Below, one piece after another: positions 1 to 64,000 of a stretch of 64,000 bases of DNA. The translations under genes and the position numbers were made by a program. Numbering within the stretch: the first letter of the stretch is position 1; the number at the start of each line of letters is the position of its first letter. Below the pieces are notes generated by a model. The model was not told the origin of the DNA and made no database searches. It saw nothing but the letters and a program-made list of their open reading frames with translations. Source of the stretch: an uncultured Dehalococcoidales bacterium (lineage in GTDB: Bacteria > Chloroflexota > Dehalococcoidia > GIF9 > AB-539-J10); contig CAZPGJ010000001.1 of the NCBI GenBank assembly GCA_964586515.1, positions 158,390-222,389 on the forward strand, in the 5' to 3' direction.

Positions 1-2425
1 CCCCTACGGGATCGACATCTATAGTCCAGCCCCGCGGTAAAGTGAGCTGGGATAATATCCGAGTAGGGTCAGGGCCGCGGATGAAGAGTTGCCAGCGATA
101 CCTGCCCCTGGCTCTAAAGGCAAAAGCCGGCACAGGGCCAATCACACTGAAGTTAGTTATGCCCTCTCGCGCCTTTTCATCAAGAATTAGATGATACACC
201 CTCTCTACTTCATGGCGACATAGCTCTTCATTGGTATGGCTATAAACCAGCCGGACTAATTGGCTAAAAGGGGGATAATTGTATCGGCGGCGATAATCTA
301 TTTCTTTATAATAAAACCCAAGGTAATCATGCTTGGCAGCAGCTTCAATAATGTAGTTATCGGGAGAGTAAGTCTGGATGATAACCTTCCCGGCTTTAAC
401 CCCACGCCCAGCCCTGCCGGCTACCTGACACAGGAGCTGAAAAGTGCGCTCGCTACTTCGGAAATCAGGAAAATTAAGGCCGGTATCAGCATTGATTACC
501 CCGGCCAGGGTCACTTGAGGCAGGTCTAGTCCTTTGGCTATCATCTGGGTGCCAATAAGCACATCTGCCTTGTGGTCACGAAAATTCTTTAACAACTCCT
601 CATGAGCATATCTCCTGGTAATCACATCTCTGTCCCAGCGAAGCAACCTGGCTTCAGGGAAGAAATGCCTTATCTCTTCTTCTACCCTCTGCGTGCCAAT
701 GCCCAGAAGCCTGAGATTGCGCCGAGAACAGCGGGGACAGCTTGGAGATACGGGAATAGAATAGCGGCAGCGATGGCAAATTAGCCTTTTCTCCACTGAA
801 TGGTAAGTTAGCGCTATGGAACAGCGGGGGCAACGAAAGACAAAGCCACAGTTACGACATCGAACAAAGGTAGCTGTGCCCCGACGGTTAAGGAAAAGAA
901 TTATCTGCTCGCCCTGCGCCAGAGTCTCTTCCATGGCAGCTAATAAGGAACGACTAAACAAGCTTGTATTTCCAGCTTTAAGCTCTTCTCTCAAATCTAC
1001 TATGGTTACTTCGGGGAGAGAGGAATAACCACGAGGAGTAATTCTTTCCTTTAGCTCTATAAGTTGATATTCGCCTTGCTGTGCTTTATGGAAACTGCCA
1101 ATGTCAGGGGTTGCACTTCCCAGGATGACAACGGCATCACTGAGTTGAGCCAATTTAATGGCCACGTCGCGGGCATGATAGCGAGGCGATTTATCTTCTT
1201 GCTTGTATGTCCACTCATGCTCTTCATCAATAATGATAAGACCGAGGCTGGGCAAGGGCGCAAATAAGGCGCTCCTCGGCCCGATGACGACATCACAGTT
1301 TCCCTCCATTATCCACTGCCATTCGTCAAACTGCTCACCTGGAGAAAGGCCGCTATGCAGTACTGCCACACGCCCGGGGAAACGACTAGCAAATCTCTCT
1401 ACTGTTTGTTGGGTCAAAGCGATTTCCGGGATAAGGCAAATGCCTCGCTTACCTGCGGCAATAACCTGAGCCAAGGCTCGCAGGTAAATCTCAGTCTTGC
1501 CGCTGCCAGTGACGCCGAAAAGGAGGAAAACCGATGGCTTGCTAGGTTGCCTCGCTTCCTTCACAATGACATCTTGGATCGATTCCCAGGCAGCTTGTTG
1601 AGATGAAGTGAGAACCGGAGGTGGAGAAGTTGTGAGGCTGAGGTGAGATAAGGGGTCACGTCTTATCCTGAGTCTTTCCACTGAGACCAAATGGTGGCTC
1701 TCCAGGGCTTTGATAGTGGCAGGAGAGCAATTGAGACGTTTCCTCAGTTCGCTAATTGAAATAGGTTGAGTCTGCCCGGTCAGAAATTCTAAGAGCTTTG
1801 CCTGTTTATAGGCTCTGGACTTATGCAGGCGAGCCTTCATCACTTCGATTTCCTCTTTGCCAGCTGTTAGCTTAATATAAGGAAGCGTTTTGGGCTTTAC
1901 CTTTGCCTTTTCCAATTCCAGAGTTTGTGTAATTAGCTGATGAGCTAGCAACTGGTCGGTGATTTGCCTGGCTTTTCTTTTGCCAATCGCTTTCTCCAGC
2001 TCAGGCAAGCTTGTCTTCTTTTTCCCTCTCATAATATGAAGGACTTGCTTTTGTTCCGGTGTTAGGGGCAAATCTGCTTGGGAATCCGTTAGCTGAAAGA
2101 AAGTAATAGCCCGCCTCTCAAATCCCGGAGGCAGCATTAAAGCCAGGGCATCGAAAGGAGGGGCAAAATAGTGTTCGCTTATCCACTGGGCAAGCTTTAT
2201 TTGTATCGGGGAAAGCAAAGGAAAGTCAGCAACAATGCCAGCTATTTCCTTGGTTTCTTCAACCGCTGGCTCGTCTGCTAATCGGAGCACAATCCCCTGA
2301 ATGACCCGCGAGCCAAAGGGCACCCATACTGCTTGCCCGGCACTAATTTTGAGCCCCGGCGGTATGGCATAGCAAAAAGTTGACCGGCTCCCCGGTGAAT
2401 TGACTGCCACCTCGGCGTAGTTCAT
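1..2425 (-). CDS. priA: Primosomal protein N' (replication-restart helicase PriA). The 3' end is cut by the window edge; start is the ATG at 2423-2425, overlapping the rplS stop as ATGA.
   Basis: Minus-strand translation is open from 2425 to the window edge with no stop. It carries the PriA N-terminal 3'-DNA-binding region ([12 protein letters not shown]...), helicase motifs (GVTGSGKTEIYL, DEEHE) and the Cys-rich zinc region CRNCG...CPRCS...CHRC...CPRC. It is absent from the ORF track because it lacks an in-window stop. Confidence 0.8.
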   Translation of the reverse strand, partial: MNYAEVAVNSPGSRSTFCYAIPPGLKISAGQAVWVPFGSRVIQGIVLRLADEPAVEETKEIAGIVADFPLLSPIQIKLAQWISEHYFAPPFDALALMLPPGFERRAITFFQLTDSQADLPLTPEQKQVLHIMRGKKKTSLPELEKAIGKRKARQITDQLLAHQLITQTLELEKAKVKPKTLPYIKLTAGKEEIEVMKARLHKSRAYKQAKLLEFLTGQTQPISISELRKRLNCSPATIKALESHHLVSVERLRIRRDPLSHLSLTTSPPPVLTSSQQAAWESIQDVIVKEARQPSKPSVFLLFGVTGSGKTEIYLRALAQVIAAGKRGICLIPEIALTQQTVERFASRFPGRVAVLHSGLSPGEQFDEWQWIMEGNCDVVIGPRSALFAPLPSLGLIIIDEEHEWTYKQEDKSPRYHARDVAIKLAQLSDAVVILGSATPDIGSFHKAQQGEYQLIELKERITPRGYSSLPEVTIVDLREELKAGNTSLFSRSLLAAMEETLAQGEQIILFLNRRGTATFVRCRNCGFVFRCPRCSIALTYHSVEKRLICHRCRYSIPVSPSCPRCSRRNLRLLGIGTQRVEEEIRHFFPEARLLRWDRDVITRRYAHEELLKNFRDHKADVLIGTQMIAKGLDLPQVTLAGVINADTGLNFPDFRSSERTFQLLCQVAGRAGRGVKAGKVIIQTYSPDNYIIEAAAKHDYLGFYYKEIDYRRRYNYPPFSQLVRLVYSHTNEELCRHEVERVYHLILDEKAREGITNFSVIGPVPAFAFRARGRYRWQLFIRGPDPTRILSQLTLPRGWTIDVDPVG

Positions 2426-2826
2426 TCAGAGGACTGTTCTTCTTTGCGAGGTTCTTCCTCTTGAGGCATGGCTTGCTCCAGTGCCCTTTCTCGCCTTTCC
2501 TTAAGTCGGGCCTGTTTAACGCTGAGCCTGCGCATATAATAGAGTTTGGCTCGGTGCACCTGCCCATGCCTGAGCACCACCACATCTTGCACAGAAGGGG
2601 ATTGGAAGGGAAAAGTACGTTCCACTCCAATGCCGTAAGACACCCTCCTCACCGTAAAGCTTCCACCATCAACGCCCTTCCTCATTTTAATCACCACCCC
2701 TTGAAAGTGTTGCAGTCGCTCTTTATCCCCTTCCATAGCCTTCAAACTAACCTTGACCGTGTCGCCAGGGGAAATTTGAGGAATGTTGGGGTTCATTTTG
2801 GGTTTAACAAATTCTCTAACATCCAT
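2422..2826 (-). CDS. rplS: 50S ribosomal protein L19
   Basis: 134-aa ORF whose N-terminus ([26 protein letters not shown]...) matches the L19 pattern. Adjacent to trmD in the conserved order. Confidence 0.85.
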
Positions 2827-3533
2827 TTCCTTTCCTCATCGCAGATATTGCCCTTCTCCAAGAGGTCAGGGCGTCGTTTCGCCGTACGCAGGATAGCCTG
2901 ACGGCGTCGCCATTGAGCAATTTCGCCATGATTCCCTGAAAGCAAAACCGAGGGGACTGACCAACCTCGATATGACGGAGGTCTGGTATATTGGGGATAC
3001 TCTAAAAGCCCGTTGCTATGAGAATCACTACTGACAGAATCCTGTGAGCCAAGCACTCCCGGTATAAGCCTGACGACAGCATCCACCACAACCAAGGCAG
3101 CTAATTCCCCCCCACTAAGTACATAATCCCCGATACTGATTTCATCAGTAGCCAAGTACTCACACACTCTCTCGTCTAAACCTTCGTAATGGCCACAAAT
3201 CAACATCAGACGAGGGTGGAGGGCGAGTTCCTGAGCCACTGATTGAGAAAAAAGCCTGCCCTGAGGAGTGAGTAATATGATGGGCATCTCACTTACACCA
3301 AGCTGCTGTTTTATCGTCTCTGCTGCCTCAAAGATAGGCTCGGGCTTGAGCACCATACCAGGTCCACCGCCATAGGGATAATCATCCGCAGTATGATGTT
3401 TGTCATGGGTATAGTCGCGAATATCATGAATGACGATGTTCACCAATCCTTGCTCTTGAGCACGCTTAATGATGCTTTGGTTAAGTGGAGAGTCAAACAT
3501 TTCAGGGAAGAGACACAAAATATCAATACGCAT
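2793..3533 (-). CDS. trmD: tRNA (guanine37-N1)-methyltransferase TrmD
   Basis: ORF 2793..3575; conserved N-terminus [13 protein letters not shown] begins at the internal Met (start ~3533). SPOUT-class TrmD motifs present ([15 protein letters not shown]). 3' end overlaps rplS. Confidence 0.8.
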
Positions 3534-3722
3534 GGATTCCCCCAATAAAAACCTTCGAAATGCATATCTTACCATGCAGACGGCGATAAAAGAAAGTCTG
3601 GTGTTTCTCAGCGACTTTGGCTTTCAGAGAGCCGTGTATCCCTTAGACCACATTTAGCACTACTTTTTCTTAATCCCCAACACGAAATTTATTCAAAAAT
3701 TCAAAAAAAGGTGCAAAAAGTA

Positions 3723-3750
3723 TTGACAAAATAAAGACAGGGTTTATAAT
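3723..3750 (+). promoter_or_regulatory. Putative sigma-70-type promoter of the mraZ-rsmH-ftsA-ftsZ operon (-35 TTGACA 3723-3728, 16-nt spacer, -10 TATAAT 3745-3750)
   Basis: Exact consensus hexamers read directly from the sequence, about 100 nt upstream of the mraZ start. Confidence 0.5.
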
Positions 3751-3757
3751 TAGGATT

Positions 3758-3781
3758 GTGGGGAAAAGTGGGGAAAAGGGG
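3758..3781 (+). promoter_or_regulatory. Putative MraZ operator: direct repeats GTGGGGAAAA GTGGGGAAAA GGGG (10-bp period), with a further GTGGGGAAC at ~3829
   Basis: TGGGG direct repeats with one-helical-turn spacing just downstream of the -10 and upstream of mraZ. MraZ in other bacteria is known to bind arrays of GTGGG-type direct repeats in its own promoter. Confidence 0.4.
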
Positions 3782-3852
3782 TAAATAAGATATAATAGAC
3801 GAGATAAGCGTGGTAAGAGCGAGAGGTTTTGTGGGGAACTGAGGTAAGTAAG

Positions 3853-4278
3853 ATGTTTTTCGGTGAGTATCCATATAAGGTTGATGAAAAGGGAAGAGTC
3901 CCTCTGCCGCCAAAATTCCGGCGAGAGATGAAGGACGGCGTGATATTAGTCAAGGGAATGGGAGAGAAATGCATCGCCGTTTACCCAATATCAGAATTGA
4001 AGAGATTGTCCGACAAGCTTGCTGAGAAGGCAGTAACTCCAGCTAACCTGAGGAAATTGAACCGCGCCATCTTCGGCTCCGCCTTCAGTGCCTCCTTTGA
4101 TGGGCAAGGCCGGATAAAATTGCCAGACCCCTTGCGTGACTACGCTAAGATTGCTGACACAGCGATTGTTGTCGGCGCCAATACCCGTGTTGAACTCTGG
4201 AGCGACGAGGGATGGAAGGCTGAGCAAACAGCGGCCGAGGAGCAGGCATCACAGATAATTGAGAGTTTTGGAGCATAG
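3853..4278 (+). CDS. mraZ: Transcriptional regulator MraZ
   Basis: ORF 3829..4278. Likely start is the ATG at 3853 (MFFGEYPYKVDEKGRVPLP...) preceded by GAGGTAAG. Duplicated MraZ/SpoVT-AbrB-type halves and position upstream of rsmH support the call. Confidence 0.85.
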   Translation: MFFGEYPYKVDEKGRVPLPPKFRREMKDGVILVKGMGEKCIAVYPISELKRLSDKLAEKAVTPANLRKLNRAIFGSAFSASFDGQGRIKLPDPLRDYAKIADTAIVVGANTRVELWSDEGWKAEQTAAEEQASQIIESFGA

Positions 4279-4281
4279 TGA

Positions 4282-5220
4282 ATGAGCGTCGCCATGTCCG
4301 TGCCCGTCCACGTACCTGCTCTGCTTGATGAAGTTATAGCAGGGCTACAGCCTCGTCGAGGTGGTTACTTCATTGACTGTACCGTCGGTCTGGGGGGACA
4401 CGCAGCAGCCATACTGGAAAGAATCTTACCATCAGGAAGGCTTCTAGGCATTGATGCCGATCCTGAAGCCATCAAAATAAGTCAAGATAGACTTAGCAAC
4501 TATGGCGAAGCAGTTATTTTAGTTAATGACAACTTTGTTAACCTTGAGGCCATCTGCGAAAGATACCACTTTCATCCAGTTGATGGTATTCTTTTCGACC
4601 TTGGTGTTTCTTCTCTGCAACTGGATACAGCCGAACGTGGCTTCAGCTTCCAGCTCGATGCTCCCCTAAATATGAGGTTCGACTCAAGGCAAGAGTTAAC
4701 CGCAGCGGAGATCGTCAACAGCTTCTCCGAGCAAGAGTTGGCCAAGCTCATAGAAAGATACGGTGAAGAGCATCACAGCCGGCGGATAGCGCGGTACATC
4801 GTTCAAAATCGCCCTGTCGCTACCACTATGGAGCTTGCTCGCTTGATAGAGCAAGTTTCAGGCGGCAAGCGTACCAAAATTCACCCTGCCACAAGAACCT
4901 TCATGGCGCTTCGCATCGCGGTCAACAGTGAACTACAGAATCTGGAGCTGGCTCTCCAACAAACTCTCAACCTCCTTCGCCCCGGGGGGAGATTAACAGT
5001 CATTAGTTATCATTCTCTGGAAGACCGTATAGTTAAGCAATTCATGCGATACGCAGCCAGCAGTTGCCTGTGTCCCCCGGGAACAGTAATATGCCGCTGT
5101 GGGCATGTGCCTACCTTGAAGCTCATCTCACGGAAGGTTATCAAACCTACCTCGTTGGAGATAGAATCCAACCCACGCAGCCGCAGCGCCAGATTAAGGA
5201 TAGCTGAGCGACTCAACTAG
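4282..5220 (+). CDS. rsmH: 16S rRNA (cytosine1402-N4)-methyltransferase RsmH (MraW)
   Basis: 312 aa with HVPALLDEV...GGYFIDCTVGLGGHA SAM-binding motif; conserved position after mraZ. Confidence 0.9.
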   Translation: MSVAMSVPVHVPALLDEVIAGLQPRRGGYFIDCTVGLGGHAAAILERILPSGRLLGIDADPEAIKISQDRLSNYGEAVILVNDNFVNLEAICERYHFHPVDGILFDLGVSSLQLDTAERGFSFQLDAPLNMRFDSRQELTAAEIVNSFSEQELAKLIERYGEEHHSRRIARYIVQNRPVATTMELARLIEQVSGGKRTKIHPATRTFMALRIAVNSELQNLELALQQTLNLLRPGGRLTVISYHSLEDRIVKQFMRYAASSCLCPPGTVICRCGHVPTLKLISRKVIKPTSLEIESNPRSRSARLRIAERLN

Positions 5221-5249
5221 GCAGCATTCTCTCAAAAAAGGAGGTGAAA

Positions 5250-6467
5250 ATGGCAAAGAAAATCATTTCAGCTATTGATGTGGGCACAACTAAAATAGCC
5301 ACTCTCGTGGCTAATGTCAAAGCGGAAGATGACATTGAAATTTTAGGAGTGGGAGTCGTTCCCTCTCACGGCCTACATAAAGGCATCGTAGTTAATATGG
5401 ATGAAGCCAAACAATCCATTGCCACATCTATAAAGGAAGCTCAAAGAGTTAGTGGCATACGTATAGATTCTGCCTATGTTGGGGTTACCGGCAGACATAT
5501 AAGTAGTCTGAATAATCGGGGGGTAATATCTATCCCGCGAGATGATCGACTGGTGCGCACTCAGGACCTTAAGCGGGCGCTATCTGCGGCTCGTAATATC
5601 ACCGTCGCCGAAGGAAAGAAGGTGCTCCATGCTATTCCTCGATACTACGCCCTGGACGGACAGGAGGGAGTGAAACAGCCGGTAGGCATGCATGCGCACA
5701 GGTTAGATGTAGAAACCCATATCATCACTGCTTCAGTGACTTCGATACAAAACCTGGCTAAATGCGTCCGCAGTATCGGTGTTGACGTTGAAGACCTCAT
5801 CCTTGAGCCCCTGGCTAGCGGAGAGGCAGTATTGACTCCGGAGGAAAGAGACACGGGTGTTATTATGGCTGACATGGGGGGCGGGACCACGGATATAGCG
5901 GTATTTAAGAATGGCAGCATCTATCACACCGCTATCATTCCAGTAGCCGGTTACCAGGTAACCAGCGATATCTCTATAGGCTTGGGCCTGCCTTTTAATA
6001 TTGCGGAAAAGATGAAGAAGAGATATGGCAACGTCACCCCCACTTTAGAGCTTGACGAAACGGTCCAAGTGGGTATCGAAAATGGTCATAGCGCCTCTTA
6101 TAAAGACCTATGCAATATCATCCGGGCTCGCATGGAGGAGTTGCTCCAACTCATATTAATGGAGATGCCCACTAGCGATTATAATGCTTTGGCGCCTTGT
6201 GGTTTAGTGCTCACAGGTGGCACAGCTAACTTACCCGGGCTTGACGAGTTAGGACAGTCAATTTTGCGAATTCCGGTACGCAAAGGCCGACCTCTGAACA
6301 CGGGTATCTATGGCATTTCCGATATCCTTCACGACCCGTCTTACGCTACCACCGTGGGATTAGTCCTCTGGCCGGTACGGGGTAAAGAGGGCTCGGATTT
6401 ACAAGTAAAAAGCGCTGGTGTCTGGGGCAACTTTGTAAATCTATTTAGAAGGCTGTTCCGTGCCTGA
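5250..6467 (+). CDS. ftsA: Cell division protein FtsA (actin-like ATPase)
   Basis: ORF 5244..6467; start ATG 5250 after AAAGGAGGTG. N-terminal ISAIDVGTTKIATLVA phosphate-1 motif and actin/Hsp70 fold signatures. Confidence 0.85.
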   Translation: MAKKIISAIDVGTTKIATLVANVKAEDDIEILGVGVVPSHGLHKGIVVNMDEAKQSIATSIKEAQRVSGIRIDSAYVGVTGRHISSLNNRGVISIPRDDRLVRTQDLKRALSAARNITVAEGKKVLHAIPRYYALDGQEGVKQPVGMHAHRLDVETHIITASVTSIQNLAKCVRSIGVDVEDLILEPLASGEAVLTPEERDTGVIMADMGGGTTDIAVFKNGSIYHTAIIPVAGYQVTSDISIGLGLPFNIAEKMKKRYGNVTPTLELDETVQVGIENGHSASYKDLCNIIRARMEELLQLILMEMPTSDYNALAPCGLVLTGGTANLPGLDELGQSILRIPVRKGRPLNTGIYGISDILHDPSYATTVGLVLWPVRGKEGSDLQVKSAGVWGNFVNLFRRLFRA

Positions 6468-6486
6468 TTTGTGAAAGGAGGTTAGA

Positions 6487-7617
6487 ATGGCAAAACAAAT
6501 TTATACTCCAAGTCCAGCAAAAATCAAAGCTATAGGTATTGGGGGCGGCGGCTCCAATGCTATTACTCGTATGGTCCGCGAGGGTATAAAAGGCGTTGAC
6601 TTCGTAGCCATGAATACCGATGGTCAAGCACTAGCTTTGGCCGAGGCTCCTACCAGAATTCAACTGGGCGAGAAATTGACCAAGGGTCTGGGCGCTGGTG
6701 GTGACCATAAGGTTGGAGCCAAGGCAGCGGAAGAAAGCTGCGACATAATTGAAGACCTCGTGCAAGGTGCTGATATGGTGTTTATTGCCGCCGGTATGGG
6801 CGGTGGCACTGGCACAGGTGGCATCCCTGTAGTGGCTGAAGTAGCTAAAAAGAGTGGTGCTCTCACCATCGCAGTGGTGACCAAACCCTTTAATTTCGAG
6901 GGGACGCATAGAAAACAAGTAGCCGAGGAAGGACTGATTAACCTCTCGAACAAGGTTGATACACTTATCATCATACCTAATGACCGCCTTCTTCAGCTTT
7001 GCGATGCCAAGACGAGTATAGACAACGCCTTCAGGCTGGCTGACGATGCTCTTCGTTTGGGGGTCCAGGCTATCTCCGAAGTAGTTACCGTCCCGGGACT
7101 GATCAACCTGGACTTCGCTGATATTAAATCGGTAATGAAAGATGCTGGCCCAGCCTGGATGTCTGTGGGTAAAGCCGGTGGCCAAAGTCGCGCTGCTGAA
7201 GCGGCTAAGGCTGCTATGGCTAGCCCCTTGCTTGACGTATCCATAAGCGGAGCCACAGGGGTGCTATTCAATATTACTGGTGGCCCAAGTCTTACCCTGT
7301 TTGAGTGTAATGAGGCTGCTCAGGTAGTTGGTCAAGCAGTGGACCCCGACGCCAACATAATCTTCGGCGTGGTCTTTGACCCCAAGATGGATAGCGAGGT
7401 TCGAATTACCGTTATCGCCACTGGCTTCGCTAAGACACCCGGCGGAGGAGTACGCAGCGCCGAGGAACTGCGTCGTCTGATAAGAGGCGGCACCGATGCT
7501 CTTGATATGCCCTCGTTCCTGCGCCGCACTCCCCGTTTTCCAGTTTCCCGTCTGGAGAGCAAGTCCCAAACTAACACACCGGCTACTCCAGAGCCGACCC
7601 AATTCTCTCGACAGTAA
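6487..7617 (+). CDS. ftsZ: Cell division GTPase FtsZ
   Basis: Tubulin signature GGGTGTG, T7 loop NxDxAD, 376 aa. Confidence 0.95.
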   Translation: MAKQIYTPSPAKIKAIGIGGGGSNAITRMVREGIKGVDFVAMNTDGQALALAEAPTRIQLGEKLTKGLGAGGDHKVGAKAAEESCDIIEDLVQGADMVFIAAGMGGGTGTGGIPVVAEVAKKSGALTIAVVTKPFNFEGTHRKQVAEEGLINLSNKVDTLIIIPNDRLLQLCDAKTSIDNAFRLADDALRLGVQAISEVVTVPGLINLDFADIKSVMKDAGPAWMSVGKAGGQSRAAEAAKAAMASPLLDVSISGATGVLFNITGGPSLTLFECNEAAQVVGQAVDPDANIIFGVVFDPKMDSEVRITVIATGFAKTPGGGVRSAEELRRLIRGGTDALDMPSFLRRTPRFPVSRLESKSQTNTPATPEPTQFSRQ

Positions 7618-7631
7618 ACCTAAACCTCATT

Positions 7632-7665
7632 GGGGAAAAGGGTAGCTCACGCTACCCTTTTCCCC
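7632..7665 (+). terminator. Perfect 15-bp-stem hairpin GGGGAAAAGGGTAGC-tcac-GCTACCCTTTTCCCC directly after the ftsZ stop
   Basis: Inverted repeat read from the sequence. No T-tract follows, so this is a structured 3' element rather than a canonical intrinsic terminator. Confidence 0.4.
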
Positions 7666-7686
7666 AACAACGCTGTAACAAATCCC

Positions 7687-7728
7687 CCCAGCACTCAGAG
7701 CTCTGAGTGCTGGGTTGCATTATTTTTA
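7687..7728 (+). terminator. Intrinsic terminator downstream of ftsZ: palindrome CCCAGCACTCAG-agct-CTGAGTGCTGGG followed by a T-rich tract. This is copy 1 of the CCCAGCACTCA palindromic repeat family.
   Basis: 12-bp perfect stem with a 4-nt loop and a TTGCATTATTTTTAT tail, at the end of the dcw operon. Confidence 0.6.
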
Positions 7729-7743
7729 TAATTGTGTCATAAT
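7715..7743 (+). promoter_or_regulatory. Putative pyr operon promoter (-35 TTGCAT 7715-7720, 17-nt spacer, extended -10 TGtCATAAT 7735-7743)
   Basis: Hexamers with canonical spacing, upstream of the PyrR-binding leader. Confidence 0.4.
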
Positions 7744-7760
7744 TAATTAGACCTTTAAAT

Positions 7761-7858
7761 CAGTCCAGTGAGGCTGGTAAGGGGTGATATGCTTAAGCCC
7801 ACCGCAATAAAAGCATCAACTGAGACCTCTTGCCAGTTTGAAGGCAGGGGGTTTTTTT
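7761..7858 (+). promoter_or_regulatory. PyrR-responsive attenuator. Binding-loop motif CAGTCCAGTGAGGCTGG at 7761-7777. Terminator hairpin CCTCTTGCC-agtttgaa-GGCAGGGGG plus a T7 tract at 7826-7858, immediately before pyrR.
   Basis: The motif matches the conserved PyrR RNA-binding loop (ARUCCAGAGAGGCU-like) known from Bacillus pyr leaders. A stem plus U-run lies just upstream of the pyrR start. Confidence 0.55.
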
Positions 7859-7859
7859 G

Positions 7860-8405
7860 ATGCCTGAAAAGATTCTCCTGACCTCAAGGGAGATGGAGCG
7901 GGCGTTAGCTCGTATCGCCCACGAGATTGTAGAAAAAAATAAGGGTGCGGAAGGAGTTGTGCTCGTAGGCATGCGAACTCGGGGAGTGCCTTTAGCCAAG
8001 CGCATAGCTAAAATAATCGAAGGCTTCGAAGGAATCCCGATTCCCGTGGGTGCTCTGGACATTGGCCTTTATCGCGATGACATCTCACCCTCGGAATTAA
8101 AGTCGGCGAACCAGAGCCATACTGATATCCCTACTGGAATCACCAATAGGCAAGTAATCCTGGTTGACGATGTTCTCTATACTGGACGGAGCATTCGCGC
8201 CGCTATGGATGCCCTGATAGATTTGGGGCGTCCGAAGGCTATCCAATTAGCTGTGCTGATCGACCGTGGCCATCGAGAACTTCCCATTCGGGCCGATTAT
8301 GTCGGTAAAAATATACCAAGCTCTAAAGACGAAGAGATACAAGTTCAACTGGCGGAGGTTGATGGTGTAGACAAGGTGGTAATCGTTAATATGTCCAACG
8401 GGTAA
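7860..8405 (+). CDS. pyrR: Bifunctional pyr operon attenuation regulator / uracil phosphoribosyltransferase PyrR
   Basis: ORF 7857..8405 (TTG then ATG; ATG 7860 preferred). PRTase motif [17 protein letters not shown] and PyrR-family N-terminus. Confidence 0.85.
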
Positions 8406-8431
8406 CTAGAGGAAATTGAGGGGGAGACATC

Positions 8432-9835
8432 ATGAATCTGGCAAATAGAAATCTGGTGACCATAGACGATTTATCCAACGGGGAAATCGAAGCATTGTTT
8501 TCTCTGGCAGACGAGATGGCGAACTCCCCAAATGAGCAGGCCGGACTATGCCAGGGGAAGATCATGGCCAGCTTGTTTTTTGAGCCAAGCACCCGGACCA
8601 GGCTGTCTTTTGAAGCTGGGATGCTCAGACTCGGGGGGCGTGTCATAACTGCCGTGGACATAGGGGCAAGCTCTCTGGCCAAAGGCGAAAGCATTGCTGA
8701 TATGGCGAAGGTGGTCGGAAGCTATGCCGATATAATTGTTATCAGGCACCCTTGGGAAGGAGCTGCCAGGGTGGTTGCCGACTATGCTGGTGTCCCCGTG
8801 ATAAATGCTGGCGACGGGAGCCATGAACATCCCACCCAAACCTTATGCGACCTCTACACTATTAGAAAAGAAAGGCAGACCATTAAGGGCCTCAGAATTG
8901 CTCTGTGGGGAGACTTGAAACACGGGCGAACAGTACATTCCCTGATCTATGCCTTAGCTAGGTTTGGTGCCACTATCCTTTTCTGTCCTGGCCCAGGGTT
9001 TGAGATGCCGGAGCATGTCCTCAGGAGACTAAACACAGAGTATAAAGGTGAGTTGAAAAATTGTAGGCATCTGAATCAAGAACTTGGAAGGAAGCTCTTC
9101 CCTATCGATGCCATATACTTGACTCCAAGTAGCCCGCATCAACTTGCCATGTTGCCTGACATAAGTATCCGAGTGGAACTGAAGGCGGGGGTTGACGCCC
9201 TTTATGTCACCAGGCTTCAAAAGGAAAGGCAGGCGCCCACGGTGGAGGAACAAGGGTTGAAAAAAGGCTACCCTGTGGTAGATAAAAAACTCCTTAAAGG
9301 AAAGGAGTTTAAGAAAACACTTGTTATGCATCCGCTGCCCCGTGTTAATGAGTTGACCCATGATGTGGATGCTGACCCCAGGAGCATGTATTTCAAGCAG
9401 GCAGCCTATGGGGTGCCCGTCAGAATGGCGCTCCTGGCCCTTTTATTGGGCGCCAAGGAAGTCACAATGCCTGAAGAAGAAGATTCCTTTATCTGGAAGA
9501 TAGATTATCCCGTTTATAAGCGGGATTCCGGTATTAAGTGCCCCAATAGAAACTGCGTCTCAAACCAGGAAACAGAAGTAAGATATATAAAGCCTGAGTT
9601 CAAAATAGTGAGTCGCGAGCCTTTGACATTGCGGTGCGTCTATTGCGACCATGAGCTTCATCCTCAATATGTCGCCAGCTCAGATTGGCATGAAGGGAAG
9701 CTGGAAAATAAGAAATATCACAGCGCTGACAGCCACTTCAGCCGGAAGATTAAACCCGAGAATCTGATTATTTTTGCCTCGGAAAAAGAAGCTGAGTCTC
9801 AGGGGTTCAAGCCCAGCAGCTATGTCAGACAATGA
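8432..9835 (+). CDS. pyrB: Aspartate carbamoyltransferase catalytic chain fused to a C-terminal PyrI-like zinc-ribbon domain (467 aa)
   Basis: ATCase motifs (STRTR, HPxQ, HPLP) in residues 1-~330. C-terminal ~135 aa contains CPNRNC...RCVYCDHE, resembling the PyrI zinc domain. Confidence 0.8.
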   Translation: MNLANRNLVTIDDLSNGEIEALFSLADEMANSPNEQAGLCQGKIMASLFFEPSTRTRLSFEAGMLRLGGRVITAVDIGASSLAKGESIADMAKVVGSYADIIVIRHPWEGAARVVADYAGVPVINAGDGSHEHPTQTLCDLYTIRKERQTIKGLRIALWGDLKHGRTVHSLIYALARFGATILFCPGPGFEMPEHVLRRLNTEYKGELKNCRHLNQELGRKLFPIDAIYLTPSSPHQLAMLPDISIRVELKAGVDALYVTRLQKERQAPTVEEQGLKKGYPVVDKKLLKGKEFKKTLVMHPLPRVNELTHDVDADPRSMYFKQAAYGVPVRMALLALLLGAKEVTMPEEEDSFIWKIDYPVYKRDSGIKCPNRNCVSNQETEVRYIKPEFKIVSREPLTLRCVYCDHELHPQYVASSDWHEGKLENKKYHSADSHFSRKIKPENLIIFASEKEAESQGFKPSSYVRQ

Positions 9836-11265
9836 ATAATGAAGCTATCTTTCTGCTTATCCGTGGCGGCCATATAATTGACCCCAGCCAGGGCATAGAC
9901 CAGGTTGGTGACTTGCTTATTGCTGAGGGCAAGGTTGTGCACTTGGGAGGCGAAATACCAACTGTCATTGCGAGTGACCTGCCCGCCTGCTCGCCGCACG
10001 ACTTCGGCAGGCGAGCCAAGGCTTGGCAGGCGGGAGCGAAGCAATCTCAAGCAATTGATGCCACTGGATTGATTGTCTGCCCCGGATTCGTAGACCTCCA
10101 CTGTCACCTCCGGGAGCCAGGTTTTGAGGATAAGGAAACAATCGCCACAGGGACAAAGGCAGCCGCCATAGGCGGCTTTGCCACTGTCTGCTGTATGCCG
10201 AATACCAATCCTCCCCTCGATAGCTCCTCTGTTCTAGACCTGGTGAAGAGAAATACGAGCAGGGAAAGCTTCATCACGGTTCTTCCCATAGGCTGCATTA
10301 GCAAAGGTAGGAAAGGCAAGGAATTGACCGATATGGCCAGGCTGGCAGAGGCCGGGGTGGTTGCTTTCAGCGACGATGGCGACCCAGTGAAAAGCTCACA
10401 GCTCCTGCGTCGTGCTATGGAACATAGCCGCGACCTGGGCCTGCCAATCATTGACCATTGCGAGGATAGAGCGCTGAGCGACAATGGAATCGTAAACGAA
10501 GGCCAGATATCTGCTAAGTTAGGTCTAAAAGGAATTCCTGCAGCCGCAGAAGAGGTCATTGTGGCGCGTGACTTGATTCTGGCAAAGTTGACCAGGGCCA
10601 GACTTCACATAGCCCATGTCAGCACCAGGGGCTCTGTAGAGCTTATTCGCCATGCCAAGGAAGAAGGGGGTTCAGTAACCGCTGAGGTTACACCCCACCA
10701 CCTGACTCTGACCGAGGACGCAATCACAGGCAGGTCTCACAATGACTCGCTTAATACTAACGCCAAGGTGAACCCACCTCTACGCACCAGCGAGGATATC
10801 GAAGCCTTAATCAGGGGACTCAATAACGGTGTAATCGATGCTATTGCCACCGACCACGCACCTCATACTCTGGCCGATAAAAATTGTGGGCCAGAGCTAG
10901 CCGCTTTTGGCATCAGCGGCTTTGAAACCGCTTTTGGCTGCCTCATGAGCCTGGTGCATGAAGGGAAAATAGACTTGACCATGCTGCTCTCCAAGCTCAC
11001 CTGTGAGCCAGCGAAAGTCATCAGTAGAAATGGTGAACTAGGCACCTTAAAGGCCGGCGCCCCGGCTAATATCAGCATACTCGACCCTGACCGGGAATGG
11101 ATAGTGGATAGCCGCAATTTTGCCTCTAAGGGCAAGAATACTCCTTACGATGGCTATAAGTTTAAGGGCAAGGTGATGGCAACCATAGCAAGCGGCAGGA
11201 TAGTTTACACTGATAACTCCCTTGTCATTGCGAGGAACAAAGTGACAAAGCAATCTCATGGCTAG
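9832..11265 (+). CDS. pyrC: Dihydroorotase carrying an in-frame ~85-bp palindromic repeat insertion near the N-terminus
   Basis: Amidohydrolase motifs (PGFVDLHCHLREPG, DHAPH). Residues ...VIASDLPACSPHDFGRRAKAWQAGAKQSQ... are encoded by the repeat at 9964-10048. Confidence 0.85.
   Translation: MNNEAIFLLIRGGHIIDPSQGIDQVGDLLIAEGKVVHLGGEIPTVIASDLPACSPHDFGRRAKAWQAGAKQSQAIDATGLIVCPGFVDLHCHLREPGFEDKETIATGTKAAAIGGFATVCCMPNTNPPLDSSSVLDLVKRNTSRESFITVLPIGCISKGRKGKELTDMARLAEAGVVAFSDDGDPVKSSQLLRRAMEHSRDLGLPIIDHCEDRALSDNGIVNEGQISAKLGLKGIPAAAEEVIVARDLILAKLTRARLHIAHVSTRGSVELIRHAKEEGGSVTAEVTPHHLTLTEDAITGRSHNDSLNTNAKVNPPLRTSEDIEALIRGLNNGVIDAIATDHAPHTLADKNCGPELAAFGISGFETAFGCLMSLVHEGKIDLTMLLSKLTCEPAKVISRNGELGTLKAGAPANISILDPDREWIVDSRNFASKGKNTPYDGYKFKGKVMATIASGRIVYTDNSLVIARNKVTKQSHG
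9964..10048 (+). repeat. Copy of the ~85-bp GC-rich structured repeat (GTCATTGCGAG...GCGAAGCAATCTC), in frame inside pyrC
   Basis: Near-identical to copies at 16497, 17207 and 26456 and to the inverted copy at ~34843. Internal complementary arms CCCGCCTGC/GCAGGCGGG and CTCGCC/GGCGAG. Confidence 0.85.
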
Positions 11266-12445
11266 GAAAGCGATTTTAGTCCTCGAAGATGGCTCGGTTT
11301 ACGAAGGCGAGGCCTTTGGCGCCAAGGCTACTACCTATGGTGAGGTAGTATTCAGCACGAGCATGACCGGCTACCAGGAGATGCTCACAGACCCTTCTTA
11401 TGCTGGTCAAATTCTAGTCCCCACCTATCCTTTAATTGGCAACTATGGCATCAACGAGTCCGATTTTGAATCTAAGCAAATTCAGGTCAGGGGCTTTGTT
11501 GTTCGAGAATATTGTCCTCGGCCCAGTCACTGGCAAAGCACCCGTACTTTGCACGAGTTTCTGTTGGCTTACGGCATTCCTGGCATCAGCGGCATAGATA
11601 CCCGTGCCTTAACTCGCCGCCTGAGGTCAAGCGGGGTGATGATGGGCATTCTCAGTTCAGAGATGACCATTGAAGAGGCATCGGCGGAGCTAAAAAGCTT
11701 ACCCAGATATGACTCTGTTAATTTTGTCCATCAGGTTAGCACTGAAAAATCATATGAGTGGCAATCCGGTATGCCTGTCACTGCGACCCCATCTTCCCTG
11801 TCATTGCCAGGAGCGTCAGCGGTTGCGAGGCGAAGCCGAAGCAAACTCGGCGAGATTCCTCGCTCACGCTCGGAACAGGCTCCGCAATCCCGTATAGTAG
11901 TTATCGACTACGGTCTGAAATACAACATACTGCGCATTTTGAGCCAGCTTGGCTGTCAGGCAACTGCTATCCCGTGCACTGCTTCAGCAAAAGATGTCCT
12001 AGCCTTAAATCCCGATGGTATTGTTCTCTCCCCTGGCCCTGGCGACCCTGCCCTCCTTGGTGACATAGCGGAGACGGTAAGAAATCTTATAGGTAAGAAG
12101 CCGATAATGGGCATATGCCTGGGGCATCAGCTTATAGGCAAGGCTTTAGGAGCACAGACATTCAAATTGAAGTTTGGACATCGTGGTGGTAACCATCCTG
12201 TGCGGGATTTGACTACCAGCAGAGTTTATATCACCGCTCAGAATCATGGCTATGCCCTGGATGCTGATACCTTGAAGGAAGGACTTGAGGTCAGCCACAT
12301 AAACCTGAACGATGGCACGGTGGAGGGGCTCCGCCACCGGGACTTGCCCATCCTATCCATTCAGTACCACTCCGAAGCTTCCCCCGGTCCCTGGGATAAT
12401 AAGTATCTATTTGAGAGATTTCTGGAGATGGTGGGGAGAACATGA
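11258..12445 (+). CDS. carA: Carbamoyl-phosphate synthase small (glutaminase) subunit, with a ~35-aa repeat-derived insertion in the interdomain linker
   Basis: N-terminal CPSase small-chain domain and class-I GATase triad region (GICLGHQ, HGYA). The linker PSSLSLPGASAVARRSRSKLGEIPRSRSEQAPQSR is encoded by degenerate repeat sequence. Confidence 0.85.
   Translation: MARKAILVLEDGSVYEGEAFGAKATTYGEVVFSTSMTGYQEMLTDPSYAGQILVPTYPLIGNYGINESDFESKQIQVRGFVVREYCPRPSHWQSTRTLHEFLLAYGIPGISGIDTRALTRRLRSSGVMMGILSSEMTIEEASAELKSLPRYDSVNFVHQVSTEKSYEWQSGMPVTATPSSLSLPGASAVARRSRSKLGEIPRSRSEQAPQSRIVVIDYGLKYNILRILSQLGCQATAIPCTASAKDVLALNPDGIVLSPGPGDPALLGDIAETVRNLIGKKPIMGICLGHQLIGKALGAQTFKLKFGHRGGNHPVRDLTTSRVYITAQNHGYALDADTLKEGLEVSHINLNDGTVEGLRHRDLPILSIQYHSEASPGPWDNKYLFERFLEMVGRT
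11776..11870 (+). repeat. Degenerate/composite copy of the GTCATTGCGAG...GAAGCAATCTC repeat family (GTCACTGCGACC...GTCATTGCCAGG...CGAAGCAAACTC...GAGATTCCTCGCTC), in frame inside carA
   Basis: Terminal motifs of the family are recognisable with mismatches; the interior has diverged. Confidence 0.5.
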
Positions 12446-12735
12446 AAAATCCAGAGGTATTTATTAACATTTTAAAAGAGAATTGGCTTCACGCCCGGCA
12501 CATAGAGATTGTGAGGATGCTGTTTGCCAACATATATGCAGCAATTATTGCTGGGGTGTTAGCTTATCTAGGTAAATCGGGATTACATATTATGCCTCTC
12601 GCTGCTCTTCTTGTGATATCAATATTTTGGCTTTGTTTTACATTAAAACAAAATGCTGAATTTGCCAATCACATGAAATCAATCGAAAATATTTTTAACG
12701 ATGGGAAAATATCTCTGGGAGAGCAAAATGAGTGA
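12442..12735 (+). CDS. Hypothetical small membrane protein (97 aa, two predicted TM helices) between carA and carB
   Basis: ORF overlaps the carA stop (ATGA). Hydrophobic segments IYAAIIAGVLAYLG and LAALLVISIFWLCF. Low-GC segment. No recognisable family. Confidence 0.35.
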   Translation: MKNPEVFINILKENWLHARHIEIVRMLFANIYAAIIAGVLAYLGKSGLHIMPLAALLVISIFWLCFTLKQNAEFANHMKSIENIFNDGKISLGEQNE

Positions 12736-12913
12736 AGAAAATATGTTGGCATGCCTCTCTCAGCCAAAGGGGGAATATGGAGGATACTCAGAGTAAGCAC
12801 CATATTTGTCGTTTTTTATGTGGCGGTTATTATAACACTCGTTTCACTGATAATTTATGTTTTGGTGCGTTAGTTAAGTGAAGAAATACCCAGAATTCCC
12901 TATAAGAAACAAA

Positions 12914-15900
12914 ATGTCCAAAATATCTAAAGTCTTAGTCATTGGCTCGGGGCCGATAATCATCGGACAGGCGGCGGAGTTCGATTATTCCGGGACTCAG
13001 GCATGCCGAGCACTGAGAGAAGAGGGCGTGACCACGGTCCTGGTGAACTCGAACCCGGCCACCATCATGACGGACGAGGGCATTGCTGATATCGTTTATA
13101 TCGAGCCGCTCACGGTGGAAGTCCTGGCTCGCATAATTGAAAGAGAGCGTCCCGATGGCTTATTGCCTACACTGGGTGGGCAAACAGGGCTCAATTTGGC
13201 GGTGGAGTTAGCCGATGCCGGCGTACTCGACAAGTATCATGTGCGGTCTCTGGGCACACCTATAGAAACGATAAAGAAGGCTGAAGAAAGGTCTTTGTTC
13301 AAGCAGCTTCTTCTTGATATTGGCGAGCCTGTGCCTCCAAGCAAAACTGTAAAATCGGTGGAAGAAGCAAAAGAACTGGCAAGGTCCATAGGTTTGCCTC
13401 TCATTGTCCGCCCTTCCTATACTCTGGGAGGCACTGGCGGCGGCATCACTTACACTATGAAAGAGCTCGAACAGACCGTTGCTAATGGTCTGGATTCCAG
13501 CATGAGCCACGAGGTTCTGGTGGAGCAATGTGTTTTAGGTTGGAAGGAAATTGAATTTGAAGTCATGCGAGATGCTGCCGACAACTGCATCGCTGTCTGT
13601 ATCATGGAGAACATTGACCCCATGGGCGTTCATACCGGGGATAGTATCGTAGTAGCCCCCAGCCAAACTCTCACCGACAAAGAATACCAGATGCTCAGGT
13701 CGGCCAGTTTAAAAATCATAAGGGCGCTGAAAATCGAGGGTGGCTGCAATATACAGTTCGCCCTTACTCCACATCCCATAGTTGCGGAAAAATGGGCTCC
13801 GGACCAGAAGGGAGTCACAAGAAGCCAATATCACGTAATTGAAGTTAACCCTCGTGTCAGCCGTAGTTCGGCTTTAGCCAGTAAAGCCACGGGCTATCCT
13901 ATTGCCCGGGTCGCTGCCAAAATAGCCATAGGCAAGAGACTCGATGAAATCCCCAATAGGGTCACAGGCAAAACACTGGCGTCTTTCGAGCCAGCTCTGG
14001 ATTACTGCGTAGTCAAGATTCCCAGATGGCCCTTCGATAAATTTGCTTTGGGTGACCGAAAAATTGGCAGTCAGATGAAAGCCACTGGTGAGGTAATGGC
14101 CATTGACAGGTGTTTTGAGGCTGCTCTGCAAAAGGCAGTGCGCTCCCTGGAATTCGGCAAACGCACCCTGCTCTGGGAAGACCTCAGTTGGAGTAGAGGG
14201 GAGGGGCTTAATTCCTATCCGCTTTACCCTAACGACTTAAGACTATGGGCGATCATGGCAGCGCTGCGAAGGGAGGCCAGGCCCGAAGAGCTCTCACAGG
14301 TCACCGGCATAGACCCCTGGTTTATTTATAAGTTCCAGAATATTGTGGACATGGAGAGGAGGCTTCTTTCCGAACCGTTGACACCGGAGCTTTTATGGGA
14401 GGCGAAGAGGCTGGGCTTTTCCGATGAGCAAGTAAGCACTTTGGCCGATAGGTTGCCAGAGCAGGTAAGACAGGCTCGCCATCAATGGAAAATTTGTCCG
14501 GTGTACAAGATGGTGGATACCTGTGCCGCCGAATTTGATGCTGAGACCCCTTATTTCTACAGCACTTATGAAAGAGAAAACGAAGCTGATTCCCTGGCAG
14601 AGAAGAAAGCTGTGGTTATCGGCAGCGGGCCGATACGCATCGGGCAGGGAATTGAGTTCGACTATTGCTGCGTTCATTCAGCCTGGGCGCTTCAAGAGAT
14701 AGGCATAAAGAGCATCTTGGTCAATTCTAATCCCGAGACAGTTTCCACTGATTTTGACACCAGTACTCGCCTCTATTTCGAAGCATTGGACGAGGAAAGC
14801 ATCCGAAATATACTTCAGAATGAGAGTAACAACGGTTCTGCTCCACCATCCATCGTCCAGCTTGGTGGACAAACACCTATTAATTTGGTTGGAGTCTTAG
14901 CTCGCAACAATTTGCCGATACTTGGCTCGAGCGCCGAAGCTATAGACATAGCTGAAGACCGCCGTCGCTTTGAAGATTTCCTGGACAGACTAGGTATTCC
15001 TCAGCCGCCAGGGGCTGGAGTAACATCCATTGAAGCGGCATTAAATGTAGCCAAGTCCTTAGGTTATCCTGTGTTAGTGCGCCCTAGCTATGTCCTGGGG
15101 GGCCGGGCTATGGAAATCGTGTATAACGAGCCTGAGTTAATCCGCTACCTGACATTAGCTCTGGAGATGGATAGCCAGCATCCTGTGCTTATTGATAAAT
15201 ACTTCCAGGGTAAAGAAGTCGAGGTAGATGCCATTTGCGATGGCGAAAAGGTTCTTATTCCTGGCGTGATGGAGCATATTGAAAGAGCTGGCGTACATAG
15301 CGGTGATGCCTTGGCTATCTACCCGGGAATCAACCTGACTCCGGAAGAAGTAGATACTATGGTGGATTACACCATGAGGATTGGACCGGCCCTGGGAATT
15401 AAAGGGTTGATGAACGTTCAGATGGTAATAATGAGGGACCCAGCACTCAACTCGTTGAGTGCTGGGCGCTCAACGGTATATGTTTTTGAGGTAAATCCCC
15501 GCGCCAGCCGAACCGTACCTTTTATCTCCAAGGTAACTGGCGTGCCCATGGTAAGAATTGCCACTAAGGTCATGGCTGGGATTAGCCTCAAGGAGCAAGG
15601 CTATGAAGGCGGGTTATGGAAGAGACAAAAGTTGGTAGGTATAAAGGCTCCCGTTTTTTCTATGTCAAAATTGACTGGAGTAGATAGCTACCTCGGTCCT
15701 GAGATGAAATCCACAGGCGAGGTTATGGGGATTGATTACAGCTTTGAGGCGGCCCTGGTTAAGGCCCTTTTAGCTGCTGGATTGATGCTGCCTCAAGGAG
15801 GTAGTCTGCTACTTAGCATTGCCGACAAGGATAAAACTGAAGCCGAGCCTCTGATTAAGCAATTGCATTCCCTGCGCCACGAGCTCTACGCCACGGAGGG

Positions 15901-16213
15901 GACCGCAGCGATGATTGAATCTATGGGGTTCCCGGTAAAAATGGTGACCAAGAAGCTAAGCGAAGGACATCCTAACGTTGTTGATGTTATTCAAGATAAT
16001 TCTGTGAGCGGAGTGATTAATACTATCACTGGAGGGCGCATTCCGCTAAAAGACGGCTTAGATATCAGGCGCGCCGCGGCAGAAAAGAGGATACCATGCT
16101 TCACCTCATTAGATACTGCTCGGGTAGCTATAGGAGCATTAGTAAATAGTAGACAAATCTTTAACGTTCAACCACTCAGGGAGTACTTAAGAAAATCAAA
16201 AGGCAAAAGTTAA
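12914..16213 (+). CDS. carB: Carbamoyl-phosphate synthase large subunit, carrying an in-frame 30-nt palindrome insertion
   Basis: ORF 12878..16213; conserved start [20 protein letters not shown] at 12914. Two ATP-grasp halves and an MGS-like C-terminus. Residues [10 protein letters not shown] are encoded by the palindrome at 15439-15466. Confidence 0.9.
15439..15466 (+). repeat. Copy 2 of the CCCAGCACTCA palindrome family (CCCAGCACTCAA-ctcg-TTGAGTGCTGGG), in frame inside carB
   Basis: 28-bp near-perfect palindrome. The G>A change on the left arm is compensated by C>T on the right arm relative to copies 1 and 3. Confidence 0.7.
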
Positions 16214-16316
16214 AAATCAAAATTACAATTCAAAATGGAAAAATGCTTCGTTTTTGATTTTTGCTCTGTCATTTTGCTTTTTTATCTTTAAATTTTGATA
16301 TTGTTTAGGTTTTAGC
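16214..16316 (+). repeat. AT-rich intergenic repeat (family with ttttgatttttg / gtcattttg / caaaatg motifs) between carB and pyrK
   Basis: Shares motifs with the spacers at 32584, 45087, 45636, 47752 and 50380. Confidence 0.45.
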
Positions 16317-17195
16317 ATGAAACAAACCTTGTGCTCCGTAACCTCTAATGTGGAAGTCATGCCCGGCATACACCTCATGTGGATTGAGGCACCAGATATA
16401 GCAGTGACGGCTCAGCCGGGGCAATTCATCACAGTGCGGTGTGGAAGTTTTACATTGCGCCGCCCTTTCAGCGTCCACCAAGTTGGGAGTAATAATGTCA
16501 TTGCGAGCGACCTGCCCGCCTGCTCGCCGTACGACTTCGGCAGGCGAGCCAAGGCTTGGCAGGCGGGAGCGAAGCAATCTCAAGTTGCCCTTCTGTTCAA
16601 GGTAACAGGCAAAGGTACCCTCTGGCTGTCGCAGCGACAAATAGGTGAGAGGATAGACATTCTTGGCCCCTTGGGTAAGGGGTTTAGTATCGAACCAAAA
16701 TCTAAACATTTGCTGCTGGTGGCTGGGGGAATTGGCATTGCTCCGCTTGTTTTCTTGATGCAGCATGCTTCATCTCAGCACCAGATAACTTTAATTCACG
16801 GGGCGAGCACTGCTGCTCAACTCTATACCGAGCGCTGTCAGCTAACAGCCATCAGCTATCAGGGAGTTCAATTTATTCCTGTCACCGAAGATGGCACCAT
16901 GGGCCAAAAAGGCATGGCCACGGATATCCTGCCTGATTTCCTAGACTGGGCTGACCAGGTGTATGCCTGCGGGCCTGTAGACATGTACAAGGCAATGGCG
17001 GAGATGTCATTGCGAGCGGAGCGAAGCAATCTCAAACTGAAGAAATGTCAGGTTTCCCTTGAGGTGCGGATGGGGTGTGGTTTTGGAGCTTGCTACGGCT
17101 GCACTGTAAATACCAAGAAAGGCTTAGAACGCATATGCCGTGATGGACCTGTATTTGAGTTGGACGATATCATATGGCAGGAGATAAAGATATGA
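16317..17195 (+). CDS. pyrK: Dihydroorotate dehydrogenase electron-transfer subunit PyrK (FAD/NAD-binding, 2Fe-2S), with two in-frame repeat insertions
   Basis: Ferredoxin-reductase fold motifs (RRPFSV, GGIGIAP) and a C-terminal Cys cluster CGFGACYGC. Repeat copies at 16497-16581 and 17006-17033 are translated in frame. Confidence 0.8.
   Translation: MKQTLCSVTSNVEVMPGIHLMWIEAPDIAVTAQPGQFITVRCGSFTLRRPFSVHQVGSNNVIASDLPACSPYDFGRRAKAWQAGAKQSQVALLFKVTGKGTLWLSQRQIGERIDILGPLGKGFSIEPKSKHLLLVAGGIGIAPLVFLMQHASSQHQITLIHGASTAAQLYTERCQLTAISYQGVQFIPVTEDGTMGQKGMATDILPDFLDWADQVYACGPVDMYKAMAEMSLRAERSNLKLKKCQVSLEVRMGCGFGACYGCTVNTKKGLERICRDGPVFELDDIIWQEIKI
16497..16581 (+). repeat. Full-length copy of the ~85-bp structured repeat, in frame in pyrK
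   Basis: GTCATTGCGAGCGACCTGCCCGCCTGCTCGCCGTACGACTTCGGCAGGCGAGCCAAGGCTTGGCAGGCGGGAGCGAAGCAATCTC. Confidence 0.85.
17006..17033 (+). repeat. Minimal 28-bp copy holding only the two terminal motifs (GTCATTGCGAGCGGAGCGAAGCAATCTC), in frame in pyrK
   Basis: Termini of the family abut with the interior deleted. Confidence 0.6.
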
Positions 17196-17206
17196 CCACC
17201 CACTCC

Positions 17207-17291
17207 GTCATTGCGAGCGACCTGCGCGCCTGCTCGCCGTACGACTTCGGCAGGCGAGCCAAGGCTTGGCAGGCGGGAGCGAAGCAATCTC
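17207..17291 (+). repeat. Full-length copy of the ~85-bp structured repeat, intergenic (12 nt after the pyrK stop)
   Basis: One mismatch (CCTGCGCGCC) relative to the consensus. Confidence 0.85.
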
Positions 17292-17310
17292 TTTGGAAGG
17301 AGGTAAGAAT

Positions 17311-17730
17311 ATGACCGTGGTAACCAAGGATATCACCCTTCAATCAAGAGGTAATTGTGACATCATCGATATAACCTCTCAGGTGGCCAAGAATGTCGAG
17401 AAATCTGGGGTTAATAGTGGAATAGTCACCCTGCTTATAGTCGGTTCAACAGCGGGAATAACCACCATAGAGTATGAGCCAAATCTACTTTCCGATTTCA
17501 AGAATATGTGGGATAGGGTGATACCCCAGAATATTCCTTACGAGCATAATAAAACCTGGGGGGATGGGAATGGCCATTCCCACGTGCGTGCTTCCACGCT
17601 CGGAGCTTCACTAATAATACCTTTTGTGAATAAGAGGTTAACTCTGGGCACCTGGCAGCAGATAATTTTCGTAGATTTCGATAATCGTCCCAGGTCCAGA
17701 AAGATTGTTATTCAGATATTGGGCGAGTAA
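17311..17730 (+). CDS. YjbQ/UPF0047-family protein (secondary thiamine-phosphate synthase-like)
   Basis: ORF 17266..17730; likely start ATG 17311 after GGAAGGAGGT. Family pattern visible (ITLQSRGNCDIIDIT...GIVTLLIVGSTAGITT...HSHVRAS). Confidence 0.6.
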   Translation: MTVVTKDITLQSRGNCDIIDITSQVAKNVEKSGVNSGIVTLLIVGSTAGITTIEYEPNLLSDFKNMWDRVIPQNIPYEHNKTWGDGNGHSHVRASTLGASLIIPFVNKRLTLGTWQQIIFVDFDNRPRSRKIVIQILGE

Positions 17731-17913
17731 GCATATATCATGTGCATATACAGGCCTTTCTGCTATCTCTTGAACTAAAGCCCACTCTTTTCCGAATATA
17801 CTTTATTTCCTCCAGGGAACACGCCCTAAATTGTCGGTTAAGTTATGTCTCCTAATCGTCTCATTTCCCTGATGCTGAACAGCTACCCTGGTAGGCAGAT
17901 ACCTTGTAAGACC

Positions 17914-18540
17914 TCATTTTGCTTTGGTGAAAATCTTCACATCATAAGTCAGATATTTACACCTGATATCATGCCATTCTTTATATTCAGAATTCTGCGC
18001 TAACCGGCCAAGGTGTCTTAGTATCAAGTAATATATTCCCATGACAGGCCTCGTCTTAATATTAATTTGATTCGATGTGACAAAGATACCGTTATTTTTC
18101 ACAATTTGGGTTATAGATCTTAGATAATGTATCAAATTCAGTTGAGTGAACAATCTAGGGAACAAATAGTAGAGCAATTCACTTTGGATAATAACATCAA
18201 AGGTATTTTCTGGAAAATGGGCCTGCTTGAATAGCTCTATTATATCTGCTTCAATAATGTTTACATTCTGACAATACTCGCAATTTTGTTTCGCCCTCTC
18301 AACGGCATTTTCTGATATATCTATGCCTAATATGCTGGCCTCTGGAAATGCTCTTGCTAGCATCAGCGTATGAGCCCCCTCGGCGCATCCTATTTCGAGA
18401 ATATTCTGAGGGTGAACAGCATATTGTTTGATAGCCTCTATCTGCCTAACGTATTTTCCTTTTTCATATTCACATGAGAAATACCTCCAGGGATCTTCTT
18501 TCTTAAATCTTTCTTCAAAATATCCTTTCCCGAATATCAT
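17914..18540 (-). CDS. Class I SAM-dependent methyltransferase (low-GC gene)
   Basis: Motif I ILEIGCAEGAHT and post-I DISENAV. The surrounding ~800 bp is markedly AT-richer than the rest of the window. Confidence 0.7.
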   Translation of the reverse strand: MIFGKGYFEERFKKEDPWRYFSCEYEKGKYVRQIEAIKQYAVHPQNILEIGCAEGAHTLMLARAFPEASILGIDISENAVERAKQNCEYCQNVNIIEADIIELFKQAHFPENTFDVIIQSELLYYLFPRLFTQLNLIHYLRSITQIVKNNGIFVTSNQINIKTRPVMGIYYLILRHLGRLAQNSEYKEWHDIRCKYLTYDVKIFTKAK

Positions 18541-18573
18541 CTTGATATCTTCGCAATTTGAGAGTCATGCTGA

Positions 18574-19293
18574 CTAGCCTTGTGCCTCTCGATTCAAGGC
18601 GACTTCCTTCAATGTTATGAATCTTGTCCCTCGGGCATGCAGATAACTTATCGCCCTGTCTAGCATATTCAATGCTTTATCCCCAGTGGCAAATCTCATG
18701 TCGAATCTGACATTCGACATTTTGACCAGCTCCCAGGGATGGTAATCCAGGACGACCAAGGGCAAGAAGCAAAGACATAGACTTAACCCTCGCCGGGAAA
18801 GCCAGCTCGGCAAACGAAGAAAGCTAGATGGCAAAGTATTAGGAATTTCTACAAGGCTGGACCTGTTCTTTTTCGGAGCCCGTTTATAACTCACTTCCGA
18901 AGCATCATAGATATATCCAATTTGCTCTAAGATGGCAAGGGTTTGCACGGTCAATTTGAAATTAGGCGCCCTGAATCCCAGAGGCTTTGTCCCTGTTACT
19001 TCTTGCAAAATCTGTGTTGCCTTCTGAATCCGCTTCCGTTGCTCCTCCACAGCCAACATGTCAAACCTTTCGTGCTCATATCCATGACACGAAATTTCAT
19101 GCCTCTGCGAAATCTCAGCAATAAGTCCAGGAAATCTTTCTGCAGCCAGTCCCGTTATAAAGAAGGTAGCTGGCACATCGTGTTTGGCGAGAACTTCTAG
19201 CATTAACGGTAACCCTTTCTCTACACCCTGCCATGTGTTGAGAAAGGGTGGAGCGTCTTGCTCAACGTCAATAGTGAGGGCGACTTGAGTCAT
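18574..19293 (-). CDS. Polysaccharide deacetylase (NodB-homology / CE4 family)
   Basis: NodB motifs (TIDVE.D; HGYEH; RAPNF). Confidence 0.7.
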   Translation of the reverse strand: MTQVALTIDVEQDAPPFLNTWQGVEKGLPLMLEVLAKHDVPATFFITGLAAERFPGLIAEISQRHEISCHGYEHERFDMLAVEEQRKRIQKATQILQEVTGTKPLGFRAPNFKLTVQTLAILEQIGYIYDASEVSYKRAPKKNRSSLVEIPNTLPSSFLRLPSWLSRRGLSLCLCFLPLVVLDYHPWELVKMSNVRFDMRFATGDKALNMLDRAISYLHARGTRFITLKEVALNREAQG

Positions 19294-20422
19294 TTTCTTG
19301 TAACACTTCTTCGTAAACTCGAAACGTCCGTTCGGCAGCCAATTTCCACGTAAATCTGCCAGCGGTTTCCACGGCGTTTGCGCTAATCTTCTTTGCCAGC
19401 TCCCTATCTTGAATCAGACGAATTATTGCCTTTGCCATAGCATTATCATCTCCCGGAGGATACAGGAGCGCATTGAAACCGTCTTGGAAAACTTCGGGAA
19501 CCCCACCTGAGTTTGAGCATACTACTGGCACACCCGCGGCTGAAGCTTCCAGCAATGCTAGCCCAAAGGATTCCACTTCAGATGGTAAAGCAAAAATATC
19601 AGCCGCTGCCAGGAGCTGAGCGACTCTTTCCTTCGACAGTCCTCCCACCATGAATACTGAATTTGTAATGTTCAAACTTCTGATCTGGCGAGATAAATTA
19701 TCCTTTTCCCGGCCGGAGCCGGCGATAACCAGCTTGGCATCTGGAACGACTTTCAATACCTTGGCAAAGGCTGATATGAGCAGTTCCGGGTTTTTCCGCT
19801 TGATCAAACGCGACACCGTCACTACAAGAGGCTCGTCACCAATACCCAATTCCTCTCGCATCAGGGAAGCATCTAGCTTCCCATTGAAGCACGACAGGTC
19901 AACACCATTTGGGACAACTGTTATTCTCTTTTCGGGAAAGCCCAACAAATGGGAGAAGCGCGCCGCCGCCCGACTTACGGCTATCAGCCGGTCAGCCCTT
20001 CTGAGCGCCCAGTCTACTAAGGGGCGCTGCAGGAATATCGAAAAACCTGAGTTCATCACTGTGTGGCAGGTTATGACACAAGGGATTCGGTGTCTGTGTG
20101 CAAAAGCGATCACTATCAACGCCATAGAAGAATAAATATCCAGCCCATGGACCACATCGAATTTCCCGTCCAGGATGTATCTATGGCAGTGGCGAAAAAT
20201 AAGTGGCGAAGCGGCACGGTGGAGATTATTTAGCACCAAGCCTTTAACCCGCTTGATTTTAACCCCAGCAATTTCTTCTTCTTCAGGTTGCCCAGGATGT
20301 GCACGGGTGATCACCACAACTTCTATACCTAGCTTAACCAACTGAAGACTTAACTCAAAAGCATAATGAGGGGCACCACCTATATCAGGGTAGTACTCGT
20401 CACCAACTAATGCTGCGCGCAT
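19268..20422 (-). CDS. Glycosyltransferase family 4 (GT-B)
   Basis: C-terminal E-x7-E-like motif PSEVESFGLALLEASAAGVPVV and an N-terminal GT4 domain. Confidence 0.8.
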   Translation of the reverse strand: MRAALVGDEYYPDIGGAPHYAFELSLQLVKLGIEVVVITRAHPGQPEEEEIAGVKIKRVKGLVLNNLHRAASPLIFRHCHRYILDGKFDVVHGLDIYSSMALIVIAFAHRHRIPCVITCHTVMNSGFSIFLQRPLVDWALRRADRLIAVSRAAARFSHLLGFPEKRITVVPNGVDLSCFNGKLDASLMREELGIGDEPLVVTVSRLIKRKNPELLISAFAKVLKVVPDAKLVIAGSGREKDNLSRQIRSLNITNSVFMVGGLSKERVAQLLAAADIFALPSEVESFGLALLEASAAGVPVVCSNSGGVPEVFQDGFNALLYPPGDDNAMAKAIIRLIQDRELAKKISANAVETAGRFTWKLAAERTFRVYEEVLQENDSSRPHY

Positions 20423-20428
20423 CTATAC

Positions 20429-21613
20429 TCAACTCTGAACTTCAGGTTTTGCTGCCATCTTGACTCCCAGATAGGAGAAGACTACAGCCCCTACTATAGT
20501 GCTCAAAACAAACGAGATTCCTCGTTCAATCACTGTTGCTGCCATTGCCAGATCTAGAGGAACACCGAAAAGGGCAAAAACCGAGATTAACGACCCTTCA
20601 ATAAGAACTAAACCTCCGGGTAGAAATGGAATAAGACCAACGATAGTCGGAAGTGAGGAGGCAATTAACAACATGGAAATTGGGGGATGATAGCCCAAGG
20701 CTAGGAATATAGTGTAAAGTCGAAAAACGTCAAGCGCCCCAATTAATAATGCCAGACTCCCTATCACCAATACCTTCTTCCATTTGTCTATCGTTGCATA
20801 AGAACTTGAATAGAAAGCCTCAATTCCTTCTATTGTTTCTTGAACTTTCCCACGCTTTCCAAACCAACCGAGAACACGGCTTGTAATGCTGCTTATACCC
20901 TTCACTGCAACCCTTTTTCTGAAAAAGATGCGGGGAATAAAGACTGCTGCAAAAGCGGCTAAAGCCCATACTGCTATGAGAATCAAAGTTAACTGGAGTG
21001 ACCCTCTCCCAAATTGCAGAAGCAAGCCTGCCATAAAAAAAGAGATAACAATCAGAGGAGTCAGAGCGTGCTCACCAATGATAGAAGCCATGCCTGACGA
21101 ATAACTCGTATTCTCCAGTCTATGCATCATATAAACTCTTCCAAATGGGTCGCCACCAACACGTGCTCCAGGAGTAATATTATTAAGGAAAATGGTTGCG
21201 CACAGTATCAGGTAACGAACACCGAAGCTTATTCGACTGTTTATGAAAGAAAGTGCAACTTGCCAGCGGCTAGCCCAAAGCCCCACGCTGAGAAAATATA
21301 CGGCTATGGCTGCTACAATAAGTAAGCGGTTGGCACTCCTGATAGCTCCAAACATCTGATAAAAATTCTCACGCGATAGAAGCCATCCAGCTACTGCCAT
21401 GAGAACAATAGCGAGAACCGCCAAGAAAACCGCCCTGCGCAGGTTTATCTTTGGCTTATACTCATCCATGCTGACACCGAAGTTACCACCGGCACCGAAC
21501 TTTGGCAACAGTCTGTCAAAAATATGAATAATATGTATCCTAGTTGGAGCCCAAAACAGCGACCAACGTTTGAGAGCTAACTCACCATTGTGTTTGCCGG
21601 TTTTAGTCGCCAA
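20429..21613 (-). CDS. Integral membrane protein, UPF0104 / lysylphosphatidylglycerol-synthase-TM-like (flippase-like) family
   Basis: About 8 predicted TM helices; family-like topology; adjacent to the GT4 and CE4 genes. Confidence 0.55.
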   Translation of the reverse strand: MATKTGKHNGELALKRWSLFWAPTRIHIIHIFDRLLPKFGAGGNFGVSMDEYKPKINLRRAVFLAVLAIVLMAVAGWLLSRENFYQMFGAIRSANRLLIVAAIAVYFLSVGLWASRWQVALSFINSRISFGVRYLILCATIFLNNITPGARVGGDPFGRVYMMHRLENTSYSSGMASIIGEHALTPLIVISFFMAGLLLQFGRGSLQLTLILIAVWALAAFAAVFIPRIFFRKRVAVKGISSITSRVLGWFGKRGKVQETIEGIEAFYSSSYATIDKWKKVLVIGSLALLIGALDVFRLYTIFLALGYHPPISMLLIASSLPTIVGLIPFLPGGLVLIEGSLISVFALFGVPLDLAMAATVIERGISFVLSTIVGAVVFSYLGVKMAAKPEVQS

Positions 21614-21805
21614 AGCTATTGCCGCATATTATAGCCTGCTCCAGTAATTTGTGGAAGGGGTCAAATTAAATCGTCCACTCTAGTTCTTAAAGTCCTGCTT
21701 TTGCCCTCGTTCCCTCTGGACTATCAATTCTTCCCTTTGCAATTGCCTGAATGTCTCGCTTTCTCCTTGCCTGAGTTGTCAGTAGGGGTTAAAACTGCTA
21801 GATTT

Positions 21806-22924
21806 ATGTCAATGTCTTACCGTCGCATAGTGGCTAAATTCGGCACAAGCCTCCTTACCTCGGGCACTGACCACCTCGACTTGAAAGTTATGTCAAGTTT
21901 GGTGGAGCAGCTAGCCCGACTCCATGGCCAGGGGAAGGAGATAGTCATAATCTCTTCCGGAGCTATCGTCTCAGGAAGACAGAAGCTCAAGAAAGTTCCA
22001 GAACGCAAGAACACTCCTTTCAAACAGGTACTGGCTTCGGTGGGCCAAAGCCACCTCATGTATACCTATGAACAACTTTTCAGCCAGTATGATATAACCG
22101 TGGCCCAGGCATTGCTCACCAAGGGAGACCTCTCCGACCGGAGTGGCTATCTTAATGCCCGCAATACCCTGCTGGCCCTTATCGAGCTGGGCATAATCTG
22201 CATTGTCAATGAGAATGACGTTGTCGCCATTGATGAGATTGAAGAGCTCAAATTCGGGGATAATGATAACCTTTCCGCCATGGTGGCTAATCTGGTTGAC
22301 GCTGACATTTTAATCATGCTCACCGACATCGGCGGGTTATACACTGCCGACCCGCATTACAATCCCCAAGCTCAACTTATTCGCCGGGTGGACAAGATTG
22401 ACGCCAAAATTGAACGCATGGCTAGCGATACTGCCAGCCACCAGGGGATCGGCGGCATGGCGACTAAGGTTGAGGCAGCCAAGTTAGCTACTTGTTCAGG
22501 GGTAAACGTAGTCATCGTCAATGGACGAGAACCTGACATACTGGTGAGGATTAGCCAGGAAGAAGACATAGGCACTTTCTTTCCTGCGCCGGTAAATAAG
22601 ATGGAGAGCAAAAAGAGGTGGATGCTCAGCGGGCTGGCTTCCAAGGGCAAGGTCACGGTGGACAAAGGCGCTGTCTTAGCCCTCAAGGAGCACAATAAGA
22701 GCCTGCTCCCTGCGGGGATTATGAAAGCTGAGGGGAAGTTCCAGCGCGGCGATATTGTGGATATACTCGACGAGAAGGGCAAACACATCGGCTGTGGTAT
22801 TTCCAACTATAGCTCTTCTGATTTAGCTATCATCGGAGGGAAGCACTCTGATAAAATCCCCAGTCTCCTCGGCTACGATTATGGCGACGAAGTGGTTCAC
22901 AGGAACAATATGGTGATATTATGA
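21806..22924 (+). CDS. proB: Glutamate 5-kinase with C-terminal PUA domain
   Basis: ORF 21701..22924; conserved start MSMSYRRIVAKFGTSLLT at 21806. Amino-acid kinase fold plus PUA domain. Confidence 0.85.
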   Translation: MSMSYRRIVAKFGTSLLTSGTDHLDLKVMSSLVEQLARLHGQGKEIVIISSGAIVSGRQKLKKVPERKNTPFKQVLASVGQSHLMYTYEQLFSQYDITVAQALLTKGDLSDRSGYLNARNTLLALIELGIICIVNENDVVAIDEIEELKFGDNDNLSAMVANLVDADILIMLTDIGGLYTADPHYNPQAQLIRRVDKIDAKIERMASDTASHQGIGGMATKVEAAKLATCSGVNVVIVNGREPDILVRISQEEDIGTFFPAPVNKMESKKRWMLSGLASKGKVTVDKGAVLALKEHNKSLLPAGIMKAEGKFQRGDIVDILDEKGKHIGCGISNYSSSDLAIIGGKHSDKIPSLLGYDYGDEVVHRNNMVIL

Positions 22925-22957
22925 ATAGCTTTGTTGAGAGTTAGATAAGCAAAGGAA

Positions 22958-23218
22958 ATGCCAAGGTACACTCGAGCTCCTGCTTTAAGTGGCAAGCAAT
23001 TAATCAGACTATTACGGAAAGATGAGTGGATACTCAAAGGACGAACCAGGCATGGTGTGGCATTGGCAAAGCATTTTGGAGACCGCACCAAAGTTACAGT
23101 AATACCGGATACCAACGCATCACTCGATGATGGCACACTAGCCGCAATATTAGGTGTCAAACAGACAGGTATCGGCAAGAAGGGCTTACTCGATTTACTT
23201 AATAAGTTTGGATTATAG
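22958..23218 (+). CDS. hicA: HicA-family (YcfA-like) mRNA-interferase toxin
   Basis: 86 aa; the C-terminal pattern VTVIPDTNASLDDGTLAAILGVKQTGI matches HicA (..vP.H....l..GTl..Ilkqagl). Confidence 0.55.
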   Translation: MPRYTRAPALSGKQLIRLLRKDEWILKGRTRHGVALAKHFGDRTKVTVIPDTNASLDDGTLAAILGVKQTGIGKKGLLDLLNKFGL

Positions 23219-23220
23219 CA

Positions 23221-23553
23221 TCATGCAGCACTGGCTTTGGAGAGCCGCTGCACATGCGGTTCGACAAAAGTACTTGTTCTGGGTGATACGCAAACTGTAA
23301 TATTCTTCCTGGGTCTAGTACGATGAAATTCTATATTATTCTCCCTGAAAAACCGTTGCCGTTCTCCCACATCCTCAAGAGTGTTTAGATGAAGCAATAC
23401 AGCTTCCTTAATCCTTTTGTCTGCTTCTGGTAGAGAGCGACCGAAGGTTGCTGTACCAAGCTCTTTGCAATATGCAGTCCACCGCCTACCGACTCTGCGG
23501 AATTCGAGCGTCAAAACTACATATCCTGGAACCCCCACAATTCCCTCCTTCAT
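23221..23553 (-). CDS. hicB: HicB-family antitoxin (N-terminal RNase-H-like/UPF0150 domain); convergent with hicA
   Basis: GYVVLTLEFRRVGRRWTAYCKELGTATFGRSLPEADKRIKEAVLLHL matches the HicB N-domain pattern. Confidence 0.55.
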   Translation of the reverse strand: MKEGIVGVPGYVVLTLEFRRVGRRWTAYCKELGTATFGRSLPEADKRIKEAVLLHLNTLEDVGERQRFFRENNIEFHRTRPRKNITVCVSPRTSTFVEPHVQRLSKASAA

Positions 23554-24057
23554 TGTTTATTCAGGCAATTAAGACCCTTGCGTAGCAATCTGTACATCAA
23601 TATAATAGCATTTGTCAATATTTACGGCAAATTATTACTTGTCTTTAAGGGGTAGTTGCAGAATGATATATAAAAATAGCTCCCGGTGGTAGGACCCCAC
23701 GCCTGTACAGACGCTGCCATCTTCAGCAGATGACCAACCATTCCCCAGGAGCTTTTCTTACTACTATCAAAATTATAGTAAAATGTTATAGTATTGTCAA
23801 TATTTGATTGGCATTTGCAACGAGGTGGGGTTATGGATAAATTGAAAACCAATGTTTTGTATTATGGCTACAAGGTGATTCACGGGAACACCATGGTGTT
23901 TATCGTGAACAGTATGAAAACAAGTTTAAGGAGTATAAGTGAATAGTCATCTCATAGAAATCCTTGAGGACGAAGAACTCAAAGCTAGAATACAGAGGAA
24001 ATTGCCCTACTTATTTAACATTGCTGAGCTAGAAAGCTCCCGAGCAGGAAAAATTGG

Positions 24058-24570
24058 ATGCAGGTGGGCTCGCTTAGGGAAAACGTTATAATAGCTCTAC
24101 TTATATATAAATTCGGAGAACAAAACGTAGAAACCGAGATTCCCATTACCGAGCCAGAAGTTGATGTCAGATTATTTGGTCAACCCGTGTCTATCAAGAC
24201 AATTACAGGTAAAAGGTTTAGTGGAGTTAAGATTATATGGACAGTTGATGCTCAGAAAGCACGGCAATTTCGACAGAGCTACTATCCTCGATGTGATACT
24301 TTATTCGTGCAGGTTAATTGGGGTGGTAAGGGCGGACTTTACTACTTACCATTAGAGGTTCAAACAAAGGTATTTAATGCAATAGGCAGAGCAGCGTATA
24401 TTAAACTTCCTAAGCCAGGGACAAATCCGAGAGGCGTGGAAATCACTAACGAGGCGTTAGAGGCTGTAGTTACCGATAAAGAGTCCAAAGCTATTGAGAT
24501 ACGTTGGCAAAGAACAGAAATAGACTATGATCCATACCAGAGATGGGTTGACCACTGGAGGGAGGAATGA
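24058..24570 (+). CDS. Hypothetical protein, candidate small type II restriction endonuclease; possibly frame-disrupted at the 5' end
   Basis: 170-aa ORF overlapping the downstream methyltransferase start by 4 nt (ATGA). A further ~40-codon open frame (VNSHLIEILEDEELKARIQRKLPYLFNIAELESSRAGKIG) runs into its start in another frame. No confidently recognisable catalytic motif. Confidence 0.35.
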   Translation: MQVGSLRENVIIALLIYKFGEQNVETEIPITEPEVDVRLFGQPVSIKTITGKRFSGVKIIWTVDAQKARQFRQSYYPRCDTLFVQVNWGGKGGLYYLPLEVQTKVFNAIGRAAYIKLPKPGTNPRGVEITNEALEAVVTDKESKAIEIRWQRTEIDYDPYQRWVDHWREE

Positions 24571-25595
24571 AGATGAAAAGAGGGACTAAGACAAGTTCAT
24601 TTGGTTCGCCAGGGCGCATAAACCACGATTCCACTCGCTTCTACGCCAGCAGACTCTATGAAAGTCTGCCTAAAGAAGAAAAAGGCGCATATGTAGAAAA
24701 TCCTATTCCTCCCGAATTCCTTGATAAAGTATTCTGTAAATCAAGCGAAAAGATGGCGGAATTACCTGACAATAGTGTTCACATAATGGTAACTTCTCCA
24801 CCCTACAACGTAGGCAAACAGTATGATGAGGATTTGACGCTCGAAGGATACAAAGAGTTTCTAAAAAGGGTATGGCAAGAAGTCTACAGAGTGCTTGTGC
24901 CCGGTGGCAGAGCTTGTATAAATATCGCCAACCTCGGGAGAAAACCATATATTCCACTCCACGCTTTTGTCGTTGAAGATATGCTTGAGTTAGGCTTTCT
25001 TATGCGAGGAGAGATTATCTGGAACAAGGCTTCAAGCTCTAGCCCCTCCATGGCTTGGGGAAGCTGGCTTTCTGCGGCTAACCCAACACTGAGAGATATT
25101 CACGAATATATATTAGTTTTTTCTAAAGGAACTTTTGCTCGAAAGAAACAGCCGAATAGAAATAGCACTATATCTAGAGAAGAATTTCTTGAATTAACCA
25201 AGAGTGTGTGGACATTCCCTGCAGAGCAGGCAAAGAGTATCGGGCATCCCGCGCCTTTCCCCGTGGAGTTACCATATAGGCTCATCCAACTCTATACTTA
25301 CGAGGGAGATGTTGTCTTGGACCCCTTTATGGGAAGCGGGCAAGCAGCTATAGCCGCGATAAAAACGAGACGACACTATATAGGCTATGATATAAATGAG
25401 GAATATGTTAAGCTGGCAGAGAGACGAATTAGAAGATTTAGCTATGTCCAAGATGTTCCTGCAATGTTTGATTTCATAGTCAAAGAGAACAGAGCAGACA
25501 TAGCTATAGAGGAAGAGTCAGAAGGCGAAAAACAGGGGAAGGCGAACTATGAAATCAGCCGTAAAAGAGCTGGAAGAGAAGGGAAAGGCAGCTAA
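24567..25595 (+). CDS. DNA methyltransferase, beta-class N4-cytosine/N6-adenine family (TSPPY motif IV preceding DPFMGSGQAA motif I); likely m4C
   Basis: Motif order IV then I with SPPY and FxGxG, typical of the PF01555 N4/N6 methyltransferases. Confidence 0.8.
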   Translation: MKMKRGTKTSSFGSPGRINHDSTRFYASRLYESLPKEEKGAYVENPIPPEFLDKVFCKSSEKMAELPDNSVHIMVTSPPYNVGKQYDEDLTLEGYKEFLKRVWQEVYRVLVPGGRACINIANLGRKPYIPLHAFVVEDMLELGFLMRGEIIWNKASSSSPSMAWGSWLSAANPTLRDIHEYILVFSKGTFARKKQPNRNSTISREEFLELTKSVWTFPAEQAKSIGHPAPFPVELPYRLIQLYTYEGDVVLDPFMGSGQAAIAAIKTRRHYIGYDINEEYVKLAERRIRRFSYVQDVPAMFDFIVKENRADIAIEEESEGEKQGKANYEISRKRAGREGKGS

Positions 25596-26907
25596 GGCAG
25601 CTTCGAGAAAGCTGGCGTTCCTTTCTACGGAAGTTAAGAATAAGGCTTTGGTCAATATCGCTGAGGCTCTTATCGCTAGAAAGGACGAAATCTTAGCTGC
25701 CAACAAGATTGATTACGAGGAGGCGAAGGCTTCAGGGATGAATGAAGCCATGCTGGACAGGCTTATGCTGTCGCCATCTCGCCTGGAAGGCATAGCCCAG
25801 GATACAAGAACAGTGGCGGCGCTGCCTGACCCGGTAGGCGAGGTGTTCGAGATGCGGACCTTGCCCAATGGTTTACAGATAAGCAAGAGGCGAGTCCCCC
25901 TGGGAGTCATTGGTGCGATATATGAGAGCCGCCCCAATGTCACCATAGACATATCGAGCCTGTGCCTTAAATCAGGCAACGCCGTCATCCTCCGTGGTGG
26001 CAAGGAAACCATAAATTCGAACAAGGCCTTAGCCAGGGTAGCTCAAGAAGCCTGTGACCAGGCCGGCGTGCCCCAGGGAGCCATCCAGCTTATCGAGTCC
26101 ACAGAACGGACTTTAGTCAATCACATGCTCAAGATGAAGGGAATAATTGACTTGATGATTCCCCGCGGCGGCGCTGGTTTGATAAAGCTTGTCTCGGAGA
26201 ATGCCGCTATGCCGGTAATTACCGGCGGCATCGGTGTCTGCCATACCTATGTGGACAAGAGTGCCGACGTGAACAAAGCGGTTGCCATCGCCTATAATGC
26301 CAAAGTCCAGCGCCCTACCGTGTGCAATGCTCTCGATTGCATTCTGGTCCATAATCAGATTGCTCAAGCTTACCTGCCGGCTATCGCCAAAGAGTGGGCC
26401 AAGGCCGGCGTGGAAATGCACTGCGACAAGCGAGCCTTGGCTATACTTAAGCAATGTCATTGCGAGCGACCTGCCCGCCTGCTCGCCGTACAACTTCGGC
26501 AGGCGAGCCAAGGCTTGGCAGGCGGGAGCGAAGCAACCTCCCCACCCTTAAAGCTAGTCCCGGCCACAGATGAGGACTGGGGGAAGGAATATCTATCCTT
26601 GAAAGCGGCTATTAAAGTGCTTGACTCTCTGGACGAAGCTCTGGAGCACATTGAGAAATATGGCTCGGGGCACTCCGAAGCTATCGTTACCGAAGACCAT
26701 TCGGCAGCAATGCGCTTCCTCAACGAAGTGGATGCCGCCTGTGTTTATGCCAATGCCAGCACTCGGTTCACCGACGGGGGGCAGTTTGGATTAGGCGCTG
26801 AGATAGGCATAAGCACGCAGAAATTTCACGCCCGCGGTCCCATGGCATTGAAAGAGCTAACCAGTTACAAGTGGATTATCGTGGGCAGCGGGCAAGTTCG
26901 GCCTTAG
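25549..26907 (+). CDS. proA: Gamma-glutamyl phosphate reductase with an in-frame ~85-bp repeat insertion
   Basis: Aldehyde-dehydrogenase-fold ProA motifs throughout. Residues CERPARLLAVQLRQASQGLAGGSEATS are encoded by the repeat at 26456-26540. Confidence 0.85.
   Translation: MKSAVKELEEKGKAAKAASRKLAFLSTEVKNKALVNIAEALIARKDEILAANKIDYEEAKASGMNEAMLDRLMLSPSRLEGIAQDTRTVAALPDPVGEVFEMRTLPNGLQISKRRVPLGVIGAIYESRPNVTIDISSLCLKSGNAVILRGGKETINSNKALARVAQEACDQAGVPQGAIQLIESTERTLVNHMLKMKGIIDLMIPRGGAGLIKLVSENAAMPVITGGIGVCHTYVDKSADVNKAVAIAYNAKVQRPTVCNALDCILVHNQIAQAYLPAIAKEWAKAGVEMHCDKRALAILKQCHCERPARLLAVQLRQASQGLAGGSEATSPPLKLVPATDEDWGKEYLSLKAAIKVLDSLDEALEHIEKYGSGHSEAIVTEDHSAAMRFLNEVDAACVYANASTRFTDGGQFGLGAEIGISTQKFHARGPMALKELTSYKWIIVGSGQVRP
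26456..26540 (+). repeat. Full-length copy of the ~85-bp structured repeat, in frame in proA (a different reading frame from the pyrC/pyrK copies)
   Basis: Two substitutions (GTACAACTTCGG, GCAACCTC) relative to the consensus. Confidence 0.85.
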
Positions 26908-27093
26908 CCTTCGCATCCTTAAGACAGAAGCATCACGAGACCGAGCCGTACATTCTCAAGAGTTCGGCTCGGGAGGGCCAAACCGCCTTAACCTTCACGG
27001 TTTTACGAGAGGGAGTATGCCCCTCAAGTATTCATCGGCTCCAGGCGAGGAGAACTTCTGCCAAAAGCGGCAGGCTGAGAATACTGCCTGAAG

Positions 27094-27972
27094 CTAATCC
27101 TTTTTCTTAGGAAAATCCGGTAAAGGATTGCCAAAATACACTTTGGTATGGGGCCAAGGTATTTCTATACCCTCAGCATCAAAAGCTTTCTTGAGGCGAA
27201 GCCTCAACTCCCCCATCACATCCCACTGCCGTATAGGTTCAACATCCCCCAGAATCTTGATGTCTATTCCAGAGTCACCCAGATTATCAACTCTCAGCAC
27301 CTGGGGAGGACTTTTGATTATCTTACGCCAGTTGTCATCCTCAGCGAGTTCCTTGCCCACTCGGTTTATCACGCTTATGGCGTGGTCAAGGTCGGTGCCA
27401 TAGCCTACCGAGATATTGAGATTGACCCTGGAAAAGCCCCTGGTGAAGTTACTGGCTACTCTGATCTCGCCATTGGGTACATGGTGGACTATGCCATCCA
27501 GGTCACGGAGCACCGTCTTTCTCAAAGTTACTTCCTCCACCAGCCCGGCAATATCAGCCACCCTAGCTACATCACCCACCCTGTACTGGTTTTCCAAAAT
27601 GATGAAGATGCCAGCGATGAGGTCCCTTATCAAGTACTGAGCGCCGAAGCCAATGGCTATGCCAGCGACGCCGAAGCCAGCCAGGACTGGCGCGATGGGT
27701 ATTCCCACCTCATCCAGGACCATAATTATGGCAACTATGACAATGAATACCCGCCCCACCCCTTTGAAGACAGAAAGAAGGGTATTTGTCCTTTTCTCAA
27801 CCGCTGCTTTGCTTTCCTTATACCCCGTTCGGGACACAGTACGGCGTACAATAGGCGGGAGAAACTTATTTAAGGCAAACCACAGCACAGCCGCCACCAC
27901 TGCTATGACAAGGATGCGGATGCCATGGCTTGCTAACCAGGCGACTACAGTGGCCCAACTCAGTTCCGACAT
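27094..27972 (-). CDS. mscS: Small-conductance mechanosensitive channel (MscS family)
   Basis: Three N-terminal TM helices followed by an MscS beta-domain (NQYRVGDVARVADIAGLVEEVTLRKTVLRDLDG). Confidence 0.8.
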   Translation of the reverse strand: MSELSWATVVAWLASHGIRILVIAVVAAVLWFALNKFLPPIVRRTVSRTGYKESKAAVEKRTNTLLSVFKGVGRVFIVIVAIIMVLDEVGIPIAPVLAGFGVAGIAIGFGAQYLIRDLIAGIFIILENQYRVGDVARVADIAGLVEEVTLRKTVLRDLDGIVHHVPNGEIRVASNFTRGFSRVNLNISVGYGTDLDHAISVINRVGKELAEDDNWRKIIKSPPQVLRVDNLGDSGIDIKILGDVEPIRQWDVMGELRLRLKKAFDAEGIEIPWPHTKVYFGNPLPDFPKKKD

Positions 27973-28197
27973 TTCCTACCTCCGTTGCTCTACACTTTCT
28001 ACACAGACTAACCCTATATTATTTTAAACACAATAGAGCCCTCTGTATAGTTGCTGTGCTCGTTCAGAGCCTTGGAACTGAATCAGACGCCCTACTACCC
28101 CTCGATAAGTTACTCGATGTTGGAAACCTGGTCAACAACTTGTGCTGCGTAGGCAAAAACCCCTATCTTAACCTATTACGCAACTATATCATGGCCG

Positions 28198-28419
28198 CTA
28201 ACTTGCCGGAGTTTTGATATTTGCCAGTTTTACTTCAGACAGAGTCAAGATAGTAATAGGCTCGTCTGTTTCACCATAATGAACAGATACTGCTTCCTTA
28301 ATATTTTGGTACAAATCATCCAAAGTGTTGCCCTGAGTAAATATATCCTCTCCTATTCCACGGGCACACCAGAATTCACCGTCGAAGTAAGTTTCTATCT
28401 TTACCAGCATATTTACCAC
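28198..28419 (-). CDS. HicB-like antitoxin-domain protein (UPF0150/DUF1902-like, 73 aa)
   Basis: YFDGEFWCARGIGEDIFTQGNTLDDLYQNIKEAVSVH matches the HicB N-domain pattern (G.y.a.cpe..g...qG.T.eea..n.keA). Confidence 0.5.
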   Translation of the reverse strand: MVNMLVKIETYFDGEFWCARGIGEDIFTQGNTLDDLYQNIKEAVSVHYGETDEPITILTLSEVKLANIKTPAS

Positions 28420-28589
28420 TCTCGAATCTCAACATCAATTATAACAGAAAACTCAAGTGTTTTGCTAAACAATTTGCGATATACAGCATATCATAAAGCA
28501 GGACTAGCCAAATTTAGTTTGCCTTGTTCTGACAATGCGTGGGGGGCGATTTTGCATCCGGTTGGATTCGGAAAGCGCAAGACTGCTTC

Positions 28590-28625
28590 CCGGGCAGGGG
28601 AAATCCGAACTTTTGTGGATTTCTG
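28590..28625. repeat. Conserved ~30-nt motif copy A (CAGGGGAAATCCGAACTTTTGTGGA), lying 3' of the degraded hicA (read on the minus strand)
   Basis: One of three near-identical motifs (28590, 29205, 29912), each just downstream of a minus-strand gene. Confidence 0.6.
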
Positions 28626-28655
28626 CTCATCACGTGCCTACAAAAGGGAAAACCA

Positions 28656-28892
28656 CTATTTATTCTCAAGAATTTTTATGAAATCCTCTTTGCTAAGCTG
28701 TGCGTCCTTTAGAATGCTAGATAAGACTTTTGGGTGCAAAACTCTGCCCTTATGGTAAGGAACTGTGACGCGCTTGCCTGCAGGATTCTTGTAGATTCTG
28801 TGGCTACCACTCTACCGCGATAATTTGAAACCAGCTCTTTCTAATATGCGAATTACTTCATCGGCGGTGACCCTGGGTAGCTTCTCACTCAA
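28656..28892 (-). pseudogene. HicA-family toxin gene with an in-frame TAG stop (minus codon 27, plus coordinates 28812-28814) and a TTG start overlapping the upstream hicB stop
   Basis: Minus-strand translation LSEKLPRVTADEVIRILERAGFKLSR*SGSHRIYKNPAGKRVTVPYHKGRVLHPKVLSSILKDAQL is a clean HicA match; the GSH motif region is interrupted by the stop. Confidence 0.5.
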
Positions 28893-29113
28893 ACCATCAC
28901 CTCTAGAGTAGAAAGACTCACCACCTCTGAGGTTGGAATAGTTTCATTACTGGCTAGCCTGTCCTCGACATGGAGCCTTATAGCATCCTTGATATTTTCC
29001 ATGACCTTTTCAAATGTTTCCCCTTGGGTGTAGCACCCCTGTAATTCAGGGCAATAGGCAAAATAACCATGTTCGTCTTTCTCTACCACCACAACGAAAT
29101 GATACTCAGCCAT
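28889..29113 (-). CDS. HicB-like antitoxin-domain protein (74 aa)
   Basis: HGYFAYCPELQGCYTQGETFEKVMENIKDAIRLHVE matches the HicB N-domain pattern. Confidence 0.6.
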   Translation of the reverse strand: MAEYHFVVVVEKDEHGYFAYCPELQGCYTQGETFEKVMENIKDAIRLHVEDRLASNETIPTSEVVSLSTLEVMV

Positions 29114-29204
29114 TTTCTCAGCCTCCTAATTTGAGTCTTAAGCCCTTGTTCAAAAGGGGCGATTGTCCACTCGTCTATTATAACACACGCTAGTTAGAAG
29201 TATT

Positions 29205-29245
29205 AACCGGACAGGGGAAAATCCGAACTTTTGTGGAGACGCAGG
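29205..29245. repeat. Conserved ~30-nt motif copy B (CAGGGGAAAATCCGAACTTTTGTGGA)
   Basis: Immediately 3' of the HicA-like ORF at 29251-29484 (minus strand). Confidence 0.6.
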
Positions 29246-29250
29246 ACAGC

Positions 29251-29484
29251 TTATAGTAGTTCGGAAAACCCTTCGGGACTTATTGTTGCTTGCCTTAAGA
29301 TGGAACGCAATGTCTTCAAGGCAAGCTCCCGCCGATGGTAAGGGATTGTTACCCTCTGCTTTGTTTCCGGATTCTTAAGAATATAATGGCTTCCTCGGAT
29401 ACGATGTATCTGGAAACCCGCCCGCAAAAGTGCCTCTACACAGTTTGCTTCCCGCTTATCCGTGGAAGCCTCACACTGGAACCT
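29251..29484 (-). pseudogene. HicA-family toxin-like reading frame lacking a canonical start codon (possible pseudogene or non-canonical/coupled initiation)
   Basis: Translation ...ANCVEALLRAGFQIHRIRGSHYILKNPETKQRVTIPYHRRELALKTLRSILRQATISPEGFSELL matches HicA. The frame opens just inside the hicB 3' end; the only in-frame canonical start is a TTG about 20 codons downstream. Confidence 0.45.
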
Positions 29485-29695
29485 CTATAACAGTTTCTTC
29501 GATAGCTTCTTCACTGGGAATTGGTTCGCCGTCTGCCTGCAAGCTTTCTATATAAAGTTCTATAGCTTCCCTGATGTTAGCTAAGGCTTCGTCCCTGGTA
29601 TCGCCCTCACTGATGCATCCAGGCAACAAAGGGGCTGTCACGGTATATCCACCCAGCTCATTAGGCTCAAGAATCACCCGAAACTTTCTTAACAT
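29471..29695 (-). CDS. HicB-like antitoxin-domain protein (74 aa)
   Basis: GGYTVTAPLLPGCISEGDTRDEALANIREAIELYIE matches the HicB N-domain pattern. Confidence 0.6.
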   Translation of the reverse strand: MLRKFRVILEPNELGGYTVTAPLLPGCISEGDTRDEALANIREAIELYIESLQADGEPIPSEEAIEETVIEVPV

Positions 29696-29865
29696 AATTC
29701 CTCACCCCGCTCCCTACGATATTCAAGGCAAAGCTCAAGCACTTCCTTGATATTAGCCAGACACTCCTCATATGTTTCACCCTGAGCCCTTGCTTCTGGA
29801 ATCAAAGGACAACTGGCTATATAGAATCCGTCAGGTGCTTTTCTTATGATAACACTATATTCCAC
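29689..29865 (-). CDS. HicB-like antitoxin-domain protein (58 aa, GTG start); its stop overlaps the start of the next gene (ATGTTAA)
   Basis: Translation VEYSVIIRKAPDGFYIASCPLIPEARAQGETYEECLANIKEVLELCLEYRRERGEELC. Below the 60-aa ORF-track threshold. Confidence 0.4.
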   Translation of the reverse strand: MEYSVIIRKAPDGFYIASCPLIPEARAQGETYEECLANIKEVLELCLEYRRERGEELC

Positions 29866-29911
29866 CCTTGTTTTCCCTAGCTCCGATTATAGCACAATGG
29901 CGGAGGGAGCA

Positions 29912-29950
29912 CCTGTCCAGGGTAGGGGAAAATCCGAACCTGTGTTGACT
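29912..29950. repeat. Conserved ~30-nt motif copy C (TAGGGGAAAATCCGAACCTGTGT), 3' of the 238-aa hypothetical gene
   Basis: Third copy of the motif; more diverged in its 3' half. Confidence 0.5.
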
Positions 29951-29971
29951 TGCAATTTATCGTCACCACTT

Positions 29972-30688
29972 CTATCCGAAAGAATTCGTGCTGCCACTAC
30001 TTGGCGCTTGGCCAAAATCCTGCCATAGGGTATTAACGATTGCAGCAGCGAGTTGAAGCTCTCTATTTTGCACAAGTTGAAACACTCCACGCTCGACATC
30101 CACGGCGAGGTATCCTTGGCTTGAATAATAGGCGAACGCAGCCCTACGACAGATGATACACCAATCTCCATACCGTTGTTCATTCTCCAACGTGCACGGA
30201 ATGTAAGTTTGATATTCCTTGATACGATGAAATGGCTCAACCTTAGAACCGGCCAGCTTCATGAGACTGCGATCCAGAACCACCCAGTTCGTGGGATCAA
30301 GAAACATACGAACTTTGGACAGAAAAGACAAATTAGAGAATTCAGGCATATTTAGATTTTTAAGCGCCTGCAATCCAATACCAGCCAATTGAATCAATAC
30401 TTGAGAAGCTTCCCGGAGACGACCTTCTGTGACGCCATTGCGAAAGTTTGTCACTCTTTTCCAATAATAGGGCCTACTGCGGTGTCCCCAATACAGGATA
30501 TTTGACAACCCATTCTTTACCACAACAGGGTCACCGGATCTCAAATCACCTCTGACAGTTGCCTCTAGCTCGCGCATTGAAGGATAAGAAACCTCCTTAT
30601 TCACCTTGAAGTCATACAACAGCTTTGGGTAAGAGTAACAGCGCATAGCTTTATCTAATTCTCTGATTTGGTCGTTGTTAAGAAACAC
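29972..30688 (-). CDS. Hypothetical protein (238 aa), no recognisable domain
   Basis: Long ORF with ordinary coding composition. Located between hisB and the HicB array and followed by motif copy C. Confidence 0.5.
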   Translation of the reverse strand: MFLNNDQIRELDKAMRCYSYPKLLYDFKVNKEVSYPSMRELEATVRGDLRSGDPVVVKNGLSNILYWGHRSRPYYWKRVTNFRNGVTEGRLREASQVLIQLAGIGLQALKNLNMPEFSNLSFLSKVRMFLDPTNWVVLDRSLMKLAGSKVEPFHRIKEYQTYIPCTLENEQRYGDWCIICRRAAFAYYSSQGYLAVDVERGVFQLVQNRELQLAAAIVNTLWQDFGQAPSSGSTNSFG

Positions 30689-30804
30689 TCTAGTATAAAT
30701 CCTTAACCCATAAGCTCAGGTGATTCTGTATATATCTAGTTCTGAGATGCCATAATCGCTTCCCAAGCATGATTTGAGATTAGTTTCATATTCAATATCT
30801 TTCC

Positions 30805-31395
30805 CTATCCCTCGATAACCTCTTTGGTGCTGGGAATCCTGCCCAGGATGCGCTCGTCAATGCGGGTGGCTGAGTCCAGGGCTCGGGCCAGGGCTTTGAA
30901 TAAGGCTTCGGCTTTGTGGTGGTCGTTGATGCCGCTGAGCACTTTGGCATGGAGGTTGATTTTGGCTTCGGAGGCAAAGGAGACCAGAAAATGGCGGACT
31001 AAATCAGCATCCAGGTCACCTATGCCGGCTTCGTTAAAGTCTACCTCAACTACGCTGTAGACCCTGCCCCCAATATCCACTGCTACCTCTGCCAGAGCTT
31101 CATCCATAGGCACAACAGCATGGGCCATACGAACGATGCCCTGCTTTTTCCCTAATGCCTGGTTAAAAGCCTTGCCCAGCGAGATAGCCACATCCTCGAC
31201 TACGTGGTGCTGGTCGGGACCAGAGGCTGAGATTTTTATGTCAAATACTCCATGCTGAGCTAGCTGGCTAAGGAGGTGGTCGAACATCCTTATGCCGGTG
31301 GTGATTTGAAATTGTCCGCTGCCGTCAATGTTGAGCTCTACCCTGACATTTGTTTCGGCAGTCTCACGAGCTACTTTTGCTTTTCTTTCAGCCAT
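30805..31395 (-). CDS. hisB: Imidazoleglycerol-phosphate dehydratase
   Basis: IGPD metal-binding motifs (DxHHxxE...) present: GPDQHHVVEDVAISLG, HLLSQLAQHG. Confidence 0.85.
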   Translation of the reverse strand: MAERKAKVARETAETNVRVELNIDGSGQFQITTGIRMFDHLLSQLAQHGVFDIKISASGPDQHHVVEDVAISLGKAFNQALGKKQGIVRMAHAVVPMDEALAEVAVDIGGRVYSVVEVDFNEAGIGDLDADLVRHFLVSFASEAKINLHAKVLSGINDHHKAEALFKALARALDSATRIDERILGRIPSTKEVIEG

Positions 31396-31428
31396 ATTTA
31401 ACCCCCAATATTTTATTTCACCCTCACC

Positions 31429-32583
31429 TTAATCCTCTCCCTTCAAGGGAGAGGGGAATGCTTGGGATTGCTTCCTCTTCGTTTTACTCAGAGTCGCAGT
31501 GACAGGTAGGGTTTTAAGTGCCTCAATTAAGACATCGGTATCCTCAGGTCTGCCCACGCTGATTCGCAGGCAGTCTTTCAATCTAGAAGTATCAAAATAG
31601 CGAACAAAGATGCCTTTCTTCCGCAGTTGTTGCCAGATTTCTTTGGCCTTTCCTTCGGGCAGAGAACAGAGAATAAAATTAGCCTGGGAGGGGTGAGGCT
31701 TTAGCCAATCCAGTTCCTTCAGTTTGCCAAATAACCGCTCCCGTTCCGTAACTATCCTGGTAACATTAGCACGAAGATACTCTATATCTGCCAGGGAAGC
31801 TAACACCGCAGCCTGGGCTGCGGCATTGGCATTATAGGGCTGCTTAATCTTCATCAGATAACCAGCAATTTTTGCGGGGAAGAAGCCGTAGCCTATCCTT
31901 AAGCCGGCTAGCCCGGCCCATTTGCTGAAGGTGCGTAAAACTATCAAGTTGGGATAACTGGGTACCAAGTTGGCCACGGTCACATTGCTGAATTCAAAAT
32001 AGGCTTCGTCCACGACAACAACCTTCCCCGTATCAACAAGCTCCATAATCTCTTTCTCAGAGGCGGTGTCGCCGGTAGGATTATTGGGCGAGGCGATAAA
32101 GATAGCCTTTGTTCTCCTAGTCAAGGCCTTCTTCATACCAACAATATCAATGGTAAAATCTTTGGTCCGGGGCACATCAACCACCCTGCCCCCACAGATA
32201 TCGGTGCTAAACGGATACATGCCGAACGTCGGTGGACAATTGATGACCTCGTCCCCCGGCTTGAGGAAAAGCCTGAGGATAAGGTCAATAAGCTCATCGC
32301 TGCCCATGCCACAAACAATGTGCTGGCGTCCCAGGCCGGTATATTCTTCTAAAGCCTTCCGCAGCTCCCTTTGCTCGGGGTCGGGGTAATTATGATAATA
32401 GGGATAAGTGGCCAGAGCTTGATAGACCTTGGGGGAACAGCCATAGGGATTCTCGTTGCCATCAAGCTTTATTACCTTATTCGCAGGCAATTCAGCTTGT
32501 TGGCTCAAAACTTCCGTAGGCTCGATAGGGATGTAACCCTTCATGGTCACGAGCTCAGGCCTGATAAGTTTTTTTATGTCCAT
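31429..32583 (-). CDS. hisC: Histidinol-phosphate aminotransferase (PLP fold type I)
   Basis: Class-II aminotransferase pattern; TFSKWAGLAGLRIGY has the PLP-lysine context. Confidence 0.8.
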   Translation of the reverse strand: MDIKKLIRPELVTMKGYIPIEPTEVLSQQAELPANKVIKLDGNENPYGCSPKVYQALATYPYYHNYPDPEQRELRKALEEYTGLGRQHIVCGMGSDELIDLILRLFLKPGDEVINCPPTFGMYPFSTDICGGRVVDVPRTKDFTIDIVGMKKALTRRTKAIFIASPNNPTGDTASEKEIMELVDTGKVVVVDEAYFEFSNVTVANLVPSYPNLIVLRTFSKWAGLAGLRIGYGFFPAKIAGYLMKIKQPYNANAAAQAAVLASLADIEYLRANVTRIVTERERLFGKLKELDWLKPHPSQANFILCSLPEGKAKEIWQQLRKKGIFVRYFDTSRLKDCLRISVGRPEDTDVLIEALKTLPVTATLSKTKRKQSQAFPSPLKGED

Positions 32584-32667
32584 TTCAACCTAAACTAAAA
32601 GTCAAAAATTAAAAATCAAAATGACAAATTAAAATGTAAATATTTTTGCCTTTTGCATTTTAATCTT
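32584..32667 (+). repeat. AT-rich intergenic repeat (aaagtcaaaaat / aaaatcaaaatgacaaa / ttgcatttt) between hisC and hisD, inside the his operon
   Basis: Shares motifs with the other AT-rich spacers (16214, 45087, 45636, 47752, 50380). Confidence 0.45.
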
Positions 32668-34068
32668 TTATTTAGCCCTCATCCTTCTTTCTACTGCCTG
32701 GGCGTGGGCATCGAGCCCTTCAGCTTCAGCTATTACCACAGCAGCCCGACTCAGCTTTCGCATGGCAGCCTTGTCCAGGGCGATGATATTGGTAACCTTG
32801 AGAAAGTCGGCAACGCCCAGAGGAGAACCGAAACGAGCACTGCCTCCGGTGGGCAAGACATGGCTGGGACCGGCAACATAATCACCGAGAACGACAGGCG
32901 AGTTCTCGCCTATGAAAATACAGCCGGCATTGTGAATTTTGGGGACTAAAGACGAAGCGTTAGATGTCATAAGAGAGAGGTGTTCCGGAGCGAAGAGGTT
33001 GACCAATTCCACTGCCTGGGCTATGTCATCTACAAGCACAAGCATCCCCCTATCAATAGCTGCTCTGGCAGTAGAACGCCGCTTTAATTTCCCCAGTTGC
33101 ATCTCGATTGCCTTATTTACCTGGTCAGCCAGGTCAGCCGAAGTGGTGATTAAAATTACTGAAGCCAGGGGGTCATGTTCAGCCTGGGCCAGGAGGTCAG
33201 CGGCACAAAGTGCGGGGTTGGCTTTCTCGTCGGCGACAATTACTACCTCGCTGGGGCCCTCGAGACCATCGAGGTCCACTGTGCCATAAACCATTTTCTT
33301 AACCAGGGTCACGAAGATGTTCCCGGGGCCACAAATCTTATCCACTCTAGGTATTGACTCAGTACCATAAGCTAATGCCGCAATAGCCTGAGCGCCGCCA
33401 ATTTTAAAAATGCGGTTGACCTTAGCAATATCGGCGGCGACCAACGTGGGTGCAGGAATCCACCCACCCTTAGCAGGCGGCGAAACCATAATGATTTCCT
33501 TAACACCGGCCACTTTGGCTGGTATGGCCATCATCAGCACTGTGGATGGATAGGCAGCGGTGCCGCCGGGCACATACAGGCCAACCTTTTGTAAGGGCCG
33601 AACCTGTTGCTTAAGGTGCTTGGCGATAGGAATCAGGCCGGTTTTGTGTCCACAGGCAACATGGAAGTCCCGGATTCTTCTGGCTGCGAACTCGAGGGCC
33701 GAGATAAGTTTCTTGTCTGTTATATCGTAAGCGGCCACAACTTCCTGTCTATTTACTTCCAGGGAATCCAACCGCGCTCCATCCAGTTTTTCGGTGTAAT
33801 CAAAGAGGGCTTTATCGCCTTTATCCCGAACTTCGCCGATAATACGGTCGACCACTTCTTGAACTGAAAGCTCTCCGCCAAAGACTTGCTTTATTTGAGC
33901 TCGTAGTCTCGGTGAGGTGTTGAAAGACTCCCAGAAGTTTTCCCTGGCCAGTAATTGTTTCGCTTTGTTAAATCCTTCGACTCTTTTCACAATAATCCTA
34001 CCCGTGGCGGGGATTGCTTCGTCACTTTGTTCCTCGCAATGACGAGGGGAAAAGGCTCGCAATGACAA
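32668..34068 (-). CDS. hisD: Histidinol dehydrogenase. The annotated N-terminal ~20 codons are encoded by GTCATTGCGAG-family repeat sequence, so the true start may be downstream.
   Basis: HisD motifs throughout (zinc/NAD-binding regions, e.g. AEHDPLASVILITTS and HLSLMT). The first 60 nt (ATGTCATTGCGAGCC...GTCATTGCGAGGAACAAAGTGACGAAGCAATCC) are repeat sequence. Confidence 0.8.
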   Translation of the reverse strand: MSLRAFSPRHCEEQSDEAIPATGRIIVKRVEGFNKAKQLLARENFWESFNTSPRLRAQIKQVFGGELSVQEVVDRIIGEVRDKGDKALFDYTEKLDGARLDSLEVNRQEVVAAYDITDKKLISALEFAARRIRDFHVACGHKTGLIPIAKHLKQQVRPLQKVGLYVPGGTAAYPSTVLMMAIPAKVAGVKEIIMVSPPAKGGWIPAPTLVAADIAKVNRIFKIGGAQAIAALAYGTESIPRVDKICGPGNIFVTLVKKMVYGTVDLDGLEGPSEVVIVADEKANPALCAADLLAQAEHDPLASVILITTSADLADQVNKAIEMQLGKLKRRSTARAAIDRGMLVLVDDIAQAVELVNLFAPEHLSLMTSNASSLVPKIHNAGCIFIGENSPVVLGDYVAGPSHVLPTGGSARFGSPLGVADFLKVTNIIALDKAAMRKLSRAAVVIAEAEGLDAHAQAVERRMRAK

Positions 34069-34070
34069 AA
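34012..34070 (-). repeat. Cluster of GTCATTGCGAG / GAAGCAATC motifs (two tandem terminal motifs) at the hisD 5' end
   Basis: Plus strand reads GATTGCTTCGTCACTTTGTTCCTCGCAATGACGAGGGGAAAAGGCTCGCAATGAC. Confidence 0.6.
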
Positions 34071-34081
34071 AAGAAGACTTG

Positions 34082-35557
34082 TCATGATAGCCCCGCTCGC
34101 AATTTCTGTGTCAGAAACTTCATTTTCTCTTTTTTATCGGAAGATGCCAGACTATTTTTGCTGGCAATCAGACATGCCGAAGATTGGAAGAGCACATCAA
34201 TAATCTTCAATTTGTGCTGTTTGAGAGTCTTCCCTGTCTGGACATTGTCAATAAGCATGTCGGCATCCTCTGGTAAAAAAGCCTCGCTCGCCCCCCAGGT
34301 TGGGATTAGCTTGTAGGGGTTAATGTGATTGTCCCGAAGATACCTGTCGGCAATATTTATGTACTCCGAAGCTACTTTTAGAGGAGCAAACTTGCCGCTC
34401 TGAACAAGCGACCGCAATTCATCAACGTCGGCCGCAGGCATTTCCTGGCTCACGGCAGCGACAATTTTGACGGTGCCAAAGCCGAGAGCAAACAATTTCT
34501 TCACCGGGCTCGAGGGGAAGCGATAGAGGTGTTCCCGCAGCCAATCCTCACCGGTTATGGCTAAGTCGAAATTGCTATTAGCCACTTGCAGAGGCATATC
34601 CTGGGGCCTGATTACTTTAATGCCCAGCCAGTCTAAATCAGCGGAGGGCCGGCGGCTCACTACTTCTTCAGAATAGCCCTGAAGTGCCAGCCCGGCTTGC
34701 TTCAAAAACTGCGCAGCAGGTGCTTGCTGGTGCCCATCAGGCAAAGCCAGGTTGATTTCTTTGGCTGGCCACGAGGAGCGAGGAATCTTTAGTTTCTTAC
34801 AGATATCAAGCTCATGTTCTATTGGTGTCTGTGGCCCCGCCTGCCAAGCCTCGGCTCGCCTGCCGAAGTCGTACGGCGAGCAGGCGGGCAGGTCAGCGCT
34901 AAGCTGGGAGTCAAAACACACCAATATCTGGCTCAAATCCTTGTTCTCCAGGCTTTCTCGATTGGCTATTACAAAGGCCGTAACGGGGAGTATCTTTTCG
35001 AGGGGAATTAAACCTTGAGCTGCTATATGCGCTCCGCTCTTTCCCCAGAGCACCGCCAAATCGGCATTTTCCGGGGGATAAGCCTCAGTAGCTCCCCACA
35101 CCGGGAAAATCCTGAACCTTTTCATCCTGAGATTTAAGGCAAAAGCCTCAGCCAGATTAGGATACTCACTCACTATACGATAGCTTCTGCGGGCTGATAA
35201 CTCATTGAGACTGGTTATCCCAGCTTGAGCACTGGCAACCACGTGTATACCACCTTCGCCGTAATTTAGACTCGCTATTTTTACCAGGGCCCCAGCGGGA
35301 TATTTCACCAGAAATTCTTCAATCCAATCCAATCCACAAATTCCCAGGTCATAATTCCCGACAGCCACCTGGATGGGAATATCTTTTTCCTGAAGTATTT
35401 TGGCGGAAAGACTGGGAAACCTTGCCGAGCGCAGGCGATATTGCTTTGTTTTATCGCCATAACCATCAAATCCCACGTCTATCTGGGCAAGCAAGCTAGC
35501 TGTCGGCGATAGAAACCTGCCTTTAGGGAGAGCGAGTTTAATAGATTGATATTTCAT
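34082..35557 (-). CDS. hisG: ATP phosphoribosyltransferase, tandemly duplicated HisG-like protein (two HisG-type halves, 491 aa) with an in-frame repeat insertion between the halves
   Basis: The first half (LALPKGRFL...VAVGNYDLGICGLDW) and second half (INLALPDGHQQ...VANSNFDLAITGEDW) both match HisG. Residues ADLPACSPYDFGRRAEAWQAG come from the inverted repeat copy at ~34843-34904. Confidence 0.7.
   Translation of the reverse strand: MKYQSIKLALPKGRFLSPTASLLAQIDVGFDGYGDKTKQYRLRSARFPSLSAKILQEKDIPIQVAVGNYDLGICGLDWIEEFLVKYPAGALVKIASLNYGEGGIHVVASAQAGITSLNELSARRSYRIVSEYPNLAEAFALNLRMKRFRIFPVWGATEAYPPENADLAVLWGKSGAHIAAQGLIPLEKILPVTAFVIANRESLENKDLSQILVCFDSQLSADLPACSPYDFGRRAEAWQAGPQTPIEHELDICKKLKIPRSSWPAKEINLALPDGHQQAPAAQFLKQAGLALQGYSEEVVSRRPSADLDWLGIKVIRPQDMPLQVANSNFDLAITGEDWLREHLYRFPSSPVKKLFALGFGTVKIVAAVSQEMPAADVDELRSLVQSGKFAPLKVASEYINIADRYLRDNHINPYKLIPTWGASEAFLPEDADMLIDNVQTGKTLKQHKLKIIDVLFQSSACLIASKNSLASSDKKEKMKFLTQKLRAGLS
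34843..34904 (-). repeat. Core of the ~85-bp structured repeat in inverted orientation (termini degenerated), in frame in hisG
   Basis: Plus strand reads CCCGCCTGCCAAGCCTCGGCTCGCCTGCCGAAGTCGTACGGCGAGCAGGCGGGCAGGTC, the reverse complement of the repeat core. Confidence 0.75.
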
Positions 35558-35734
35558 AACGTCATTCTAAACATTATCAGCACCGAGTCACAACAGTGTG
35601 CCGATTACGGATGTCTTTGAAGCATTTTATCATCTACACCATCCATTGTATTACTTGCCATGTTGCCCAACATTTTGTATGTTTGTGAGGTGCTAAACGG
35701 ACTTGAGGTATCCAAGTGAACCGCAAACACCGTA

Positions 35735-36418
35735 TTATGTGCTGTACCCCTTGTTTTTCTCAATATCCACATTACTTATAGCAACATTAGGAAAGCAAAC
35801 TGCCATCATTCCCATCAGTACAATCAGGTAGCAATAAGACTGAAAGCAAATAAAGTCACATAGCTCAGGATCATTAATGATTTTTCCCACAGAGTAGCCC
35901 AATCTCGTATCATCAAGTTGAACTATGTTCCATTGTGAACCAACAGGGTCACCATGCACAATGTGACCAAAGGTTTCGCATATCTGCTTCGCTGTTGTGA
36001 TGTCGGCATTGTCGCTCATTGTTTCGAGCATTTTTGTGAGGCTTGGTCTCTCCCGCAATTGCCAACCATTTTGCCAAACTTCAACTTCATCAGGATAGGT
36101 GTTGAGATATGAAATGATGGCAGCACGTTCGATCAGCGGTCGCATAAGCACTAAGGCTCCAAAAAGGTAACCCTGCCGAATGAGTTCCCGGATTGTCAAA
36201 GCAAGGTTGATTCCCTGAGGGATGATCTGGCAAGCTGCTTTTTGAAGGTCCGATAACTCAGCTTGGTGGGTGTAAGCGGCAATATCTGCATTTGCCTCCA
36301 AGCAAGATATGATAACCTGATCGAATTGAAAAACCGACTCTCTGCCTAGATAAGGCTCATTTGATGGCAAATACACCGCTTCATGATTATTTTTTTTGTT
36401 TTCTAGGGGACTATTCAC
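35735..36418 (-). CDS. Hypothetical protein (227 aa), lower-GC gene between hisG and the hisZ-like gene
   Basis: Long ORF; no recognisable family. Confidence 0.4.
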   Translation of the reverse strand: MNSPLENKKNNHEAVYLPSNEPYLGRESVFQFDQVIISCLEANADIAAYTHQAELSDLQKAACQIIPQGINLALTIRELIRQGYLFGALVLMRPLIERAAIISYLNTYPDEVEVWQNGWQLRERPSLTKMLETMSDNADITTAKQICETFGHIVHGDPVGSQWNIVQLDDTRLGYSVGKIINDPELCDFICFQSYCYLIVLMGMMAVCFPNVAISNVDIEKNKGYST

Positions 36419-36488
36419 AAATTTACCTCGTTGCCGACATTTTGTCTAACTTGTGTGTAACTGCACTGCGGTTATGCACAACACTCTT

Positions 36489-37727
36489 TCATTTCGCGCC
36501 TATTATGTCAATAATATCTGCTGGGGAGGTTACGTTTCGCTGTCGTCCTTGCTTACAGTCCTTGAGCCTGAACGGCTTCTTGGCGGAAACCGAGACAACC
36601 CAGCGATAGGTACTCTCTTCCTGACCACCTAAGCCAAGCTCCGTGGCATATCCGGCGTCACGAAGCGATTCCGCCACAGCAAAGCACTTCTTTACTATTT
36701 CGGGAGTCGATTCCTTACCTTTAACTAAAATTCCACGTTCGCCCTTTTTCTCTTTCTCCAGCGGCAGCAATTTCATTATAGGGTCCACATATAGGGCAAA
36801 TCCGCAGGCAGGGACGTCCTTGCCATTCATAAGGGGCACAAGCTTATCATATCTTCCTCCGCCACCTATCTTTTCCCCAGCAGCCAGGAACTGAAAACAG
36901 ATTCCAGTATAATACTCAAAACCATGTATGGCCGCGATATCGATTTCATAGCTGCAACCCAGGTTATCCAGTAATGTGGTAATGCTGAGGAGGTCCTCCA
37001 GGCTGGACTTGAAGTCCTGCGACGCTTTGGGGAATGAAGCTCTGACATTGTGTAGAAAGCTGCTCGATTTCCCCTTGAGGCCCAATAACGCAGCCATGAG
37101 CCTGTCGATTTCGGGGCTAGTGGATTTCGCCCTGGTCAATGCTTGCCAATTTCCTTCTAAAATGCGGTTCGTCATCTTAGCTTCCTCAGCGGGGCTGAGC
37201 TTAAACTCCTTGAGCAGCGCCTTCACCAAGCCAGCATGGGACACTTGCAGCCCGACATTGCTGATGCCAAGGCTGCGGATAACCTCTTCAGCCAGCAGAA
37301 CTATCTCCACATCCGGGGCAGATTGGGCACCACCGAAAAACTCAGCACCACATTGCCAGCGCTCCCTGTTCTCTTTTCCCGTTCCCTCGAAAGCAAAGAT
37401 ATTAGTCACATAGAAAAGCCTGGCTAATTCTTGTCCGCTCAGATTGTCGATGTAGAGCCTGGCCACAGGAATAGTACCATCTGGCCTCAAGACGACTCGC
37501 TCACCGCTCCAGCCATCCCAATCGAGAAAGGAATATACCTTGCTTAACATGCTCGGCGTGAGTGTTCCCGTAGCTGTAAACAAATAGAGGTATTCTAAAG
37601 TTGGCGTCCTCACCTCCTGGTAGCCCCAGTTACGACAACAAGTCCGGAAGGTATCTTCAATACGACGAAAGCGCAACATGTCCTCGGGGAGCAAGTCCTG
37701 CATTCCCTTACACTTTTGGTTTTTCAT
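36489..37727 (-). CDS. hisZ: Histidyl-tRNA-synthetase-like protein with degenerate class-II motif 2; probable ATP-PRT regulatory subunit HisZ (or a HisS paralog)
   Basis: HisRS-like N-terminus (MQDLLPEDMLRF...GYQEVRTPTLE) and motif-3-like GGGRYDKLV. Motif 2 lacks the conserved FRYE/arginine (FAFEGTGKENRERWQ). Located next to the his operon. Confidence 0.5.
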   Translation of the reverse strand: MKNQKCKGMQDLLPEDMLRFRRIEDTFRTCCRNWGYQEVRTPTLEYLYLFTATGTLTPSMLSKVYSFLDWDGWSGERVVLRPDGTIPVARLYIDNLSGQELARLFYVTNIFAFEGTGKENRERWQCGAEFFGGAQSAPDVEIVLLAEEVIRSLGISNVGLQVSHAGLVKALLKEFKLSPAEEAKMTNRILEGNWQALTRAKSTSPEIDRLMAALLGLKGKSSSFLHNVRASFPKASQDFKSSLEDLLSITTLLDNLGCSYEIDIAAIHGFEYYTGICFQFLAAGEKIGGGGRYDKLVPLMNGKDVPACGFALYVDPIMKLLPLEKEKKGERGILVKGKESTPEIVKKCFAVAESLRDAGYATELGLGGQEESTYRWVVSVSAKKPFRLKDCKQGRQRNVTSPADIIDIIGAK

Positions 37728-37837
37728 CCTTAGCCTATTCTACACTAAGCTGTGTCCAGCTTCAATAATGATGAACCTGAGAGTTTTTTTGTTGCTTTTA
37801 GTCGCTTAGTTTATAATTAACTTGAGGATAATGCGAG

Positions 37838-39154
37838 ATGCTGAGAACCGGGCTTAAGGTTTTCTTCCTTGCCTGCCTTGTGATGCCAATAGTTGCGGGT
37901 TTAGGAGGCAGCCTGATTGCTGCCGCCAACCCTACTACTGTAGAAGTTCTTACCGTGGATGGCACCATTGTGCCCGTGATAGCTGATTATATTGATCGGG
38001 GTATCAGCCAGGCGGAGAAGGATGGCGCTACTGTCTGCATAATTGAGCTAAATACCCCCGGTGGGCTTCTTGACTCAACCGAGAAGATAGTCCAGAGGAT
38101 TATGAATGCCGACGTGCCCATCGTGGTTTACGTCTCACCCAAAGGCGCCTGGGCTGCCTCAGCGGGAACCTTCATTACTCTATCTGCTAATATAGCGGCG
38201 ATGACGCCGGGCACGACTATCGGCGCTGCCCATCCCGTAACTACTGGAGGAGCGAATATATCAGAAGACGAAATGAAAAAAATAGTCGAGTTCTCGGCTA
38301 AGTGGATGAGGACTATAGCTGAGGAGCGTGGCCGCAATATGGAAGAAGCCGAGCTAGCAGTTACGGAAAGCAAAGCATTTACCGATGTTGATGCCTTGGA
38401 ATGTAACCTTATCAACCTGCGAGCTGACAGTTTGGAAAGCCTTATTTCCCAAATCAATGGCTGGAACGTTACTTTAGCCAGTGGCAAGGAAGTCACCATT
38501 GATACTACGAACTATGGTTTAACTAGAAACGGAATGAATGACATTGAGAAATTTCTGCAAACCATCAGCGACCCCAACATTGCCTACATCCTCTTTACCC
38601 TGGCTACCATAGGGTTGATTGTTGAGATTTCCAGCCCGGGGCTGGTTTTTCCAGGGGTGGCTGGTGGCATCAGCTTATTCCTGGCGTTTTACTCCCTGGG
38701 TGTGCTTAATGCTTACTGGGGAGGCATAGCACTTATTTTACTTGCCGTGGGACTTTTTATCGCCGAGTACTTCACCCATAGTTTTGGGCTATTGACTGCC
38801 GGGGGGGCAGCCTCGTTGGTCATGGGCTCGTTGCTATTATTCAGCCACAGCCCGGGCATAGCGGTAGATAAGAGGCTAATTGCCGGGGTTACAGTAGGCT
38901 TTACCGCTTTCGCTGTCTTTGTCATCGGCGCCATTATCCGCGGGCAAAGGCGCCGCAAGGCTACCGGGGCTGAGGGGATGATTGGGACAATAGCCATCGC
39001 CAAAACACCCCTCGACCCTACGGGCACAGTTCTGGCCCAGGGAGAATTATGGACGGCGTCATCGGAAAGCGGCAGAATAGCACCGGGTGAAGAGGTGATA
39101 ATATCCAGAGTGGAAGGATTGAAATTATGGGTGGCAAAGAAATTAAAAGAATAG
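37838..39154 (+). CDS. NfeD-family membrane-bound serine protease (ClpP-like domain + TM segments + C-terminal OB-fold), the stomatin-operon partner protein
   Basis: ClpP-class region (IIELNTPGGLLDSTEKIV...AASAGTFI), multiple TM helices, and an NfeD-type C-terminal OB domain. Confidence 0.75.
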   Translation: MLRTGLKVFFLACLVMPIVAGLGGSLIAAANPTTVEVLTVDGTIVPVIADYIDRGISQAEKDGATVCIIELNTPGGLLDSTEKIVQRIMNADVPIVVYVSPKGAWAASAGTFITLSANIAAMTPGTTIGAAHPVTTGGANISEDEMKKIVEFSAKWMRTIAEERGRNMEEAELAVTESKAFTDVDALECNLINLRADSLESLISQINGWNVTLASGKEVTIDTTNYGLTRNGMNDIEKFLQTISDPNIAYILFTLATIGLIVEISSPGLVFPGVAGGISLFLAFYSLGVLNAYWGGIALILLAVGLFIAEYFTHSFGLLTAGGAASLVMGSLLLFSHSPGIAVDKRLIAGVTVGFTAFAVFVIGAIIRGQRRRKATGAEGMIGTIAIAKTPLDPTGTVLAQGELWTASSESGRIAPGEEVIISRVEGLKLWVAKKLKE

Positions 39155-39166
39155 GAAGCTAGTACC

Positions 39167-39472
39167 GTGGAAATACCAGGTCCAATTATCATAGCCATAG
39201 TTTTTGCCGTCGCTTTTATCATTTTCGTTATTTACGCCATCGTAAAAGGCCAGATGCGAAAACTCTCCGCTGGTGTAGAGGAAATGATAGGAAAGGAAGC
39301 TGTAGTGCAAACGACCCTCAACCCTAAGGGCACGGTTCTGGCTGAAGGAGAGCTATGGACAGCTATAGCCGAAGGTAGTAAAATAGAACCCGGAGAGGAG
39401 GTGATAATAACCAAAGTAGAAGGATTGAAATTGTGGGTGACCAAAAAATCTAAAGAAAAGGAGAAGGAATGA
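39167..39472 (+). CDS. Short NfeD-like protein (TM helix + OB-fold), a paralog of the C-terminus of the upstream gene
   Basis: GKEAVVQTTLNPKGTVLAEGELWTAIAEGSKIEPGEEVIITKVEGLKLWV parallels residues 370-430 of the preceding protein. Confidence 0.7.
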   Translation: MEIPGPIIIAIVFAVAFIIFVIYAIVKGQMRKLSAGVEEMIGKEAVVQTTLNPKGTVLAEGELWTAIAEGSKIEPGEEVIITKVEGLKLWVTKKSKEKEKE

Positions 39473-40236
39473 ACGTATTTATTTATGTTATTATCGCAAT
39501 AGTAGTAATAATACTTCTGTCAGCAGCTATCAAGATCGTTCGAGAGTATGAAAGAGGGGGTGTTTTCCGCCTGGGCAGGTGGGTTGGCCTCAGGGGGCCA
39601 GGTCTGGTCTTCATTATACCTTTCGTTGAGATTATGCGGAAACTTGACCTTCGGGTAATCACCATGGATGTTCCCCAGCAAGAGTGCATCACCGTGGACA
39701 ATGTTACTGTCAGGGTTGATGCCGTAATTTACTTTCGGGTGGTCGAGGCCTCAGATGCTATTCTCAAGGTACTCGATTATATCAAGGCAACTTCGCTGCT
39801 TGCCCAGACCACTTTGCGAAATGTTGTCGGACAATCTACGCTGGATGAGTTGTTAGGCCAGCGGGACAGGCTCAACGAAAAGATACAGACGGTGGTTGAT
39901 GAAGGCACTAATCCCTGGGGTATAAAGGTGAGCATGGTGGAGGTTAAGGATGTGCAACTGCCGCAAACAATGCAGCGGGCTATGGCAGCCCAAGCTGAGG
40001 CTGAGCGAGAGAGGAGAGCCAAGGTGGTTCATGCCGAGGGTGAAGCCCAGGCGGCAGAGAAATTGGCCGCGGCTGCCAAAATTATTTCCAGTCAGCCTTC
40101 AGCTCTACAGCTTCGCTATTTGCAGACATTGACTGCCATTGTTACAGAAAAGACTAATACCATACTGTTCCCCATACCCATAGATATAATAACTCCTCTT
40201 TTGGGCAAGGCTAGTGGGTCAGAGAAAAGTAAATAA
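39469..40236 (+). CDS. SPFH/band-7 (stomatin/prohibitin-like) protein
   Basis: SPFH domain pattern (IKIVREYERGGVFRLGRW...DVPQQECITVDNVTVRVDAVIYFRV) and a coiled-coil AEAERERRAK region. Confidence 0.85.
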   Translation: MNVFIYVIIAIVVIILLSAAIKIVREYERGGVFRLGRWVGLRGPGLVFIIPFVEIMRKLDLRVITMDVPQQECITVDNVTVRVDAVIYFRVVEASDAILKVLDYIKATSLLAQTTLRNVVGQSTLDELLGQRDRLNEKIQTVVDEGTNPWGIKVSMVEVKDVQLPQTMQRAMAAQAEAERERRAKVVHAEGEAQAAEKLAAAAKIISSQPSALQLRYLQTLTAIVTEKTNTILFPIPIDIITPLLGKASGSEKSK

Positions 40237-40283
40237 TGTGACATAACCCGTGCCAATAGCACTTAGCGAGGGCGCTTAGTAAT

Positions 40284-40455
40284 GTCATTCTGGGAGTCCA
40301 AATGAAGTTGGACGAAGAATCTCTGGACATTGTCGTGAGCTATGCGAAGGGCTCAGAATGACACATCATTCTGTCATTGCGAGGCATGAGACGGTGCCGA
40401 AGCAATCTCAGTGGGGCAGAGGATTGCCACGCACCTTTCAGGTGCTCGCAATGAC
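40284..40455 (+). repeat. Compound cluster of TIR-bounded short elements (GTCATTCTGGG...CTCAGAATGAC; GTCATTGCGAG...GAAGCAATCTCA...CTCGCAATGAC) in the SPFH-mcm spacer
   Basis: Several nested inverted terminal motifs of the GTCATT[GC/CT]GAG family read directly. Confidence 0.6.
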
Positions 40456-40517
40456 AAAAGTGATACCTGGATCCGAGAGACTCCATCGGGCAAATTTTCT
40501 TAACTCAGGGGGTAGCT

Positions 40518-42173
40518 ATGGCCAATAAAACTAAGCAGGAATGGCATGAAACTACACTGACTCCGGCTTTAAAGCGTGCCGCCGAGCGCCAGGAGAAGTT
40601 TGAAACCAGCTCCGGCGTGGAGATTGACGCTGTTTACACACCGGAGGACTTGGTAAATTTTGACTACGCTCGAGATTTAGGCTACCCCGGAGAGTATCCC
40701 TTCACTCGGGGTGTCCAGGCAAATATGTATCGGGGTAGAATATGGACAATACGCCAGTACGCTGGCTTTGGTACTGCTGAGGAAACTAACCAGAGGTACC
40801 GCTATCTCCTAGAGCAAGGGCAGACGGGCCTGAGCATAGCCTTCGACCTGCCCACACAAATTGGCTATGACTCTGACCATCCCTTAGCTAGAGGCGAGGT
40901 GGGCAAGGTCGGTGTTGCCATAGACAGCCTCCGGGATATGGAGATTCTTTTCCAGGATATACCTCTGGATAAGGTAAGCACCTCCATGACCATAAATGCC
41001 ACTGCCCCGATTCTTCTTGCCATGTATATTGCCCTGGGCAAGAAACAAGGAGTTGAGCTCGCTGAATTAAACGGCACTACTCAAAATGACATACTCAAGG
41101 AGTACATTGCCCGCGGCACTCACATCTTCCCACCCCGTCCTTCCATGCAGTTGACCACTGATATATTTGCCTATTGCGCCAAGCAAGTCCCTCGCTGGAA
41201 TACCATCAGCATCAGTGGTTACCATATACGAGAAGCTGGTTCCACCGCGGCCCAAGAAATTGGCTTCACCCTGGCTAACGGTATTGCTTATGTTCAGGCA
41301 GCTATTGATGCTGGACTTGATGTAGATACATTTGCTCCCAGGCTATCATTCTTCTTCAATAGCCATGTCAACTTTTTTGAAGAGATTGCCAAATTCAGGG
41401 CGGCACGCCGCCTCTGGGCGAAGATTATGAGAGAGAGGTTTGGGGCTAAAAATTCACGTTCCTGGATGCTTCGCTTCCACACTCAAACTGCCGGATGCAG
41501 TCTCACTGCGCCACAGCCACATAATAATATTATGCGGACAGCCATAGAAGCCCTGGCTGCAACCTTAGGAGGTACTCAATCACTGCACACTAACTCTTTT
41601 GACGAAGCTTATGCTCCGCCTTCTGAAGAAGCAGTAACCATAGCTGTGCGGACTCAGCAAATACTAGCTTATGAAAATGGCATTGCCGATGTTGTTGATC
41701 CCCTTGGTGGCTCTTATTATATAGAACATCTAACCGACAGCCTGGAAAAGGAAGCTGGGGAGTATATCACCAAAATTGATAACCTTGGTGGTGCCGTAGC
41801 TGCCATAGAGCAAGGATATCAACAGAGGGAAATTCAGGACTCCTCTTACCACTACCAGAAAGAAATTGAAAGCGAAAAACGTACCGTGGTAGGGGTAAAC
41901 AAATTCGTCTCTCCCTACCCTAAAATAGTGGGGCTGCTGCGAGTCAAGCCGGAAGTGGAAAAAAGACAGAGGGAGAGGACTGCCCAGGTTAGGAAAGACA
42001 GAAACAACGACAAAGTCAAGCAGGCGCTTAAGCGATTGGAAGATGTCGCCCGCAGCAAGGATAATACCATGCCCGCCTTTCTTGAATGTGTGGAGGCCTA
42101 CGCCACCGTGGGTGAGATATGTAATGTACTGCGCGGGATTTTTTCTACCCAAAAGGAATTCCTGGTTTTTTAG
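40518..42173 (+). CDS. Methylmalonyl-CoA mutase, large catalytic (N-terminal, TIM-barrel) subunit
   Basis: 551 aa with MCM substrate-binding barrel motifs. No B12-binding domain; that is encoded separately at 42860. Confidence 0.85.
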
Positions 42174-42341
42174 GAGGTAGTTTTACCATTTGAGGACGCA
42201 AAAAATGTAGTTGCCCAATTCATTGGGCAAAGAGCCTGATAAATCAGGCAACTACAGAAATCTGGAGGTGAAAGCCTTCAGAATGCCTAAACGTGAACGG
42301 GAAAACAAAATTAAACAGCCTATGGTTTTAAAGGAGGTGAA

Positions 42342-42740
42342 ATGGCCAAAAAAGTTGACCACATCGGTATTTTAGTCAGCAACCTCGATGAAGCGATAAA
42401 ACTTTACGAAGATTGTTTCGGTGCTGAGGTTGGCAAGATTGAAACCCTCTCGGAGCGAGGAGTAAAGGCAGCCATCCTTTCCCTAGCCCAGGGCGCCAAT
42501 CTGGAACTTTTGGAACCACTTCCCGGCAGTAATATGGCTAAAGTCCTGGAGAACAGAGGGGAGGGCCTTCATCATATAACGTTTGAAGTTGACGATGTAG
42601 ATAAGGAGCTTAGCCGCCTCTCTCAAAGGGGGATAGAATTAATTGATAAGAAGGCTCGCCCTGGTTTAGAGGGCATGGTAGCTTTCATTCACCCCAAATC
42701 GCTTAGAGGGGTGCTCGTTGAGCTTTGTCAGAAAACCTAA
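42342..42740 (+). CDS. Methylmalonyl-CoA epimerase (VOC/glyoxalase fold)
   Basis: MAKKVDHIGILVSNLDEAIKLYE...GLHHITFEVDD; VOC family, between the MCM subunits. Confidence 0.75.
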   Translation: MAKKVDHIGILVSNLDEAIKLYEDCFGAEVGKIETLSERGVKAAILSLAQGANLELLEPLPGSNMAKVLENRGEGLHHITFEVDDVDKELSRLSQRGIELIDKKARPGLEGMVAFIHPKSLRGVLVELCQKT

Positions 42741-42859
42741 ATCAACCCCCAAAAAGTCTTGCGACTCTTTGGGGATCTAGGGTAAATTTGATTCTAAATT
42801 AAAAGGGCCCTCGCGAAAATCGCAAGATTTTCGTGGGTGGTTTAGAGAGGGAGTAGACT

Positions 42860-43270
42860 ATGAACAAAGGTAGGATTCGTGTTCTGCTAGCCAAGCCTGG
42901 TTTAGATGGGCATGACCGAGGTGCTAAAGTGGTAGCGAGGGCTCTGCGGGATGCCGGCATGGAGGTAATCTATACTGGTATCCGACAAACTCCCGAGATG
43001 ATTGTCGAGGCAGCTATCCAGGAGGATGTAGATGTTATTGGGTTGAGCATCCTGTCGGGAGCTCATTTAGAGCTCTTTCCACCAATCGTAGAAGGATTAA
43101 GGAAGAAAGGAAGAGCAGATGCCCTGGTTATCGCTGGTGGCATAATACCTGAGGATGATATTCCCGCCTTACAACAAATGGGCGTAAAAGCTGTTTTTGG
43201 CCCGGGCACTTCCACAGAGGACATCATCCGCTTCATCCACAAGGAAATAACCCAGCACTCAGCGTGCTGA
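42860..43270 (+). CDS. Methylmalonyl-CoA mutase B12-binding subunit (cobalamin-binding Rossmann domain, DxHxxG)
   Basis: [16 protein letters not shown] motif. The last codons and the stop lie inside the CCCAGCACTCA palindrome. Confidence 0.85.
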
Positions 43271-43278
43271 GTGCTGGG
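43251..43278. repeat. Copy 3 of the CCCAGCACTCA palindrome family (CCCAGCACTCAGC-g-TGCTGAGTGCTGGG) between convergent mcm-B12 and pyrD; putative bidirectional terminator
   Basis: 13-bp stem. It supplies the C-terminal residues and stop of the plus gene and sits 8 nt from the stop of the minus gene. Confidence 0.65.
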
Positions 43279-44203
43279 CAACGCCAATAAGGTCAGTGAG
43301 ATTCTCCACCCCCCTGTCCAGCATAAAATGCTCTATTCCCTCCAGTATAGTAAGACAGATATCAGGACTGGTCAGGTTAGCTGTGCCAATCTGTATAGCC
43401 GTAGCTCCAGCCATAATAAACTCCAAGGCGTCCTCAGCACAAGCAATGCCGCCACATCCTATCACTGGAATACGAACCACCTTGGCTGCTTCGAACACCA
43501 TATAAAGAGCCACAGGCTTGATAGCGGGACCAGAAAGCCCGCCTGCAATATTCCCCAAGCGTGACTTCCGTTGGTCTATATCAATTGCCATGCCCTTCAG
43601 CGTGTTAATCAGAGATATGGCATCAGCTCCAGCTTCTTCCACGGCTAAAGCGATTTCCTTAATATCGGTCACATTGGGGCTCAACTTAACGATAACCGGT
43701 AAGCTGGTAGCAGCTTTAACCGCCGAAGTTACCTGTGCGGCAAGCTTGGGGGCGACACCAAATTCCATCCCACCTGTGGGAACATTGGGGCAGCTGATAT
43801 TTAGCTCAATGCCGCTGACCCCGGGCACGCCTTCTAACTTGCCTGTCACAGCCACATATTCGTCTATTGTCTCCCCGGCAACATTAACAATAACAGGAAC
43901 CCGCCACCCTGCCCACACAGGCGCTTTTTCTTCAATCAGCGCGTCGACACCGATATTTTCCAAGCCTACCGAATTAAGCAGACCACTAGCGGTTTCCACC
44001 AGTCGTGGTTGGGCATTACCCTTTTTGGGCATAAGGGTCGTCCCTTTACAGACAATAGCGCCCAACTTTTGTATATCAGCAATTTCAGCATACTCTGTGC
44101 CATAGCCAGCTATGCCAGCGGCTATCATCACAGGATTAGATAAGATTAGTCCCTCAGGGTGCCGGGGGGCTAACTGCACGCAGAGGTTGGGTAAGTTTCT
44201 CAT
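43259..44203 (-). CDS. pyrD: Dihydroorotate dehydrogenase catalytic subunit (class 1B, PyrD)
   Basis: Class-1 DHODH motifs (NxxGLxN, catalytic Cys region NISCPN, FMN-binding [28 protein letters not shown]). Confidence 0.85.
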
Positions 44204-44348
44204 TGCTTAAAACTTTATCACTGCTCAGGGCAAAAAAGAAAGGACTAAATTAACCCAAAAAGTCTGGCGACTTTTTGGGTACCCTAAGTAAAATTTGATT
44301 CCAAATTAACGGGCCCCCACGAAAATCACAAGATTTTCATGGAGTGGT

Positions 44349-45086
44349 TTAACCAAGGGGCACAATTCTCACCCTGCCCCAGACGCCCATCTTGTCGCCT
44401 ACAATAATAACTACACCACGTAGCCCCTGGATACTCTGGGCTTTTTCAATTGCTTTAGGAATATCATCAGCAGCCTTGACTATATTGCCCAGCGCTGTGG
44501 CTGCAGCGTCAGCTAAAGCTGCCGAGGATGAAAGGGCAATAACGGCATCAGCGCTGCCCAGACTTAAAGAATGTCCTACGGTTCCTGAGGACGTACATAT
44601 GCCCAATGGTGTTTCTCGTGGCATGATTTCCAGGGCAAATTTTTTGGTAAAAGCGGATTGCCCGGCATAGATGCCCACCAGCCGCTTCTTAGATATTTTC
44701 AGAAAAATATCGCCACCATTCTCCACAATCACCTCCGGCGAGAAAGCGAGCAAATCCCTGCCTACTGCTTCAGCAATGGCGCCAGCTACCGCTGCCATAG
44801 GACCAACACCTGTTAATTGAGATACCCTGGCCATCTCCTTGACGATGGCCGGGGCTTCAGCTTCAGCTTCATAACTGTCCAACGTCGTCAGGAAAAGAGG
44901 ATGCCGCCCAATATATGCCTCTAGAGAGCCACGGTGCTTTAGCACGGAATCACGAGCTTTATTCCTTAGATTACGCCGGGAGCGGATGTATAGGTCTGTT
45001 TGCTTTACCGCTACCTCAAAAGAAACCAAATCGCTGTCTTTAATCCAGTGGCGGTAGAAACGTGGCTCATGCATGGTCAGATACAA
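44349..45086 (-). CDS. Conserved protein of the UPF0280/COG2122-like (ApbE-superfamily) type, which is associated with sulfide-dependent homocysteine biosynthesis in methanogens
   Basis: 245 aa with a glycine-rich pattern. Located in an apparent operon with the NIL-ferredoxin and COG1900 genes; family assignment is from memory of the pattern. Confidence 0.4.
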   Translation of the reverse strand: MYLTMHEPRFYRHWIKDSDLVSFEVAVKQTDLYIRSRRNLRNKARDSVLKHRGSLEAYIGRHPLFLTTLDSYEAEAEAPAIVKEMARVSQLTGVGPMAAVAGAIAEAVGRDLLAFSPEVIVENGGDIFLKISKKRLVGIYAGQSAFTKKFALEIMPRETPLGICTSSGTVGHSLSLGSADAVIALSSSAALADAAATALGNIVKAADDIPKAIEKAQSIQGLRGVVIIVGDKMGVWGRVRIVPLG

Positions 45087-45224
45087 AATCCTAATTTCTA
45101 ATCTCTAAATCCTAAACAAATTCCTTCAGAATGCAAAATGCAAAGTGACAGAGCAAAAGTCAAAAATTGTTGTATTTGGATTTGTCATTTTTATTTTTGA
45201 CCTTTGATTTTTGAATTTCAGTGG
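45087..45224 (+). repeat. AT-rich intergenic repeat (aaatcctaaacaaattcc; caaaatgcaaagtgacagagcaaaagtcaaaaat; ttgtcatttttatttttgacctttgatttttgaattt)
   Basis: An ~80-bp core homologous to 50385-50460; the aaatcctaaacaaattcc motif is identical to that at 47760. Confidence 0.6.
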
Positions 45225-45635
45225 TCAGAAATACAATATCATCGCCCGAGGAGGGCAAGCCTTGACACACAGTCCGCAGACAACACACTTATTATGGTCA
45301 AAGAGCACTTTCCTGGTTCTTGGCTCCAGAGCAAAAGCCTCGGCGGGGCAAATGGTGATACAAGCTCCGCAATGAGTGCACTTGGATTCGTCACGGACAA
45401 CATCCTGGCTTAAGGACTGGATTTCTACCCCACTCTCGGTGATGTATTTGATGCCCTCATCGTAGTTTTTCTGCTCACCGCTAAGCTCCATGACCAGCAA
45501 CCCTTCTTGTCCTGGTGATATTGAAGCTTTAATGATATTAAAGGTGAGGCCAAAATCCTTAACCAGGCGGCAAACGACTGGCTGCCCTGTCATATTGGGC
45601 GGGAAGTGAAGCACTATTCTTCGGGAGACATTCAT
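45225..45635 (-). CDS. NIL-domain / 4Fe-4S ferredoxin fusion protein (MA1822-type homocysteine-biosynthesis partner)
   Basis: N-terminal NIL domain (…FNIIKASI…) and two CxxCxxCxxxCP ferredoxin motifs (CTHCGACITICP, CVVCGLCVKACP). Confidence 0.7.
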   Translation of the reverse strand: MNVSRRIVLHFPPNMTGQPVVCRLVKDFGLTFNIIKASISPGQEGLLVMELSGEQKNYDEGIKYITESGVEIQSLSQDVVRDESKCTHCGACITICPAEAFALEPRTRKVLFDHNKCVVCGLCVKACPPRAMILYF

Positions 45636-45758
45636 CTCTATAAAATCCTAAACTATAAATAAATCCAAATATCAAAATCCAAATGACAAGTAAAGTCCAA
45701 ATGTCTAAATGCCAAAACCACTCCCCTTTATCATTTGAGCTTTGTCATTTGTCATTGT
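45636..45758 (+). repeat. AT-rich intergenic repeat (aaaatcctaaac; atcaaaatccaaatgacaag; tttgtcatttgtcattg)
   Basis: Shares motifs with the spacers at 45087 and 47752. Confidence 0.5.
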
Positions 45759-46964
45759 TCAAGATATTGGTCTTTCCTTAAGTGGCTTAAAGGTTATGCC
45801 TGATTCCACTCCAGGCAAGGCAGCCACGGGCTCGGTAAGCAAAAACTCACCCTTTTCTATCCACTTTTTCAAGATACTAGCAATTTCCACCGCTTTAGGA
45901 TAGCTAGACAAGGAAGCTGTGGGCACATCTTTGCCCTGAACCTTTATAAAACCGCTCTTGAGTTCAGCGTAGCTAACCTCTCCCAGGATATCTGGCTTCA
46001 TCTGGGGATAAGCCTCGGAATAGTCCACGATGGGAGCCAAGATGTCAGCATCGCCTACCATCGTATAGCGCAGAATCTCCTCGGAAAGTATGGGGATCGG
46101 GACACCTATGCCCACAGTTAATGTGCAGCCGTAACCGAGCATGCTTGTCCCGACCAGCCATTCCGGCTTCATCTGCTTTAAGTCCCCAATCACAGCCAGC
46201 GTCCCTGCTCCCCGCCGCGGCACACCATTGTCTCCCCTGAGAGCAGTGGGATTATGCTGCGTACCATGCCAGGCCACATAACCTACTCCGCCGCCCAAGA
46301 AAATCTTTGTCCCCACACCTATAGTCTTATAGTAGGGGTCGTTCAACAGCGGTGAGAGTTGCCCCGCTGTAGAGTAGTCAGCGTTCCCCAAATTCGGCTT
46401 AAGCACCCCCATATAGGTATAGATAACCTTATCGGAGAGGTTCACCGCCACATTATAGTTCTGGTAGGCATTTCTGAGATTAAATAGAATCGCCTCATTT
46501 ATGTCCTTAATGTTAATCAGGGTCTCCAGCTTTTTCCGGGGGTAGCAGTCCGTTCCAAAAGCGGTGGCGGTAAGTATTACGTCTTTCCCTGCTACCAGCT
46601 CCTCGATTACATGTCCCCCACCATAATTGAACTCCCCCGGATAGAACTTATTCCTGGGGTCATCATCGGGAAGAGCAGTGGCCCCGAGGAAAATATCCAC
46701 AGCAGCTATCCCGGTATAGACCGGAACATCATTAAGGTAAACCTTGCCGCCGCCAAGTTTTATCCTCGGCCTGGAGTGTCCAATATTGAAGAAGGCACCA
46801 GACCCGCACATGGGGCTGAAGGTGCCAGTGGTAACTACATCAATCTCCTCGGCCGCCTTGCTTACGCCTTTTTCCTTAGCGATGTTAATCACTTCCTCGG
46901 CAGTCACCACGACAGCCTTACCTTTTCTGATTTTCTCATTGATTTCAGTTATCGTCTTTGCCAT
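45759..46964 (-). CDS. DUF39/COG1900-family protein (MA1821-type sulfide-dependent homocysteine biosynthesis enzyme)
   Basis: 401 aa with DUF39-like conserved blocks (GTFSPMCGSGAFFN; GGGHVIEEL). Operon with the NIL-ferredoxin gene. Confidence 0.65.
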   Translation of the reverse strand: MAKTITEINEKIRKGKAVVVTAEEVINIAKEKGVSKAAEEIDVVTTGTFSPMCGSGAFFNIGHSRPRIKLGGGKVYLNDVPVYTGIAAVDIFLGATALPDDDPRNKFYPGEFNYGGGHVIEELVAGKDVILTATAFGTDCYPRKKLETLINIKDINEAILFNLRNAYQNYNVAVNLSDKVIYTYMGVLKPNLGNADYSTAGQLSPLLNDPYYKTIGVGTKIFLGGGVGYVAWHGTQHNPTALRGDNGVPRRGAGTLAVIGDLKQMKPEWLVGTSMLGYGCTLTVGIGVPIPILSEEILRYTMVGDADILAPIVDYSEAYPQMKPDILGEVSYAELKSGFIKVQGKDVPTASLSSYPKAVEIASILKKWIEKGEFLLTEPVAALPGVESGITFKPLKERPIS

Positions 46965-46977
46965 AGCAAATTTAACC

Positions 46978-47751
46978 TTATTTAAGCAACTCCATAGCTA
47001 CCCGGGCAGCCTTTTTACCGGATAAAAGCATGCCACCAAAAATGGCTCCCATCCTCGGGGAACCAAAAACGGCGTTCGCTGTCATACCAGCGACTACCAA
47101 CCCGGGATAGACTTCCCTGGTGTTTTTCAATATTTCTCTTTCCCCTCTTTCAGCCCACATGGACTTCTCTCCCATAACTTCCCCCGTCTTCGTCCTTAGC
47201 TTCGGCCCTATCTTCTTCACCACGATACGGCAGACTTCAGCGTCATGCCCGGTGGCATCTACAGCCACCTTGCACCTCACAGTTAGAGGGTCCACATGCA
47301 GCTTCGACCACGAAACAGCGCTCCAATTCAAAACAAGCCCGCTTATTCTGTCATCTTCCCGAACCATGACATCTTCAACGTTAATCAAATTGAAAATCTT
47401 CGCCCCTGCTTTTATAGCCCGTGAGCAGATAGTCGAAATGGCTTCCAGCGAATCAGCGACATAATACCCTTTTTCATATTCCTTAGCTGAAACTTCAAAT
47501 TCATCCAATACCCGCTTGCCTTTTTCCTGAAGGACGATGCGGTTAAACATCATCCCTCCCCCAGACATGCCGCCGCCCACACGAAGCTGCCTTTCGAATA
47601 CTATCACCTTTATTCCCTCTTTCGCCAGGTAGTATGCAGTAACAAGCCCAGCCGGCCCCGCCCCAGCTACAGCAACATCCACCTCCATCGCCCTCATGAG
47701 GTCCTTCATGTAGCTTTCAACAATGGCACGGGAAATAATAACTTCATCCAT
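46978..47751 (-). CDS. thi4: Thiazole synthase Thi4 (archaeal/eukaryotic type; FAD-binding)
   Basis: ORF 46978..47790. Dinucleotide-binding GAGPAGL and a Thi4 family pattern (VDATGHDAEV...PGLVVAGM). Start could be 47790 or the internal Met at 47751. Confidence 0.75.
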   Translation of the reverse strand: MDEVIISRAIVESYMKDLMRAMEVDVAVAGAGPAGLVTAYYLAKEGIKVIVFERQLRVGGGMSGGGMMFNRIVLQEKGKRVLDEFEVSAKEYEKGYYVADSLEAISTICSRAIKAGAKIFNLINVEDVMVREDDRISGLVLNWSAVSWSKLHVDPLTVRCKVAVDATGHDAEVCRIVVKKIGPKLRTKTGEVMGEKSMWAERGEREILKNTREVYPGLVVAGMTANAVFGSPRMGAIFGGMLLSGKKAARVAMELLK

Positions 47752-47890
47752 AATCCTAAATCCTAAACAAATTCCAAATCCTAATTCCAAAATTCAAAAT
47801 CTTCTTGTTTCGGGTATTTGAGTTTTGATGAGAGGAATTAAATTTTTCCTTTCTTTTGTTTAGTATTTCGTATTTAGTGCTTAGAATTTT
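47752..47890 (+). repeat. AT-rich intergenic repeat (taatcctaaatcctaaacaaattccaaatcctaattccaaaattcaaaat...)
   Basis: The aaatcctaaacaaattcc block is identical to that at 45100. Confidence 0.5.
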
Positions 47891-47994
47891 CTCCCTTAGT
47901 TGACCTCACTTTAGCTACTGAAGCGGCGGTTTGGAAGAGGTGCTAGCCAGTATACCTCTATTGGCCAGCAATGTCTAGTCATTTGGGGTTTTTG

Positions 47995-48116
47995 TCAATG
48001 CGAGCCCTTTCTCTTTCGTCATTGCGGGCCCCGACTTATCGGGGTGTGGCAATCTCTGGGATTGCGGAGCCTGTTCCGAAGCATAAGCGAGGAAGCTCGT
48101 CAGCCTCGCAATGACA
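47995..48116 (+). repeat. Compound TIR element: GTCAATGCGAG...GTCATTGCGGG...GGCAATCTC...CTCGCAATGAC
   Basis: Terminal inverted motifs of the GTCATTGCGAG family with an internal degenerate copy. Confidence 0.6.
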
Positions 48117-48207
48117 AGAGGCAGGTGGTTAAAAAATAGCGGTGCCCCAAGCTAACTCAGGAACACCCCGGGCCTATCAATAGGCTACGGCCATTGCCCT
48201 GGGTGCT

Positions 48208-49788
48208 TTAAGGCTTGTGGTGGTTGATTACGTTCTGCGGTATTACGAGGGGCTTCGTGCCGTTGTACGCAAAGTTCCAGCAGCCGTACTGGTCAGTCAA
48301 CGCCTTGTCGTATTCGTCTCCGAAATACATCGGCCAGACGCCGACTTTCTTCCACTGACCAGCCGTTGCATCCCACTGCCACTGCGCGCCAATGCCAGTC
48401 AAGCGGCCAGGACCATAAACCAGGTCATGAGTGGTGTGTGGTGGCATTGTCCAGTCCTTCGCGTCATACGTATAAGTAGTATTATAACTACCAAGGTCGT
48501 ACAGTGAGCCTACTTGAGCCTCTGTCAGTGCCGGTTTCCCGGCAGCCGTAGTTCCCGGCCTGGGATAATAGGTGGTCAAGCCAGTCGTGGTTACCTGAGC
48601 GTTTGCCGGGCCTTCCAGCCACTTAATAATGTCATCAGCCCGTGCATATGCAGTTCCGTTAACCGCGTTGTACCATGCCACTGCTTCGATGGCCGCTTTC
48701 AGACCAAAAAGCGCATCATAGGTAGCCGCGGTATCGAGTGGGTACTCTCCTCCAGAAGCGGTCATGAACGCAGAAAGGAAAGCTGCTGTCTTCGAGGTCT
48801 GGTTTAAGCCTTCCGCCCAGGTATCCAGTACAACCTCATAAGCACAAGCAGGGCCACCAGGGGGGGCTGCGGTAAGGTTGCCGGCACCCCAAGGGCTCTT
48901 AAGCTGGGCCATTACGTTAAAGCCTACCGACATAGCATTCGGTACATAAGATGCACGCAGTTTATCATAGAGAACGCCAGCATTCGCGGAGAATACAGGG
49001 ATGATAAACTCGGGATCTAAGCCTGCTATCGAGGTCAGCACACTCTGCATTTCCGCCGTGTTTCCCGTTGCATCCACCCAATATGGGTCGTGGACAAGAG
49101 TCACGTTTATACCCCCTAGCAGTCCCTCAATATCTACTACTTGCTCATAGGCCCAGGGCAAATTGTCAGCGACTATGGTGGCATTCAACGTACAATTAGC
49201 CGCTACTCCCATTTTCTCCCTGAGCTTTATTGCGACCGCTCCCAGTATCCTCACAAGGCTCTGGCTTGAAAAATACTCGTTGTACGGCGTGCCCTTGAAC
49301 CAGAACCGGTAGCCCGGGTAATCGTCGACTACGCTGTGCTGGAGCGCCTCGGCGGCAACACCACAGTCGATGAAAATCACCCCCTTCTCCATAGCCACAT
49401 TGCGGTAGACCTCAACGGCTTTTGTCTGTAAACCCCCGAGGATGAAGTCCACGTCATCGTCGTCTATCGCTGTCGTAAGAGCCGATACGCCAGTGAGACC
49501 AGCAGGGTCCACGGTCTCTTCACCGGTCTCTATGGGAACCAACTCCAAGATATAGGACACGCCGCCTATGTCTACCCCGCCATTGCGGTTGATTGCATCC
49601 TGTGCCAGCGTGGCACCTGTCCATTGCATCGCGCCAGCTGTGCAGTTCTGGTCGCCAGCTATACCGATATCAATTTTCCCACCTCGGAAGGCATAGAGTA
49701 CTGGCTCGAGTTTCTCTGCACTACAGCCCGGGAGTGCCAACCCTATCACCAAAAGACTGGCCATAATCAGGAAAACAATTTTTTTCAC
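48208..49788 (-). CDS. Solute-binding lipoprotein of an ABC transporter (type I periplasmic binding fold, LivJ-like); signal peptide with lipobox LPGCS
   Basis: N-terminal MKKIVFLIMASLLVIGLALPGCS, a large PBP1-like body, and no adjacent permease or ATPase genes. Confidence 0.6.
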   Translation of the reverse strand: MKKIVFLIMASLLVIGLALPGCSAEKLEPVLYAFRGGKIDIGIAGDQNCTAGAMQWTGATLAQDAINRNGGVDIGGVSYILELVPIETGEETVDPAGLTGVSALTTAIDDDDVDFILGGLQTKAVEVYRNVAMEKGVIFIDCGVAAEALQHSVVDDYPGYRFWFKGTPYNEYFSSQSLVRILGAVAIKLREKMGVAANCTLNATIVADNLPWAYEQVVDIEGLLGGINVTLVHDPYWVDATGNTAEMQSVLTSIAGLDPEFIIPVFSANAGVLYDKLRASYVPNAMSVGFNVMAQLKSPWGAGNLTAAPPGGPACAYEVVLDTWAEGLNQTSKTAAFLSAFMTASGGEYPLDTAATYDALFGLKAAIEAVAWYNAVNGTAYARADDIIKWLEGPANAQVTTTGLTTYYPRPGTTAAGKPALTEAQVGSLYDLGSYNTTYTYDAKDWTMPPHTTHDLVYGPGRLTGIGAQWQWDATAGQWKKVGVWPMYFGDEYDKALTDQYGCWNFAYNGTKPLVIPQNVINHHKP

Positions 49789-49989
49789 TGCACATCAATT
49801 TCCTTTTTAGCTTGTAGTTGCTTGATTCATTAAGCTAACCACTGGTGCTGGAAGAAACTGGTCAACAACCAGTTACTTCCAGCAACTTAATCCTTATACA
49901 CTATATCACAAAACTATCTCCTTCTTTACCTCTGGTCTCCAGATTCTTGTAGTTGCCTGATTTACCAGCCAGGCCCCGCCCGATTTTTT

Positions 49990-50066
49990 GTCATTGCGAG
50001 CGAAGCGTGGCACTTTCATTAACCCTTCCATGAGATTGCTTCGGCTGACTTCGTCAGCCTCGCAAC
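49990..50066 (+). repeat. TIR element copy (GTCATTGCGAGCGAAGCGTGGCA...GATTGCTTCGGCTGACTTCGTCAGCCTCGCAA)
   Basis: Carries the family termini plus an internal palindrome GGCTGAC-ttc-GTCAGCC. Confidence 0.65.
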
Positions 50067-50193
50067 AACAGAAGAGGTTATCAATGCAAAAACCAATTAA
50101 ATCATAACATTTAAATATTAAGATTCTATTAAATTTAGGGGGATGTGACATCTTTTTATAGCGGCTGGAGAGGAAAGAGAATCTCCACTCCCC

Positions 50194-50346
50194 CGTCATT
50201 GCGGGCCCTTTGCCTTTTGTCATTCTGAGCCGAAGGCGAAGAATCTCACTTCTTCTCAGGCATGTCCTGAGCGAAGTCGAAGGAGTAAACTCCGCGTGGC
50301 AATCCTCCGGAATTGCTTCGGCTGACTTCGTCAGCCCCGCAATGAC
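50194..50346 (+). repeat. Nested compound TIR element (outer GTCATTGCGGG...CCCGCAATGAC; inner GTCATTCTGAGCCGAAGGCGAAGAATCTCA and ...GGCAATCC...GATTGCTTCGGCTGACTTCGTCAGCC)
   Basis: Read directly. It is the second unit of a tandem pair with 49990-50066. Confidence 0.65.
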
Positions 50347-50379
50347 AGAAGGGGGGTTGTCAATGCAAAATGCAAAACT

Positions 50380-50470
50380 AAAGGTGCAAAACGACGGAGC
50401 AAAGGTTAAATGCTTTGCGTTTTGAGTTGTCATTTTGATTTTTGACCTCTAACTTTTGAATTGTAACATC
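50380..50470 (+). repeat. AT-rich repeat copy (caaaatgcaaaactaaaggtgcaaaacgacggagcaaaggt...gtcattttgatttttgacctctaacttttgaatt), homologous to 45120-45220
   Basis: About 80 bp alignable with the copy upstream of the NIL-ferredoxin gene. Confidence 0.6.
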
Positions 50471-50614
50471 TAAATGCTAAAATTCCGTTAAGATTTATGG
50501 AGATGTGGCAATTTTATAGTGGCTGAGGTAGTAGAGGGGGGAATACATCCTCGCCTGTCCTCTCCCTTTAAAAGAGAGGGATTCCCATGGAGATTTTTGG
50601 TCATACTGTAATAG

Positions 50615-51979
50615 TTATCTCTTATACTTCCATCTTGTTCCTTGAGGGGTATCTTCAAGGGTTACTCCTAAATCGGCCAATCCACTTCTAATTTTATCGG
50701 CTAGCTGCCACTGCTGGTTTTGACGCAAATCATCCCTGGTGGATGCCAGGAGACTGATAAATGCTTCAGCGTCGGGTGTGGGCTGTGTCTTTTCCTTTAA
50801 AGTAAGACCTAGGATGCCTGCTAGCTTCAGTAGGGTATACTGCGCTTCAGTTATATTTGCACCCTGTTCAGCGCCCCGGCTTATTTCCCTCGTCAATTCG
50901 AAGAGCACTGCTATTGCCTGCGCAGTATTGAAGTCATCGTCCATGGCTTCGACAAATTTCTGCTCAAAAGGTTCCGTGTTGAGTATAGCAACTCTCTCGT
51001 CTGCATTAGCTCGATTGGTCAATGCCCAACGTAGTTTTTCTGCGCCCCTCTCGTTTGCTTCCAGAGCCTCTTCACTATAGGTAAGTGGACTTCTATAATT
51101 CGAGCTAAGGATAAAAAGGCGAATAGCATCAGGGCTAAAGCGCTCTAATATGTCTCTGACATTTACTAAATTACCAGTGGACTTACTCATTTTTTGCTTA
51201 TCCTGCTGCATCAACCCACTATGTAGCCAATATCGAACAAAAGGAGTCTCCTGGGTAAAGCTCTCTGATTGAGCTATTTCATTCTCGTGATGAGGGAAGA
51301 TGAGGTCTTGCCCGCCACCATGGATATCAATAGTGGCGCCGAGGTATTTTAATGCCATGGCACTGCACTCTATGTGCCACCCTGGTCTGCCTTTGCCCCA
51401 AGGGCTATCCCAGAAGGGTTCCCCAGGCTTTGACGCCTTCCATAAGGCGAAATCTAGCGGGTATTCCTTGTTTGCTTCACAATAAGTAGCCTTCGGAATC
51501 ATCTCTGCCAGGTTTCGGTGACTCAGTTTGCCATAGTCGGGAAAATTCCTGACGCGGAAATAAACACTTCCCTCAAACTCGTAAGCGTAACCTTTAGCAA
51601 GCAGACTTTGTATAATTTCAATAACTTTTGGTATTTCTTCGGTTGCCCTGGGATAGACATCCGCTCGCTCTACGTTTAATGCATCCATATTAGCAAAGTA
51701 CTGGTCAATGTATTTATTGGCCAGTTCTGCTGGCAGCATCCCCAACTGGTTGGCATGCTCTATAATCTTATTGTCTATGTCGGTAAAGTTTTGTACGTGT
51801 TTAACTTTATAGCCTTTGAATCCTAGATAGCGTTTGATTACATCAAAGATTATATAAGTCATGGCGTGCCCGATATGGCTTTCGTCGTAAGCGGTAATCC
51901 CACAGACATACATGGTTACCACTTCGCTGCGGGGATGAAAATCTTCCTTTTGTCCGGTTAAAGTATTAAATACTTTCAT
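50615..51979 (-). CDS. cysS: Cysteine--tRNA ligase
   Basis: ORF 50615..52015. Class-I HIGH (HIGHAMT) and KMSKS motifs and a zinc-binding Cys set. The start is probably the internal Met (MKVFNTL...). Confidence 0.9.
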   Translation of the reverse strand: MKVFNTLTGQKEDFHPRSEVVTMYVCGITAYDESHIGHAMTYIIFDVIKRYLGFKGYKVKHVQNFTDIDNKIIEHANQLGMLPAELANKYIDQYFANMDALNVERADVYPRATEEIPKVIEIIQSLLAKGYAYEFEGSVYFRVRNFPDYGKLSHRNLAEMIPKATYCEANKEYPLDFALWKASKPGEPFWDSPWGKGRPGWHIECSAMALKYLGATIDIHGGGQDLIFPHHENEIAQSESFTQETPFVRYWLHSGLMQQDKQKMSKSTGNLVNVRDILERFSPDAIRLFILSSNYRSPLTYSEEALEANERGAEKLRWALTNRANADERVAILNTEPFEQKFVEAMDDDFNTAQAIAVLFELTREISRGAEQGANITEAQYTLLKLAGILGLTLKEKTQPTPDAEAFISLLASTRDDLRQNQQWQLADKIRSGLADLGVTLEDTPQGTRWKYKR

Positions 51980-52060
51980 CTCTTTTCCCCAGAGGGTGAC
52001 TGACAACCGTCTCACTCTTATTCAGCGAATCACATCTCAGGTCGGCTAAATTTTCAAAAC

Positions 52061-52089
52061 TTGACAAGCTTATCACCCCCTGATATTGT
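52061..52089 (+). promoter_or_regulatory. Putative promoter for the rrf2-cysK... sulfur cluster (-35 TTGACA 52061-52066, 17-nt spacer, extended -10 TGaTATTGT 52081-52089)
   Basis: Consensus -35 and a TG-extended -10 about 40 nt upstream of the rrf2 start. Confidence 0.4.
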
Positions 52090-52131
52090 ATACTAAGTTG
52101 ATTAATTTGGTCAACAATTGAGGAGGACTGA

Positions 52132-52575
52132 ATGAAGCTTTCTACTAAAGGCAGATATGGAGTGAGGGCACTTTTGGATTTGGCTCTTCATCAAGGTGAG
52201 GGGTTGGTTCTATTAAAGGATATCGCCCGGAGGCAAGAGGTTTCACTGCCGTATCTAGAGCATCTGATCACTCCTCTTATAGCTGCCGGCCTGGTGAAGA
52301 GCACACGGGGGGCTCGGGGTGGTGTCTTGCTACTTAAGCCGCCCTCGGAGATCAAGCTTAGTGAAGTAGTTCAACTTCTTGAGGGCTCCATTGCCCCGGT
52401 GGACTGTGTGAATGATCCTAAGGTATGCCACCGTTCTGCTTCTTGTGTTACCCGGGATATCTGGAGTGAGATGAAGAGGGCAATGAGCCAGGTTTTAGAT
52501 TCTAAGACCTTACAGGACCTGGTTGAGCGGCAAAGACAGAAGGGACAAACTGAAACAGGGATGTATTACATTTGA
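52132..52575 (+). CDS. Rrf2-family transcriptional regulator (IscR/CymR-like) with three clustered Cys (Fe-S ligands)
   Basis: wHTH N-terminus (MKLSTKGRYGVRALLDLA) and CVNDPKVCHRSASC. Confidence 0.8.
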   Translation: MKLSTKGRYGVRALLDLALHQGEGLVLLKDIARRQEVSLPYLEHLITPLIAAGLVKSTRGARGGVLLLKPPSEIKLSEVVQLLEGSIAPVDCVNDPKVCHRSASCVTRDIWSEMKRAMSQVLDSKTLQDLVERQRQKGQTETGMYYI

Positions 52576-52657
52576 GAGGCCTTTACCCGGGAAATATGTT
52601 TAAGAACGGGACAGGCATTTTGCTGATTATTGCGCTTATGATCAGGAGGAAAGCAGA

Positions 52658-53671
52658 ATGACAAAGATAAGTCAAAATGTGGAGAGGCTTCAATACAAGA
52701 CAGTTGAGATACCGAAACTAACTAGAGGAATAGCTAAGGACTCTAGCGAGTTAATCGGGAATACACCTTTGGTCAGGCTGAACCGGATAACCAAAGGGGT
52801 AAAGGCAGAGGTAGTAGCTAAGCTTGAATCCTTTAATCCCCTGGGAAGTGTAAAGGACAGAATCGGGGTATCAATGATTGTTGATGCTGAAGAGAAAGGG
52901 CTCATCAACGAAGATACGGTGATCGTCGAGCCCACCAGCGGCAACACTGGAATCGCCCTGGCTTTCGTCTGCGCCGCCAGAGGATACCGGCTCATCCTCA
53001 CCATGCCTGATACTATGTCCTTAGAGCGGAGGCAGCTTCTGTCTATTTTTGGGGCTGAGCTGGTCTTGACCCTTGGAGTGGAGGGGATGCCAGGGGCGGT
53101 GAGGAAGGCGGAACAATTGGTGGCAGAGAATACCAATTACTTTATGCCCCAACAGTTTAATAATCCGGCAAATCCGGAGATACATCGACTGACTACCGCA
53201 GAAGAAATCTGGAGGGATACCAACGGTGAAGTAGATATTCTGGTCTCTGGTGTGGGAACGGGAGGGACAATCACAGGATTAGCTGAGGTTATAAAGAAAA
53301 GGAAGCCTGAATTTGAGGCTATTGCTGTTGAGCCGACTGATTCCCCAGTTCTCTCCGGGGGCAAGCCTGGTTCTCATAAGATTCAGGGTATTGGCGCGGG
53401 ATTTATACCCAAAATTCTCAAGCTAGACTTGGTTGACGAGATTATCAGAGTTACCAATGAAGATGCCGGAATAATGGCCAGGAGATTAGCTAAGGAAGAA
53501 GGGATATTGGCTGGCATATCTTCAGGTGCAGCAACCTGGGCAGCATTGGAGGTGGCCAAAAGAACAGGAAATAAAGGCAAACTTATCGTGGTGGTTCTAC
53601 CTGACACGGGAGAGCGCTACCTGTCTACCTGGCTTTTCCAGGAACTTTACCAGGCCTCATCAGGTCCCTAA
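52658..53671 (+). CDS. cysK: Cysteine synthase (O-acetylserine sulfhydrylase) family PLP enzyme
   Basis: PLP-lysine context SVKDR, a glycine loop (GTGGT) and a ~30-aa N-terminal extension. Confidence 0.8.
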
Positions 53672-53744
53672 AAAGCGGAATGTATTACACACTGAGCTGG
53701 AGGAATTTCCCTCCAGCCCAGCCAAAAAACGAAAGGAGGAGTAA

Positions 53745-54548
53745 ATGGAGTTTTCAGAAATATCCGAAAAACAGGTTACGAAGGCGATCATATCAGAGTT
53801 CAGCAGGGAATTTGAGGATTACATCGAAACCGATGTAATCGTAGTAGGTGCTGGACCTAGCGGGCTTATTGCCTCAAAGGAACTCGCAGAGAAGGGCGTA
53901 AAAACGCTCCTTATCGAGAGCAACAACTATCTCGGTGGAGGCTTTTGGATCGGCGGCTATCTAATGAACAAGATAACACTGAGGGCTCCGGCTCAGGGGA
54001 TTCTGAATGAAATTGGAGTCCCATATAAAGAGGCGGAAGAGGGATTGTATGTGGCAAATGGACCACACGCATGCTCTAAATTAATTGCCGCAGCTTGTGA
54101 CGCCGGCGTTAAGGTATTAAGCATGACCAAGTTCGATGATGTGATGATAAGGGAGAAGCGCGTCTGTGGGGTAGTCATCAACTGGACACCTGTATCGGCA
54201 CTTCCAAGGGCGATCACCTGCGTCGACCCAATTGGTATGGAATCAAAACTCGTCATCGATGCCACGGGACATGATGCTGTGGTTGTTCATTCACTCGCGA
54301 AGCGAGGTCTGGTGAATATCAAAGGATTCAGTGGCATGTGGGTTGCAAAATCAGAGGACGTGGTCGTTGAGTATACAAAAGAGGTATACCCGGGCCTGAT
54401 TGTAGCAGGAATGGCAGTTGCCACCACATTTGGTCTTCCTAGGATGGGTCCAACTTTTGGCGCCATGCTCTTCTCAGGAAGGAGGGCTGCAAAAGCTGCC
54501 TTGGAGCTTTTATCAAAGGGACAGTCTTTAGTCGGCATTACCTCTTGA
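53745..54548 (+). CDS. Thi4-like protein (second paralog of thiazole synthase / ribose-1,5-bisphosphate-isomerase family)
   Basis: GAGPSGL dinucleotide motif and [10 protein letters not shown]...PGLIVAGM, parallel to the thi4 at 46978. Confidence 0.65.
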
Positions 54549-54599
54549 GAAGTATATCCCTACAAGAGCTGGTTAACAGGTAACAGGGAAAAACGCTTA

Positions 54600-55313
54600 A
54601 TGTTTAAGACGTTAAGAGAAGATATTCAAACGGTTTTTGCCAAAGACCCCGCGGCAAGGAGCACGTTGGAGGTCATTTTCTGCTATCCTGGCCTCCACGC
54701 CCTCTGGTTTCACCGTCTCGCCCATTTACTCTGGCGACATAAGCTCCGATTCCTAGCTCGTCTCCTGTCCCACCTCAATCGCTTCCTAACCGGCATCGAA
54801 ATTCACCCTGGAGCCAGGATCGGCAGGAGGTTCTTTATCGACCATGGGGCAGGGGTGGTCATTGGAGAGACGGCTGAGATTGGGGATGATGTCTTGCTGT
54901 ATCAGGGAGCTGTCCTGGGGGGAACAACTTTGAAGAAAGGGAAACGCCACCCTACCATTGGCAACAATGTGGTGATGGGAACCGGTGCGATAGCCCTAGG
55001 TGCTATCACGATAGGAGACAGGGCTCGGATTGGTGCTGGCTCAGTGGTAATAAAGTCAGTGCCGCCTGGGGCTACGGTGGTGGGAATTCCAGGAAGAATA
55101 GCAGAGGACCACCGAAAACCGTCCATGGATTTGGAACATGGTAACTTACCTGACCCGGTGGCGGAAGCTGTCAGGTTCGTCTTAAGAGAGCAGGACAAAC
55201 TAGAGGAACGTTTGAGAACTTTGGAGAGTGCCAGTGGAATAGCATCTCCCAAAGACGAATTACCGGAGAAGATAATGATAGAAGCGGTATTCAGCCAAGG
55301 AGGGGGAATATGA
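54600..55313 (+). CDS. cysE: Serine O-acetyltransferase (left-handed beta-helix hexapeptide acyltransferase)
   Basis: SAT N-terminal helical domain plus hexapeptide repeats ([15 protein letters not shown]...[31 protein letters not shown]). Confidence 0.8.
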
Positions 55314-56452
55314 GATTTGAAACGATAGCCATTCATGCCGGGGATAGGCCAGATGCAACAACCGGCGCTATTTCGGTACCCATCTACCAGACATCGACAT
55401 TCGTGTTTGAGGATGTGGGCAAGACAAGGGGGTGGGATTACTCCCGCACGGCAAATCCAACGAGGAAGGTTCTGGAAGATACTATCGCTCAGCTTGAGGG
55501 AGGGAAAGCTGGGTTTGCCTTCGCCACTGGGATGGCGGCTGAAACGACAGTTATGCACCTTTTGAAAACAGGCGACCACGTGATCTCGGGAGACGATGTC
55601 TACGGAGGAACCTATAGATTATTTCAGGATGTGATGCGTGCCCTTGGTCTGGAGTTCACTTTCCTGAAAATGGACAATGGAGAAAGGATCGAGGGGGCAA
55701 TAAAGCCCAATACCAGGATGTTGTGGTTAGAGACTCCCTCTAATCCACTACTCAACATCGTTGACATTGAGATGGTGGTTGATATTGCTAAGAAACACAA
55801 GTTGCTGACAGTAGCAGATAATACCTTTGCCACCCCATATTTCTTAAGACCGATTGAATACGGAGTTGACCTTGTTGTCCACTCTACCACCAAGTATCTC
55901 AACGGGCACTCTGATGTTGTAGGGGGCGCTGTGGTGACCACCACTGATGAACTAAGCCAGAAGGTGCAATTTCTACTCAACGCCATGGGAACCTGTGCCG
56001 CCCCCTTCGACTGCTGGCTGGTGCTCCGGGGGATGGAGACTCTCCCTGTGAGGATGAAGCAACATGAGGAGAATGCCATTGCCGTGGCAAATTATCTCAA
56101 GGAGCATCCCAAGGTAAAGGGGGTGCTCTATCCTGGGCTCGAGTCCCATAAGGGACACGAAATCGCCAAGAGACAGATGAAAGGATTCGGTGGGGTAGTG
56201 TCCTTTGAACTGGGAGGTGGTATTGAGGGTGTAAATACCTTTCTAAGAAAGCTCAAGGTCTTTCCTCTGGCGGAATCGCTGGGTGGTGTTGCTTCTCTTG
56301 CCGAGCATCCGGCTACCATGAGTCATGCCTCGATGCCAAAGGATTATAGAGAGAAGGTGGGGATTAGCGATGAATTGATCAGGTTATCGGTTGGTTTGGA
56401 GAATATTGACGATTTGACTGAGGATTTAGAGCAGGCGCTCGAGCGCCTGTGA
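55310..56452 (+). CDS. Cys/Met-metabolism PLP-dependent enzyme (cystathionine gamma-synthase / gamma-lyase / O-acetylhomoserine sulfhydrylase family)
   Basis: Family pattern with PLP-lysine context [11 protein letters not shown]. Confidence 0.75.
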
Positions 56453-56552
56453 GGGAGGATCTGATGAAACTGTACCAGATAGTTGTGAAAGACGTCACAC
56501 GAAGGAAAGGCATTGATCTCGTAGCTATGTATCAAGATACCCTTGAGCCTGG

Positions 56553-57791
56553 GTGGCCTTAAAGGAGGAAGATTTGTCCTATGCTATAGCCTTGCGCTGC
56601 CGGAAGTGTGGGCGAGAGTATCCGTTGGAGCCTCTCAATCTATGTGACTTTTGCTTCAGTCCGTTAGAGGTAAACTACGACTATAAGTCTATAGCTAAAG
56701 CGGTAAGTCGGGAAAAGATTCTCGAGGGGCTGCCAAGCATGTGGCGCTACAGAGACTTGCTGCCTGTAGATGGCGATGTAGTGGATATTGGCACGGGATT
56801 CACTCCTCTTGTTAAGGCTGATAACCTGGGGCAGGAACTGGGGTTGGAGAAGCTTTATATCAAAAATGACTGCCTTAACCCAACGTACTCCTTCAAGGAT
56901 CGGGTGGTCTCGGTAGCTATCACCAAGGCACGAGAATTTGGATTTGATACCGTGGCTTGTGCCTCAACAGGCAATCTGGCTGCTAGCGTGGCGGCTCATG
57001 CTGCCAAAGCAAATATAAAGTCCTATGTTTTCGTTCCCTCTGATGTGGAACCAGGTAAGCTGACAGGAATAGCAATCTATAACCCAGTTCTGGTGACAAT
57101 TAAGGGAAACTACGACGATGTCAACCGCCTCTGTAGCCAGATAGCGCAGAGATATAACTGGGGGTTCATCAACATTAATCTCCGACCCTACTATGCTGAG
57201 GGGAGCAAGACCCTGGGTTATGAAGTAGCTGAACAACTGGGGTGGCATGCCCCTGATTGTGTAGTGGCCCCCGCTGCCTCGGGGCTCCTCTTTACCAGGA
57301 TATGGAAAGGCCTGGACGAGCTTTCTATGCTGGGTTTAATTCAACCGATCAATACTCACATGTATCTTACCCAGGCTGCGGGTTGTTCTCCCATTGTCAA
57401 TGCTTTTGAGGCAGGTATTCACCATGTGCACCCAGTGAAACCAAATACCATCGCCAAGTCTATAGCTATTGGGAACCCGGCTGATGGCTATTATGCGTTG
57501 AGGGTTGCCCGGCAGTCAGGGGGCAGTGCCTGTGCTGTCACCGATGAAGAGGTGGTTGAGGGGATGAAGCTGCTGGCCGAGACTGAAGGCATTTTTGCCG
57601 AGACAGCTGGAGGTGTGGTAATAGCGGGGTTGCGGAAGCTAGTGACCTCGGGGATAATTAAGAGGAATGAGCTTACGGTGGTTTTCATTACCGGGGCAGG
57701 ACTGAAAACCCAGGAAGTGATAGCTGAGGGGGTTCATCCCCTCGTAATCCAGCCCACCTTGGAATCCTTCGAGGAAATTTTTGGTAAGTGA
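56553..57791 (+). CDS. thrC: Threonine-synthase-like PLP enzyme with N-terminal zinc-ribbon (CxxC...CxxC)
   Basis: CRKCGREY...CDFC followed by the fold-type-II PLP motif SFKDR. Specificity (Thr synthase versus a sulfhydrylase-type relative) cannot be resolved from sequence alone. Confidence 0.6.
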   Translation: MALKEEDLSYAIALRCRKCGREYPLEPLNLCDFCFSPLEVNYDYKSIAKAVSREKILEGLPSMWRYRDLLPVDGDVVDIGTGFTPLVKADNLGQELGLEKLYIKNDCLNPTYSFKDRVVSVAITKAREFGFDTVACASTGNLAASVAAHAAKANIKSYVFVPSDVEPGKLTGIAIYNPVLVTIKGNYDDVNRLCSQIAQRYNWGFININLRPYYAEGSKTLGYEVAEQLGWHAPDCVVAPAASGLLFTRIWKGLDELSMLGLIQPINTHMYLTQAAGCSPIVNAFEAGIHHVHPVKPNTIAKSIAIGNPADGYYALRVARQSGGSACAVTDEEVVEGMKLLAETEGIFAETAGGVVIAGLRKLVTSGIIKRNELTVVFITGAGLKTQEVIAEGVHPLVIQPTLESFEEIFGK

Positions 57792-57857
57792 GCTTGAGTC
57801 TTTAATGTTCCACTCGTGTTATAATTTTAACTTTAGAAAAAATATCAGGAGGACAAG

Positions 57858-58100
57858 ATGGTCAAGCGAGGAGTAAAGTTCACCTTTCCACCGGAATTGA
57901 TTAAGGAGCCCATCATTTACAATCTCGGTCAACAGTTTAAGGTAGTGACCAATATCCGACGCGCTGATGTAAATGGAGACAAGGGCTGGGTAGTTCTTGA
58001 ATTGGAGGGGGAAGGAGAAGATATCGAGCGTGGAATTGCTTGGGTGACTGGCAAAGGGGTAAGGGTTGATCCCGTTGTCGGAGATATTGTAGAGGGTTAG
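57858..58100 (+). CDS. Stand-alone NIL-domain protein (80 aa)
   Basis: …QFKVVTNIRRADVNGDKGWVVLELEGEGEDIERGIAWV… parallels the N-terminal domain of the NIL-ferredoxin at 45225. Confidence 0.5.
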   Translation: MVKRGVKFTFPPELIKEPIIYNLGQQFKVVTNIRRADVNGDKGWVVLELEGEGEDIERGIAWVTGKGVRVDPVVGDIVEG

Positions 58101-59261
58101 ATGCGAAGGATATATCTTGACCACGCTGCCACCACGCCAACACATCCCGAGGTAGTGAAGGCCATGCTGCCTTATTTTACCGATGCCTTTGGCAATCCTT
58201 CGAGCATCTATTCTTACGGGCAAGAAGCGAAGGGGGCCGTAGAAGAGGCCAGAACTAGGGTGGCGGAACTTATTGGCGCTCGGAGCGAGGAGATTATTTT
58301 TACCAGCGGGGGAACGGAGGCGGATAACTATGCCTTAGAGGGCGTTGCCTATGCTAATGAGCGTAAAGGGAATCACATCATCACCACCTCCATTGAGCAC
58401 CATGCGGTGATGGAGGTGTGCAAGTTTCTGGAGAGAAGGGGATTCAGGATAACCCGCCTGCCGGTGGATAAATATGGCCTGGTTGACCCTGATGATGTCA
58501 AGAGAGCTATTACCGATAAAACCATCCTTATCTCAGTCATGCATGCCAACAACCAGGTAGGCACGATAGAGCCTGTGGAAGAAATAGGTAAAATTGCCAG
58601 AGAGGCAGGGGTCTATTTTCACACCGATGCCGTGCAAACGGTGGGGCATATCCCGGTGAATGTGGATAAACTTAAGGTAGACTTGCTCTCCATTGCAGCG
58701 CATAAGTTCTACGGACCTAAAGGAGTGGGGGCGCTGTATGTCAGGAAAGGCACCAGGTTAGTTTCCCTTATGCATGGGGGAGAGCAGGAAAAGAGGCGCA
58801 GGGCTGGTACCGAAAATGTTCCTGCTATCGTGGGGCTTGGCAAGGCGGTGGAGCTTGCCGGGCAGGAGATGGGCAAAGAAGCAGAACGGCTGGCTTATCT
58901 TCGGGATAAGCTAATTAAAGGTCTCTTGGAGAAGATTGACCACATCCGCTTAAATGGTCATCCCACGAGAAGGCTGCCCAACAATGTCAATGTAAGCGTT
59001 GATTTTGTGGAAGGGGAATCCATGCTTTTAAATCTTGATTTAGAGGGCATCTGTGCTTCTACCGGCTCAGCCTGTAGCTCGGCAATCCTTGAACCGTCCC
59101 ATGTTCTTCTGGCGCTGGGGCTTCCCCCCGAGCAAGCTCATGGCTCGCTCAGGTTTACCTTGGGGCGAGAGAATACCGAGGAAGACGTAGAGCGAGTTTT
59201 GGATGTCCTGCCCAGAGTTGCCGCCAAGCTCAGAGCGATGTCGCCACTGTTGAGAGGATAG
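58101..59261 (+). CDS. iscS: Cysteine desulfurase (NifS/IscS family)
   Basis: PLP-lysine HKFYGPKG, active-site cysteine loop SSGSACSS. Confidence 0.85.
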   Translation: MRRIYLDHAATTPTHPEVVKAMLPYFTDAFGNPSSIYSYGQEAKGAVEEARTRVAELIGARSEEIIFTSGGTEADNYALEGVAYANERKGNHIITTSIEHHAVMEVCKFLERRGFRITRLPVDKYGLVDPDDVKRAITDKTILISVMHANNQVGTIEPVEEIGKIAREAGVYFHTDAVQTVGHIPVNVDKLKVDLLSIAAHKFYGPKGVGALYVRKGTRLVSLMHGGEQEKRRRAGTENVPAIVGLGKAVELAGQEMGKEAERLAYLRDKLIKGLLEKIDHIRLNGHPTRRLPNNVNVSVDFVEGESMLLNLDLEGICASTGSACSSAILEPSHVLLALGLPPEQAHGSLRFTLGRENTEEDVERVLDVLPRVAAKLRAMSPLLRG

Positions 59262-59322
59262 GTTAATAAGAAAAGAGAAATTTTTAGTATGAGACTTAGA
59301 CGTCCTTGAAAGGAGGCCTTCG

Positions 59323-59952
59323 ATGACATTAAAGAGGCGCGTCAGACTGGTGATTCTGCCAATTGTGGGGGTCTTAGTGATTTTGGGCATCGCGATGGTA
59401 CTGTTGAACCACTTCAACGGCCCTCCCCAACAGCAAGGACTTGATCCGACCCCGCAGATCTGGAGCGAAATTATCCCTGAAGAAGGGACAGTGACCGGTT
59501 ACGGCACCTCGCTGTCTCTTGAGAACACGCAACAGTTCATTGATTGGTACAATTCCATAGAGCTATCCACCAAGGAGCAAGCAATCCGGGATACGGCTCT
59601 GGGTTCACTGGTGGCTCCATGCTGTGATGAGTACCCGATGAGCACCTGCTGCTGTGAATGCAACCTCGCCCGCAGTGTATGGGGATTATCGGCTTATCTA
59701 ATCGCTGAGAAGGATTATGGAGTGAACCAAGTCCAGGAGGCCGCCTCTCAATGGCTCCATTTCATTCGCCCCGATTACTATGTGGGAAGGGCGCTTGAGC
59801 AGGAAGGAATTGACCCAGGACTGTGGGGATTCACTACAGAAAGCTCGTGCGCTGCAGGTCACTGTGACCGTCCTTTCTATACCGAGACGTCATCTGGTCA
59901 CCTTGGTGGTTGTGGGGGGATGGAGGAGCTCATCCAAGTTGAACTAAACTAG
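59323..59952 (+). CDS. Hypothetical membrane-anchored cysteine-rich protein (209 aa) between iscS and iscU
   Basis: N-terminal TM helix (LVILPIVGVLVILGIAMVLL); Cys cluster APCCDEYPMSTCCCECNLARS plus CAAGHCD and GGCGG. Confidence 0.5.
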   Translation: MTLKRRVRLVILPIVGVLVILGIAMVLLNHFNGPPQQQGLDPTPQIWSEIIPEEGTVTGYGTSLSLENTQQFIDWYNSIELSTKEQAIRDTALGSLVAPCCDEYPMSTCCCECNLARSVWGLSAYLIAEKDYGVNQVQEAASQWLHFIRPDYYVGRALEQEGIDPGLWGFTTESSCAAGHCDRPFYTETSSGHLGGCGGMEELIQVELN

Positions 59953-60045
59953 CGACAGGCCCCTAAGGGATAAGGAAGGCGAGGCATATATAAGTCAGAA
60001 GCACAACATTCCCGGGAGAGCCTTAGTAAGGAACAAGGGGGAAAC

Positions 60046-60447
60046 ATGCCTGATGTTTGGTCACAGTACAGTGAGAAGGTAATGGAGCACTTCAAGAATC
60101 CCCGGAATGTCGGGGAGATGGAGAACCCCGATGGTGTGGGGCATGTCGGGAATCCGGTCTGCGGCGATATTATGGAGCTTTACATTAAGGTCAACGACGG
60201 CATCATCGTTGACGCTAAATTCAAGACCTTCGGCTGTGGAGCGGCTATTGCCACCAGCTCCATGGTCACTGAAATGGTGAATGGAAAGAGCATAAAAGAG
60301 GCTCTGAAAATCTCCAACAAGGCAGTTGCTGAAGCTTTGGACGGGCTGCCGCCGGTCAAAATGCACTGCTCGGTCCTGGCTGAGGAGGCACTTAAAGCGG
60401 CCATTGAGGATTACTTGGAACACCAGAAACTGAAGAAGCAGACCTAG
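60046..60447 (+). CDS. iscU: Fe-S cluster assembly scaffold IscU/NifU
   Basis: The three scaffold cysteines (GNPVCGD, GCGAAIA, HCS) and an LPPVK motif. Confidence 0.85.
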   Translation: MPDVWSQYSEKVMEHFKNPRNVGEMENPDGVGHVGNPVCGDIMELYIKVNDGIIVDAKFKTFGCGAAIATSSMVTEMVNGKSIKEALKISNKAVAEALDGLPPVKMHCSVLAEEALKAAIEDYLEHQKLKKQT

Positions 60448-60563
60448 TACCAGAATTTCACGATAATCCCCAAGTATGTATCTCCCTTCGTTGTCCTGCC
60501 AATTTATGCATTTTGCTGGACATGTCAGCACCAACCTATTTAAGACTTTTGACTGCGGTTTAT

Positions 60564-60600
60564 ATATGAATTATAATTCATATAAATGGAGATTCATATG
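60564..60600 (+). promoter_or_regulatory. Putative ArsR operator: 20-bp perfect palindrome ATATGAATTA|TAATTCATAT (60564-60583) plus a third half-site ATTCATATG overlapping the arsR start
   Basis: Perfect inverted repeat read from the sequence, immediately upstream of and overlapping the arsR start codons (ATG 60586 and 60598). Confidence 0.5.
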
Positions 60601-60912
60601 CCAATAGAGGAAGGCCAGGCAAGGTTTCTGAGGTGCATCGGAGAGCCGACGAGACTCCAGATACTCAAGGTGCTGGCGGAGGGCGAGAGGTGCGTTGGCG
60701 AACTCGCCTATGTTTTGAGTAAGGAGCAATCTCTGATTTCACACCACCTGAGAGCCCTTAAGGAATGCAACATTGTGAAAGAGAGGCAGGAAGCTCAGAA
60801 AGTTTACTACAAGCTTACGGATGCTAGATTAGCCAGGTTAATTATTGATAGCGAAGCTCTAATGAAGGAGCTATCGCTATGCAAATGTCAGGAGGTGAAT
60901 TATGAAAGATAA
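60586..60912 (+). CDS. arsR: ArsR/SmtB-family metalloregulator
   Basis: wHTH with the metal-binding motif ERCVGELA and family helix LISHHLRALKE. Confidence 0.8.
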   Translation: MEIHMPIEEGQARFLRCIGEPTRLQILKVLAEGERCVGELAYVLSKEQSLISHHLRALKECNIVKERQEAQKVYYKLTDARLARLIIDSEALMKELSLCKCQEVNYER

Positions 60913-61660
60913 GGAAATCAAGGAAGTGGTGAAGGGGAGATATGCTCAGATAGCTAGGCAAGACCAAGAGAGCTGCTGCCCAAGTTGTTCTGGCGGGGCC
61001 AGCTCCTTGTTGCAAGCTAAGGGTACCGAGTACTTGAGAGAGGATTTGGAACATGTTCCGGAAGAGGCGATTATGGGGTTGGGATGTGGTAACCCCGCCG
61101 CCATAGCAGACCTCAAAGCGGGTGAGATAGTCCTGGATTTAGGGTCGGGAGCTGGTGTAGATGTGTTCCTGGCAGCTAATAAAGTTGGTCCGACTGGCAA
61201 GGTTATCGGGGTTGATATGACGGAGGAGATGGTAGATAAGGCAGAAGAAATCGCCAGGAATTATGGCTACCATAACGTGGAATTCCACCTAGGGGAAATT
61301 GAGAGCCTCCCAGTCGAGGATGAGTCTGTGGATGCGATTATCAGCAACTGCGTCATCAATCTCTCGCCGGATAAATCTAAGGTCTTCCAGGAAGCTTACC
61401 GAGCCTTGAAGCCCAGGGGCAGGCTCACAGTCTCTGATATTGTCTCCGAAAGAGCGCTCCCCAATGAGATAAAGACTGACTCGAACGCCTGGGCATGTTG
61501 TATCGGCGGGGCATTGGAGCAGCAGGAATACTTGGAAAAGATAAAGAAAGCTGGCTTTGAGGATGTAGAGATAGTATCAAGCCGGGAATTTTATATAGAG
61601 AACAAAGCAAACCAGACGCAAGAGAAGCTTCTGAGCATCACGGTAAAGACATATAAGTGA
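60902..61660 (+). CDS. arsM: Arsenite S-adenosylmethionine methyltransferase (ArsM/AS3MT-like)
   Basis: Conserved Cys (CCPSC, LGCG), SAM motif VLDLGSGAG, and a C-terminal WACCIGG. Confidence 0.7.
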   Translation: MKDKEIKEVVKGRYAQIARQDQESCCPSCSGGASSLLQAKGTEYLREDLEHVPEEAIMGLGCGNPAAIADLKAGEIVLDLGSGAGVDVFLAANKVGPTGKVIGVDMTEEMVDKAEEIARNYGYHNVEFHLGEIESLPVEDESVDAIISNCVINLSPDKSKVFQEAYRALKPRGRLTVSDIVSERALPNEIKTDSNAWACCIGGALEQQEYLEKIKKAGFEDVEIVSSREFYIENKANQTQEKLLSITVKTYK

Positions 61661-61714
61661 GAAACCAGGCGGCAATATAGCCAGCCACGGCTTCAATCTG
61701 TCGGAGGTGGATAG

Positions 61715-62713
61715 TTGGTAATCCAGTATCTCATAGTATTCAAGGATTATCTCATTGAGATATTGCCCTTCCTGGCAATAGGGTTCCTACTGAGTGGCTT
61801 AATTCACGAATTTGTCCCTTCAAACTGGGTGGAGAGACGCCTCGGTGGACGAGGTTTGAAGCCAATCCTTTACTCCACCCTTATCGGGACAATCCTTCCC
61901 ATCTGCTGTTTCGGCTCCCTCCCGGTGGCGGTGAGCCTGCACCAGAAAGGGGCAAGGTTAGGACCAGTTCTAGCTTTCCTGGTCGCAACGCCAGCTACCT
62001 CCATAACCGCCCTTCTCGTCACCTATGGTCTCCTGGGATTAAAGTTCACCATATTCATCTTCTTTGCCGTGATAGCCATGGGTTTAGTCATGGGGCTGGT
62101 AGGAAATCTCATCAAGGTCAGACCTAAGGTTTTTACTCTTCAAGAGCAACAGGCTCTCGACCCGGTTTGTGGGATGAGTGTCGAGGTAGGGAAAGCGGCT
62201 AAGGCAGAATGTGGCGGAGAGACGTATTACTTTTGCTGTTCCCACTGCCAGCAGGCCTTTGAGGATAATCCAAAGGAGTATATAGGAGCTTATTCTCGGA
62301 ATGTTGCTCACAGAGTAAAGCATGTGTTCAGATATGCCTTTGTGGATATGGTCAAGGATATCGGGCCGGAGTTGCTTCTGGGTCTGGCTCTGGCGGCTTT
62401 GGTAGCAGCGGTGGTTCCGGTGGGGAAGTTCGTTGGTGCTTATCTCAGTGGGGGACTGGGGTATCTTTTCAGCCTTGGCTTTGGCTTAATCATGTATATC
62501 TGCTCCACAGCCAGCGTTCCCCTGGTCCACGCCTTCGTGTCGCAGGGAATGAATATCGGCGCCGGAATGGTGCTCCTGTTGGTGGGCCCCATTACCAGTT
62601 GGGGCACTATCCTGGTCCTGAGAAAGGAATTCAGTGGCAGGACCCTGGCTATTTATCTGGCGGTCGTCAGCGTAATGTCTCTGGCTCTGGGCTACTGCTT
62701 CTCGCTGATATAG
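61715..62713 (+). CDS. Permease of the DUF318/ArsP-like family with an inserted YHS/TRASH-type metal-binding domain
   Basis: Multi-TM protein with LPICCFGS and a cytosolic loop CGMSVEVGKAAKAECGGETYYFCCSHCQQAFEDNP (the YHS pattern). Downstream of arsR-arsM. Confidence 0.55.
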   Translation: MVIQYLIVFKDYLIEILPFLAIGFLLSGLIHEFVPSNWVERRLGGRGLKPILYSTLIGTILPICCFGSLPVAVSLHQKGARLGPVLAFLVATPATSITALLVTYGLLGLKFTIFIFFAVIAMGLVMGLVGNLIKVRPKVFTLQEQQALDPVCGMSVEVGKAAKAECGGETYYFCCSHCQQAFEDNPKEYIGAYSRNVAHRVKHVFRYAFVDMVKDIGPELLLGLALAALVAAVVPVGKFVGAYLSGGLGYLFSLGFGLIMYICSTASVPLVHAFVSQGMNIGAGMVLLLVGPITSWGTILVLRKEFSGRTLAIYLAVVSVMSLALGYCFSLI

Positions 62714-62829
62714 TGGTGTGGGGTGGCAGGAAAGGAAGGCCATCTGGTAATTGTGTATAATAAGGACATGTAACTGAACTGCGGGTGGGGCTAACGAGAA
62801 CCTCATATGCCAGAGGATAACGTAAAGGG

Positions 62830-63591
62830 TTGAAAGATAAGGGCAGGCACATGTTAACGAAGGACGATTTAACCAGATACGAACGCCAGATTTTGTATAC
62901 AAGCTTTGGTGAGAACGGTCAAAAGAGACTTAAACAGTCCCACGTAGTGGTAGCCGGACTCGGTGGACTGGGATGCTCTGCTTCTCTATATCTGACGTGT
63001 GCCGGCGTAGGGCATATCACCTTAATAGACTGTGACCGTGTAGAACTCTCTAATTTAAACCGGCAGATTCTTCATTATGAGGAGGATATTGGAGAGGGAA
63101 AGCCCTTGTCCGCAGCACAGAAGCTGGCTAAATTAAATTCTTCAATAAAGGTTACTCCTGTTTTCAAGAAGATTACTGAACGTAATGCCAGAGAAATTAT
63201 CAAAGGAGCAAATCTGGTAATAGACGGGATGGATAATTTCAAGACCAGATTTATTCTTAACAAGGCGTGTGTTGCCGGAGGAATACCCTTCATCCACGGG
63301 GGTGTCCACGGCCTCTTTGGCGAGGTTACTACTATACTCCCGAGGAGGACGCCCTGCCTTGCCTGCATTTTTCCGGAAGTTCCCCAGAGAAGAATTACGT
63401 TTCCTGTTTTTGGTGTGACGCCGGCCTTGATTGCTATCTTACAAGTGACAGAAGCAATTAAGCTGCTGGCCGGCTTCGGGTCTTTGCTAACAGGGAAGAT
63501 GTTATATTTCAATGGTGACACAATGGATTTCACATTCCGTAACCTCGTAAGAAACCCAAATTGCAAGGTCTGCGGGACGAAGGAGTTTTAA
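62830..63591 (+). CDS. ThiF/MoeB/HesA-family E1-like adenylyltransferase
   Basis: Glycine-rich GLGGLGC nucleotide-binding motif, a CxxC pair (CLAC...CKVC) and the family LSNLNRQ motif. Confidence 0.8.
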   Translation: MKDKGRHMLTKDDLTRYERQILYTSFGENGQKRLKQSHVVVAGLGGLGCSASLYLTCAGVGHITLIDCDRVELSNLNRQILHYEEDIGEGKPLSAAQKLAKLNSSIKVTPVFKKITERNAREIIKGANLVIDGMDNFKTRFILNKACVAGGIPFIHGGVHGLFGEVTTILPRRTPCLACIFPEVPQRRITFPVFGVTPALIAILQVTEAIKLLAGFGSLLTGKMLYFNGDTMDFTFRNLVRNPNCKVCGTKEF

Positions 63592-63866
63592 AAATTAGCA
63601 TCACGGTAAGGCTTCATCCGATTTTACAACACCTTGCTGGAGGGCAAGAAGTGGTTGCAGTGACCGGTCATACCACTGGTGAATGCCTTGAGGATTTGGA
63701 AAGCCGTTTCCCCGGTATTAAACAACTGATTCGTGATAAACGAGGGCAGCTACGTCGCTATTGTGAAATTCTTGTTAACTCCAAGTCCACCTATCCTAAT
63801 GAACTAACTACCCCGGTGAAAGATGGAGACCACATTGACATTGAGGTTTTTGTCACTGGGGGATAA
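63561..63866 (+). CDS. ThiS/MoaD-like ubiquitin-fold sulfur-carrier protein ending in Gly-Gly
   Basis: About 90-100 aa with C-terminal ...VFVTGG. Start uncertain (the ATG at 63561 overlaps the thiF-like 3' end). Confidence 0.5.
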   Translation: MQGLRDEGVLKISITVRLHPILQHLAGGQEVVAVTGHTTGECLEDLESRFPGIKQLIRDKRGQLRRYCEILVNSKSTYPNELTTPVKDGDHIDIEVFVTGG

Positions 63867-63867
63867 T

Positions 63868-64000
63868 GACAAGGCAAGACAGTGACTCCATGGCTAAAAT
63901 AATTGCCGTTTGTAAGAGCGAAGAGAAGGGTACCAGAAAGAAGGCTGTAGCCGAAGGCATTCTTAAGGAAGATTATGGCCTGGTCGGCGATGCCCACGCC
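63868..64000 (+). CDS. Partial gene (5' end only): MOSC-domain-like protein
   Basis: Open frame to the window edge: KIIAVCKSEEKGTRKKAVAEGILKEDYGLVGDAHA resembles the MOSC/YiiM N-terminal pattern. Confidence 0.35.

Follow-up and report, generated by a model that had tools for sequence, protein, structure and literature searches.

Background

The trio of proteins by which aspartate semialdehyde and sulfide are turned into homocysteine has been characterised genetically in Desulfovibrio and Methanosarcina. In D. vulgaris, a DUF39 protein, a NIL/ferredoxin protein and a COG2122 protein are each needed for homocysteine synthesis, their mutants being methionine auxotrophs, and the route neither passes through homoserine as an intermediate nor needs homoserine dehydrogenase (PMC5764234). 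In Methanosarcina, MA1821 and MA1822 make up L-aspartate semialdehyde sulfurtransferase (hereafter L-ASST), with MA1715 (COG2122) as a sulfur-trafficking helper (PMC12068725). Even the model organisms differ over the COG2122 protein: at high sulfide, M. acetivorans can do without it (MA1715), while D. vulgaris needs it (PMC5764234). Concerning the arrangement of these genes, Kuehl 2014 described DUF39 as frequently adjoining a ferredoxin and COG2122, and Price 2018 read DET0921:DET0919 of Dehalococcoides mccartyi as a homocysteine pathway (PMC5764234). The trio and its clustering, described in 2014 and 2018, are thus already known.

Here we present the analysis of a locus carrying this trio in the window, the whole 64,000-nt stretch of DNA under study, which comes from an uncultured member of Dehalococcoidia. 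Within the same class, Dehalococcoides mccartyi (ethenogenes) 195 has these three genes side by side and in one orientation at DET0921-DET0919, where both Kuehl 2014 and Price 2018 proposed the trio as the homocysteine route. The fetched D. mccartyi locus has no Thi4 gene directly upstream, its sole Thi4-like match being 39% identical and about 2 kb off, whereas the operon of the window starts with Thi4 and has three spacers lengthened by long insertions of repeat sequence. Proteins of these three families are found in Desulfovibrio vulgaris Miyazaki F (DvMF_1464, DvMF_0262 and DvMF_0044) and D. alaskensis (Dde_3007), each of them genetically proven in Desulfovibrio to be needed for making homocysteine from aspartate semialdehyde without homoserine, and Dde_3007 resembles the window DUF39 in having no CBS domain. 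Judged by locus tags, however, the three genes of D. vulgaris are scattered, while those of the window lie in one operon. Methanosarcina acetivorans shares with the window the COG1900a cysteine pair, the partner with NIL and ferredoxin domains and the COG2122 helper, but in its archaeal COG1900 subunit SAM is sensed by a C-terminal pair of CBS domains, which is missing from the window protein.

Gene content and organization of the locus

The region 44349-47751 consists of four co-oriented genes on the minus strand, all of them present in the ORF list of the window, and in transcription order these are Thi4, DUF39/COG1900, NIL-ferredoxin and COG2122/UPF0280 (Table 1). The initial annotation described the trio as co-oriented and adjacent, which the ORFs confirm, and as followed by Thi4; the adjacency of Thi4 stands but the order is reversed, Thi4 being the first gene in the direction of transcription. 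Very probably the region is a four-gene operon which combines a sulfide-using Thi4 with the trio for making homocysteine from aspartate semialdehyde and sulfide. Such an operon would unite two biosynthetic steps that draw sulfur straight from free sulfide, so that sulfide itself would supply the sulfur of homocysteine, hence methionine, and of thiamin thiazole, as one would expect of a strict anaerobe.

Table 1. Features of the locus, with positions in the window
Feature	Position	Strand	Basis
Hairpin about 70 nt past the COG2122 stop codon, then U-rich tract (putative function)	44253..44281	-	folding
COG2122/UPF0280 (ApbE superfamily), 241 aa from ATG 45074	44349..45074	-	NF003323, homologs, 2o34
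150-nt spacer NIL-ferredoxin/COG2122, repeat sequence	45075..45224	-	exact 20-nt copy of a Thi4-leader segment
NIL domain + 2x[4Fe-4S] ferredoxin, putative electron-donor/regulatory subunit, 136 aa	45225..45635	-	PF09383 + Fer4
123-nt spacer DUF39/NIL-ferredoxin, palindromic repeat	45636..45758	-	TTWGGAWTT copies, folding
DUF39/COG1900a, putative L-aspartate semialdehyde sulfurtransferase catalytic subunit, 401 aa, without CBS	45759..46964	-	PF01837
Thi4, putative sulfide-dependent His-type ADP-thiazole synthase, 257 aa	46978..47751	-	PF01946, TIGR00292, His152
Thi4 leader, inserted palindromic repeat of about 140 nt	47752..47893	-	TTWGGAWTT copies, folding
Promoter-like site TAGACA-17 nt-TATACT upstream of Thi4 (putative function)	47949..47977	-	sigma-70-like match

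The sequence suggests that Thi4 and the trio are co-transcribed, most likely with a single start at the promoter 5' of Thi4 and an end at the hairpin 3' of COG2122. DUF39 starts 13 nt past the Thi4 stop codon. The promoter-like site is the sole sigma-70-like match in 44000-48400, and the sequence block containing it is kept 5' of Thi4 in close relatives. The hairpin has a predicted energy of -20.5 kcal/mol (z -4.1), with none of 200 shuffled sequences folding equally well, and is not called by a consensus terminator scan; it may serve as a terminator or as an mRNA-stabilising end. The 123-nt and 150-nt spacers could also conceal internal promoters or processing sites missed by a simple scan.

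The probable L-ASST subunits

The DUF39 protein matches PF01837 (HcyBio), the family to which it had initially been assigned, with 508.5 bits and E 1e-152 over the full profile (1-349 of 349, residues 17-376), and its homologs go under the name 'homocysteine biosynthesis protein' or 'L-aspartate semialdehyde sulfurtransferase'. No Fer4 domain is found in it by the Pfam profile search. Among the Dehalococcoidia relatives, Cys53 (SPMCGSG) is kept in all 80 and Cys140 (GTDCYP) in 79 of 80, and both are also present in the one CBS-bearing archaeal-type representative and in the L-ASST-like representatives of a wide alignment. They correspond to Cys54 and Cys131 of MA1821, the former essential and the latter a second conserved cysteine (PMC12068725). 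The NIL-ferredoxin gene adjoins DUF39 in 72 of 73 loci, and in its product residues 5-72 match the NIL domain PF09383 and residues 79-131 match Fer4 families (Pfam), with two complete CxxCxxCxxxCP motifs read from the sequence, C86xxC89xxC92xxxC96P and C117xxC120xxC123xxxC127P.

The chemistry proposed here for all four products follows published work on their orthologs. DUF39 and NIL-ferredoxin would together form L-ASST, in which the DUF39 subunit would put sulfur onto aspartate-4-semialdehyde, Cys53, the equivalent of the essential cysteine, being thought to act via a persulfide, and the two [4Fe-4S] clusters of the NIL-ferredoxin would give two electrons for converting the intermediate into L-homocysteine. 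The NIL domain is probably a methionine sensor. As the COG1900 family has multiple functions and L-ASST possibly moonlights in CoM synthesis (PMC12068725), one may ask whether the pair turns another aldehyde into a thiol, like the COG1900 paralog MMP16 in the case of coenzyme M, and not into homocysteine, all the more since the homocysteine role of Dehalococcoidia members is drawn by analogy. This is very unlikely, considering that the MMP16/CoM-synthase model TIGR03287 gives only 124.2 bits against a cut-off of 363.95, by which the MMP16/ComF subfamily is ruled out, that both COG1900a cysteines are in place, that the protein is about 82% identical to a homolog in Dehalococcoides mccartyi, and that Dehalococcoides grows on minimal medium with the trio as its only proposed homocysteine route. 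On the whole, the sulfide-dependent homocysteine locus claimed in the initial annotation is supported by the profile searches and the literature, the family matches being in agreement with the studies in D. vulgaris and Methanosarcina (PMC5764234, PMC12068725).

The COG2122/UPF0280 protein

The longest ORF of the last gene, as first annotated, runs over 44349-45086 and codes for 245 aa from a TTG start. This ORF is real, but since the close homologs are nearly all 241 aa long, translation probably begins at the ATG at 45074. Its proposed placement in COG2122 agrees with the NCBIfam model NF003323 (PRK04334.1-3, UPF0280 group), matched with 309.9 bits where the cut-off is 271, and homologs with 86-93% identity have the precomputed assignment PF27030 and bear the name 'ApbE superfamily uncharacterized protein (UPF0280 family)'. 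PDB 2o34, the one COG2122 relative with a solved structure, deposited as 'hypothetical protein' and counted here among the Desulfovibrio likenesses, is matched with E 5.1e-41. In the local Pfam copy the protein matches no family at E <= 0.01, ApbE included; an assignment as ApbE flavin transferase was rejected because the ApbE family model gives no match at this threshold. By analogy with its orthologs, the protein may aid the delivery or activation of sulfide for the homocysteine reaction. One cysteine, Cys160, is seemingly conserved, yet it is Gly in 12 of 69 relatives, which makes a simple persulfide-carrier model for this residue doubtful.

The first gene, Thi4

The ATG at 47751 agrees with a 257-aa gene call on an identical public contig. 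The protein matches PF01946 with 290.7 bits in the Pfam profile search and belongs to TIGR00292 with 328 bits in the NCBIfam search (cut-off 148.3). It is similar over the full length to the catalytic, non-suicide Thi4 enzymes of Thermovibrio ammonificans and Methanocaldococcus (7rk0, 4y4m and 4y4n; E 4.6e-86 to 3e-69), the best solved relative being 7rk0 with E 4.6e-86, and like them has the conserved DATGHDA motif and a His at the position of the eukaryotic donor Cys. This residue is His152 (KLHVDP); the archaeal chains 4y4m and 4y4n have their active-site His at the aligned position, and in Arabidopsis THI1 the Cys (SCMDPN) falls in this column, as seen from the alignment of the Thi4 paralog; in the DUF39-adjacent Thi4 orthologs the donor position is His in 47 of 47. 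Because of this His, the enzyme would be of the sulfide-using type, and its assignment as a catalytic, sulfide-dependent Thi4 (EC 2.4.2.59) is supported, in line with the archaeal-type, sulfide-utilising enzyme annotated at first. Its genomic setting differs from that of the Thermovibrio and Methanocaldococcus enzymes, in that it heads a homocysteine operon.

Conservation of the operon in Dehalococcoidia

We then compared the arrangement in 75 Dehalococcoidia species loci, 73 of which are assessable for contiguity of the trio. The trio is contiguous in 69 of the 73, and the same arrangement is already in Kuehl 2014 and Price 2018, so its co-localisation, which had been considered notable, is not; the locus is ordinary for Dehalococcoidia and has little significance beyond its correct annotation. 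A His-type Thi4 lies directly upstream of DUF39 in 47 of the 75 loci, and the remaining 28 keep the trio without an adjoining Thi4. The median gaps across relatives are 12 nt for Thi4-DUF39, 12.5 nt for DUF39-NIL-ferredoxin and 30 nt for NIL-ferredoxin-COG2122, the last two compared with 123 and 150 nt in the window. The His-type Thi4 upstream of the trio as a clade-level operon (47/75 loci) is a modest addition to what has been described.

The linkage raises the idea that Thi4, beyond being co-expressed, depends on the same sulfide-handling machinery as a second client. Its His-type form would then have been recruited to the operon, across a large clade of Dehalococcoidia, because of sulfide-delivery machinery common with L-ASST, with COG2122, and possibly the electrons or regulation of NIL-ferredoxin, serving thiazole as well as homocysteine synthesis and the operon forming one sulfide-assimilation module. 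Thi4 lies 7-13 nt 5' of DUF39 in most of the 47 loci and is always His-type, sulfide is used by both enzymes, and a 2026 survey counts HcyBio among the recurrent neighbours of Thi4 genes, there of the Cys-type (PMC13325395). Nevertheless, such sharing seems unlikely: catalytic Thi4s take free sulfide as their sulfur donor according to the literature, the 28 loci without Thi4 and the trios of Desulfovibrio and methanogens dispense with the linkage, and co-regulation by sulfide or iron availability accounts for it equally well. If it were true, COG2122 would be a general sulfide chaperone for enzymes dependent on free sulfide and not a homocysteine-specific factor, and the Thi4-trio linkage offers a natural system for asking whether COG2122 serves more than one such enzyme.

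Repeat insertions in the spacers

The insertion in the Thi4 leader is rich in A/C in its 5' arm and in GGA/U in its 3' arm, the latter reaching the start codon; it contains four copies of TTWGGAWTT and folds into an imperfect hairpin of -25.1 kcal/mol (z -1.8); it is missing in most relatives, where the ribosome-binding site lies immediately 5' of the ATG. The DUF39/NIL-ferredoxin spacer has three copies and a predicted hairpin of -24.1 kcal/mol (z -1.8). The 20-nt sequence GGAATTTGTTTAGGATTTAG occurs at 45105-45124, before COG2122, and at 47756-47775, before Thi4, and at no other site in the window.

With 10 of the 13 TTWGGAWTT sites of the 64-kb window falling, each in sense orientation, in the leaders of Thi4, NIL-ferredoxin and COG2122, an exact 20-mer common to two of them, a 3' arm that reaches the start codon and holds an AGGA serving as ribosome-binding site, and similar elements at the same junctions in several other species, these GGA-rich leaders might be taken for a cis-regulatory RNA tying translation to sulfur status, with an array of CsrA-type binding sites and a riboswitch of a new kind as candidates. 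We regard this as highly improbable. The elements are missing in most orthologous operons, where the gaps are 0-16 nt, and the same junctions in other species are occupied by unrelated repeat families. An 18-mer core of the repeat is present in at least 120 unrelated metagenome contigs, beside unrelated genes such as argG, ftsZ, holA and a pilC-like gene, and none of the 80 fetched contigs with this 18-mer encodes Thi4, DUF39, NIL-ferredoxin or COG2122. Predicted folding is marginally better than that of shuffled sequence (z 0 to -1.8), and the riboswitch search of the leaders gave no Rfam match even at E <= 1. The repeat's distribution largely refutes a sulfur-specific cis-regulatory RNA, and what lengthens the GGA-rich spacers is a generic palindromic repeat of intergenic regions, inserted secondarily.

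The second sulfur block of the window

Both further genes pointed out by the initial annotation in the 52-58 kb sulfur block are real, namely a second NIL protein (57858-58100; PF09383), which shares 32% identity with the NIL half of the NIL-ferredoxin, and a second Thi4 (53745-54548), 39% identical to the first. The window also contains a Cys/Met-family PLP enzyme, a ThrC-like enzyme and a ThiF/ThiS pair; given these enzymes, the L-ASST trio may not be the sole homocysteine route. At the donor position, which the initial annotation proposed comparing between the Thi4 paralogs, His152 of the first is replaced in the second by Cys159 (ITCVDP), aligned with the Cys of Arabidopsis 1rp0; homologs of Chloroflexota, Methanophagales, Planctomycetota and Methanobacterium keep this Cys. 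The second Thi4 is a predicted Cys-type 'suicide' enzyme (EC 2.4.2.60). It sits among CysK, CysE, NifS, NifU, ThiF and ThiS, which MOSC adjoins on a related contig, and so resembles the prokaryotic Cys-type Thi4 clusters of Oliveira-Filho et al. 2026 (PMC13325395) in having the donor Cys and the neighbours named there, a resemblance that concerns this second block and not the homocysteine operon. Unlike those clusters, the window genome has a Cys-type and a His-type Thi4 6 kb apart, which may bear on the persistence of 'suicide' Thi4s in anaerobes.

Identification of the operon

Overall, our analysis confirms the locus observation of the initial annotation and supports its interpretation as sulfide-dependent homocysteine synthesis. 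The four ORFs follow one another in the same direction on the minus strand, so Thi4 is the first transcribed gene, not the last; the trio of DUF39, NIL-ferredoxin and COG2122 with an adjoining, co-oriented Thi4 holds, while the placement of Thi4 after the trio does not. The Thi4 start and the sizes of the first three proteins match the gene calls of an identical public contig, and for COG2122 the ATG is favoured over the TTG because nearly all close homologs have 241 aa. The best matches are from uncultured Dehalococcoidia, with DUF39 being 96% identical to its homolog in the MAG CSMAG_2721, the nearest relative in public data, whose accession is JAUWYX01.

Features of the operon, the intergenic repeats and the second sulfur block (window positions; second block numbered in gene order)
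Feature	Position	Strand	Remark
Sigma-70-like site TAGACA-17-TATACT	47977-47949		5' of Thi4
Thi4 (His-type)	47751-46978	minus	257 aa
DUF39	46964-45759	minus	401 aa
NIL-ferredoxin	45635-45225	minus	136 aa
COG2122	45074 (ATG) or 45086 (TTG), to 44349	minus	two candidate starts
12-bp hairpin	44253-44281		3' of COG2122
GGA-rich palindromic repeat of TTWGGAWTT units	47752-47893, 45636-45758, 45075-45224	minus	
CTCGCAATGAC sites, e.g.	9964, 11224, 16497, 17006, 17207, 26456, 34033, 34056, 40373, 40445, 47994-48115, 49990-50346		
175-aa ORF	49906-50433		
DUF3800-VII RNA	23670-23756	minus	
1 Rrf2/CymR-like regulator		plus	
2 CysK		plus	
3 Cys-type Thi4	53745-54548	plus	between CysK and CysE
4 CysE		plus	
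5 Cys/Met-family PLP enzyme		plus	under every NCBIfam subfamily cut-off
6 ThrC-like protein	from 56553	plus	N-terminal Cys4 ribbon; passes NCBIfam threonine synthase cut-offs
7 NIL-only protein	to 58100	plus	80 aa
8 NifS	from 58101	plus	
9 Cys-rich protein	59323-59952	plus	209 aa; between NifS and NifU
10 NifU		plus	
11-13 ArsR; methyltransferase; ArsP/YHS permease	60586-62713	plus	between NifU and ThiF
14 ThiF		plus	
15 ThiS-like protein		plus	GG ending

On sequence comparison, the family assignments of the operon are unambiguous. The 401-aa DUF39 protein matches PF01837 (HcyBio) end to end with 508.5 bits, and the 245-aa protein passes the NCBIfam equivalog NF003323 (PRK04334.1-3) with 309.9 bits against 271, so both proteins belong to the families first proposed for them and not to unrelated ones. 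Close DUF39 homologs are publicly named 'homocysteine biosynthesis protein' or 'L-aspartate semialdehyde sulfurtransferase', abbreviated to L-ASST. The model of the methanogen paralog, MMP16/TIGR03287, gives DUF39 124 bits where its cut-off is 364, the protein contains neither an inserted ferredoxin domain nor a CBS domain, and sequence search returns no solved DUF39 structure. The COG2122 protein has no family match in the local Pfam copy; its assignment is based on NCBIfam, on PF27030 as precomputed for its homologs, which are named 'ApbE superfamily uncharacterized protein (UPF0280 family)', and on the structural-genomics PDB entry 2o34 (E 5e-41). The NIL-ferredoxin has its NIL domain at residues 5-72, followed by two full CxxCxxCxxxCP motifs (C86/89/92/96 and C117/120/123/127), and Thi4 passes TIGR00292 ('sulfide-dependent adenosine diphosphate thiazole synthase') with 328 bits against 148.

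The key residues are also present. COG1900a enzymes have two nearly universal cysteines, Cys54, which is essential, and Cys131 (PMC12068725). DUF39 has Cys53 (SPMCGSG) and Cys140 (GTDCYP), the numbering being offset from the COG1900a reference because of a ~14-residue insertion in the bacterial proteins. Among Dehalococcoidia relatives, Cys53 is kept in 80 of 80 and Cys140 in 79 of 80, and in a broad alignment built from representatives of 50%-identity clusters both are retained in the L-ASST-like members, including a 504-aa CBS-bearing protein of archaeal type. In the operon Thi4, His152 (KLHVDP) falls in the alignment on the His found in the active site of the Methanocaldococcus and Methanotorris enzymes, while the second paralog of the window has Cys159 (ITCVDP) in the same column, lined up with the Cys that donates sulfur in Arabidopsis THI1. 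The window's pair is therefore one catalytic and one Cys-type enzyme, which answers the question, raised in the initial annotation, of suicide versus catalytic type. A conserved persulfide cysteine in COG2122 was considered and rejected: Cys160 aligns with a Cys of 2o34, yet 12 of 69 relatives have Gly there. On this alignment Cys160 is not a defining residue, and we do not take it as functional.

Upstream of Thi4, the sigma-70-like site is the sole such match in 44000-48400, and its sequence block is kept at this place in close relatives. The Thi4-DUF39 gap has 13 nt, and the hairpin downstream of COG2122 (-20.5 kcal/mol, z -4.1) is followed by a U-rich tract. We infer that the four genes are co-transcribed. 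Rfam finds no riboswitch or other family in the operon region, whether the threshold is the gathering score or E <= 1; the sole window match to reach its gathering score is the DUF3800-VII RNA (48.5 bits against 36.2).

Conservation and relation to known systems

The synteny sample consists of 80 species-representative genome loci; all are Dehalococcoidia-like, and their DUF39 identity ranges over 78-96%. The trio is contiguous and co-oriented in nearly all assessable loci (69 of 73). Of 75 loci, 47 have Thi4 directly 5' of DUF39, in every case with His as the donor residue; the loci without Thi4 there mostly have DUF39 of 78-82% identity, with a few nearer relatives (to ~85%). The median intergenic gaps across loci are 12, 12.5 and 30 nt, showing that the compact operon is the ancestral state. 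In some more distant Dehalococcoidia in which Thi4 precedes DUF39 (loci L025, L042 and L078), the nucleotides just 5' of the His-type Thi4 seem by eye to encode a CysK-like C-terminus; if true, these genomes string together cysteine synthase, Thi4 and the homocysteine trio.

The trio had been called notable for its co-localisation, a claim that does not stand, since both the trio and its co-localisation are already published for the same bacterial class. Kuehl et al. 2014 show that homocysteine synthesis depends on DUF39 (Dde_3007), name DET0921 as an ortholog, and note that DUF39 frequently adjoins ferredoxin and COG2122. Price et al. 2018 (PMC5764234) show all three genes to be essential to the homocysteine route in D. 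vulgaris, and state that in Dehalococcoides the pathway in use appears to be the one 'encoded by DET0921:DET0919'. The sole addition found here is the Thi4 linkage, itself foreshadowed by a 2026 survey in which HcyBio is among the neighbours of Cys-type Thi4 genes (PMC13325395). Because the system is already known and annotated in public databases, the locus is of low interest.

Judging from the orthologs, the trio would convert aspartate-4-semialdehyde, sulfide and two electrons to L-homocysteine, with the COG1900a subunit transferring the sulfur, the NIL-ferredoxin, whose NIL domain probably senses methionine (PMC12068725), providing the electrons, and COG2122 aiding sulfide use. COG2122 is strictly required in D. 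vulgaris, while M. acetivorans needs its ortholog only at low sulfide, and homoserine is not an intermediate of the pathway (PMC5764234). None of metX/metA/metY, hom, asd and metE/metH is found among the scanned window ORFs of >= 180 aa. Thi4, again by its orthologs, would form ADP-thiazole from NAD+, glycine and sulfide. The simplest reading of the Thi4-trio linkage is the co-expression of two sulfide-dependent enzymes; a shared dependence of Thi4 and homocysteine synthesis on COG2122 is possible, though unsupported.

Repeats in the intergenic spacers

The window operon has long spacers, namely a leader insertion of ~140 nt and then spacers of 123 nt and 150 nt, which hold 10 of the 13 window copies of TTWGGAWTT (3.8 expected window-wide). 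Two of the three share an exact 20-mer, and two fold as long imperfect hairpins with the 3' arm ending at the start codon; compared with shuffled sequences, none of the three folds more than marginally better (z -1.8, -1.8 and 0.0). The 3' arm of the repeat provides AGGA immediately 5' of each start codon. We considered the GGA-rich leaders as a dedicated regulatory RNA and rejected this: they have no Rfam match, most orthologous operons are without the inserts, the same junctions in other species hold unrelated palindromic repeat families, and the 18-mer core AATTTGTTTAGGATTTAG occurs beside unrelated genes in at least 120 metagenome contigs. This core is widespread in metagenomes, apparently across several phyla, and 0 of 80 fetched contigs with it encode any of the four operon proteins. 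The spacers look like generic MITE/REP-like repeats that landed repeatedly in the operon's junctions, and the TTWGGAWTT element looks mobile and able to take the place of the ribosome-binding region native to a gene.

There is also a second family of small repeats. Its core is CTCGCAATGAC (…GATTGCTTCG…CTCGCAATGAC…), and it has 18 window copies against ~1 expected by chance, mostly at gene boundaries. It fills the NIL-to-COG2122 spacer of several related species, and several copies lie within the 175-aa ORF, which looks spurious.

The second sulfur block

Running over 52-64 kb of the plus strand, the second block has the gene setting that the 2026 survey (PMC13325395) gives for prokaryotic Cys-type Thi4s, and on a related contig a MOSC protein comes next after it. 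Beyond a small Dehalococcoidia group, the nearest relatives of the Cys-type Thi4 are in Methanophagales, Planctomycetota, Sedimentisphaerales and Methanobacterium, with 75-80% identity, which suggests either very strong conservation or lateral transfer. The His-type and Cys-type Thi4 coexist 6 kb apart.

The ThrC-like and NIL genes were considered as a pair like MetM/MetO of Streptomyces, and this is rejected because MetO belongs with the ThiS-type sulfur carriers rather than with NIL proteins. With the ThiF and ThiS-GG genes 5 kb downstream, the ThrC-like gene may still have a MetM-like role in making homocysteine by a thiocarboxylate route. The free NIL protein sits beside a cysteine desulfurase gene, its stop codon abutting the NifS start (58100/58101), and the order seen at 56553-59261, ThrC-like PALP gene, NIL and NifS-sized gene, recurs among five near-identical contigs (L202-L206) where the contig sequence extends far enough. 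The 209-aa Cys-rich protein has no Pfam family; its N-terminus holds a membrane anchor, its cysteines form dense clusters (…APCCDEYPMSTCCCECN…, …CAAGHC…GGCGG…), and contig L202 keeps it in the same position. Also embedded in this sulfur/Fe-S block are the ArsR-type regulator, the SAM methyltransferase (Methyltransf_31, bearing CC/CxxC motifs at its N-terminus) and the YHS-bearing ArsP-type permease.

Follow-up and report, generated by a model that had tools for sequence, protein, structure and literature searches.

A probable BIME-like cluster of CGTC-tagged REP-type units between cysS and a binding-protein gene in an uncultured Dehalococcoidia genome

The stretch 49789-50614 separates cysS (50615-51979, minus strand) from a solitary Peripla_BP_6-like gene (48208-49788, minus strand) and raises the question of what its many repeats are and how they came to lie there. 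It was analysed within the window, the whole 64-kb stretch of DNA that contains it. The first-pass annotation correctly placed the block between these two genes, saw no credible gene in it, and described it as built from MITE-like elements with 11-bp terminal inverted repeats (TIRs) that insert into each other. The repeat family is real. Its motif GTCATTSYGRG has 19 copies in the window, whereas shuffled sequence has 0.20 on average and never more than 2, and the copies that were named (47994-48115, 49990-50069, 50195-50346, 40284-40455 and 34012-34066) all exist. The repeats are also ordinary, being of a known REP kind, here in an uncultured Dehalococcoidia. With a probability of roughly 0.8, the region is a BIME-like cluster of CGTC-tagged REP-type units in an uncultured Dehalococcoidia (Chloroflexota) genome, the superfamily being assigned by its described traits, set against the published text rather than the CGTC-1 to CGTC-4 consensus sequences.

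What is repeated is a single stem-loop with a direction, also found on its own, and not a TIR element. It begins at the 5' end with an unpaired (C/T)GTC tag. A basal stem of 5 bp, either ATTGC/GCAAT or ATTCT/AGAAT, comes next, and above it lie a 2x3 internal loop rich in G/A and an apical hairpin. An unpaired tail of 2-3 nt (CTC, CCA or CCC) is always present at the 3' end. The apex, often closed by a GNA triloop, varies in sequence and has a length of 6-63 nt, its simplest form being such a triloop on a 2-bp stem; the units here measure 26-85 nt. Among 220 units, 131 have T and 82 have C before GTC, the others having A (4) or G (3). The tail in the same units reads CTC in 92, CCA in 56 and CCC in 29, and CCAG is found in Novosphingobium copies. 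Every intact unit adopts the same fold with DNA and with RNA parameters, and the tag is unpaired in all of these folds. The two halves of the basal stem covary: ATTGC heads go with GCAAT tails in at least 120 IMG/VR contigs and ATTCT heads with AGAAT tails in at least 120, and the mixed combinations occur in 1 and 6 contigs, five of these six being a compound of a solo head and a complete unit. ATTCT/AGAAT is a compensated variant of the ATTGC/GCAAT basal stem. The supposed inner TIR pair, GTCATTCTGAG...GAAGAATCTC, is one such stem-loop.

The apical hairpins show a preference of their own. Among apices of 13-20 nt, 73% fold better than shuffled inserts, and GNA accounts for 13 of 27 apical triloops, against a single TTC. 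In the minimal unit the loop reads GCG-N-AGC, and any base may stand at N (30 A, 12 C, 10 T, 8 G). By nearest-neighbour energy the short units are no better than shuffles (for example 17006-17033, z = 0.15). The nearest-neighbour parameters miss the special stability of the GCGNAGC loop, d(GCGNAGC) being of the mini-hairpin type. Mismatches in the apical stems are G-T in four cases and A-C in four, so that wobble pairs favour neither strand and an RNA signal is absent either way. Five of the six reading frames are open through a unit, as read from the sequence.

Units occur singly, as tags-outside dimers, and in clusters reiterated with pieces of flanking DNA. Examples of singletons in the window are the short units 11224-11257 and 17006-17033 and four copies of 85 nt, at 9964, 16497, 17207 and 26456. 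Pairs within 120 bp among the 220 units are tags-outside (HH) in 29 cases, tags-inside (TT) in 2 and tandem (HT) in 7, and all dimers in the region under study are HH. What was called an 11-bp TIR is the tag and stem of two inverted units with their tags outside, and the two units of one pair have differing, unrelated interiors. The compound of a solo head and a full unit recurs in unrelated IMG/VR contigs. The main arrangements outside the block are as follows.

16497-16581, plus strand: 85-nt long-apex unit, in frame, inside pyrK
34010-34066, minus strand: solo head and 34-nt unit, between hisG and hisD
40284-40455: cluster of two HH dimers (40284-40362, ATTCT type; 40373-40455, ATTGC type), upstream of a methylmalonyl-CoA mutase gene
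47994-48017, plus strand: solo head GTCAATGCGAGCCCTTTCTCTTTC, a tag and 5' half without matching tail
48018-48056, plus strand: complete unit GTC-ATTGC-GG-[CCCCGA CTTA TCGGGG]-TGTG-GCAAT-CTC (DNA fold)
48060-48115, minus strand: inverted partner unit (56 nt, longer apex), forming an HH dimer with 48018-48056

The DNA fold of 48018-48056 is ...(((((..(((((((....)))))))...)))))... with dG -10.0 kcal/mol and z = -3.9. The site orthologous to 47994-48115 carries a compound element in the related loci L001, L002 and L003, with diverged interiors.

Many of the units lie inside genes. The 85-nt unit of pyrK has near-identical copies at 9964-10048 (pyrC), 17207-17291 (pyrK/yjbQ junction) and 26456-26540 (aldehyde dehydrogenase), and short units are found at 17006-17033 (pyrK) and 11224-11257 (pyrC 3' end). 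In-frame units are carried by pyrC, pyrK (two), carA and the aldehyde dehydrogenase gene, and orthologues without them exist. In long ORFs 74 units are in sense and 52 in antisense orientation; a ratio of about 3:2 is expected from open frames alone, which argues against a function on the transcript strand.

The block 49789-50614 itself is a mosaic cluster of such units, together with an AT-rich, lineage-specific block in two diverged copies. Its parts are the following.

49846-49884, minus strand: 5'-leader hairpin of the binding-protein gene, outside the repeat family (fold)
49900-49908, minus strand: conserved extended -10-like box TGATATAGT (TGCTATAGT in L003) (alignment)
49906-50433, minus strand: spurious 175-aa ORF that reads through repeats (no Pfam hit, DNA absent in most relatives)
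49973-50406: 434-bp indel, present in the window and absent from L002 and 14 other loci (blastn, alignment, spacer table)
49990-50017, plus strand: degenerate short unit GTCATTGCGAGCGAAGCGTGGCACTTTC (compare the intact short unit 17006-17033)
50032-50069, minus strand: unit GTTGTTGCGAG-GCTGAC GAA GTCAGC-CGAAGCAATCTC, tag mutated (DNA dG -9.4 kcal/mol, z = -3.4)
50076-50096, plus strand: junction block GGTTATCAATGCAAAAACCAA, like a decayed head
50097-50194, minus strand: AT-rich X block, subtype b, with a sigma-70-like ATGTCA-17-TAGAAT on the minus strand
50195-50218, plus strand: solo head GTCATTGCGGGCCCTTTGCCTTTT
50219-50247, plus strand: complete unit with the variant stem ATTCT/AGAAT and the apex GCC-GAA-GGC (folds)
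50262-50307, plus strand: degenerate unit, head ATGTCCTGAG decayed, tail GTGGCAATCCTC intact (read from the sequence)
50309-50346, minus strand: unit GTCATTGCGGG-GCTGAC GAA GTCAGC-CGAAGCAATTCC (DNA dG -10.0 kcal/mol, z = -3.5)
50355-50375, plus strand: junction block, second copy (GGTTGTCAATGCAAAATGCAA)
50376-50441, minus strand: AT-rich imperfect hairpin, a member of a second, AT-rich repeat type
50442-50548, minus strand: AT-rich X block, subtype a, orthologue of the single X block in L002 and 19 metagenome loci
50556-50592, minus strand: hairpin GGGAATCCCTCTC-TTTTAAA-GGGAGAGGA, a third repeat type, directly past the cysS stop

The units at 50032-50069 and 49990-50017 form an HH dimer, which is the element 49990-50066 of the first-pass annotation, with an orthologous dimer in L321 and L003, and 50309-50346 is a paralogue of 50032-50069 (91%). 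The head at 50195-50218 and the unit that follows it make a compound found in five unrelated IMG/VR contigs. The part that was described as nested outer and inner TIR elements resolves into a row of separate units, 50195-50218, 50219-50247, 50262-50307 and the inverted 50309-50346. The reiterated flanking DNA of this cluster is the AT-rich X block together with the junction block, which invariably separates an X block from the dimer. The X blocks form a repeat of their own, specific to the lineage, and their promoter-like boxes are consensus matches only. The block at 50097-50194 has its nearest relatives in two X blocks of L003 (11450- and 13426-13651) and one in L320. In the AT-rich hairpin at 50376-50441 the half proximal to cysS is present in all related loci, and the distal half is inserted DNA, an inverted copy of the flank. 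The hairpin at 50556-50592 folds no better than shuffles (z = -0.2).

Two composite units can indeed be recognised, since they share blocks (50035-50077 and 50312-50354 are 91% identical, and the AT-rich parts about 70-75%), but to call the block internally tandem-duplicated overstates this. The two composites differ in length (about 220 and 375 bp) and are 69% identical over aligned columns, and Tandem Repeats Finder reports no long-period array. Their AT-rich blocks are of different subtypes, each nearer to a block in another genome than to the other.

The repeat cluster sits between the stop of cysS and the conserved promoter box and 5'-UTR hairpin of the binding-protein gene. This hairpin, already singled out as strong in the first-pass annotation, is real and belongs to the gene leader, not to the repeat family. 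Its 17-nt arms are 94% complementary (RNA dG -25.7 kcal/mol, z = -5.9), and it is kept in about 20 metagenome loci as well as in L002 and L003, where changes in L002 yield G-U pairs. The box at 49900-49908, judged from the alignment, probably serves the binding-protein gene as its promoter and lies on the downstream side of the repeats.

Comparison of the same locus in related genomes, which had been proposed as a check, shows presence/absence variation. The spacer between cysS and the binding-protein gene is 89-90 bp long and free of units in 15 of 21 related loci. Other alleles measure 150, 175, 231, 241 and 308 bp, and that of the window, at 518 bp, is the longest and most complex of the 21. 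The cluster 49973-50406 is non-coding, and it is dispensable because it is absent from most related genomes, with intermediate alleles elsewhere. Site 1 of pyrK is empty in some orthologues and holds a minimal, medium or long apical hairpin in others. L339 and L342 have an empty site at the pyrK/yjbQ junction. The copy there is flanked by a direct duplication of 18 nt of target sequence.

Such polymorphism, together with the inverted termini (TTTT)GTCATTGCGAG ... CTCGCAATGAC(AAAA) that bound elements of 80-150 bp, would also suit true MITEs, that is, IS deletion derivatives with 11-15-bp TIRs and a parent transposase that insert into each other. We consider this origin quite improbable. Units that stand alone, with a single 'terminus', are frequent and conserved, the covarying partner of a head is a tail at a distance of 15-70 nt and not the distant terminus of another unit, and the interiors of paired halves are unrelated. 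The 18-nt duplication around the pyrK/yjbQ copy likewise points towards MITEs, but three filled/empty comparisons show no consistent target duplication; the cysS/binding-protein spacer and pyrK site 1 have none, so that the outcome varies between sites. Moreover, a duplication of 18 nt is not of the transposase type, and as it restores the overlapping stop and start of two genes, it may be an artefact of selection. No transposase was matched by Pfam among 50 ORFs of the window, and neither a transposase nor a recurrent unit-bracketed ORF was found between unit pairs in 3.4 Mb of fetched DNA. The MITE-like label therefore holds insofar as the repeats are small, non-coding, polymorphic and of a mobile type, and fails for their anatomy, which is that of REP/BIME, and for the lack of a consistent target duplication and, in the window and the fetched DNA, of a transposase. 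Insertion into each other is supported in a limited sense only, by one orthologous PyrK site at which the apical hairpin is minimal, medium or long according to the genome; units do pile up beside, and sometimes within, each other.

A functional structured RNA or regulatory leader, read from promoter-like boxes in the X blocks and serving as an sRNA or regulating cysS or the binding-protein gene from a 5'/3'-UTR, has just as little to recommend it. The X blocks do have -35/-10-like boxes directed at the units and at the binding-protein gene, RNA folds of the units are stable, and REPs elsewhere serve as 3'-UTR stabilisers or terminators (PMC3733652). However, the cluster is missing in 15 of 21 loci in which promoter box, leader hairpin and gene are conserved, and units lie in both orientations and in coding sequence with a strand bias that reflects open frames only. 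No T-run follows the hairpins on either strand. Rfam 15 matched no unit at gathering score in the whole window and gave only chance-level hits at E <= 10 in 47700-50700.

It is very doubtful that the doubled composite unit is an artefact, a mis-join or mis-collapse of dispersed repeats. The assembly is a metagenomic one from an uncultured organism, the repeats are short and numerous, and the allele of the window is the longest and most complex known here, but its sub-architectures are found in independent assemblies: L321 has X(a), AT hairpin, junction and dimer, and L320 has X(a) followed by X(b), junction and unit. The flanks are collinear with L002 and L003, and the two composite units, only 69% alike, are too diverged for assembler confusion. 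A real gene or pseudogene remnant at 49906-50433 is practically out of the question, because the ORF, though uninterrupted over 175 codons and opened by ATG, is made of repeat units whose frames are open by construction, has no Pfam hit, and has 434 of its 528 bp absent in most relatives.

As REP-type repeats, the units would be non-autonomous and largely selfish or neutral DNA. They may act as single-strand hairpins on the tagged strand and may spread, expand and contract through a putative unlinked, trans-acting single-strand-DNA enzyme, and/or by template switches during replication and gene conversion from one copy to another; cut-and-paste transposition of a TIR element would not be the mechanism. 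Copies inside genes would survive because five of six frames are open, and whatever local effect the cluster may have, such as giving the cysS transcript a 3'-end hairpin or insulating one gene from the other, would be incidental. A bolder idea, which we regard as unlikely, is that the units, rather than passive relics, are landing pads for an unrecognised kind of DNA making without any transposase, in which hairpins grow from within at the apex and template switching at single-stranded hairpins yields copies. Essential genes could be affected too, and the process could reach from Alphaproteobacteria as far as Chloroflexota and into phage-like contigs. Hints in this direction are the graded series at one PyrK site, which runs from empty through VIASEAKQSQ and VIASDLPAKAWQAGAKQSQ to a form longer by another 10 aa, a long apex shared by four sites of this genome, the inverted copy of target flank at the edge of the 434-bp insert, and the 18-nt direct duplication at pyrK/yjbQ. 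If this idea were true, the lineage would offer a tractable natural series for how CGTC-REPs and RPEs spread without a dedicated enzyme, a long-open question.

Among known systems, bacterial MITEs (Correia/NEMIS, RUP, Nezha) resemble the units in being small, non-coding, repeated and strain-polymorphic, and pairs of units mimic a TIR element. The units differ from them in that element length is not fixed, target duplication is not consistent, no parent IS was found in the window or the fetched DNA, and the conserved 'terminus' pairs with the nearby tail of the same unit. Rickettsia palindromic elements (RPEs) are similar as in-frame palindromes in conserved protein genes, seemingly tolerated, the insert being present in some orthologues and missing from others. 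RPEs have a length of about 100-150 bp and are largely confined to Rickettsia, whereas the units here have 26-85 nt and the same sequence type across phyla. REPs, BIMEs and REPINs, with their RAYT (TnpA-REP), share with the units short imperfect palindromes, a conserved unpaired end, GCGNAGC-type loops (as in enterobacterial REPs; PMC2817692, Table 1), inverted doublets, mosaic clusters with conserved linker motifs, and sites between unidirectional genes. Their tag is GTAG in contrast to (C/T)GTC here, and many copies here are intragenic. No RAYT (Y1 HUH) gene was found in the window or the fetched related loci, and the partners of a doublet are not near-identical, so that the doublet here forms no single long REPIN hairpin.

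The closest likeness is to the CGTC-tagged REPs of Di Nocera, De Gregorio & Rocco (2013, BMC Genomics 14:522; PMC3733652), which include Neisseria dRS3 and Rickettsia RPE-4/RPE-6. These are defined by an unpaired terminal CGTC tag, often changed to TGTC or CCTC, complementary A-T at stem positions 1 and 2, an uninterrupted 8-9-bp stem, a 4-5-nt loop and a 3-nt unpaired tail with consensus CCA; HH dimers predominate, TT are rare and HT negligible, units occur in frame within genes, and no transposase is associated (PMC3733652). The units here depart from this in their 5-bp stem, G/A internal loop and 6-63-nt apex, although loops of differing length are described in some CGTC-1 and CGTC-3 hosts (PMC3733652). 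They also differ in a tail that is mostly CTC in this genome, in a high density in housekeeping genes, and in their Chloroflexota host, a phylum not among the five listed for CGTC repeats (PMC3733652). Novosphingobium is a described host genus (PMC3733652). One Novosphingobium resinovorum replicon carries 40 or more copies with 100% identity to the 30-mer CGTCATTGCGAGCGAAGCGAAGCAATCCAG, which also forms an intergenic HH dimer on pNL2 of N. aromaticivorans. A 32-nt form of the unit is 100% identical in Methylosinus, and the exact minimal unit is found in Novosphingobium, Methylosinus, cyanobacterial plasmids and at least 120 IMG/VR contigs. Common to both are the CGTC/TGTC tag, the A-T start of the stem, a short unpaired tail, which is CCA in some units here, the predominance of HH dimers with frequent heterodimers, in-frame copies in genes, clusters that reiterate flanking DNA, and the lack of an associated transposase, here in the window and the fetched DNA.

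The GTCATTSYGRG motif occurs 19 times in the 64-kb window, against a mean of 0.20 and a maximum of 2 in dinucleotide-preserving shuffles, and every repeat copy named in the first-pass annotation is present. The gene-free block at 49789-50614 lies, as described there, between cysS and a solitary binding-protein (SBP) gene, both of which are on the minus strand. It holds no credible gene: the 175-aa ORF at 49906-50433 has no Pfam match, and the content of the repeat cluster varies across roughly 21 alleles of the cysS/SBP spacer, so the cluster is dispensable and polymorphic among relatives and the ORF spanning it is spurious.

Repeat units and neighboring features (window positions)
40373-40409 (plus) with 40418-40455 (minus): tags-outside pair, unrelated apices
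48018-48056 (plus) with 48060-48115 (minus): tags-outside pair, unrelated apices
48208-49788, minus: solitary periplasmic-binding-protein gene, weak Peripla_BP_6 match
49900-49908, minus: extended -10-like box TGATATAGT, conserved upstream of the SBP gene
49990-50017 (plus) with 50032-50069 (minus): tags-outside pair, unrelated apices
50195-50218: solo head (tag and 5' half), first of four pieces in 50195-50346
50219-50247: complete unit of a second stem type, GTCATTCTGAG...GAAGAATCTC
50262-50307: decayed unit
50309-50346: inverted unit
50556-50592, minus: third hairpin repeat type, GGGAATCCCTCTC-TTTTAAA-GGGAGAGGA, directly after the cysS stop and conserved in relatives
50615-51979, minus: cysS, protein 91% identical to a Dehalococcoidia MAG

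Comparing all copies side by side defines the repeating unit as a single directional module, GTCATTGCGAG followed by a variable insert and CGAAGCAATC(TC). Every intact copy shares one fold with DNA or RNA parameters alike. The first three bases (GTC) are unpaired and ATTGC pairs with GCAAT; inward of this stem come a small G/A-rich internal loop and an apical hairpin free in sequence and length, and the 3' end is a short unpaired tail. The elements originally read as bounded by 11-bp terminal inverted repeats are really pairs of oppositely oriented modules whose GTC ends are outermost, and the apices of the partners are unrelated. Similarly, the supposed nested element at 50195-50346 resolves into a row of four separate pieces.

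The stem is supported by covariation in whole-collection scans of IMG/VR for head and tail combinations. The ATTGC head with the GCAAT tail and the ATTCT head with the AGAAT tail are each found in at least 120 contigs, whereas the mixed combinations ATTCT/GCAAT and ATTGC/AGAAT occur in 1 and 6 contigs, respectively. Such coupling of head and tail is what a base-paired stem demands. Five of the six ATTGC/AGAAT contigs carry a compound of a solo ATTGC head and a complete ATTCT unit, the same arrangement as at 50195-50247. Of the distinct units with apical inserts of 13–20 nt, 73% have an insert that folds better than shuffled versions of it. The most frequent unit, GTCATTGCGAG-CGNAGC-GAAGCAATC (N is A in 30, C in 12, T in 10 and G in 8), has a length of 26 nt and contains the GCGNAGC mini-hairpin motif reviewed in PMC13037366. 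In longer apices, GNA forms 13 of 27 triloops and TTC just one, which makes the unit structure asymmetric between strands. Wobble asymmetry as an RNA signal is absent from the apical stems, with four G-T and four A-C mismatches.

The first-pass annotation took the family for MITE-like elements inserting into each other. The observation itself is largely correct, but this reading of it is only partly right. Units frequently occur singly, the conserved end pairs inside its own unit, element length is not fixed, and filled and empty sites differ without a consistent target duplication. The same annotation described the block as internally tandem-duplicated. Its two composite units do exist but are old: their identity over aligned columns is 69% and reaches 91% only in a 43-nt stretch of unit plus junction block (a short motif between the AT-rich X block and the dimer), and Tandem Repeats Finder detects no long-period array in the block, which together rule out a recent tandem duplication. 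Their X blocks belong to different subtypes; X(a) matches L002, L001 (loci from related genomes) and most metagenome loci, and X(b) matches two copies in L003, a third such locus, and one in L320. The two composites fit the account in PMC3733652 of occasional clusters in which CGTC-tagged REP units are reiterated together with segments of flanking DNA. A REPtron-like arrangement is not seen: no ORF bracketed by inverted units recurs in 3.4 Mb of fetched DNA, and none of 50 window ORFs has a transposase domain. Intrinsic terminators are ruled out because a T-run is missing after the GC-rich hairpins on both strands, and the terminator scan gives weak sites only, located elsewhere. The element is a conserved strand-asymmetric stem-loop that occurs in pairs and clusters, with no linked transposase in the window or the fetched DNA.

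Syntenic loci were collected by a cysS-based scan with one genome per species. The proposed comparison of this locus with relatives reveals presence/absence polymorphism. In L002 (89% CysS identity), 434 bp corresponding to 49973-50406 are absent and the flanks are collinear, while L003 (79% CysS identity) has one AT-rich block and one decayed dimer. A metagenome scan with the X-block core returns 20 contigs, all of them the X-to-SBP-gene locus.

Spacer alleles, measured as the distance from X to the conserved anchor CAGGCAACTACAAG
89–90 bp: 15 loci, no units
150 bp: L326, one-unit remnant
175 bp: L003, one decayed dimer
231 bp: L333, AT hairpin and dimer
241 bp: L321, AT hairpin, junction block and one tags-outside dimer
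308 bp: L320, second X block and unit
518 bp: window, largest allele

Everything downstream of the insertion point is conserved, including the -10-like box, a leader hairpin and the start of the SBP gene. The strong hairpin noted earlier is confirmed at 49846-49884 (17-nt arms, RNA dG -25.7 kcal/mol, z = -5.9); it is conserved, and the changes in L002 yield G-U pairs. Its position in this conserved region assigns it to the leader of the binding-protein mRNA rather than to the repeat family. Together with the -10-like box (49846-49908, minus), it may form a 5' structure with a regulatory or stabilising role and no relation to the repeats.

The X-to-SBP-gene cassette follows cysS or, in other populations, directly follows an IscS-like gene (L319, L320, L322, L327 and L334 compared with L321, L325 and L332), so that a 7.7-kb cysS/Rrf2/cysteine-biosynthesis block (50407-58089) is present or absent at the junction. 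In L001 the SBP gene is missing at the junction and the thi4 side is inverted. Rearrangement breakpoints fall at the X block or at REP clusters.

A second site near thi4, the compound element at 47994-48115, is also occupied in L001, L002 and L003 with diverged interiors. It is an old insertion, and a conserved TAGACA-17-TATACT box for thi4 follows shortly downstream of it. Between the conserved thi4 leader and the thi4 ATG there is an AT-rich insert of ~142 bp (47752-47893) that is found only in the window and is absent from L001, L002 and L003. A second type of intergenic repeat, AT-rich and containing TGCAAAA words (TTTGTCATTTTGATTTTTGAC...), occurs at 16267, 32620, 45183, 45682 and 50428.

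The coding sequences of pyrC, carA, pyrK and an aldehyde-dehydrogenase gene also contain in-frame units (9964-10048, 11224-11257, 11777-11890, 16497-16581, 17006-17033 and 26456-26540). Read from the sequence, two reading frames of the 85-nt unit are translated, depending on the gene. Alignment to solved structures reveals inserts of ~25 and ~7 residues in PyrK, and a ~28-residue insert and a C-terminal extension in dihydroorotase, each coinciding with a unit. Among PyrK orthologues at 71–82% identity, site 1 has four states, a series confirmed in the DNA of four orthologues.

States of PyrK site 1
empty: HQVSSREIALLFKV
minimal: VIASEAKQSQ
medium: VIASDLPAKAWQAGAKQSQ
long: window

At the pyrK/yjbQ junction, the 85-nt unit lies between the two copies of an 18-nt direct duplication, AGGAGATAAAGATATGAC / AGGAGGTAAGAATATGAC (17179-17196 and 17298-17315), which recreates the pyrK stop and the SD and ATG of yjbQ, an overlapping stop/start. 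Among the junctions compared (L339, L340 and L342), two orthologues lack the unit and have one copy of the 18-nt sequence, and L340 has three copies and two units. Units are gained, lost and resized between relatives and tolerated inside genes. Intragenic units in long ORFs have no transcript-strand bias; the 74 sense and 52 antisense copies (~3:2) are about what three versus two open frames predict. The third hairpin repeat type also appears translated (..NPSPLKGEG..) inside some PyrK orthologues (P0068 and P0074).

Two other window ORFs have unusual lengths: aspartate carbamoyltransferase (8432-9835, plus; 467 aa) ends in a fused PyrI_C domain, with unmatched residues 146-251 between its two catalytic-chain domains, and in HisG (34082-35557, minus; 491 aa) the HisG domain occupies only residues 317-487. 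At 24058-25595 (plus), the genes for a ThaI-family restriction endonuclease and, after it, an N4/N6 DNA methylase form a probable type II restriction-modification pair.

We suggest that the units are single-strand hairpins with selfish or neutral behaviour; an unlinked single-strand-DNA enzyme, template switching and gene conversion, or both, may copy or resize them. At the cysS/SBP locus the cluster would merely add padding 3' of cysS, ahead of the next promoter. Any specific mobilisation mechanism is offered far more tentatively than the family assignment. The main value lies in annotation and in graded series for studying REP-type elements without a transposase. The repeat-dense gene-free block with its false 175-aa ORF is explained, as are inserts of 7–30 residues in enzymes of this Dehalococcoidia lineage, PyrC, PyrK and CarA among them. 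Graded alleles at the cysS/SBP spacer (empty, remnant, single dimer, double composite) and at one PyrK codon position (empty to long) form a natural series that could help show how transposase-less REP-type elements arise.

No Rfam family fits the units in a whole-window search. The only match at gathering score is an unrelated DUF3800-VII RNA (RF02967; 23670-23756, minus; 48.5 bits, gathering score 36.2), adjoined by a 110-aa ORF (23221-23553) without a Pfam match. Literature searches with GTCATTGCGAG, its complement and RFARND-type peptides match PCR primers only. The published description of CGTC-tagged REPs (Di Nocera et al. 2013, PMC3733652), rather than the consensus sequences CGTC-1 to CGTC-4, places the repeats in that superfamily with a probability of roughly 0.8. 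As defined in that paper, one end of these REPs is an unpaired CGTC, in many cases TGTC; the stem opens with A-T pairs, and the tail is three unpaired nucleotides with consensus CCA. Dimers mostly have their tags outside, copies occur in frame inside genes, and no transposase is associated; Rickettsia RPE-4/6 and Neisseria dRS3 are members. In 220 units from the window and fetched loci, GTC is preceded by T in 131, by C in 82, by A in 4 and by G in 3; the tail is CTC in 92, CCA in 56 and CCC in 29, and dimers are tags-outside (29), tags-inside (2) or tandem (7).

The same units occur in cultured hosts. In one Novosphingobium resinovorum replicon the 30-mer CGTCATTGCGAGCGAAGCGAAGCAATCCAG has at least 40 exact copies, and on N. 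aromaticivorans pNL2 it forms a tags-outside dimer between genes. A 32-nt form is 100% identical in Methylosinus trichosporium, with close copies in Methylocystis, Halomonas, Calothrix and Aulosira. An identical minimal unit with CGTC tag and CCAG tail occurs in L343 (N. aromaticivorans pNL2, 154827-154963 region) and L344 (N. resinovorum pSA1), two loci from cultured sphingomonads, as tags-outside dimers between genes of aromatic-degradation clusters, with at least 40 copies on one replicon.

The host range of CGTC-tagged REPs is widened to Chloroflexota, which lies outside the phyla listed for them in PMC3733652, and to many environmental and viral-bin contigs. The stems published there are 8–9 bp with loops of 4–5 nt, whereas the units here have a 5-bp stem, an internal loop and a variable apex, possibly a structural variant within the superfamily. 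The feature is a new host-lineage member of an already described repeat superfamily rather than a new kind of system.

Follow-up and report, generated by a model that had tools for sequence, protein, structure and literature searches.

A mosaic of sulfur-related gene units in a Dehalococcoidia genome containing a putative MetM-family homocysteine synthase

In this Dehalococcoidia genome, the last part of the window (the whole stretch of DNA that was analysed, 64 kb) is not one operon but a mosaic of at least four distinct units related to sulfur. These are the unit from Rrf2 to the ThrC-like gene (unit 1, 52132-57791), NIL–nifS–(membrane ORF)–nifU (unit 2), arsR–arsM–permease, which is a variable ars-like insert (unit 3), and thiF–carrier–MOSC–fdhD (unit 4), all on the + strand. 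Based on its sequence, the ThrC-like enzyme is a member of the MetM/MetO family and not a threonine synthase; the MetM of Streptomyces albulus was compared by its description. The explanation that we favour as a whole, with a probability of about 0.6, is a mosaic island with a MetM-like enzyme and a separate unit 4 that has a role in cofactor maturation. A sequence-only reading of this DNA had listed 16 genes, and all of them are present on the one strand at or near the positions reported. Its interpretation stood in part: the ThrC-like protein as a sulfur-incorporating paralogue was borne out, whereas thiocarboxylate-dependent cysteine synthesis, a single operon and an E1/GG pair dedicated to the PLP enzymes were not.

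Concerning the layout, a promoter-like site (TTGACA-17-TATTGT with TG; consensus match only) lies upstream of Rrf2 (52061..52089, +) and is followed, as read from the sequence, by an inverted repeat GTTGA-N9-TCAAC; the cysteinyl-tRNA synthetase gene (50615..52015, −) is divergent from this unit. A terminator-like hairpin with a T-run is found at the 3' end of the ThrC-like gene (57757..57784, +), and ahead of NIL there is an extended −10 element, TGTTATAAT (TGnTATAAT; 57817..57825, +). This element is conserved in the collinear contig L163, which does not contain the upstream Rrf2-to-ThrC-like module. Another promoter-like site, TTGACT-17-TATAAT, which matches sigma-70 at 11/12 positions, precedes arsR (60549..60577, +). 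Collinear contigs lack the whole block from Rrf2 to the ThrC-like gene at this site (52059-57789, compared with L163 at a nucleotide identity of 85-94%), and the differences between the region and its close relatives are clean, module-sized indels: NIL–nifS–nifU occurs in relatives without the Rrf2-to-MetM module, and the ars module and MOSC–FdhD are each present or absent. Separate transcription units are therefore indicated by the promoter and terminator sites together with the module-sized indels, which speak against the earlier proposal of one promoter region and one Rrf2-controlled operon. Riboswitches were sought in the region and none was found, including a Moco riboswitch.

The first gene of unit 1 encodes an Rrf2-family regulator (52132..52575, +; Pfam Rrf2 1e-40), whose translation has three cysteines (C92-x6-C99-x5-C105). 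Its NCBIfam scores for CymR (138 bits) and IscR (118 bits) are both under the cutoff, which suggests a position between CymR-like and IscR-like proteins. It is followed by a canonical O-acetylserine sulfhydrylase CysK (52658..53671, +; TIGR01139, 472 bits vs a cutoff of 351), whose top solved relative is CysK1 of M. tuberculosis (2q3b, 457 bits), CysM not being within the best 60; a Thi4-family thiazole synthase paralogue (53745..54548, +; TIGR00292, 252 bits vs 148); and the serine O-acetyltransferase CysE (54600..55313, +; TIGR01172, 244 bits vs 211). The Thi4 motif is DATGHDA; the active-site cysteine is missing both here and in a second Thi4 paralogue upstream of the unit, and both are of the sulfide-dependent type. 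The next protein (55310..56452, +; Cys_Met_Meta_PP, Pfam 1e-159) belongs to the cystathionine gamma-synthase/gamma-lyase family; it is assigned at family level, every NCBIfam equivalog being under its cutoff, and in the subgroup of the window its gene is invariably found ahead of the ThrC-like gene. Unit 1 would be headed by an Fe–S-type Rrf2 regulator, and CysK with CysE would carry out ordinary sulfide-dependent cysteine synthesis, alongside a sulfide-dependent Thi4 and a transsulfuration-family PLP enzyme. The suggestion of thiocarboxylate-dependent cysteine synthesis is not in line with this canonical CysK in the same unit as CysE; neither a CysM paralogue nor a JAMM protease, which had been proposed as something to look for nearby, is found in the window.

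The last gene of the unit (56553..57791, +) encodes, based on sequence, tree and neighbours, a MetM-family ThrC paralogue, a putative O-phosphohomoserine-dependent homocysteine synthase. Its N-terminal ribbon contains four cysteines (CxxC...CxxC, residues 16-34), which are invariant in 81/81 clade members. The identity to four crystallised ThrC proteins is 36-40%, and to its own clade 54-87%. In a neighbour-joining tree the clade splits 100/100 from these four proteins and from the co-resident second copies of genomes L046 and L076, which carry both types. Thirty positions are fixed differently from ThrC in all 81 members, among them Tth T88->L, S155->N, N157->R, R160->Y and the loop GNA->ASG. 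Looking at the neighbours, a CysO/MetO-like GG carrier is found within 3 kb in 54 of 75 related loci (NIL and carrier in 46, carrier only in eight), and in half of the scanned orthologous loci (12/24) a SAM riboswitch lies 60-250 nt directly upstream of the gene. These traits match MetM/MetO of S. albulus (Hasebe 2024, Appl Environ Microbiol 90:e01247-24): according to papers that cite this work, MetM is a ThrC homologue which uses the MetO thiocarboxylate and is frequently misannotated as threonine synthase. The likeness to this system covers the ThrC-homologous PLP enzyme with the database name of threonine synthase, the CysO-like GG carriers adjoining clade members, and the SAM riboswitches ahead of the gene in actinobacterial and other members (L061, L069 and L077). 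The differences are that in the window a neighbouring MetO-type carrier, a Mec/JAMM protease and a riboswitch are all lacking, and that the gene belongs to a cys operon with Rrf2 at its head, after which come a small NIL protein and nifS.

The enzyme would convert O-phosphohomoserine to homocysteine by gamma-replacement. Only eight fixed differences separate it from its MetO-linked relatives, so that the sequence gives no clear sign of independence from a carrier; its catalytic core and Zn ribbon are retained. Most relatives have a dedicated MetO carrier gene beside MetM, but the sub-lineage of the window does not, and no MetO-type carrier was found in the 64 kb; the sulfur would therefore most likely come from free sulfide, or be mobilised by NifS with the aid of the adjacent small NIL protein. 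Delivery of a thiocarboxylate to MetM is possible, though no likelier than a supply of free sulfide or of sulfur from NifS; the canonical CysK, the pair of Cys-less Thi4 proteins and a window without MetO-type carrier, JAMM or CysM paralogue lean towards sulfide.

Unit 2 begins with a stand-alone NIL-domain protein of 80 amino acids (57858..58100, +; Pfam NIL 1.5e-13), which has no cysteine and a conserved C-terminal GD[IV][VI]EG, and whose stop abuts the start of nifS. Such a protein is found alongside MetM in 56 of 75 loci, an association for which no report was found in the searchable literature. Its only solved relative is the C-terminal (C2/NIL) methionine-binding domain of E. coli MetN (3dhx, E 0.04), of the same Pfam family; unlike that domain of MetNI, it stands alone, in homocysteine-synthesis and sulfur-transfer operons and with no transporter partner. 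The two genes previously called iscS and iscU are of the NifS and NifU type: the cysteine desulfurase (58101..59261, +) scores 608 bits vs 531 for TIGR03402, and the NifU/IscU-type Fe–S scaffold (60046..60447, +) 214 bits vs 188 for TIGR03419. Between them, a Cys-rich membrane ORF known from its translation (59323..59952, +) has no family match in Pfam or NCBIfam and is an indel relative to L002 and L163. The ars module (60586..62713, +), which some relatives have between nifU and thiF and others do not, comprises ArsR (60586-60912), an ArsM-like methyltransferase (60902-61660) and an ArsP_1+YHS permease (61715-62713), all on the + strand.

Unit 4 contains an E1-like adenylyltransferase (MoeB/ThiF/UbaA-like; 62851..63591, +, likely ATG at 62851; Pfam ThiF 1e-71) of 246 amino acids, with C-terminal CxxC pairs and no rhodanese domain, and a ThiS/MoaD-family sulfur carrier ending in VTGG (63561..63866, +; Pfam ThiS 7e-8), the start of which is uncertain (TTG 63561 or ATT 63594). 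The top solved relative of the E1 is E. coli MoeB (176 bits), and that of the carrier is M. tuberculosis CysO (3dwg_C, E 8.8e-11). All NCBIfam equivalogs are under their cutoffs for the E1, as are moaD_arch and SAMP1 for the carrier (37 bits). Homologues of the carrier form only 203 clusters, all 74-89% identical, and both proteins are lineage-specific. The carrier is directly followed by a MOSC-domain gene (63866..64000, +), the first 44 codons of which lie in the window; in the identical contig L001 it encodes 155 amino acids and fdhD follows. The MOSC protein scores 204 bits against the MOSC half of the MoaC/MOSC fusion model NF011069, and FdhD 223 bits vs a cutoff of 141. The block ThiF–carrier–MOSC–FdhD–NadA–CutA is conserved without MetM nearby, and close relatives that lack the Rrf2-to-MetM module also have the E1 and carrier. 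The idea of an E1/GG pair dedicated to the PLP enzymes does not agree with this separate block, which runs beyond the window into MoaC-fusion-type MOSC and FdhD. Unit 4 would be a lineage-wide block independent of MetM, whose most likely role is to provide thiocarboxylate sulfur for the maturation of molybdopterin and of the formate-dehydrogenase cofactor. The one line of evidence for the molybdopterin role is the adjacency of MOSC and FdhD, itself variable, because no Moco riboswitch was found and a search for MoaE next to the carrier, in the window and in 168 loci, gave nothing (a weak test with an approximate query sequence). Since its closest solved relative is CysO, the carrier could still serve MetM, and sulfur donation to MetM may be a secondary role. 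The likeness to MoeB/MoaD and archaeal UbaA/SAMP1 lies in the rhodanese-less E1, the TGG terminus and the following MOSC and FdhD sulfurtransferase genes; the carrier differs from these as a divergent form. Compared with CysO–CysM–Mec–MoeZ of M. tuberculosis, the window has only a CysK1-type enzyme and CysE, and its carrier adjoins no PLP enzyme. Related Chloroflexota carry an apparent full set (Rrf2, CysK, a carrier–E1 fusion, a CysO-type carrier, a second CysK/M paralogue and JAMM).

A fuller version of the sequence-only reading, in which the E1 adenylates the GG carrier, NifS gives the sulfur and the thiocarboxylate is the physiological donor of MetM, would make the region a complete, rearranged MetM/MetO-type pathway; we regard this as doubtful. 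It agrees with the carriers near most related loci, with the conserved MetM core and with the thiocarboxylate dependence of the MetM family where characterised; the best solved relatives of the carrier also include a CysO-like protein. The Nitrospira defluvii module consists of a ThrC-like protein, ThiS, NIL and a short rhodanese-less E1 of 273 amino acids, and by this composition the window has one of each component type. On the other hand, the carrier and E1 are a unit of their own that comes after a variable insert, and in close relatives that lack the MetM module the same block is present, with MOSC–FdhD–NadA after it. The carrier scores only 30-63 bits against the MetO- and CysO-type carriers of relatives, is under the moaD_arch/SAMP1 cutoffs which those carriers pass, and ends in VFVTGG and not VPAVAGG; the JAMM gene is absent from the window. 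That the pair represents ThiF/ThiS for thiamine thiazole synthesis is very improbable, despite the Pfam families matched, the two Thi4 paralogues in the neighbourhood and a Thi4 gene 1-2 kb downstream of the carrier in many relatives: both Thi4 copies are of the sulfide-dependent type, neither thiG nor thiH was noticed among the genes annotated in the window, MoeB stands nearer to the E1 than ThiF does in the comparison with solved structures, and the carrier has no match to solved ThiS chains. To our knowledge, ThiS is not used by Thi4-type synthases.

It is also unlikely that the ThrC-like gene is the organism's own threonine synthase, placed in a sulfur operon incidentally. The protein does pass the NCBI cutoffs (TIGR00260, 301 vs 167; PRK08197, 323 vs 303), no further thrC lies within the 64-kb window, threonine synthase has been reported for Dehalococcoides, and a DUF39 route could already cover homocysteine. 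Against this stand the 100/100 separation from solved ThrC and co-resident second copies, the replacement of ThrC-invariant residues throughout the clade, the SAM riboswitches and GG carriers in orthologous loci, and the location of the gene in a block that close relatives lack at this position. The mosaic island with a MetM-like enzyme has points against it too, namely the protein thiocarboxylate used by characterised MetM, a CysO-related GG carrier and E1 located 5 kb downstream on the same strand, other E1 gene types adjoining the module in L006 and L009, and the DUF39 homocysteine route already present in the organism, which makes a need for MetM less obvious.

Related genes also lie outside the co-directional run. 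A DUF39/NIL-ferredoxin/COG2122 homocysteine cluster with the second Thi4 is found about 4 kb upstream of the Rrf2 unit on the opposite strand (43259..47790, −). It comprises, all on the − strand, Thi4 (46978-47790), HcyBio/DUF39 (45759-46964), NIL+2x[4Fe-4S] (45225-45635), a COG2122-like protein (44349-45086) and a PyrD-like protein (43259-44203). The corresponding pathway is described in methanogens, Desulfovibrio and Dehalococcoides (Price 2018, PMC5764234); its full set is present at 44349-46964, and a Thi4 paralogue is here fused into the operon, in difference from that description. The pathway is separate from MetM and non-homologous, starting from aspartate semialdehyde. The NIL domain is common to this cluster and to the small protein beside MetM.

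The run of genes at 52061–64000 (+ strand) consists of 16 uninterrupted ORFs on that strand (52.1–64.0 kb; ORF scan), and the gene list of the sequence-only reading is borne out almost item by item by Pfam and NCBIfam. CysK, Thi4, CysE, NifS and NifU each exceed the NCBI curated cutoffs individually; the Cys/Met PLP enzyme reaches no NCBIfam equivalog cutoff. The Rrf2 protein contains a three-Cys motif (C92-x6-C99-x5-C105). The ThiF/MoeB-like adenylyltransferase (E1) has its likely ATG at 62851 (+, 246 aa), and the last 135 bases of the window hold the 5' part of a MOSC gene (+). Between nifS and nifU sits a Cys-rich ORF of 209 aa (59323–59952, +) whose product has a single membrane helix at its N-terminus and closely spaced Cys motifs (CCDEYPMSTCCCEC, CAAGHC, GGCGG); it has no family match in Pfam or NCBIfam and is missing from L002 and L163, two of the compared contigs of relatives (L numbers).

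The ThrC-like protein (56553–57791, +) passes the threonine-synthase cutoffs (TIGR00260: 301 vs 167; PRK08197: 323 vs 303), the latter model evidently covering the zinc-ribbon clade to which the protein belongs, and NCBI curated models would label the gene threonine synthase. The solved structures closest to it are those of true threonine synthases (2zsj, 6cgq, 2d1f, 1uim), at only 189–215 bits. Its closest genomic relative is found in a Dehalococcoidia MAG (87% identity), and the window too comes from a member of the Dehalococcoidia. We aligned the window protein with 80 genomic homologues, four solved ThrC and second copies from the contigs L046 and L076. In this alignment the window protein is 36–40% identical to the ThrC group and 54–87% identical to its own clade; identity within the ThrC group is 56–65%. 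The clade and the ThrC group are split with 100/100 NJ bootstrap support, and 30 positions are conserved within both groups yet different between them. The ThrC-invariant residues T88, S155, N157, R160, G187-N188-A189 and W249 are all replaced, identically in 73–81 of the 81 clade members; the clade replacements (T. thermophilus numbering) include T88→L, S155→N, N157→R, R160→Y, G187-N188-A189→A-S-G, A240→S and W249→G. We take T88, S155 and R160 of T. thermophilus ThrC to be the residues which hold the substrate/product phosphate that steers water addition; their replacement would be consistent with a changed reaction, gamma-replacement instead of the beta-addition of water. Near the N-terminus, 81/81 clade members have four Cys (C16, C19, C31 and C34), which ThrC lacks.

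According to papers citing Hasebe 2024, S. albulus MetM is a ThrC homologue that converts O-phosphohomoserine to homocysteine via the thiocarboxylate of the carrier MetO, with Mec and MoeZ as helpers. There MetM is called 'often misannotated' as threonine synthase, and a SAM riboswitch is reported upstream of S. albulus metM. Judged by the published description, the window enzyme is a predicted member of this MetM family, described in 2024. Loci whose sequence extends far enough downstream of the ThrC-like gene number 75; within 3 kb they contain both the NIL protein and a 91-aa CysO-like carrier (...RRFVNVYVNGEDVRF...SIVPAVAGG) in 46 cases, the carrier only in 8, NIL only in 10 and neither in 11. 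A SAM riboswitch is found 60–250 nt upstream of the ThrC-like gene, on the same strand, in half of the loci scanned (12/24; Rfam), and the loci bearing it belong to Actinomycetota, Omnitrophota, Anaerolineae and Dehalococcoidia. A carrier neighbour together with a SAM riboswitch is also the arrangement reported for S. albulus metM–metO; our literature search returned nothing relevant that combines a SAM riboswitch, threonine synthase and MoaD. Clade residues, GG-carrier neighbours and SAM riboswitches together show the whole zinc-ribbon clade, which spans Chloroflexota, Nitrospirota, Actinomycetota and Omnitrophota, to be a putative methionine-pathway group. With the NJ split they bear out the suspicion of the sequence-only reading that the window enzyme is not a true ThrC: the firm clustering with bona fide threonine synthases that would have spoken against a paralogue is not seen.

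There are also differences from the MetM/MetO system. The window has no metO adjacent to the MetM-like gene, which is followed by NIL and then nifS, and its E1, which is short, lacks a rhodanese and is not adjacent to the metM-like gene, does not count as a MoeZ-type activating enzyme. Rfam finds no SAM riboswitch at the window's own ThrC-like gene, whose unit is Rrf2-headed. The subgroup of relatives closest to the window (L002–L010 and L017; 71–87% identical) shares the order Rrf2–cysK–(thi4)–cysE–CGS–ThrC-like–NIL, with no carrier adjoining NIL. The window thus contains a MetM homologue minus the dedicated carrier gene, sharing an island with the DUF39 homocysteine route and canonical CysK/CysE. 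New here are this MetM variant, linked to Rrf2 and lacking a carrier, and NIL as a recurrent partner; the variant bears on whether strict anaerobes draw on free sulfide or on sulfur bound to a protein.

The earlier proposal of a single operon does not hold, given boundary sites and module-sized indels relative to relatives. At its 3' end the ThrC-like gene contains a hairpin plus T-run (57757–57784), an extended −10 element (TGTTATAAT, 57817–57825) lies 33 nt ahead of NIL, and the nifU–arsR gap holds an 11/12 sigma-70 match (60549–60577); the promoter calls come solely from consensus matching and in total do not exceed the shuffled expectation, and the indels are the stronger argument for separate units. 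L162 and L163, two long contigs from close relatives, share the window's gene order between the methylmalonyl-CoA mutase genes and arsM (85–94% nucleotide identity across the collinear stretch). In these contigs NIL–nifS–nifU directly follows cysS: a clean indel of 5.73 kb takes in 52059–57789, from Rrf2 up to and including the stop codon of the ThrC-like gene. The element that forms the NIL promoter is kept despite the missing Rrf2-to-ThrC-like block. The indel junctions (window 52059–57789 vs L163 9929–9934) share an AGCTT-like microhomology. The Cys-rich ORF makes up a second indel, and the ars module and the MOSC–fdhD pair are each present or absent among 80 metagenome contigs (E1 77–93% identical to the window E1). 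We therefore read the run as four units: Rrf2 to ThrC-like; NIL–nifS–x–nifU; arsR–arsM–permease; and thiF–carrier–MOSC–fdhD. TusA, DsrE-family proteins and a second nifS–nifU pair are found in the same island of relatives (L004 12195–12947, L162 14283–14915), which further marks the region as a general hot spot for sulfur trafficking.

The carrier, a ThiS/MoaD-family protein ending VTGG (up to 63866), is the sole ThiS-family ORF in the 64 kb and lies 5–5.8 kb downstream of the ThrC-like gene, in another unit. Among solved structures it comes closest to M. tuberculosis CysO (E 8.8e-11, full length), from which we infer its fold, and to the CysO-like protein 4n6e_B, so the 'CysO-like' label it had been given is fair at the level of sequence; canonical MoaD and ThiS structures are not matched. 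It reaches 37 bits against moaD_arch and SAMP1, below the cutoffs that the carriers of relatives pass, and 30–63 bits against relatives' MetO/CysO-type carriers. Its homologues form 203 clusters only, all 74–89% identical and auto-named MoaD, with no functional anchor. The closest solved relative of E1 is E. coli MoeB (176 bits; ThiF 147). Past the window end, the identical contig L001 encodes a 155-aa MOSC protein (204 bits against the MOSC half of the NCBI MoaC/MOSC fusion model) and then FdhD (equivalog cutoff passed, 223 vs 141); an E1 and a GG carrier with these adjacent Moco genes resemble the MoeB/MoaD molybdopterin system.

Among relatives the block ThiF–carrier–(MOSC–FdhD)–NadA–(CutA) is constant and the genes upstream of it are variable (nifU, arsM, permease or MtrA-like gene); the block is also found on contigs without a nearby Rrf2-to-MetM module. 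Therefore the pair is not a dedicated MetM accessory, and a dedicated link between it and the PLP enzymes is not supported, given this recurrence and the MOSC–FdhD genes downstream; a separate unit, Moco-linked or general-purpose, explains it better. The MOSC/FdhD link suggests molybdopterin or formate-dehydrogenase cofactor maturation, or a general-purpose carrier. This Moco assignment is moderate, not firm, because MoaE has no match in the window or 168 loci (the query being an approximate E. coli MoaE sequence) and Rfam finds no Moco riboswitch in the window.

Concerning the sulfur donor of the window MetM-like enzyme, we tentatively favour sulfide or NifS-derived sulfur (probability roughly 0.45), as the genomic context suggests. 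Counted in its favour are the missing dedicated carrier gene next to the MetM-like gene, the use of free sulfide by other enzymes of the operon, CysK and Thi4 (DATGHDA), and the independence of the carrier block from MetM among relatives. The alternative of a carrier thiocarboxylate we regard as only slightly less probable. For this alternative speak the use of thiocarboxylate by the characterised MetM family and the presence of E1 and a CysO-like carrier ~5 kb from the ThrC-like gene; only eight fixed positions differ between the window enzyme and its carrier-linked relatives. E1 genes of other types also recur beside the module in the relatives L006 and L009, where the 'ThiF' is an E1 with a different C-terminal extension. 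The Nitrospira defluvii module comprises ThrC-like, ThiS, NIL and a short E1, and the window therefore holds one of each of its component types.

Thiocarboxylate-dependent synthesis of cysteine, the other half of the earlier proposal, is not supported, since the window contains a canonical CysK with CysE and no second paralogue. The window CysK passes the cysK equivalog model, sits with CysE, and has M. tuberculosis CysK1 as its best solved relative (457 bits; CysM is outside the best 60). In many relatives there is an apparent CysO-type module of Rrf2, CysK, a carrier-domain-plus-E1 fusion, a carrier ending ILPALAGG, a second CysK/M paralogue and JAMM. Of their CysK pair the window keeps the first alone; the second (~200 bits) is absent, and, in contrast to the CysO/CysM pathway, no CysM-type paralogue adjoins the window carrier. 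A JAMM/Mec+ protease gene, for which the sequence-only reading suggested a search, lies beside E1 or the second CysK paralogue in at least 15 relatives; a motif search of the window finds no HxHx(6-8)SxxD ORF.

Some of the 350–390-aa 'ThiF' proteins of relatives are carrier-domain-plus-E1 fusions with an internal ...AIAGG (NCBIfam). In L022 (14656–15765), L012 (11713–12897) and L014 (20828–21214) a SAMP1/MoaD-like carrier domain (...AIAGG) is fused to the E1 N-terminus, and beside such fusions are found a free carrier, the second CysK/M paralogue and a JAMM gene; the fused carrier would need proteolytic release. A reading of these proteins as MoeZ with rhodanese was rejected, as none has a rhodanese.

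The NIL protein (57858–58100, 80 aa) contains no Cys and has a conserved C-terminus, GD[IV][VI]EG; over 58 diverse copies the motifs are FTF, EP, TNIR-AD, GWV-LEL and GVRVD. It is near the MetM-like gene in 56/75 loci, occurs inside riboswitch-controlled operons and, in both Nitrospirota look-ups (2/2), lies between carrier and E1 in ThrC-like modules. Its recurrence with MetM-like genes across phyla is also seen in the loci L168 (1644–1883) and L169 (6001–6270). In the window lineage the NIL stop abuts the nifS start (58100/58101), and NIL stays with nifS–nifU in relatives without the MetM module. Its homologues (4901 clusters) are named only 'hypothetical', 'NIL domain' or similar, and among solved structures it matches only MetN, in the methionine-binding C2 domain (E 0.04). 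An AlphaFold2 model from 25 near-identical homologues has a mean pLDDT of 46.6, too low for use. The literature search gave nothing relevant linking the NIL protein to MetM or a sulfur carrier.

NIL might be an adaptor between sulfur source and synthase, or an amino-acid sensor. As an adaptor it would connect the PLP enzyme with its source of sulfur, NifS persulfide or E1/carrier; as a sensor it would be a methionine/homocysteine-sensing subunit. That NIL is an unrecognised MetM-type component of either kind, and that NIL plus NifS replaced MetO in a sub-lineage as a carrier-free route, is a speculative and rather unlikely scenario. If true, it would mean a carrier-free variant of the O-phosphohomoserine route in this Dehalococcoidia sub-lineage. 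The NIL partner is a testable lead, since a single domain connects the MetN transporter with two homocysteine systems that are not homologous to each other. NIL as a stand-in for SAM-riboswitch control was rejected: a perfect anti-correlation in the first 10 loci only was broken by later loci, and L015, L022, L057 and L080 have riboswitch, NIL and carrier.

A second homocysteine system is found at 43259–47790 (−), where a second Thi4 paralogue, HcyBio/DUF39 (PF01837, 508 bits), a NIL+2x[4Fe-4S] protein, a COG2122-type protein (NF003323, 310 vs 271) and a PyrD-like protein are encoded. All three proteins of the DUF39/NIL-ferredoxin/COG2122 pathway are thus encoded together; methanogens and Desulfovibrio are known to make homocysteine from aspartate semialdehyde by this route, which has also been proposed for Dehalococcoides (PMC5764234). 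The organism is therefore likely to have two neighbouring routes to homocysteine. The DUF39 cluster of many relatives is instead found just downstream of the carrier block. The second Thi4 is directly upstream of the cluster and the PyrD-like gene downstream, and the Thi4–HcyBio adjacency is kept in ~40 metagenome contigs.

Between the DUF39 cluster and cysS are a 526-aa ORF, with a sub-threshold periplasmic-binding-protein match (30.4 vs 31.7 bits), and a 175-aa ORF with no family match (48208–50433, −); both are kept in L163. The genes at 40518–43270 encode the large subunit of methylmalonyl-CoA mutase, an epimerase-like protein of the glyoxalase fold and a B12-binding subunit. By eye from ORF N-termini, positions 1–38000 contain the housekeeping genes priA, mraZ/rsmH, ftsA/ftsZ, pyrR/B/C, carA/B and hisB/C/D/G, and no thrC, hom, thrB, metE/H or moa genes were seen there. 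The only Rfam match of the window is a DUF3800-VII sRNA at 23670–23756 (−; 48.5 bits vs gathering score 36.2).
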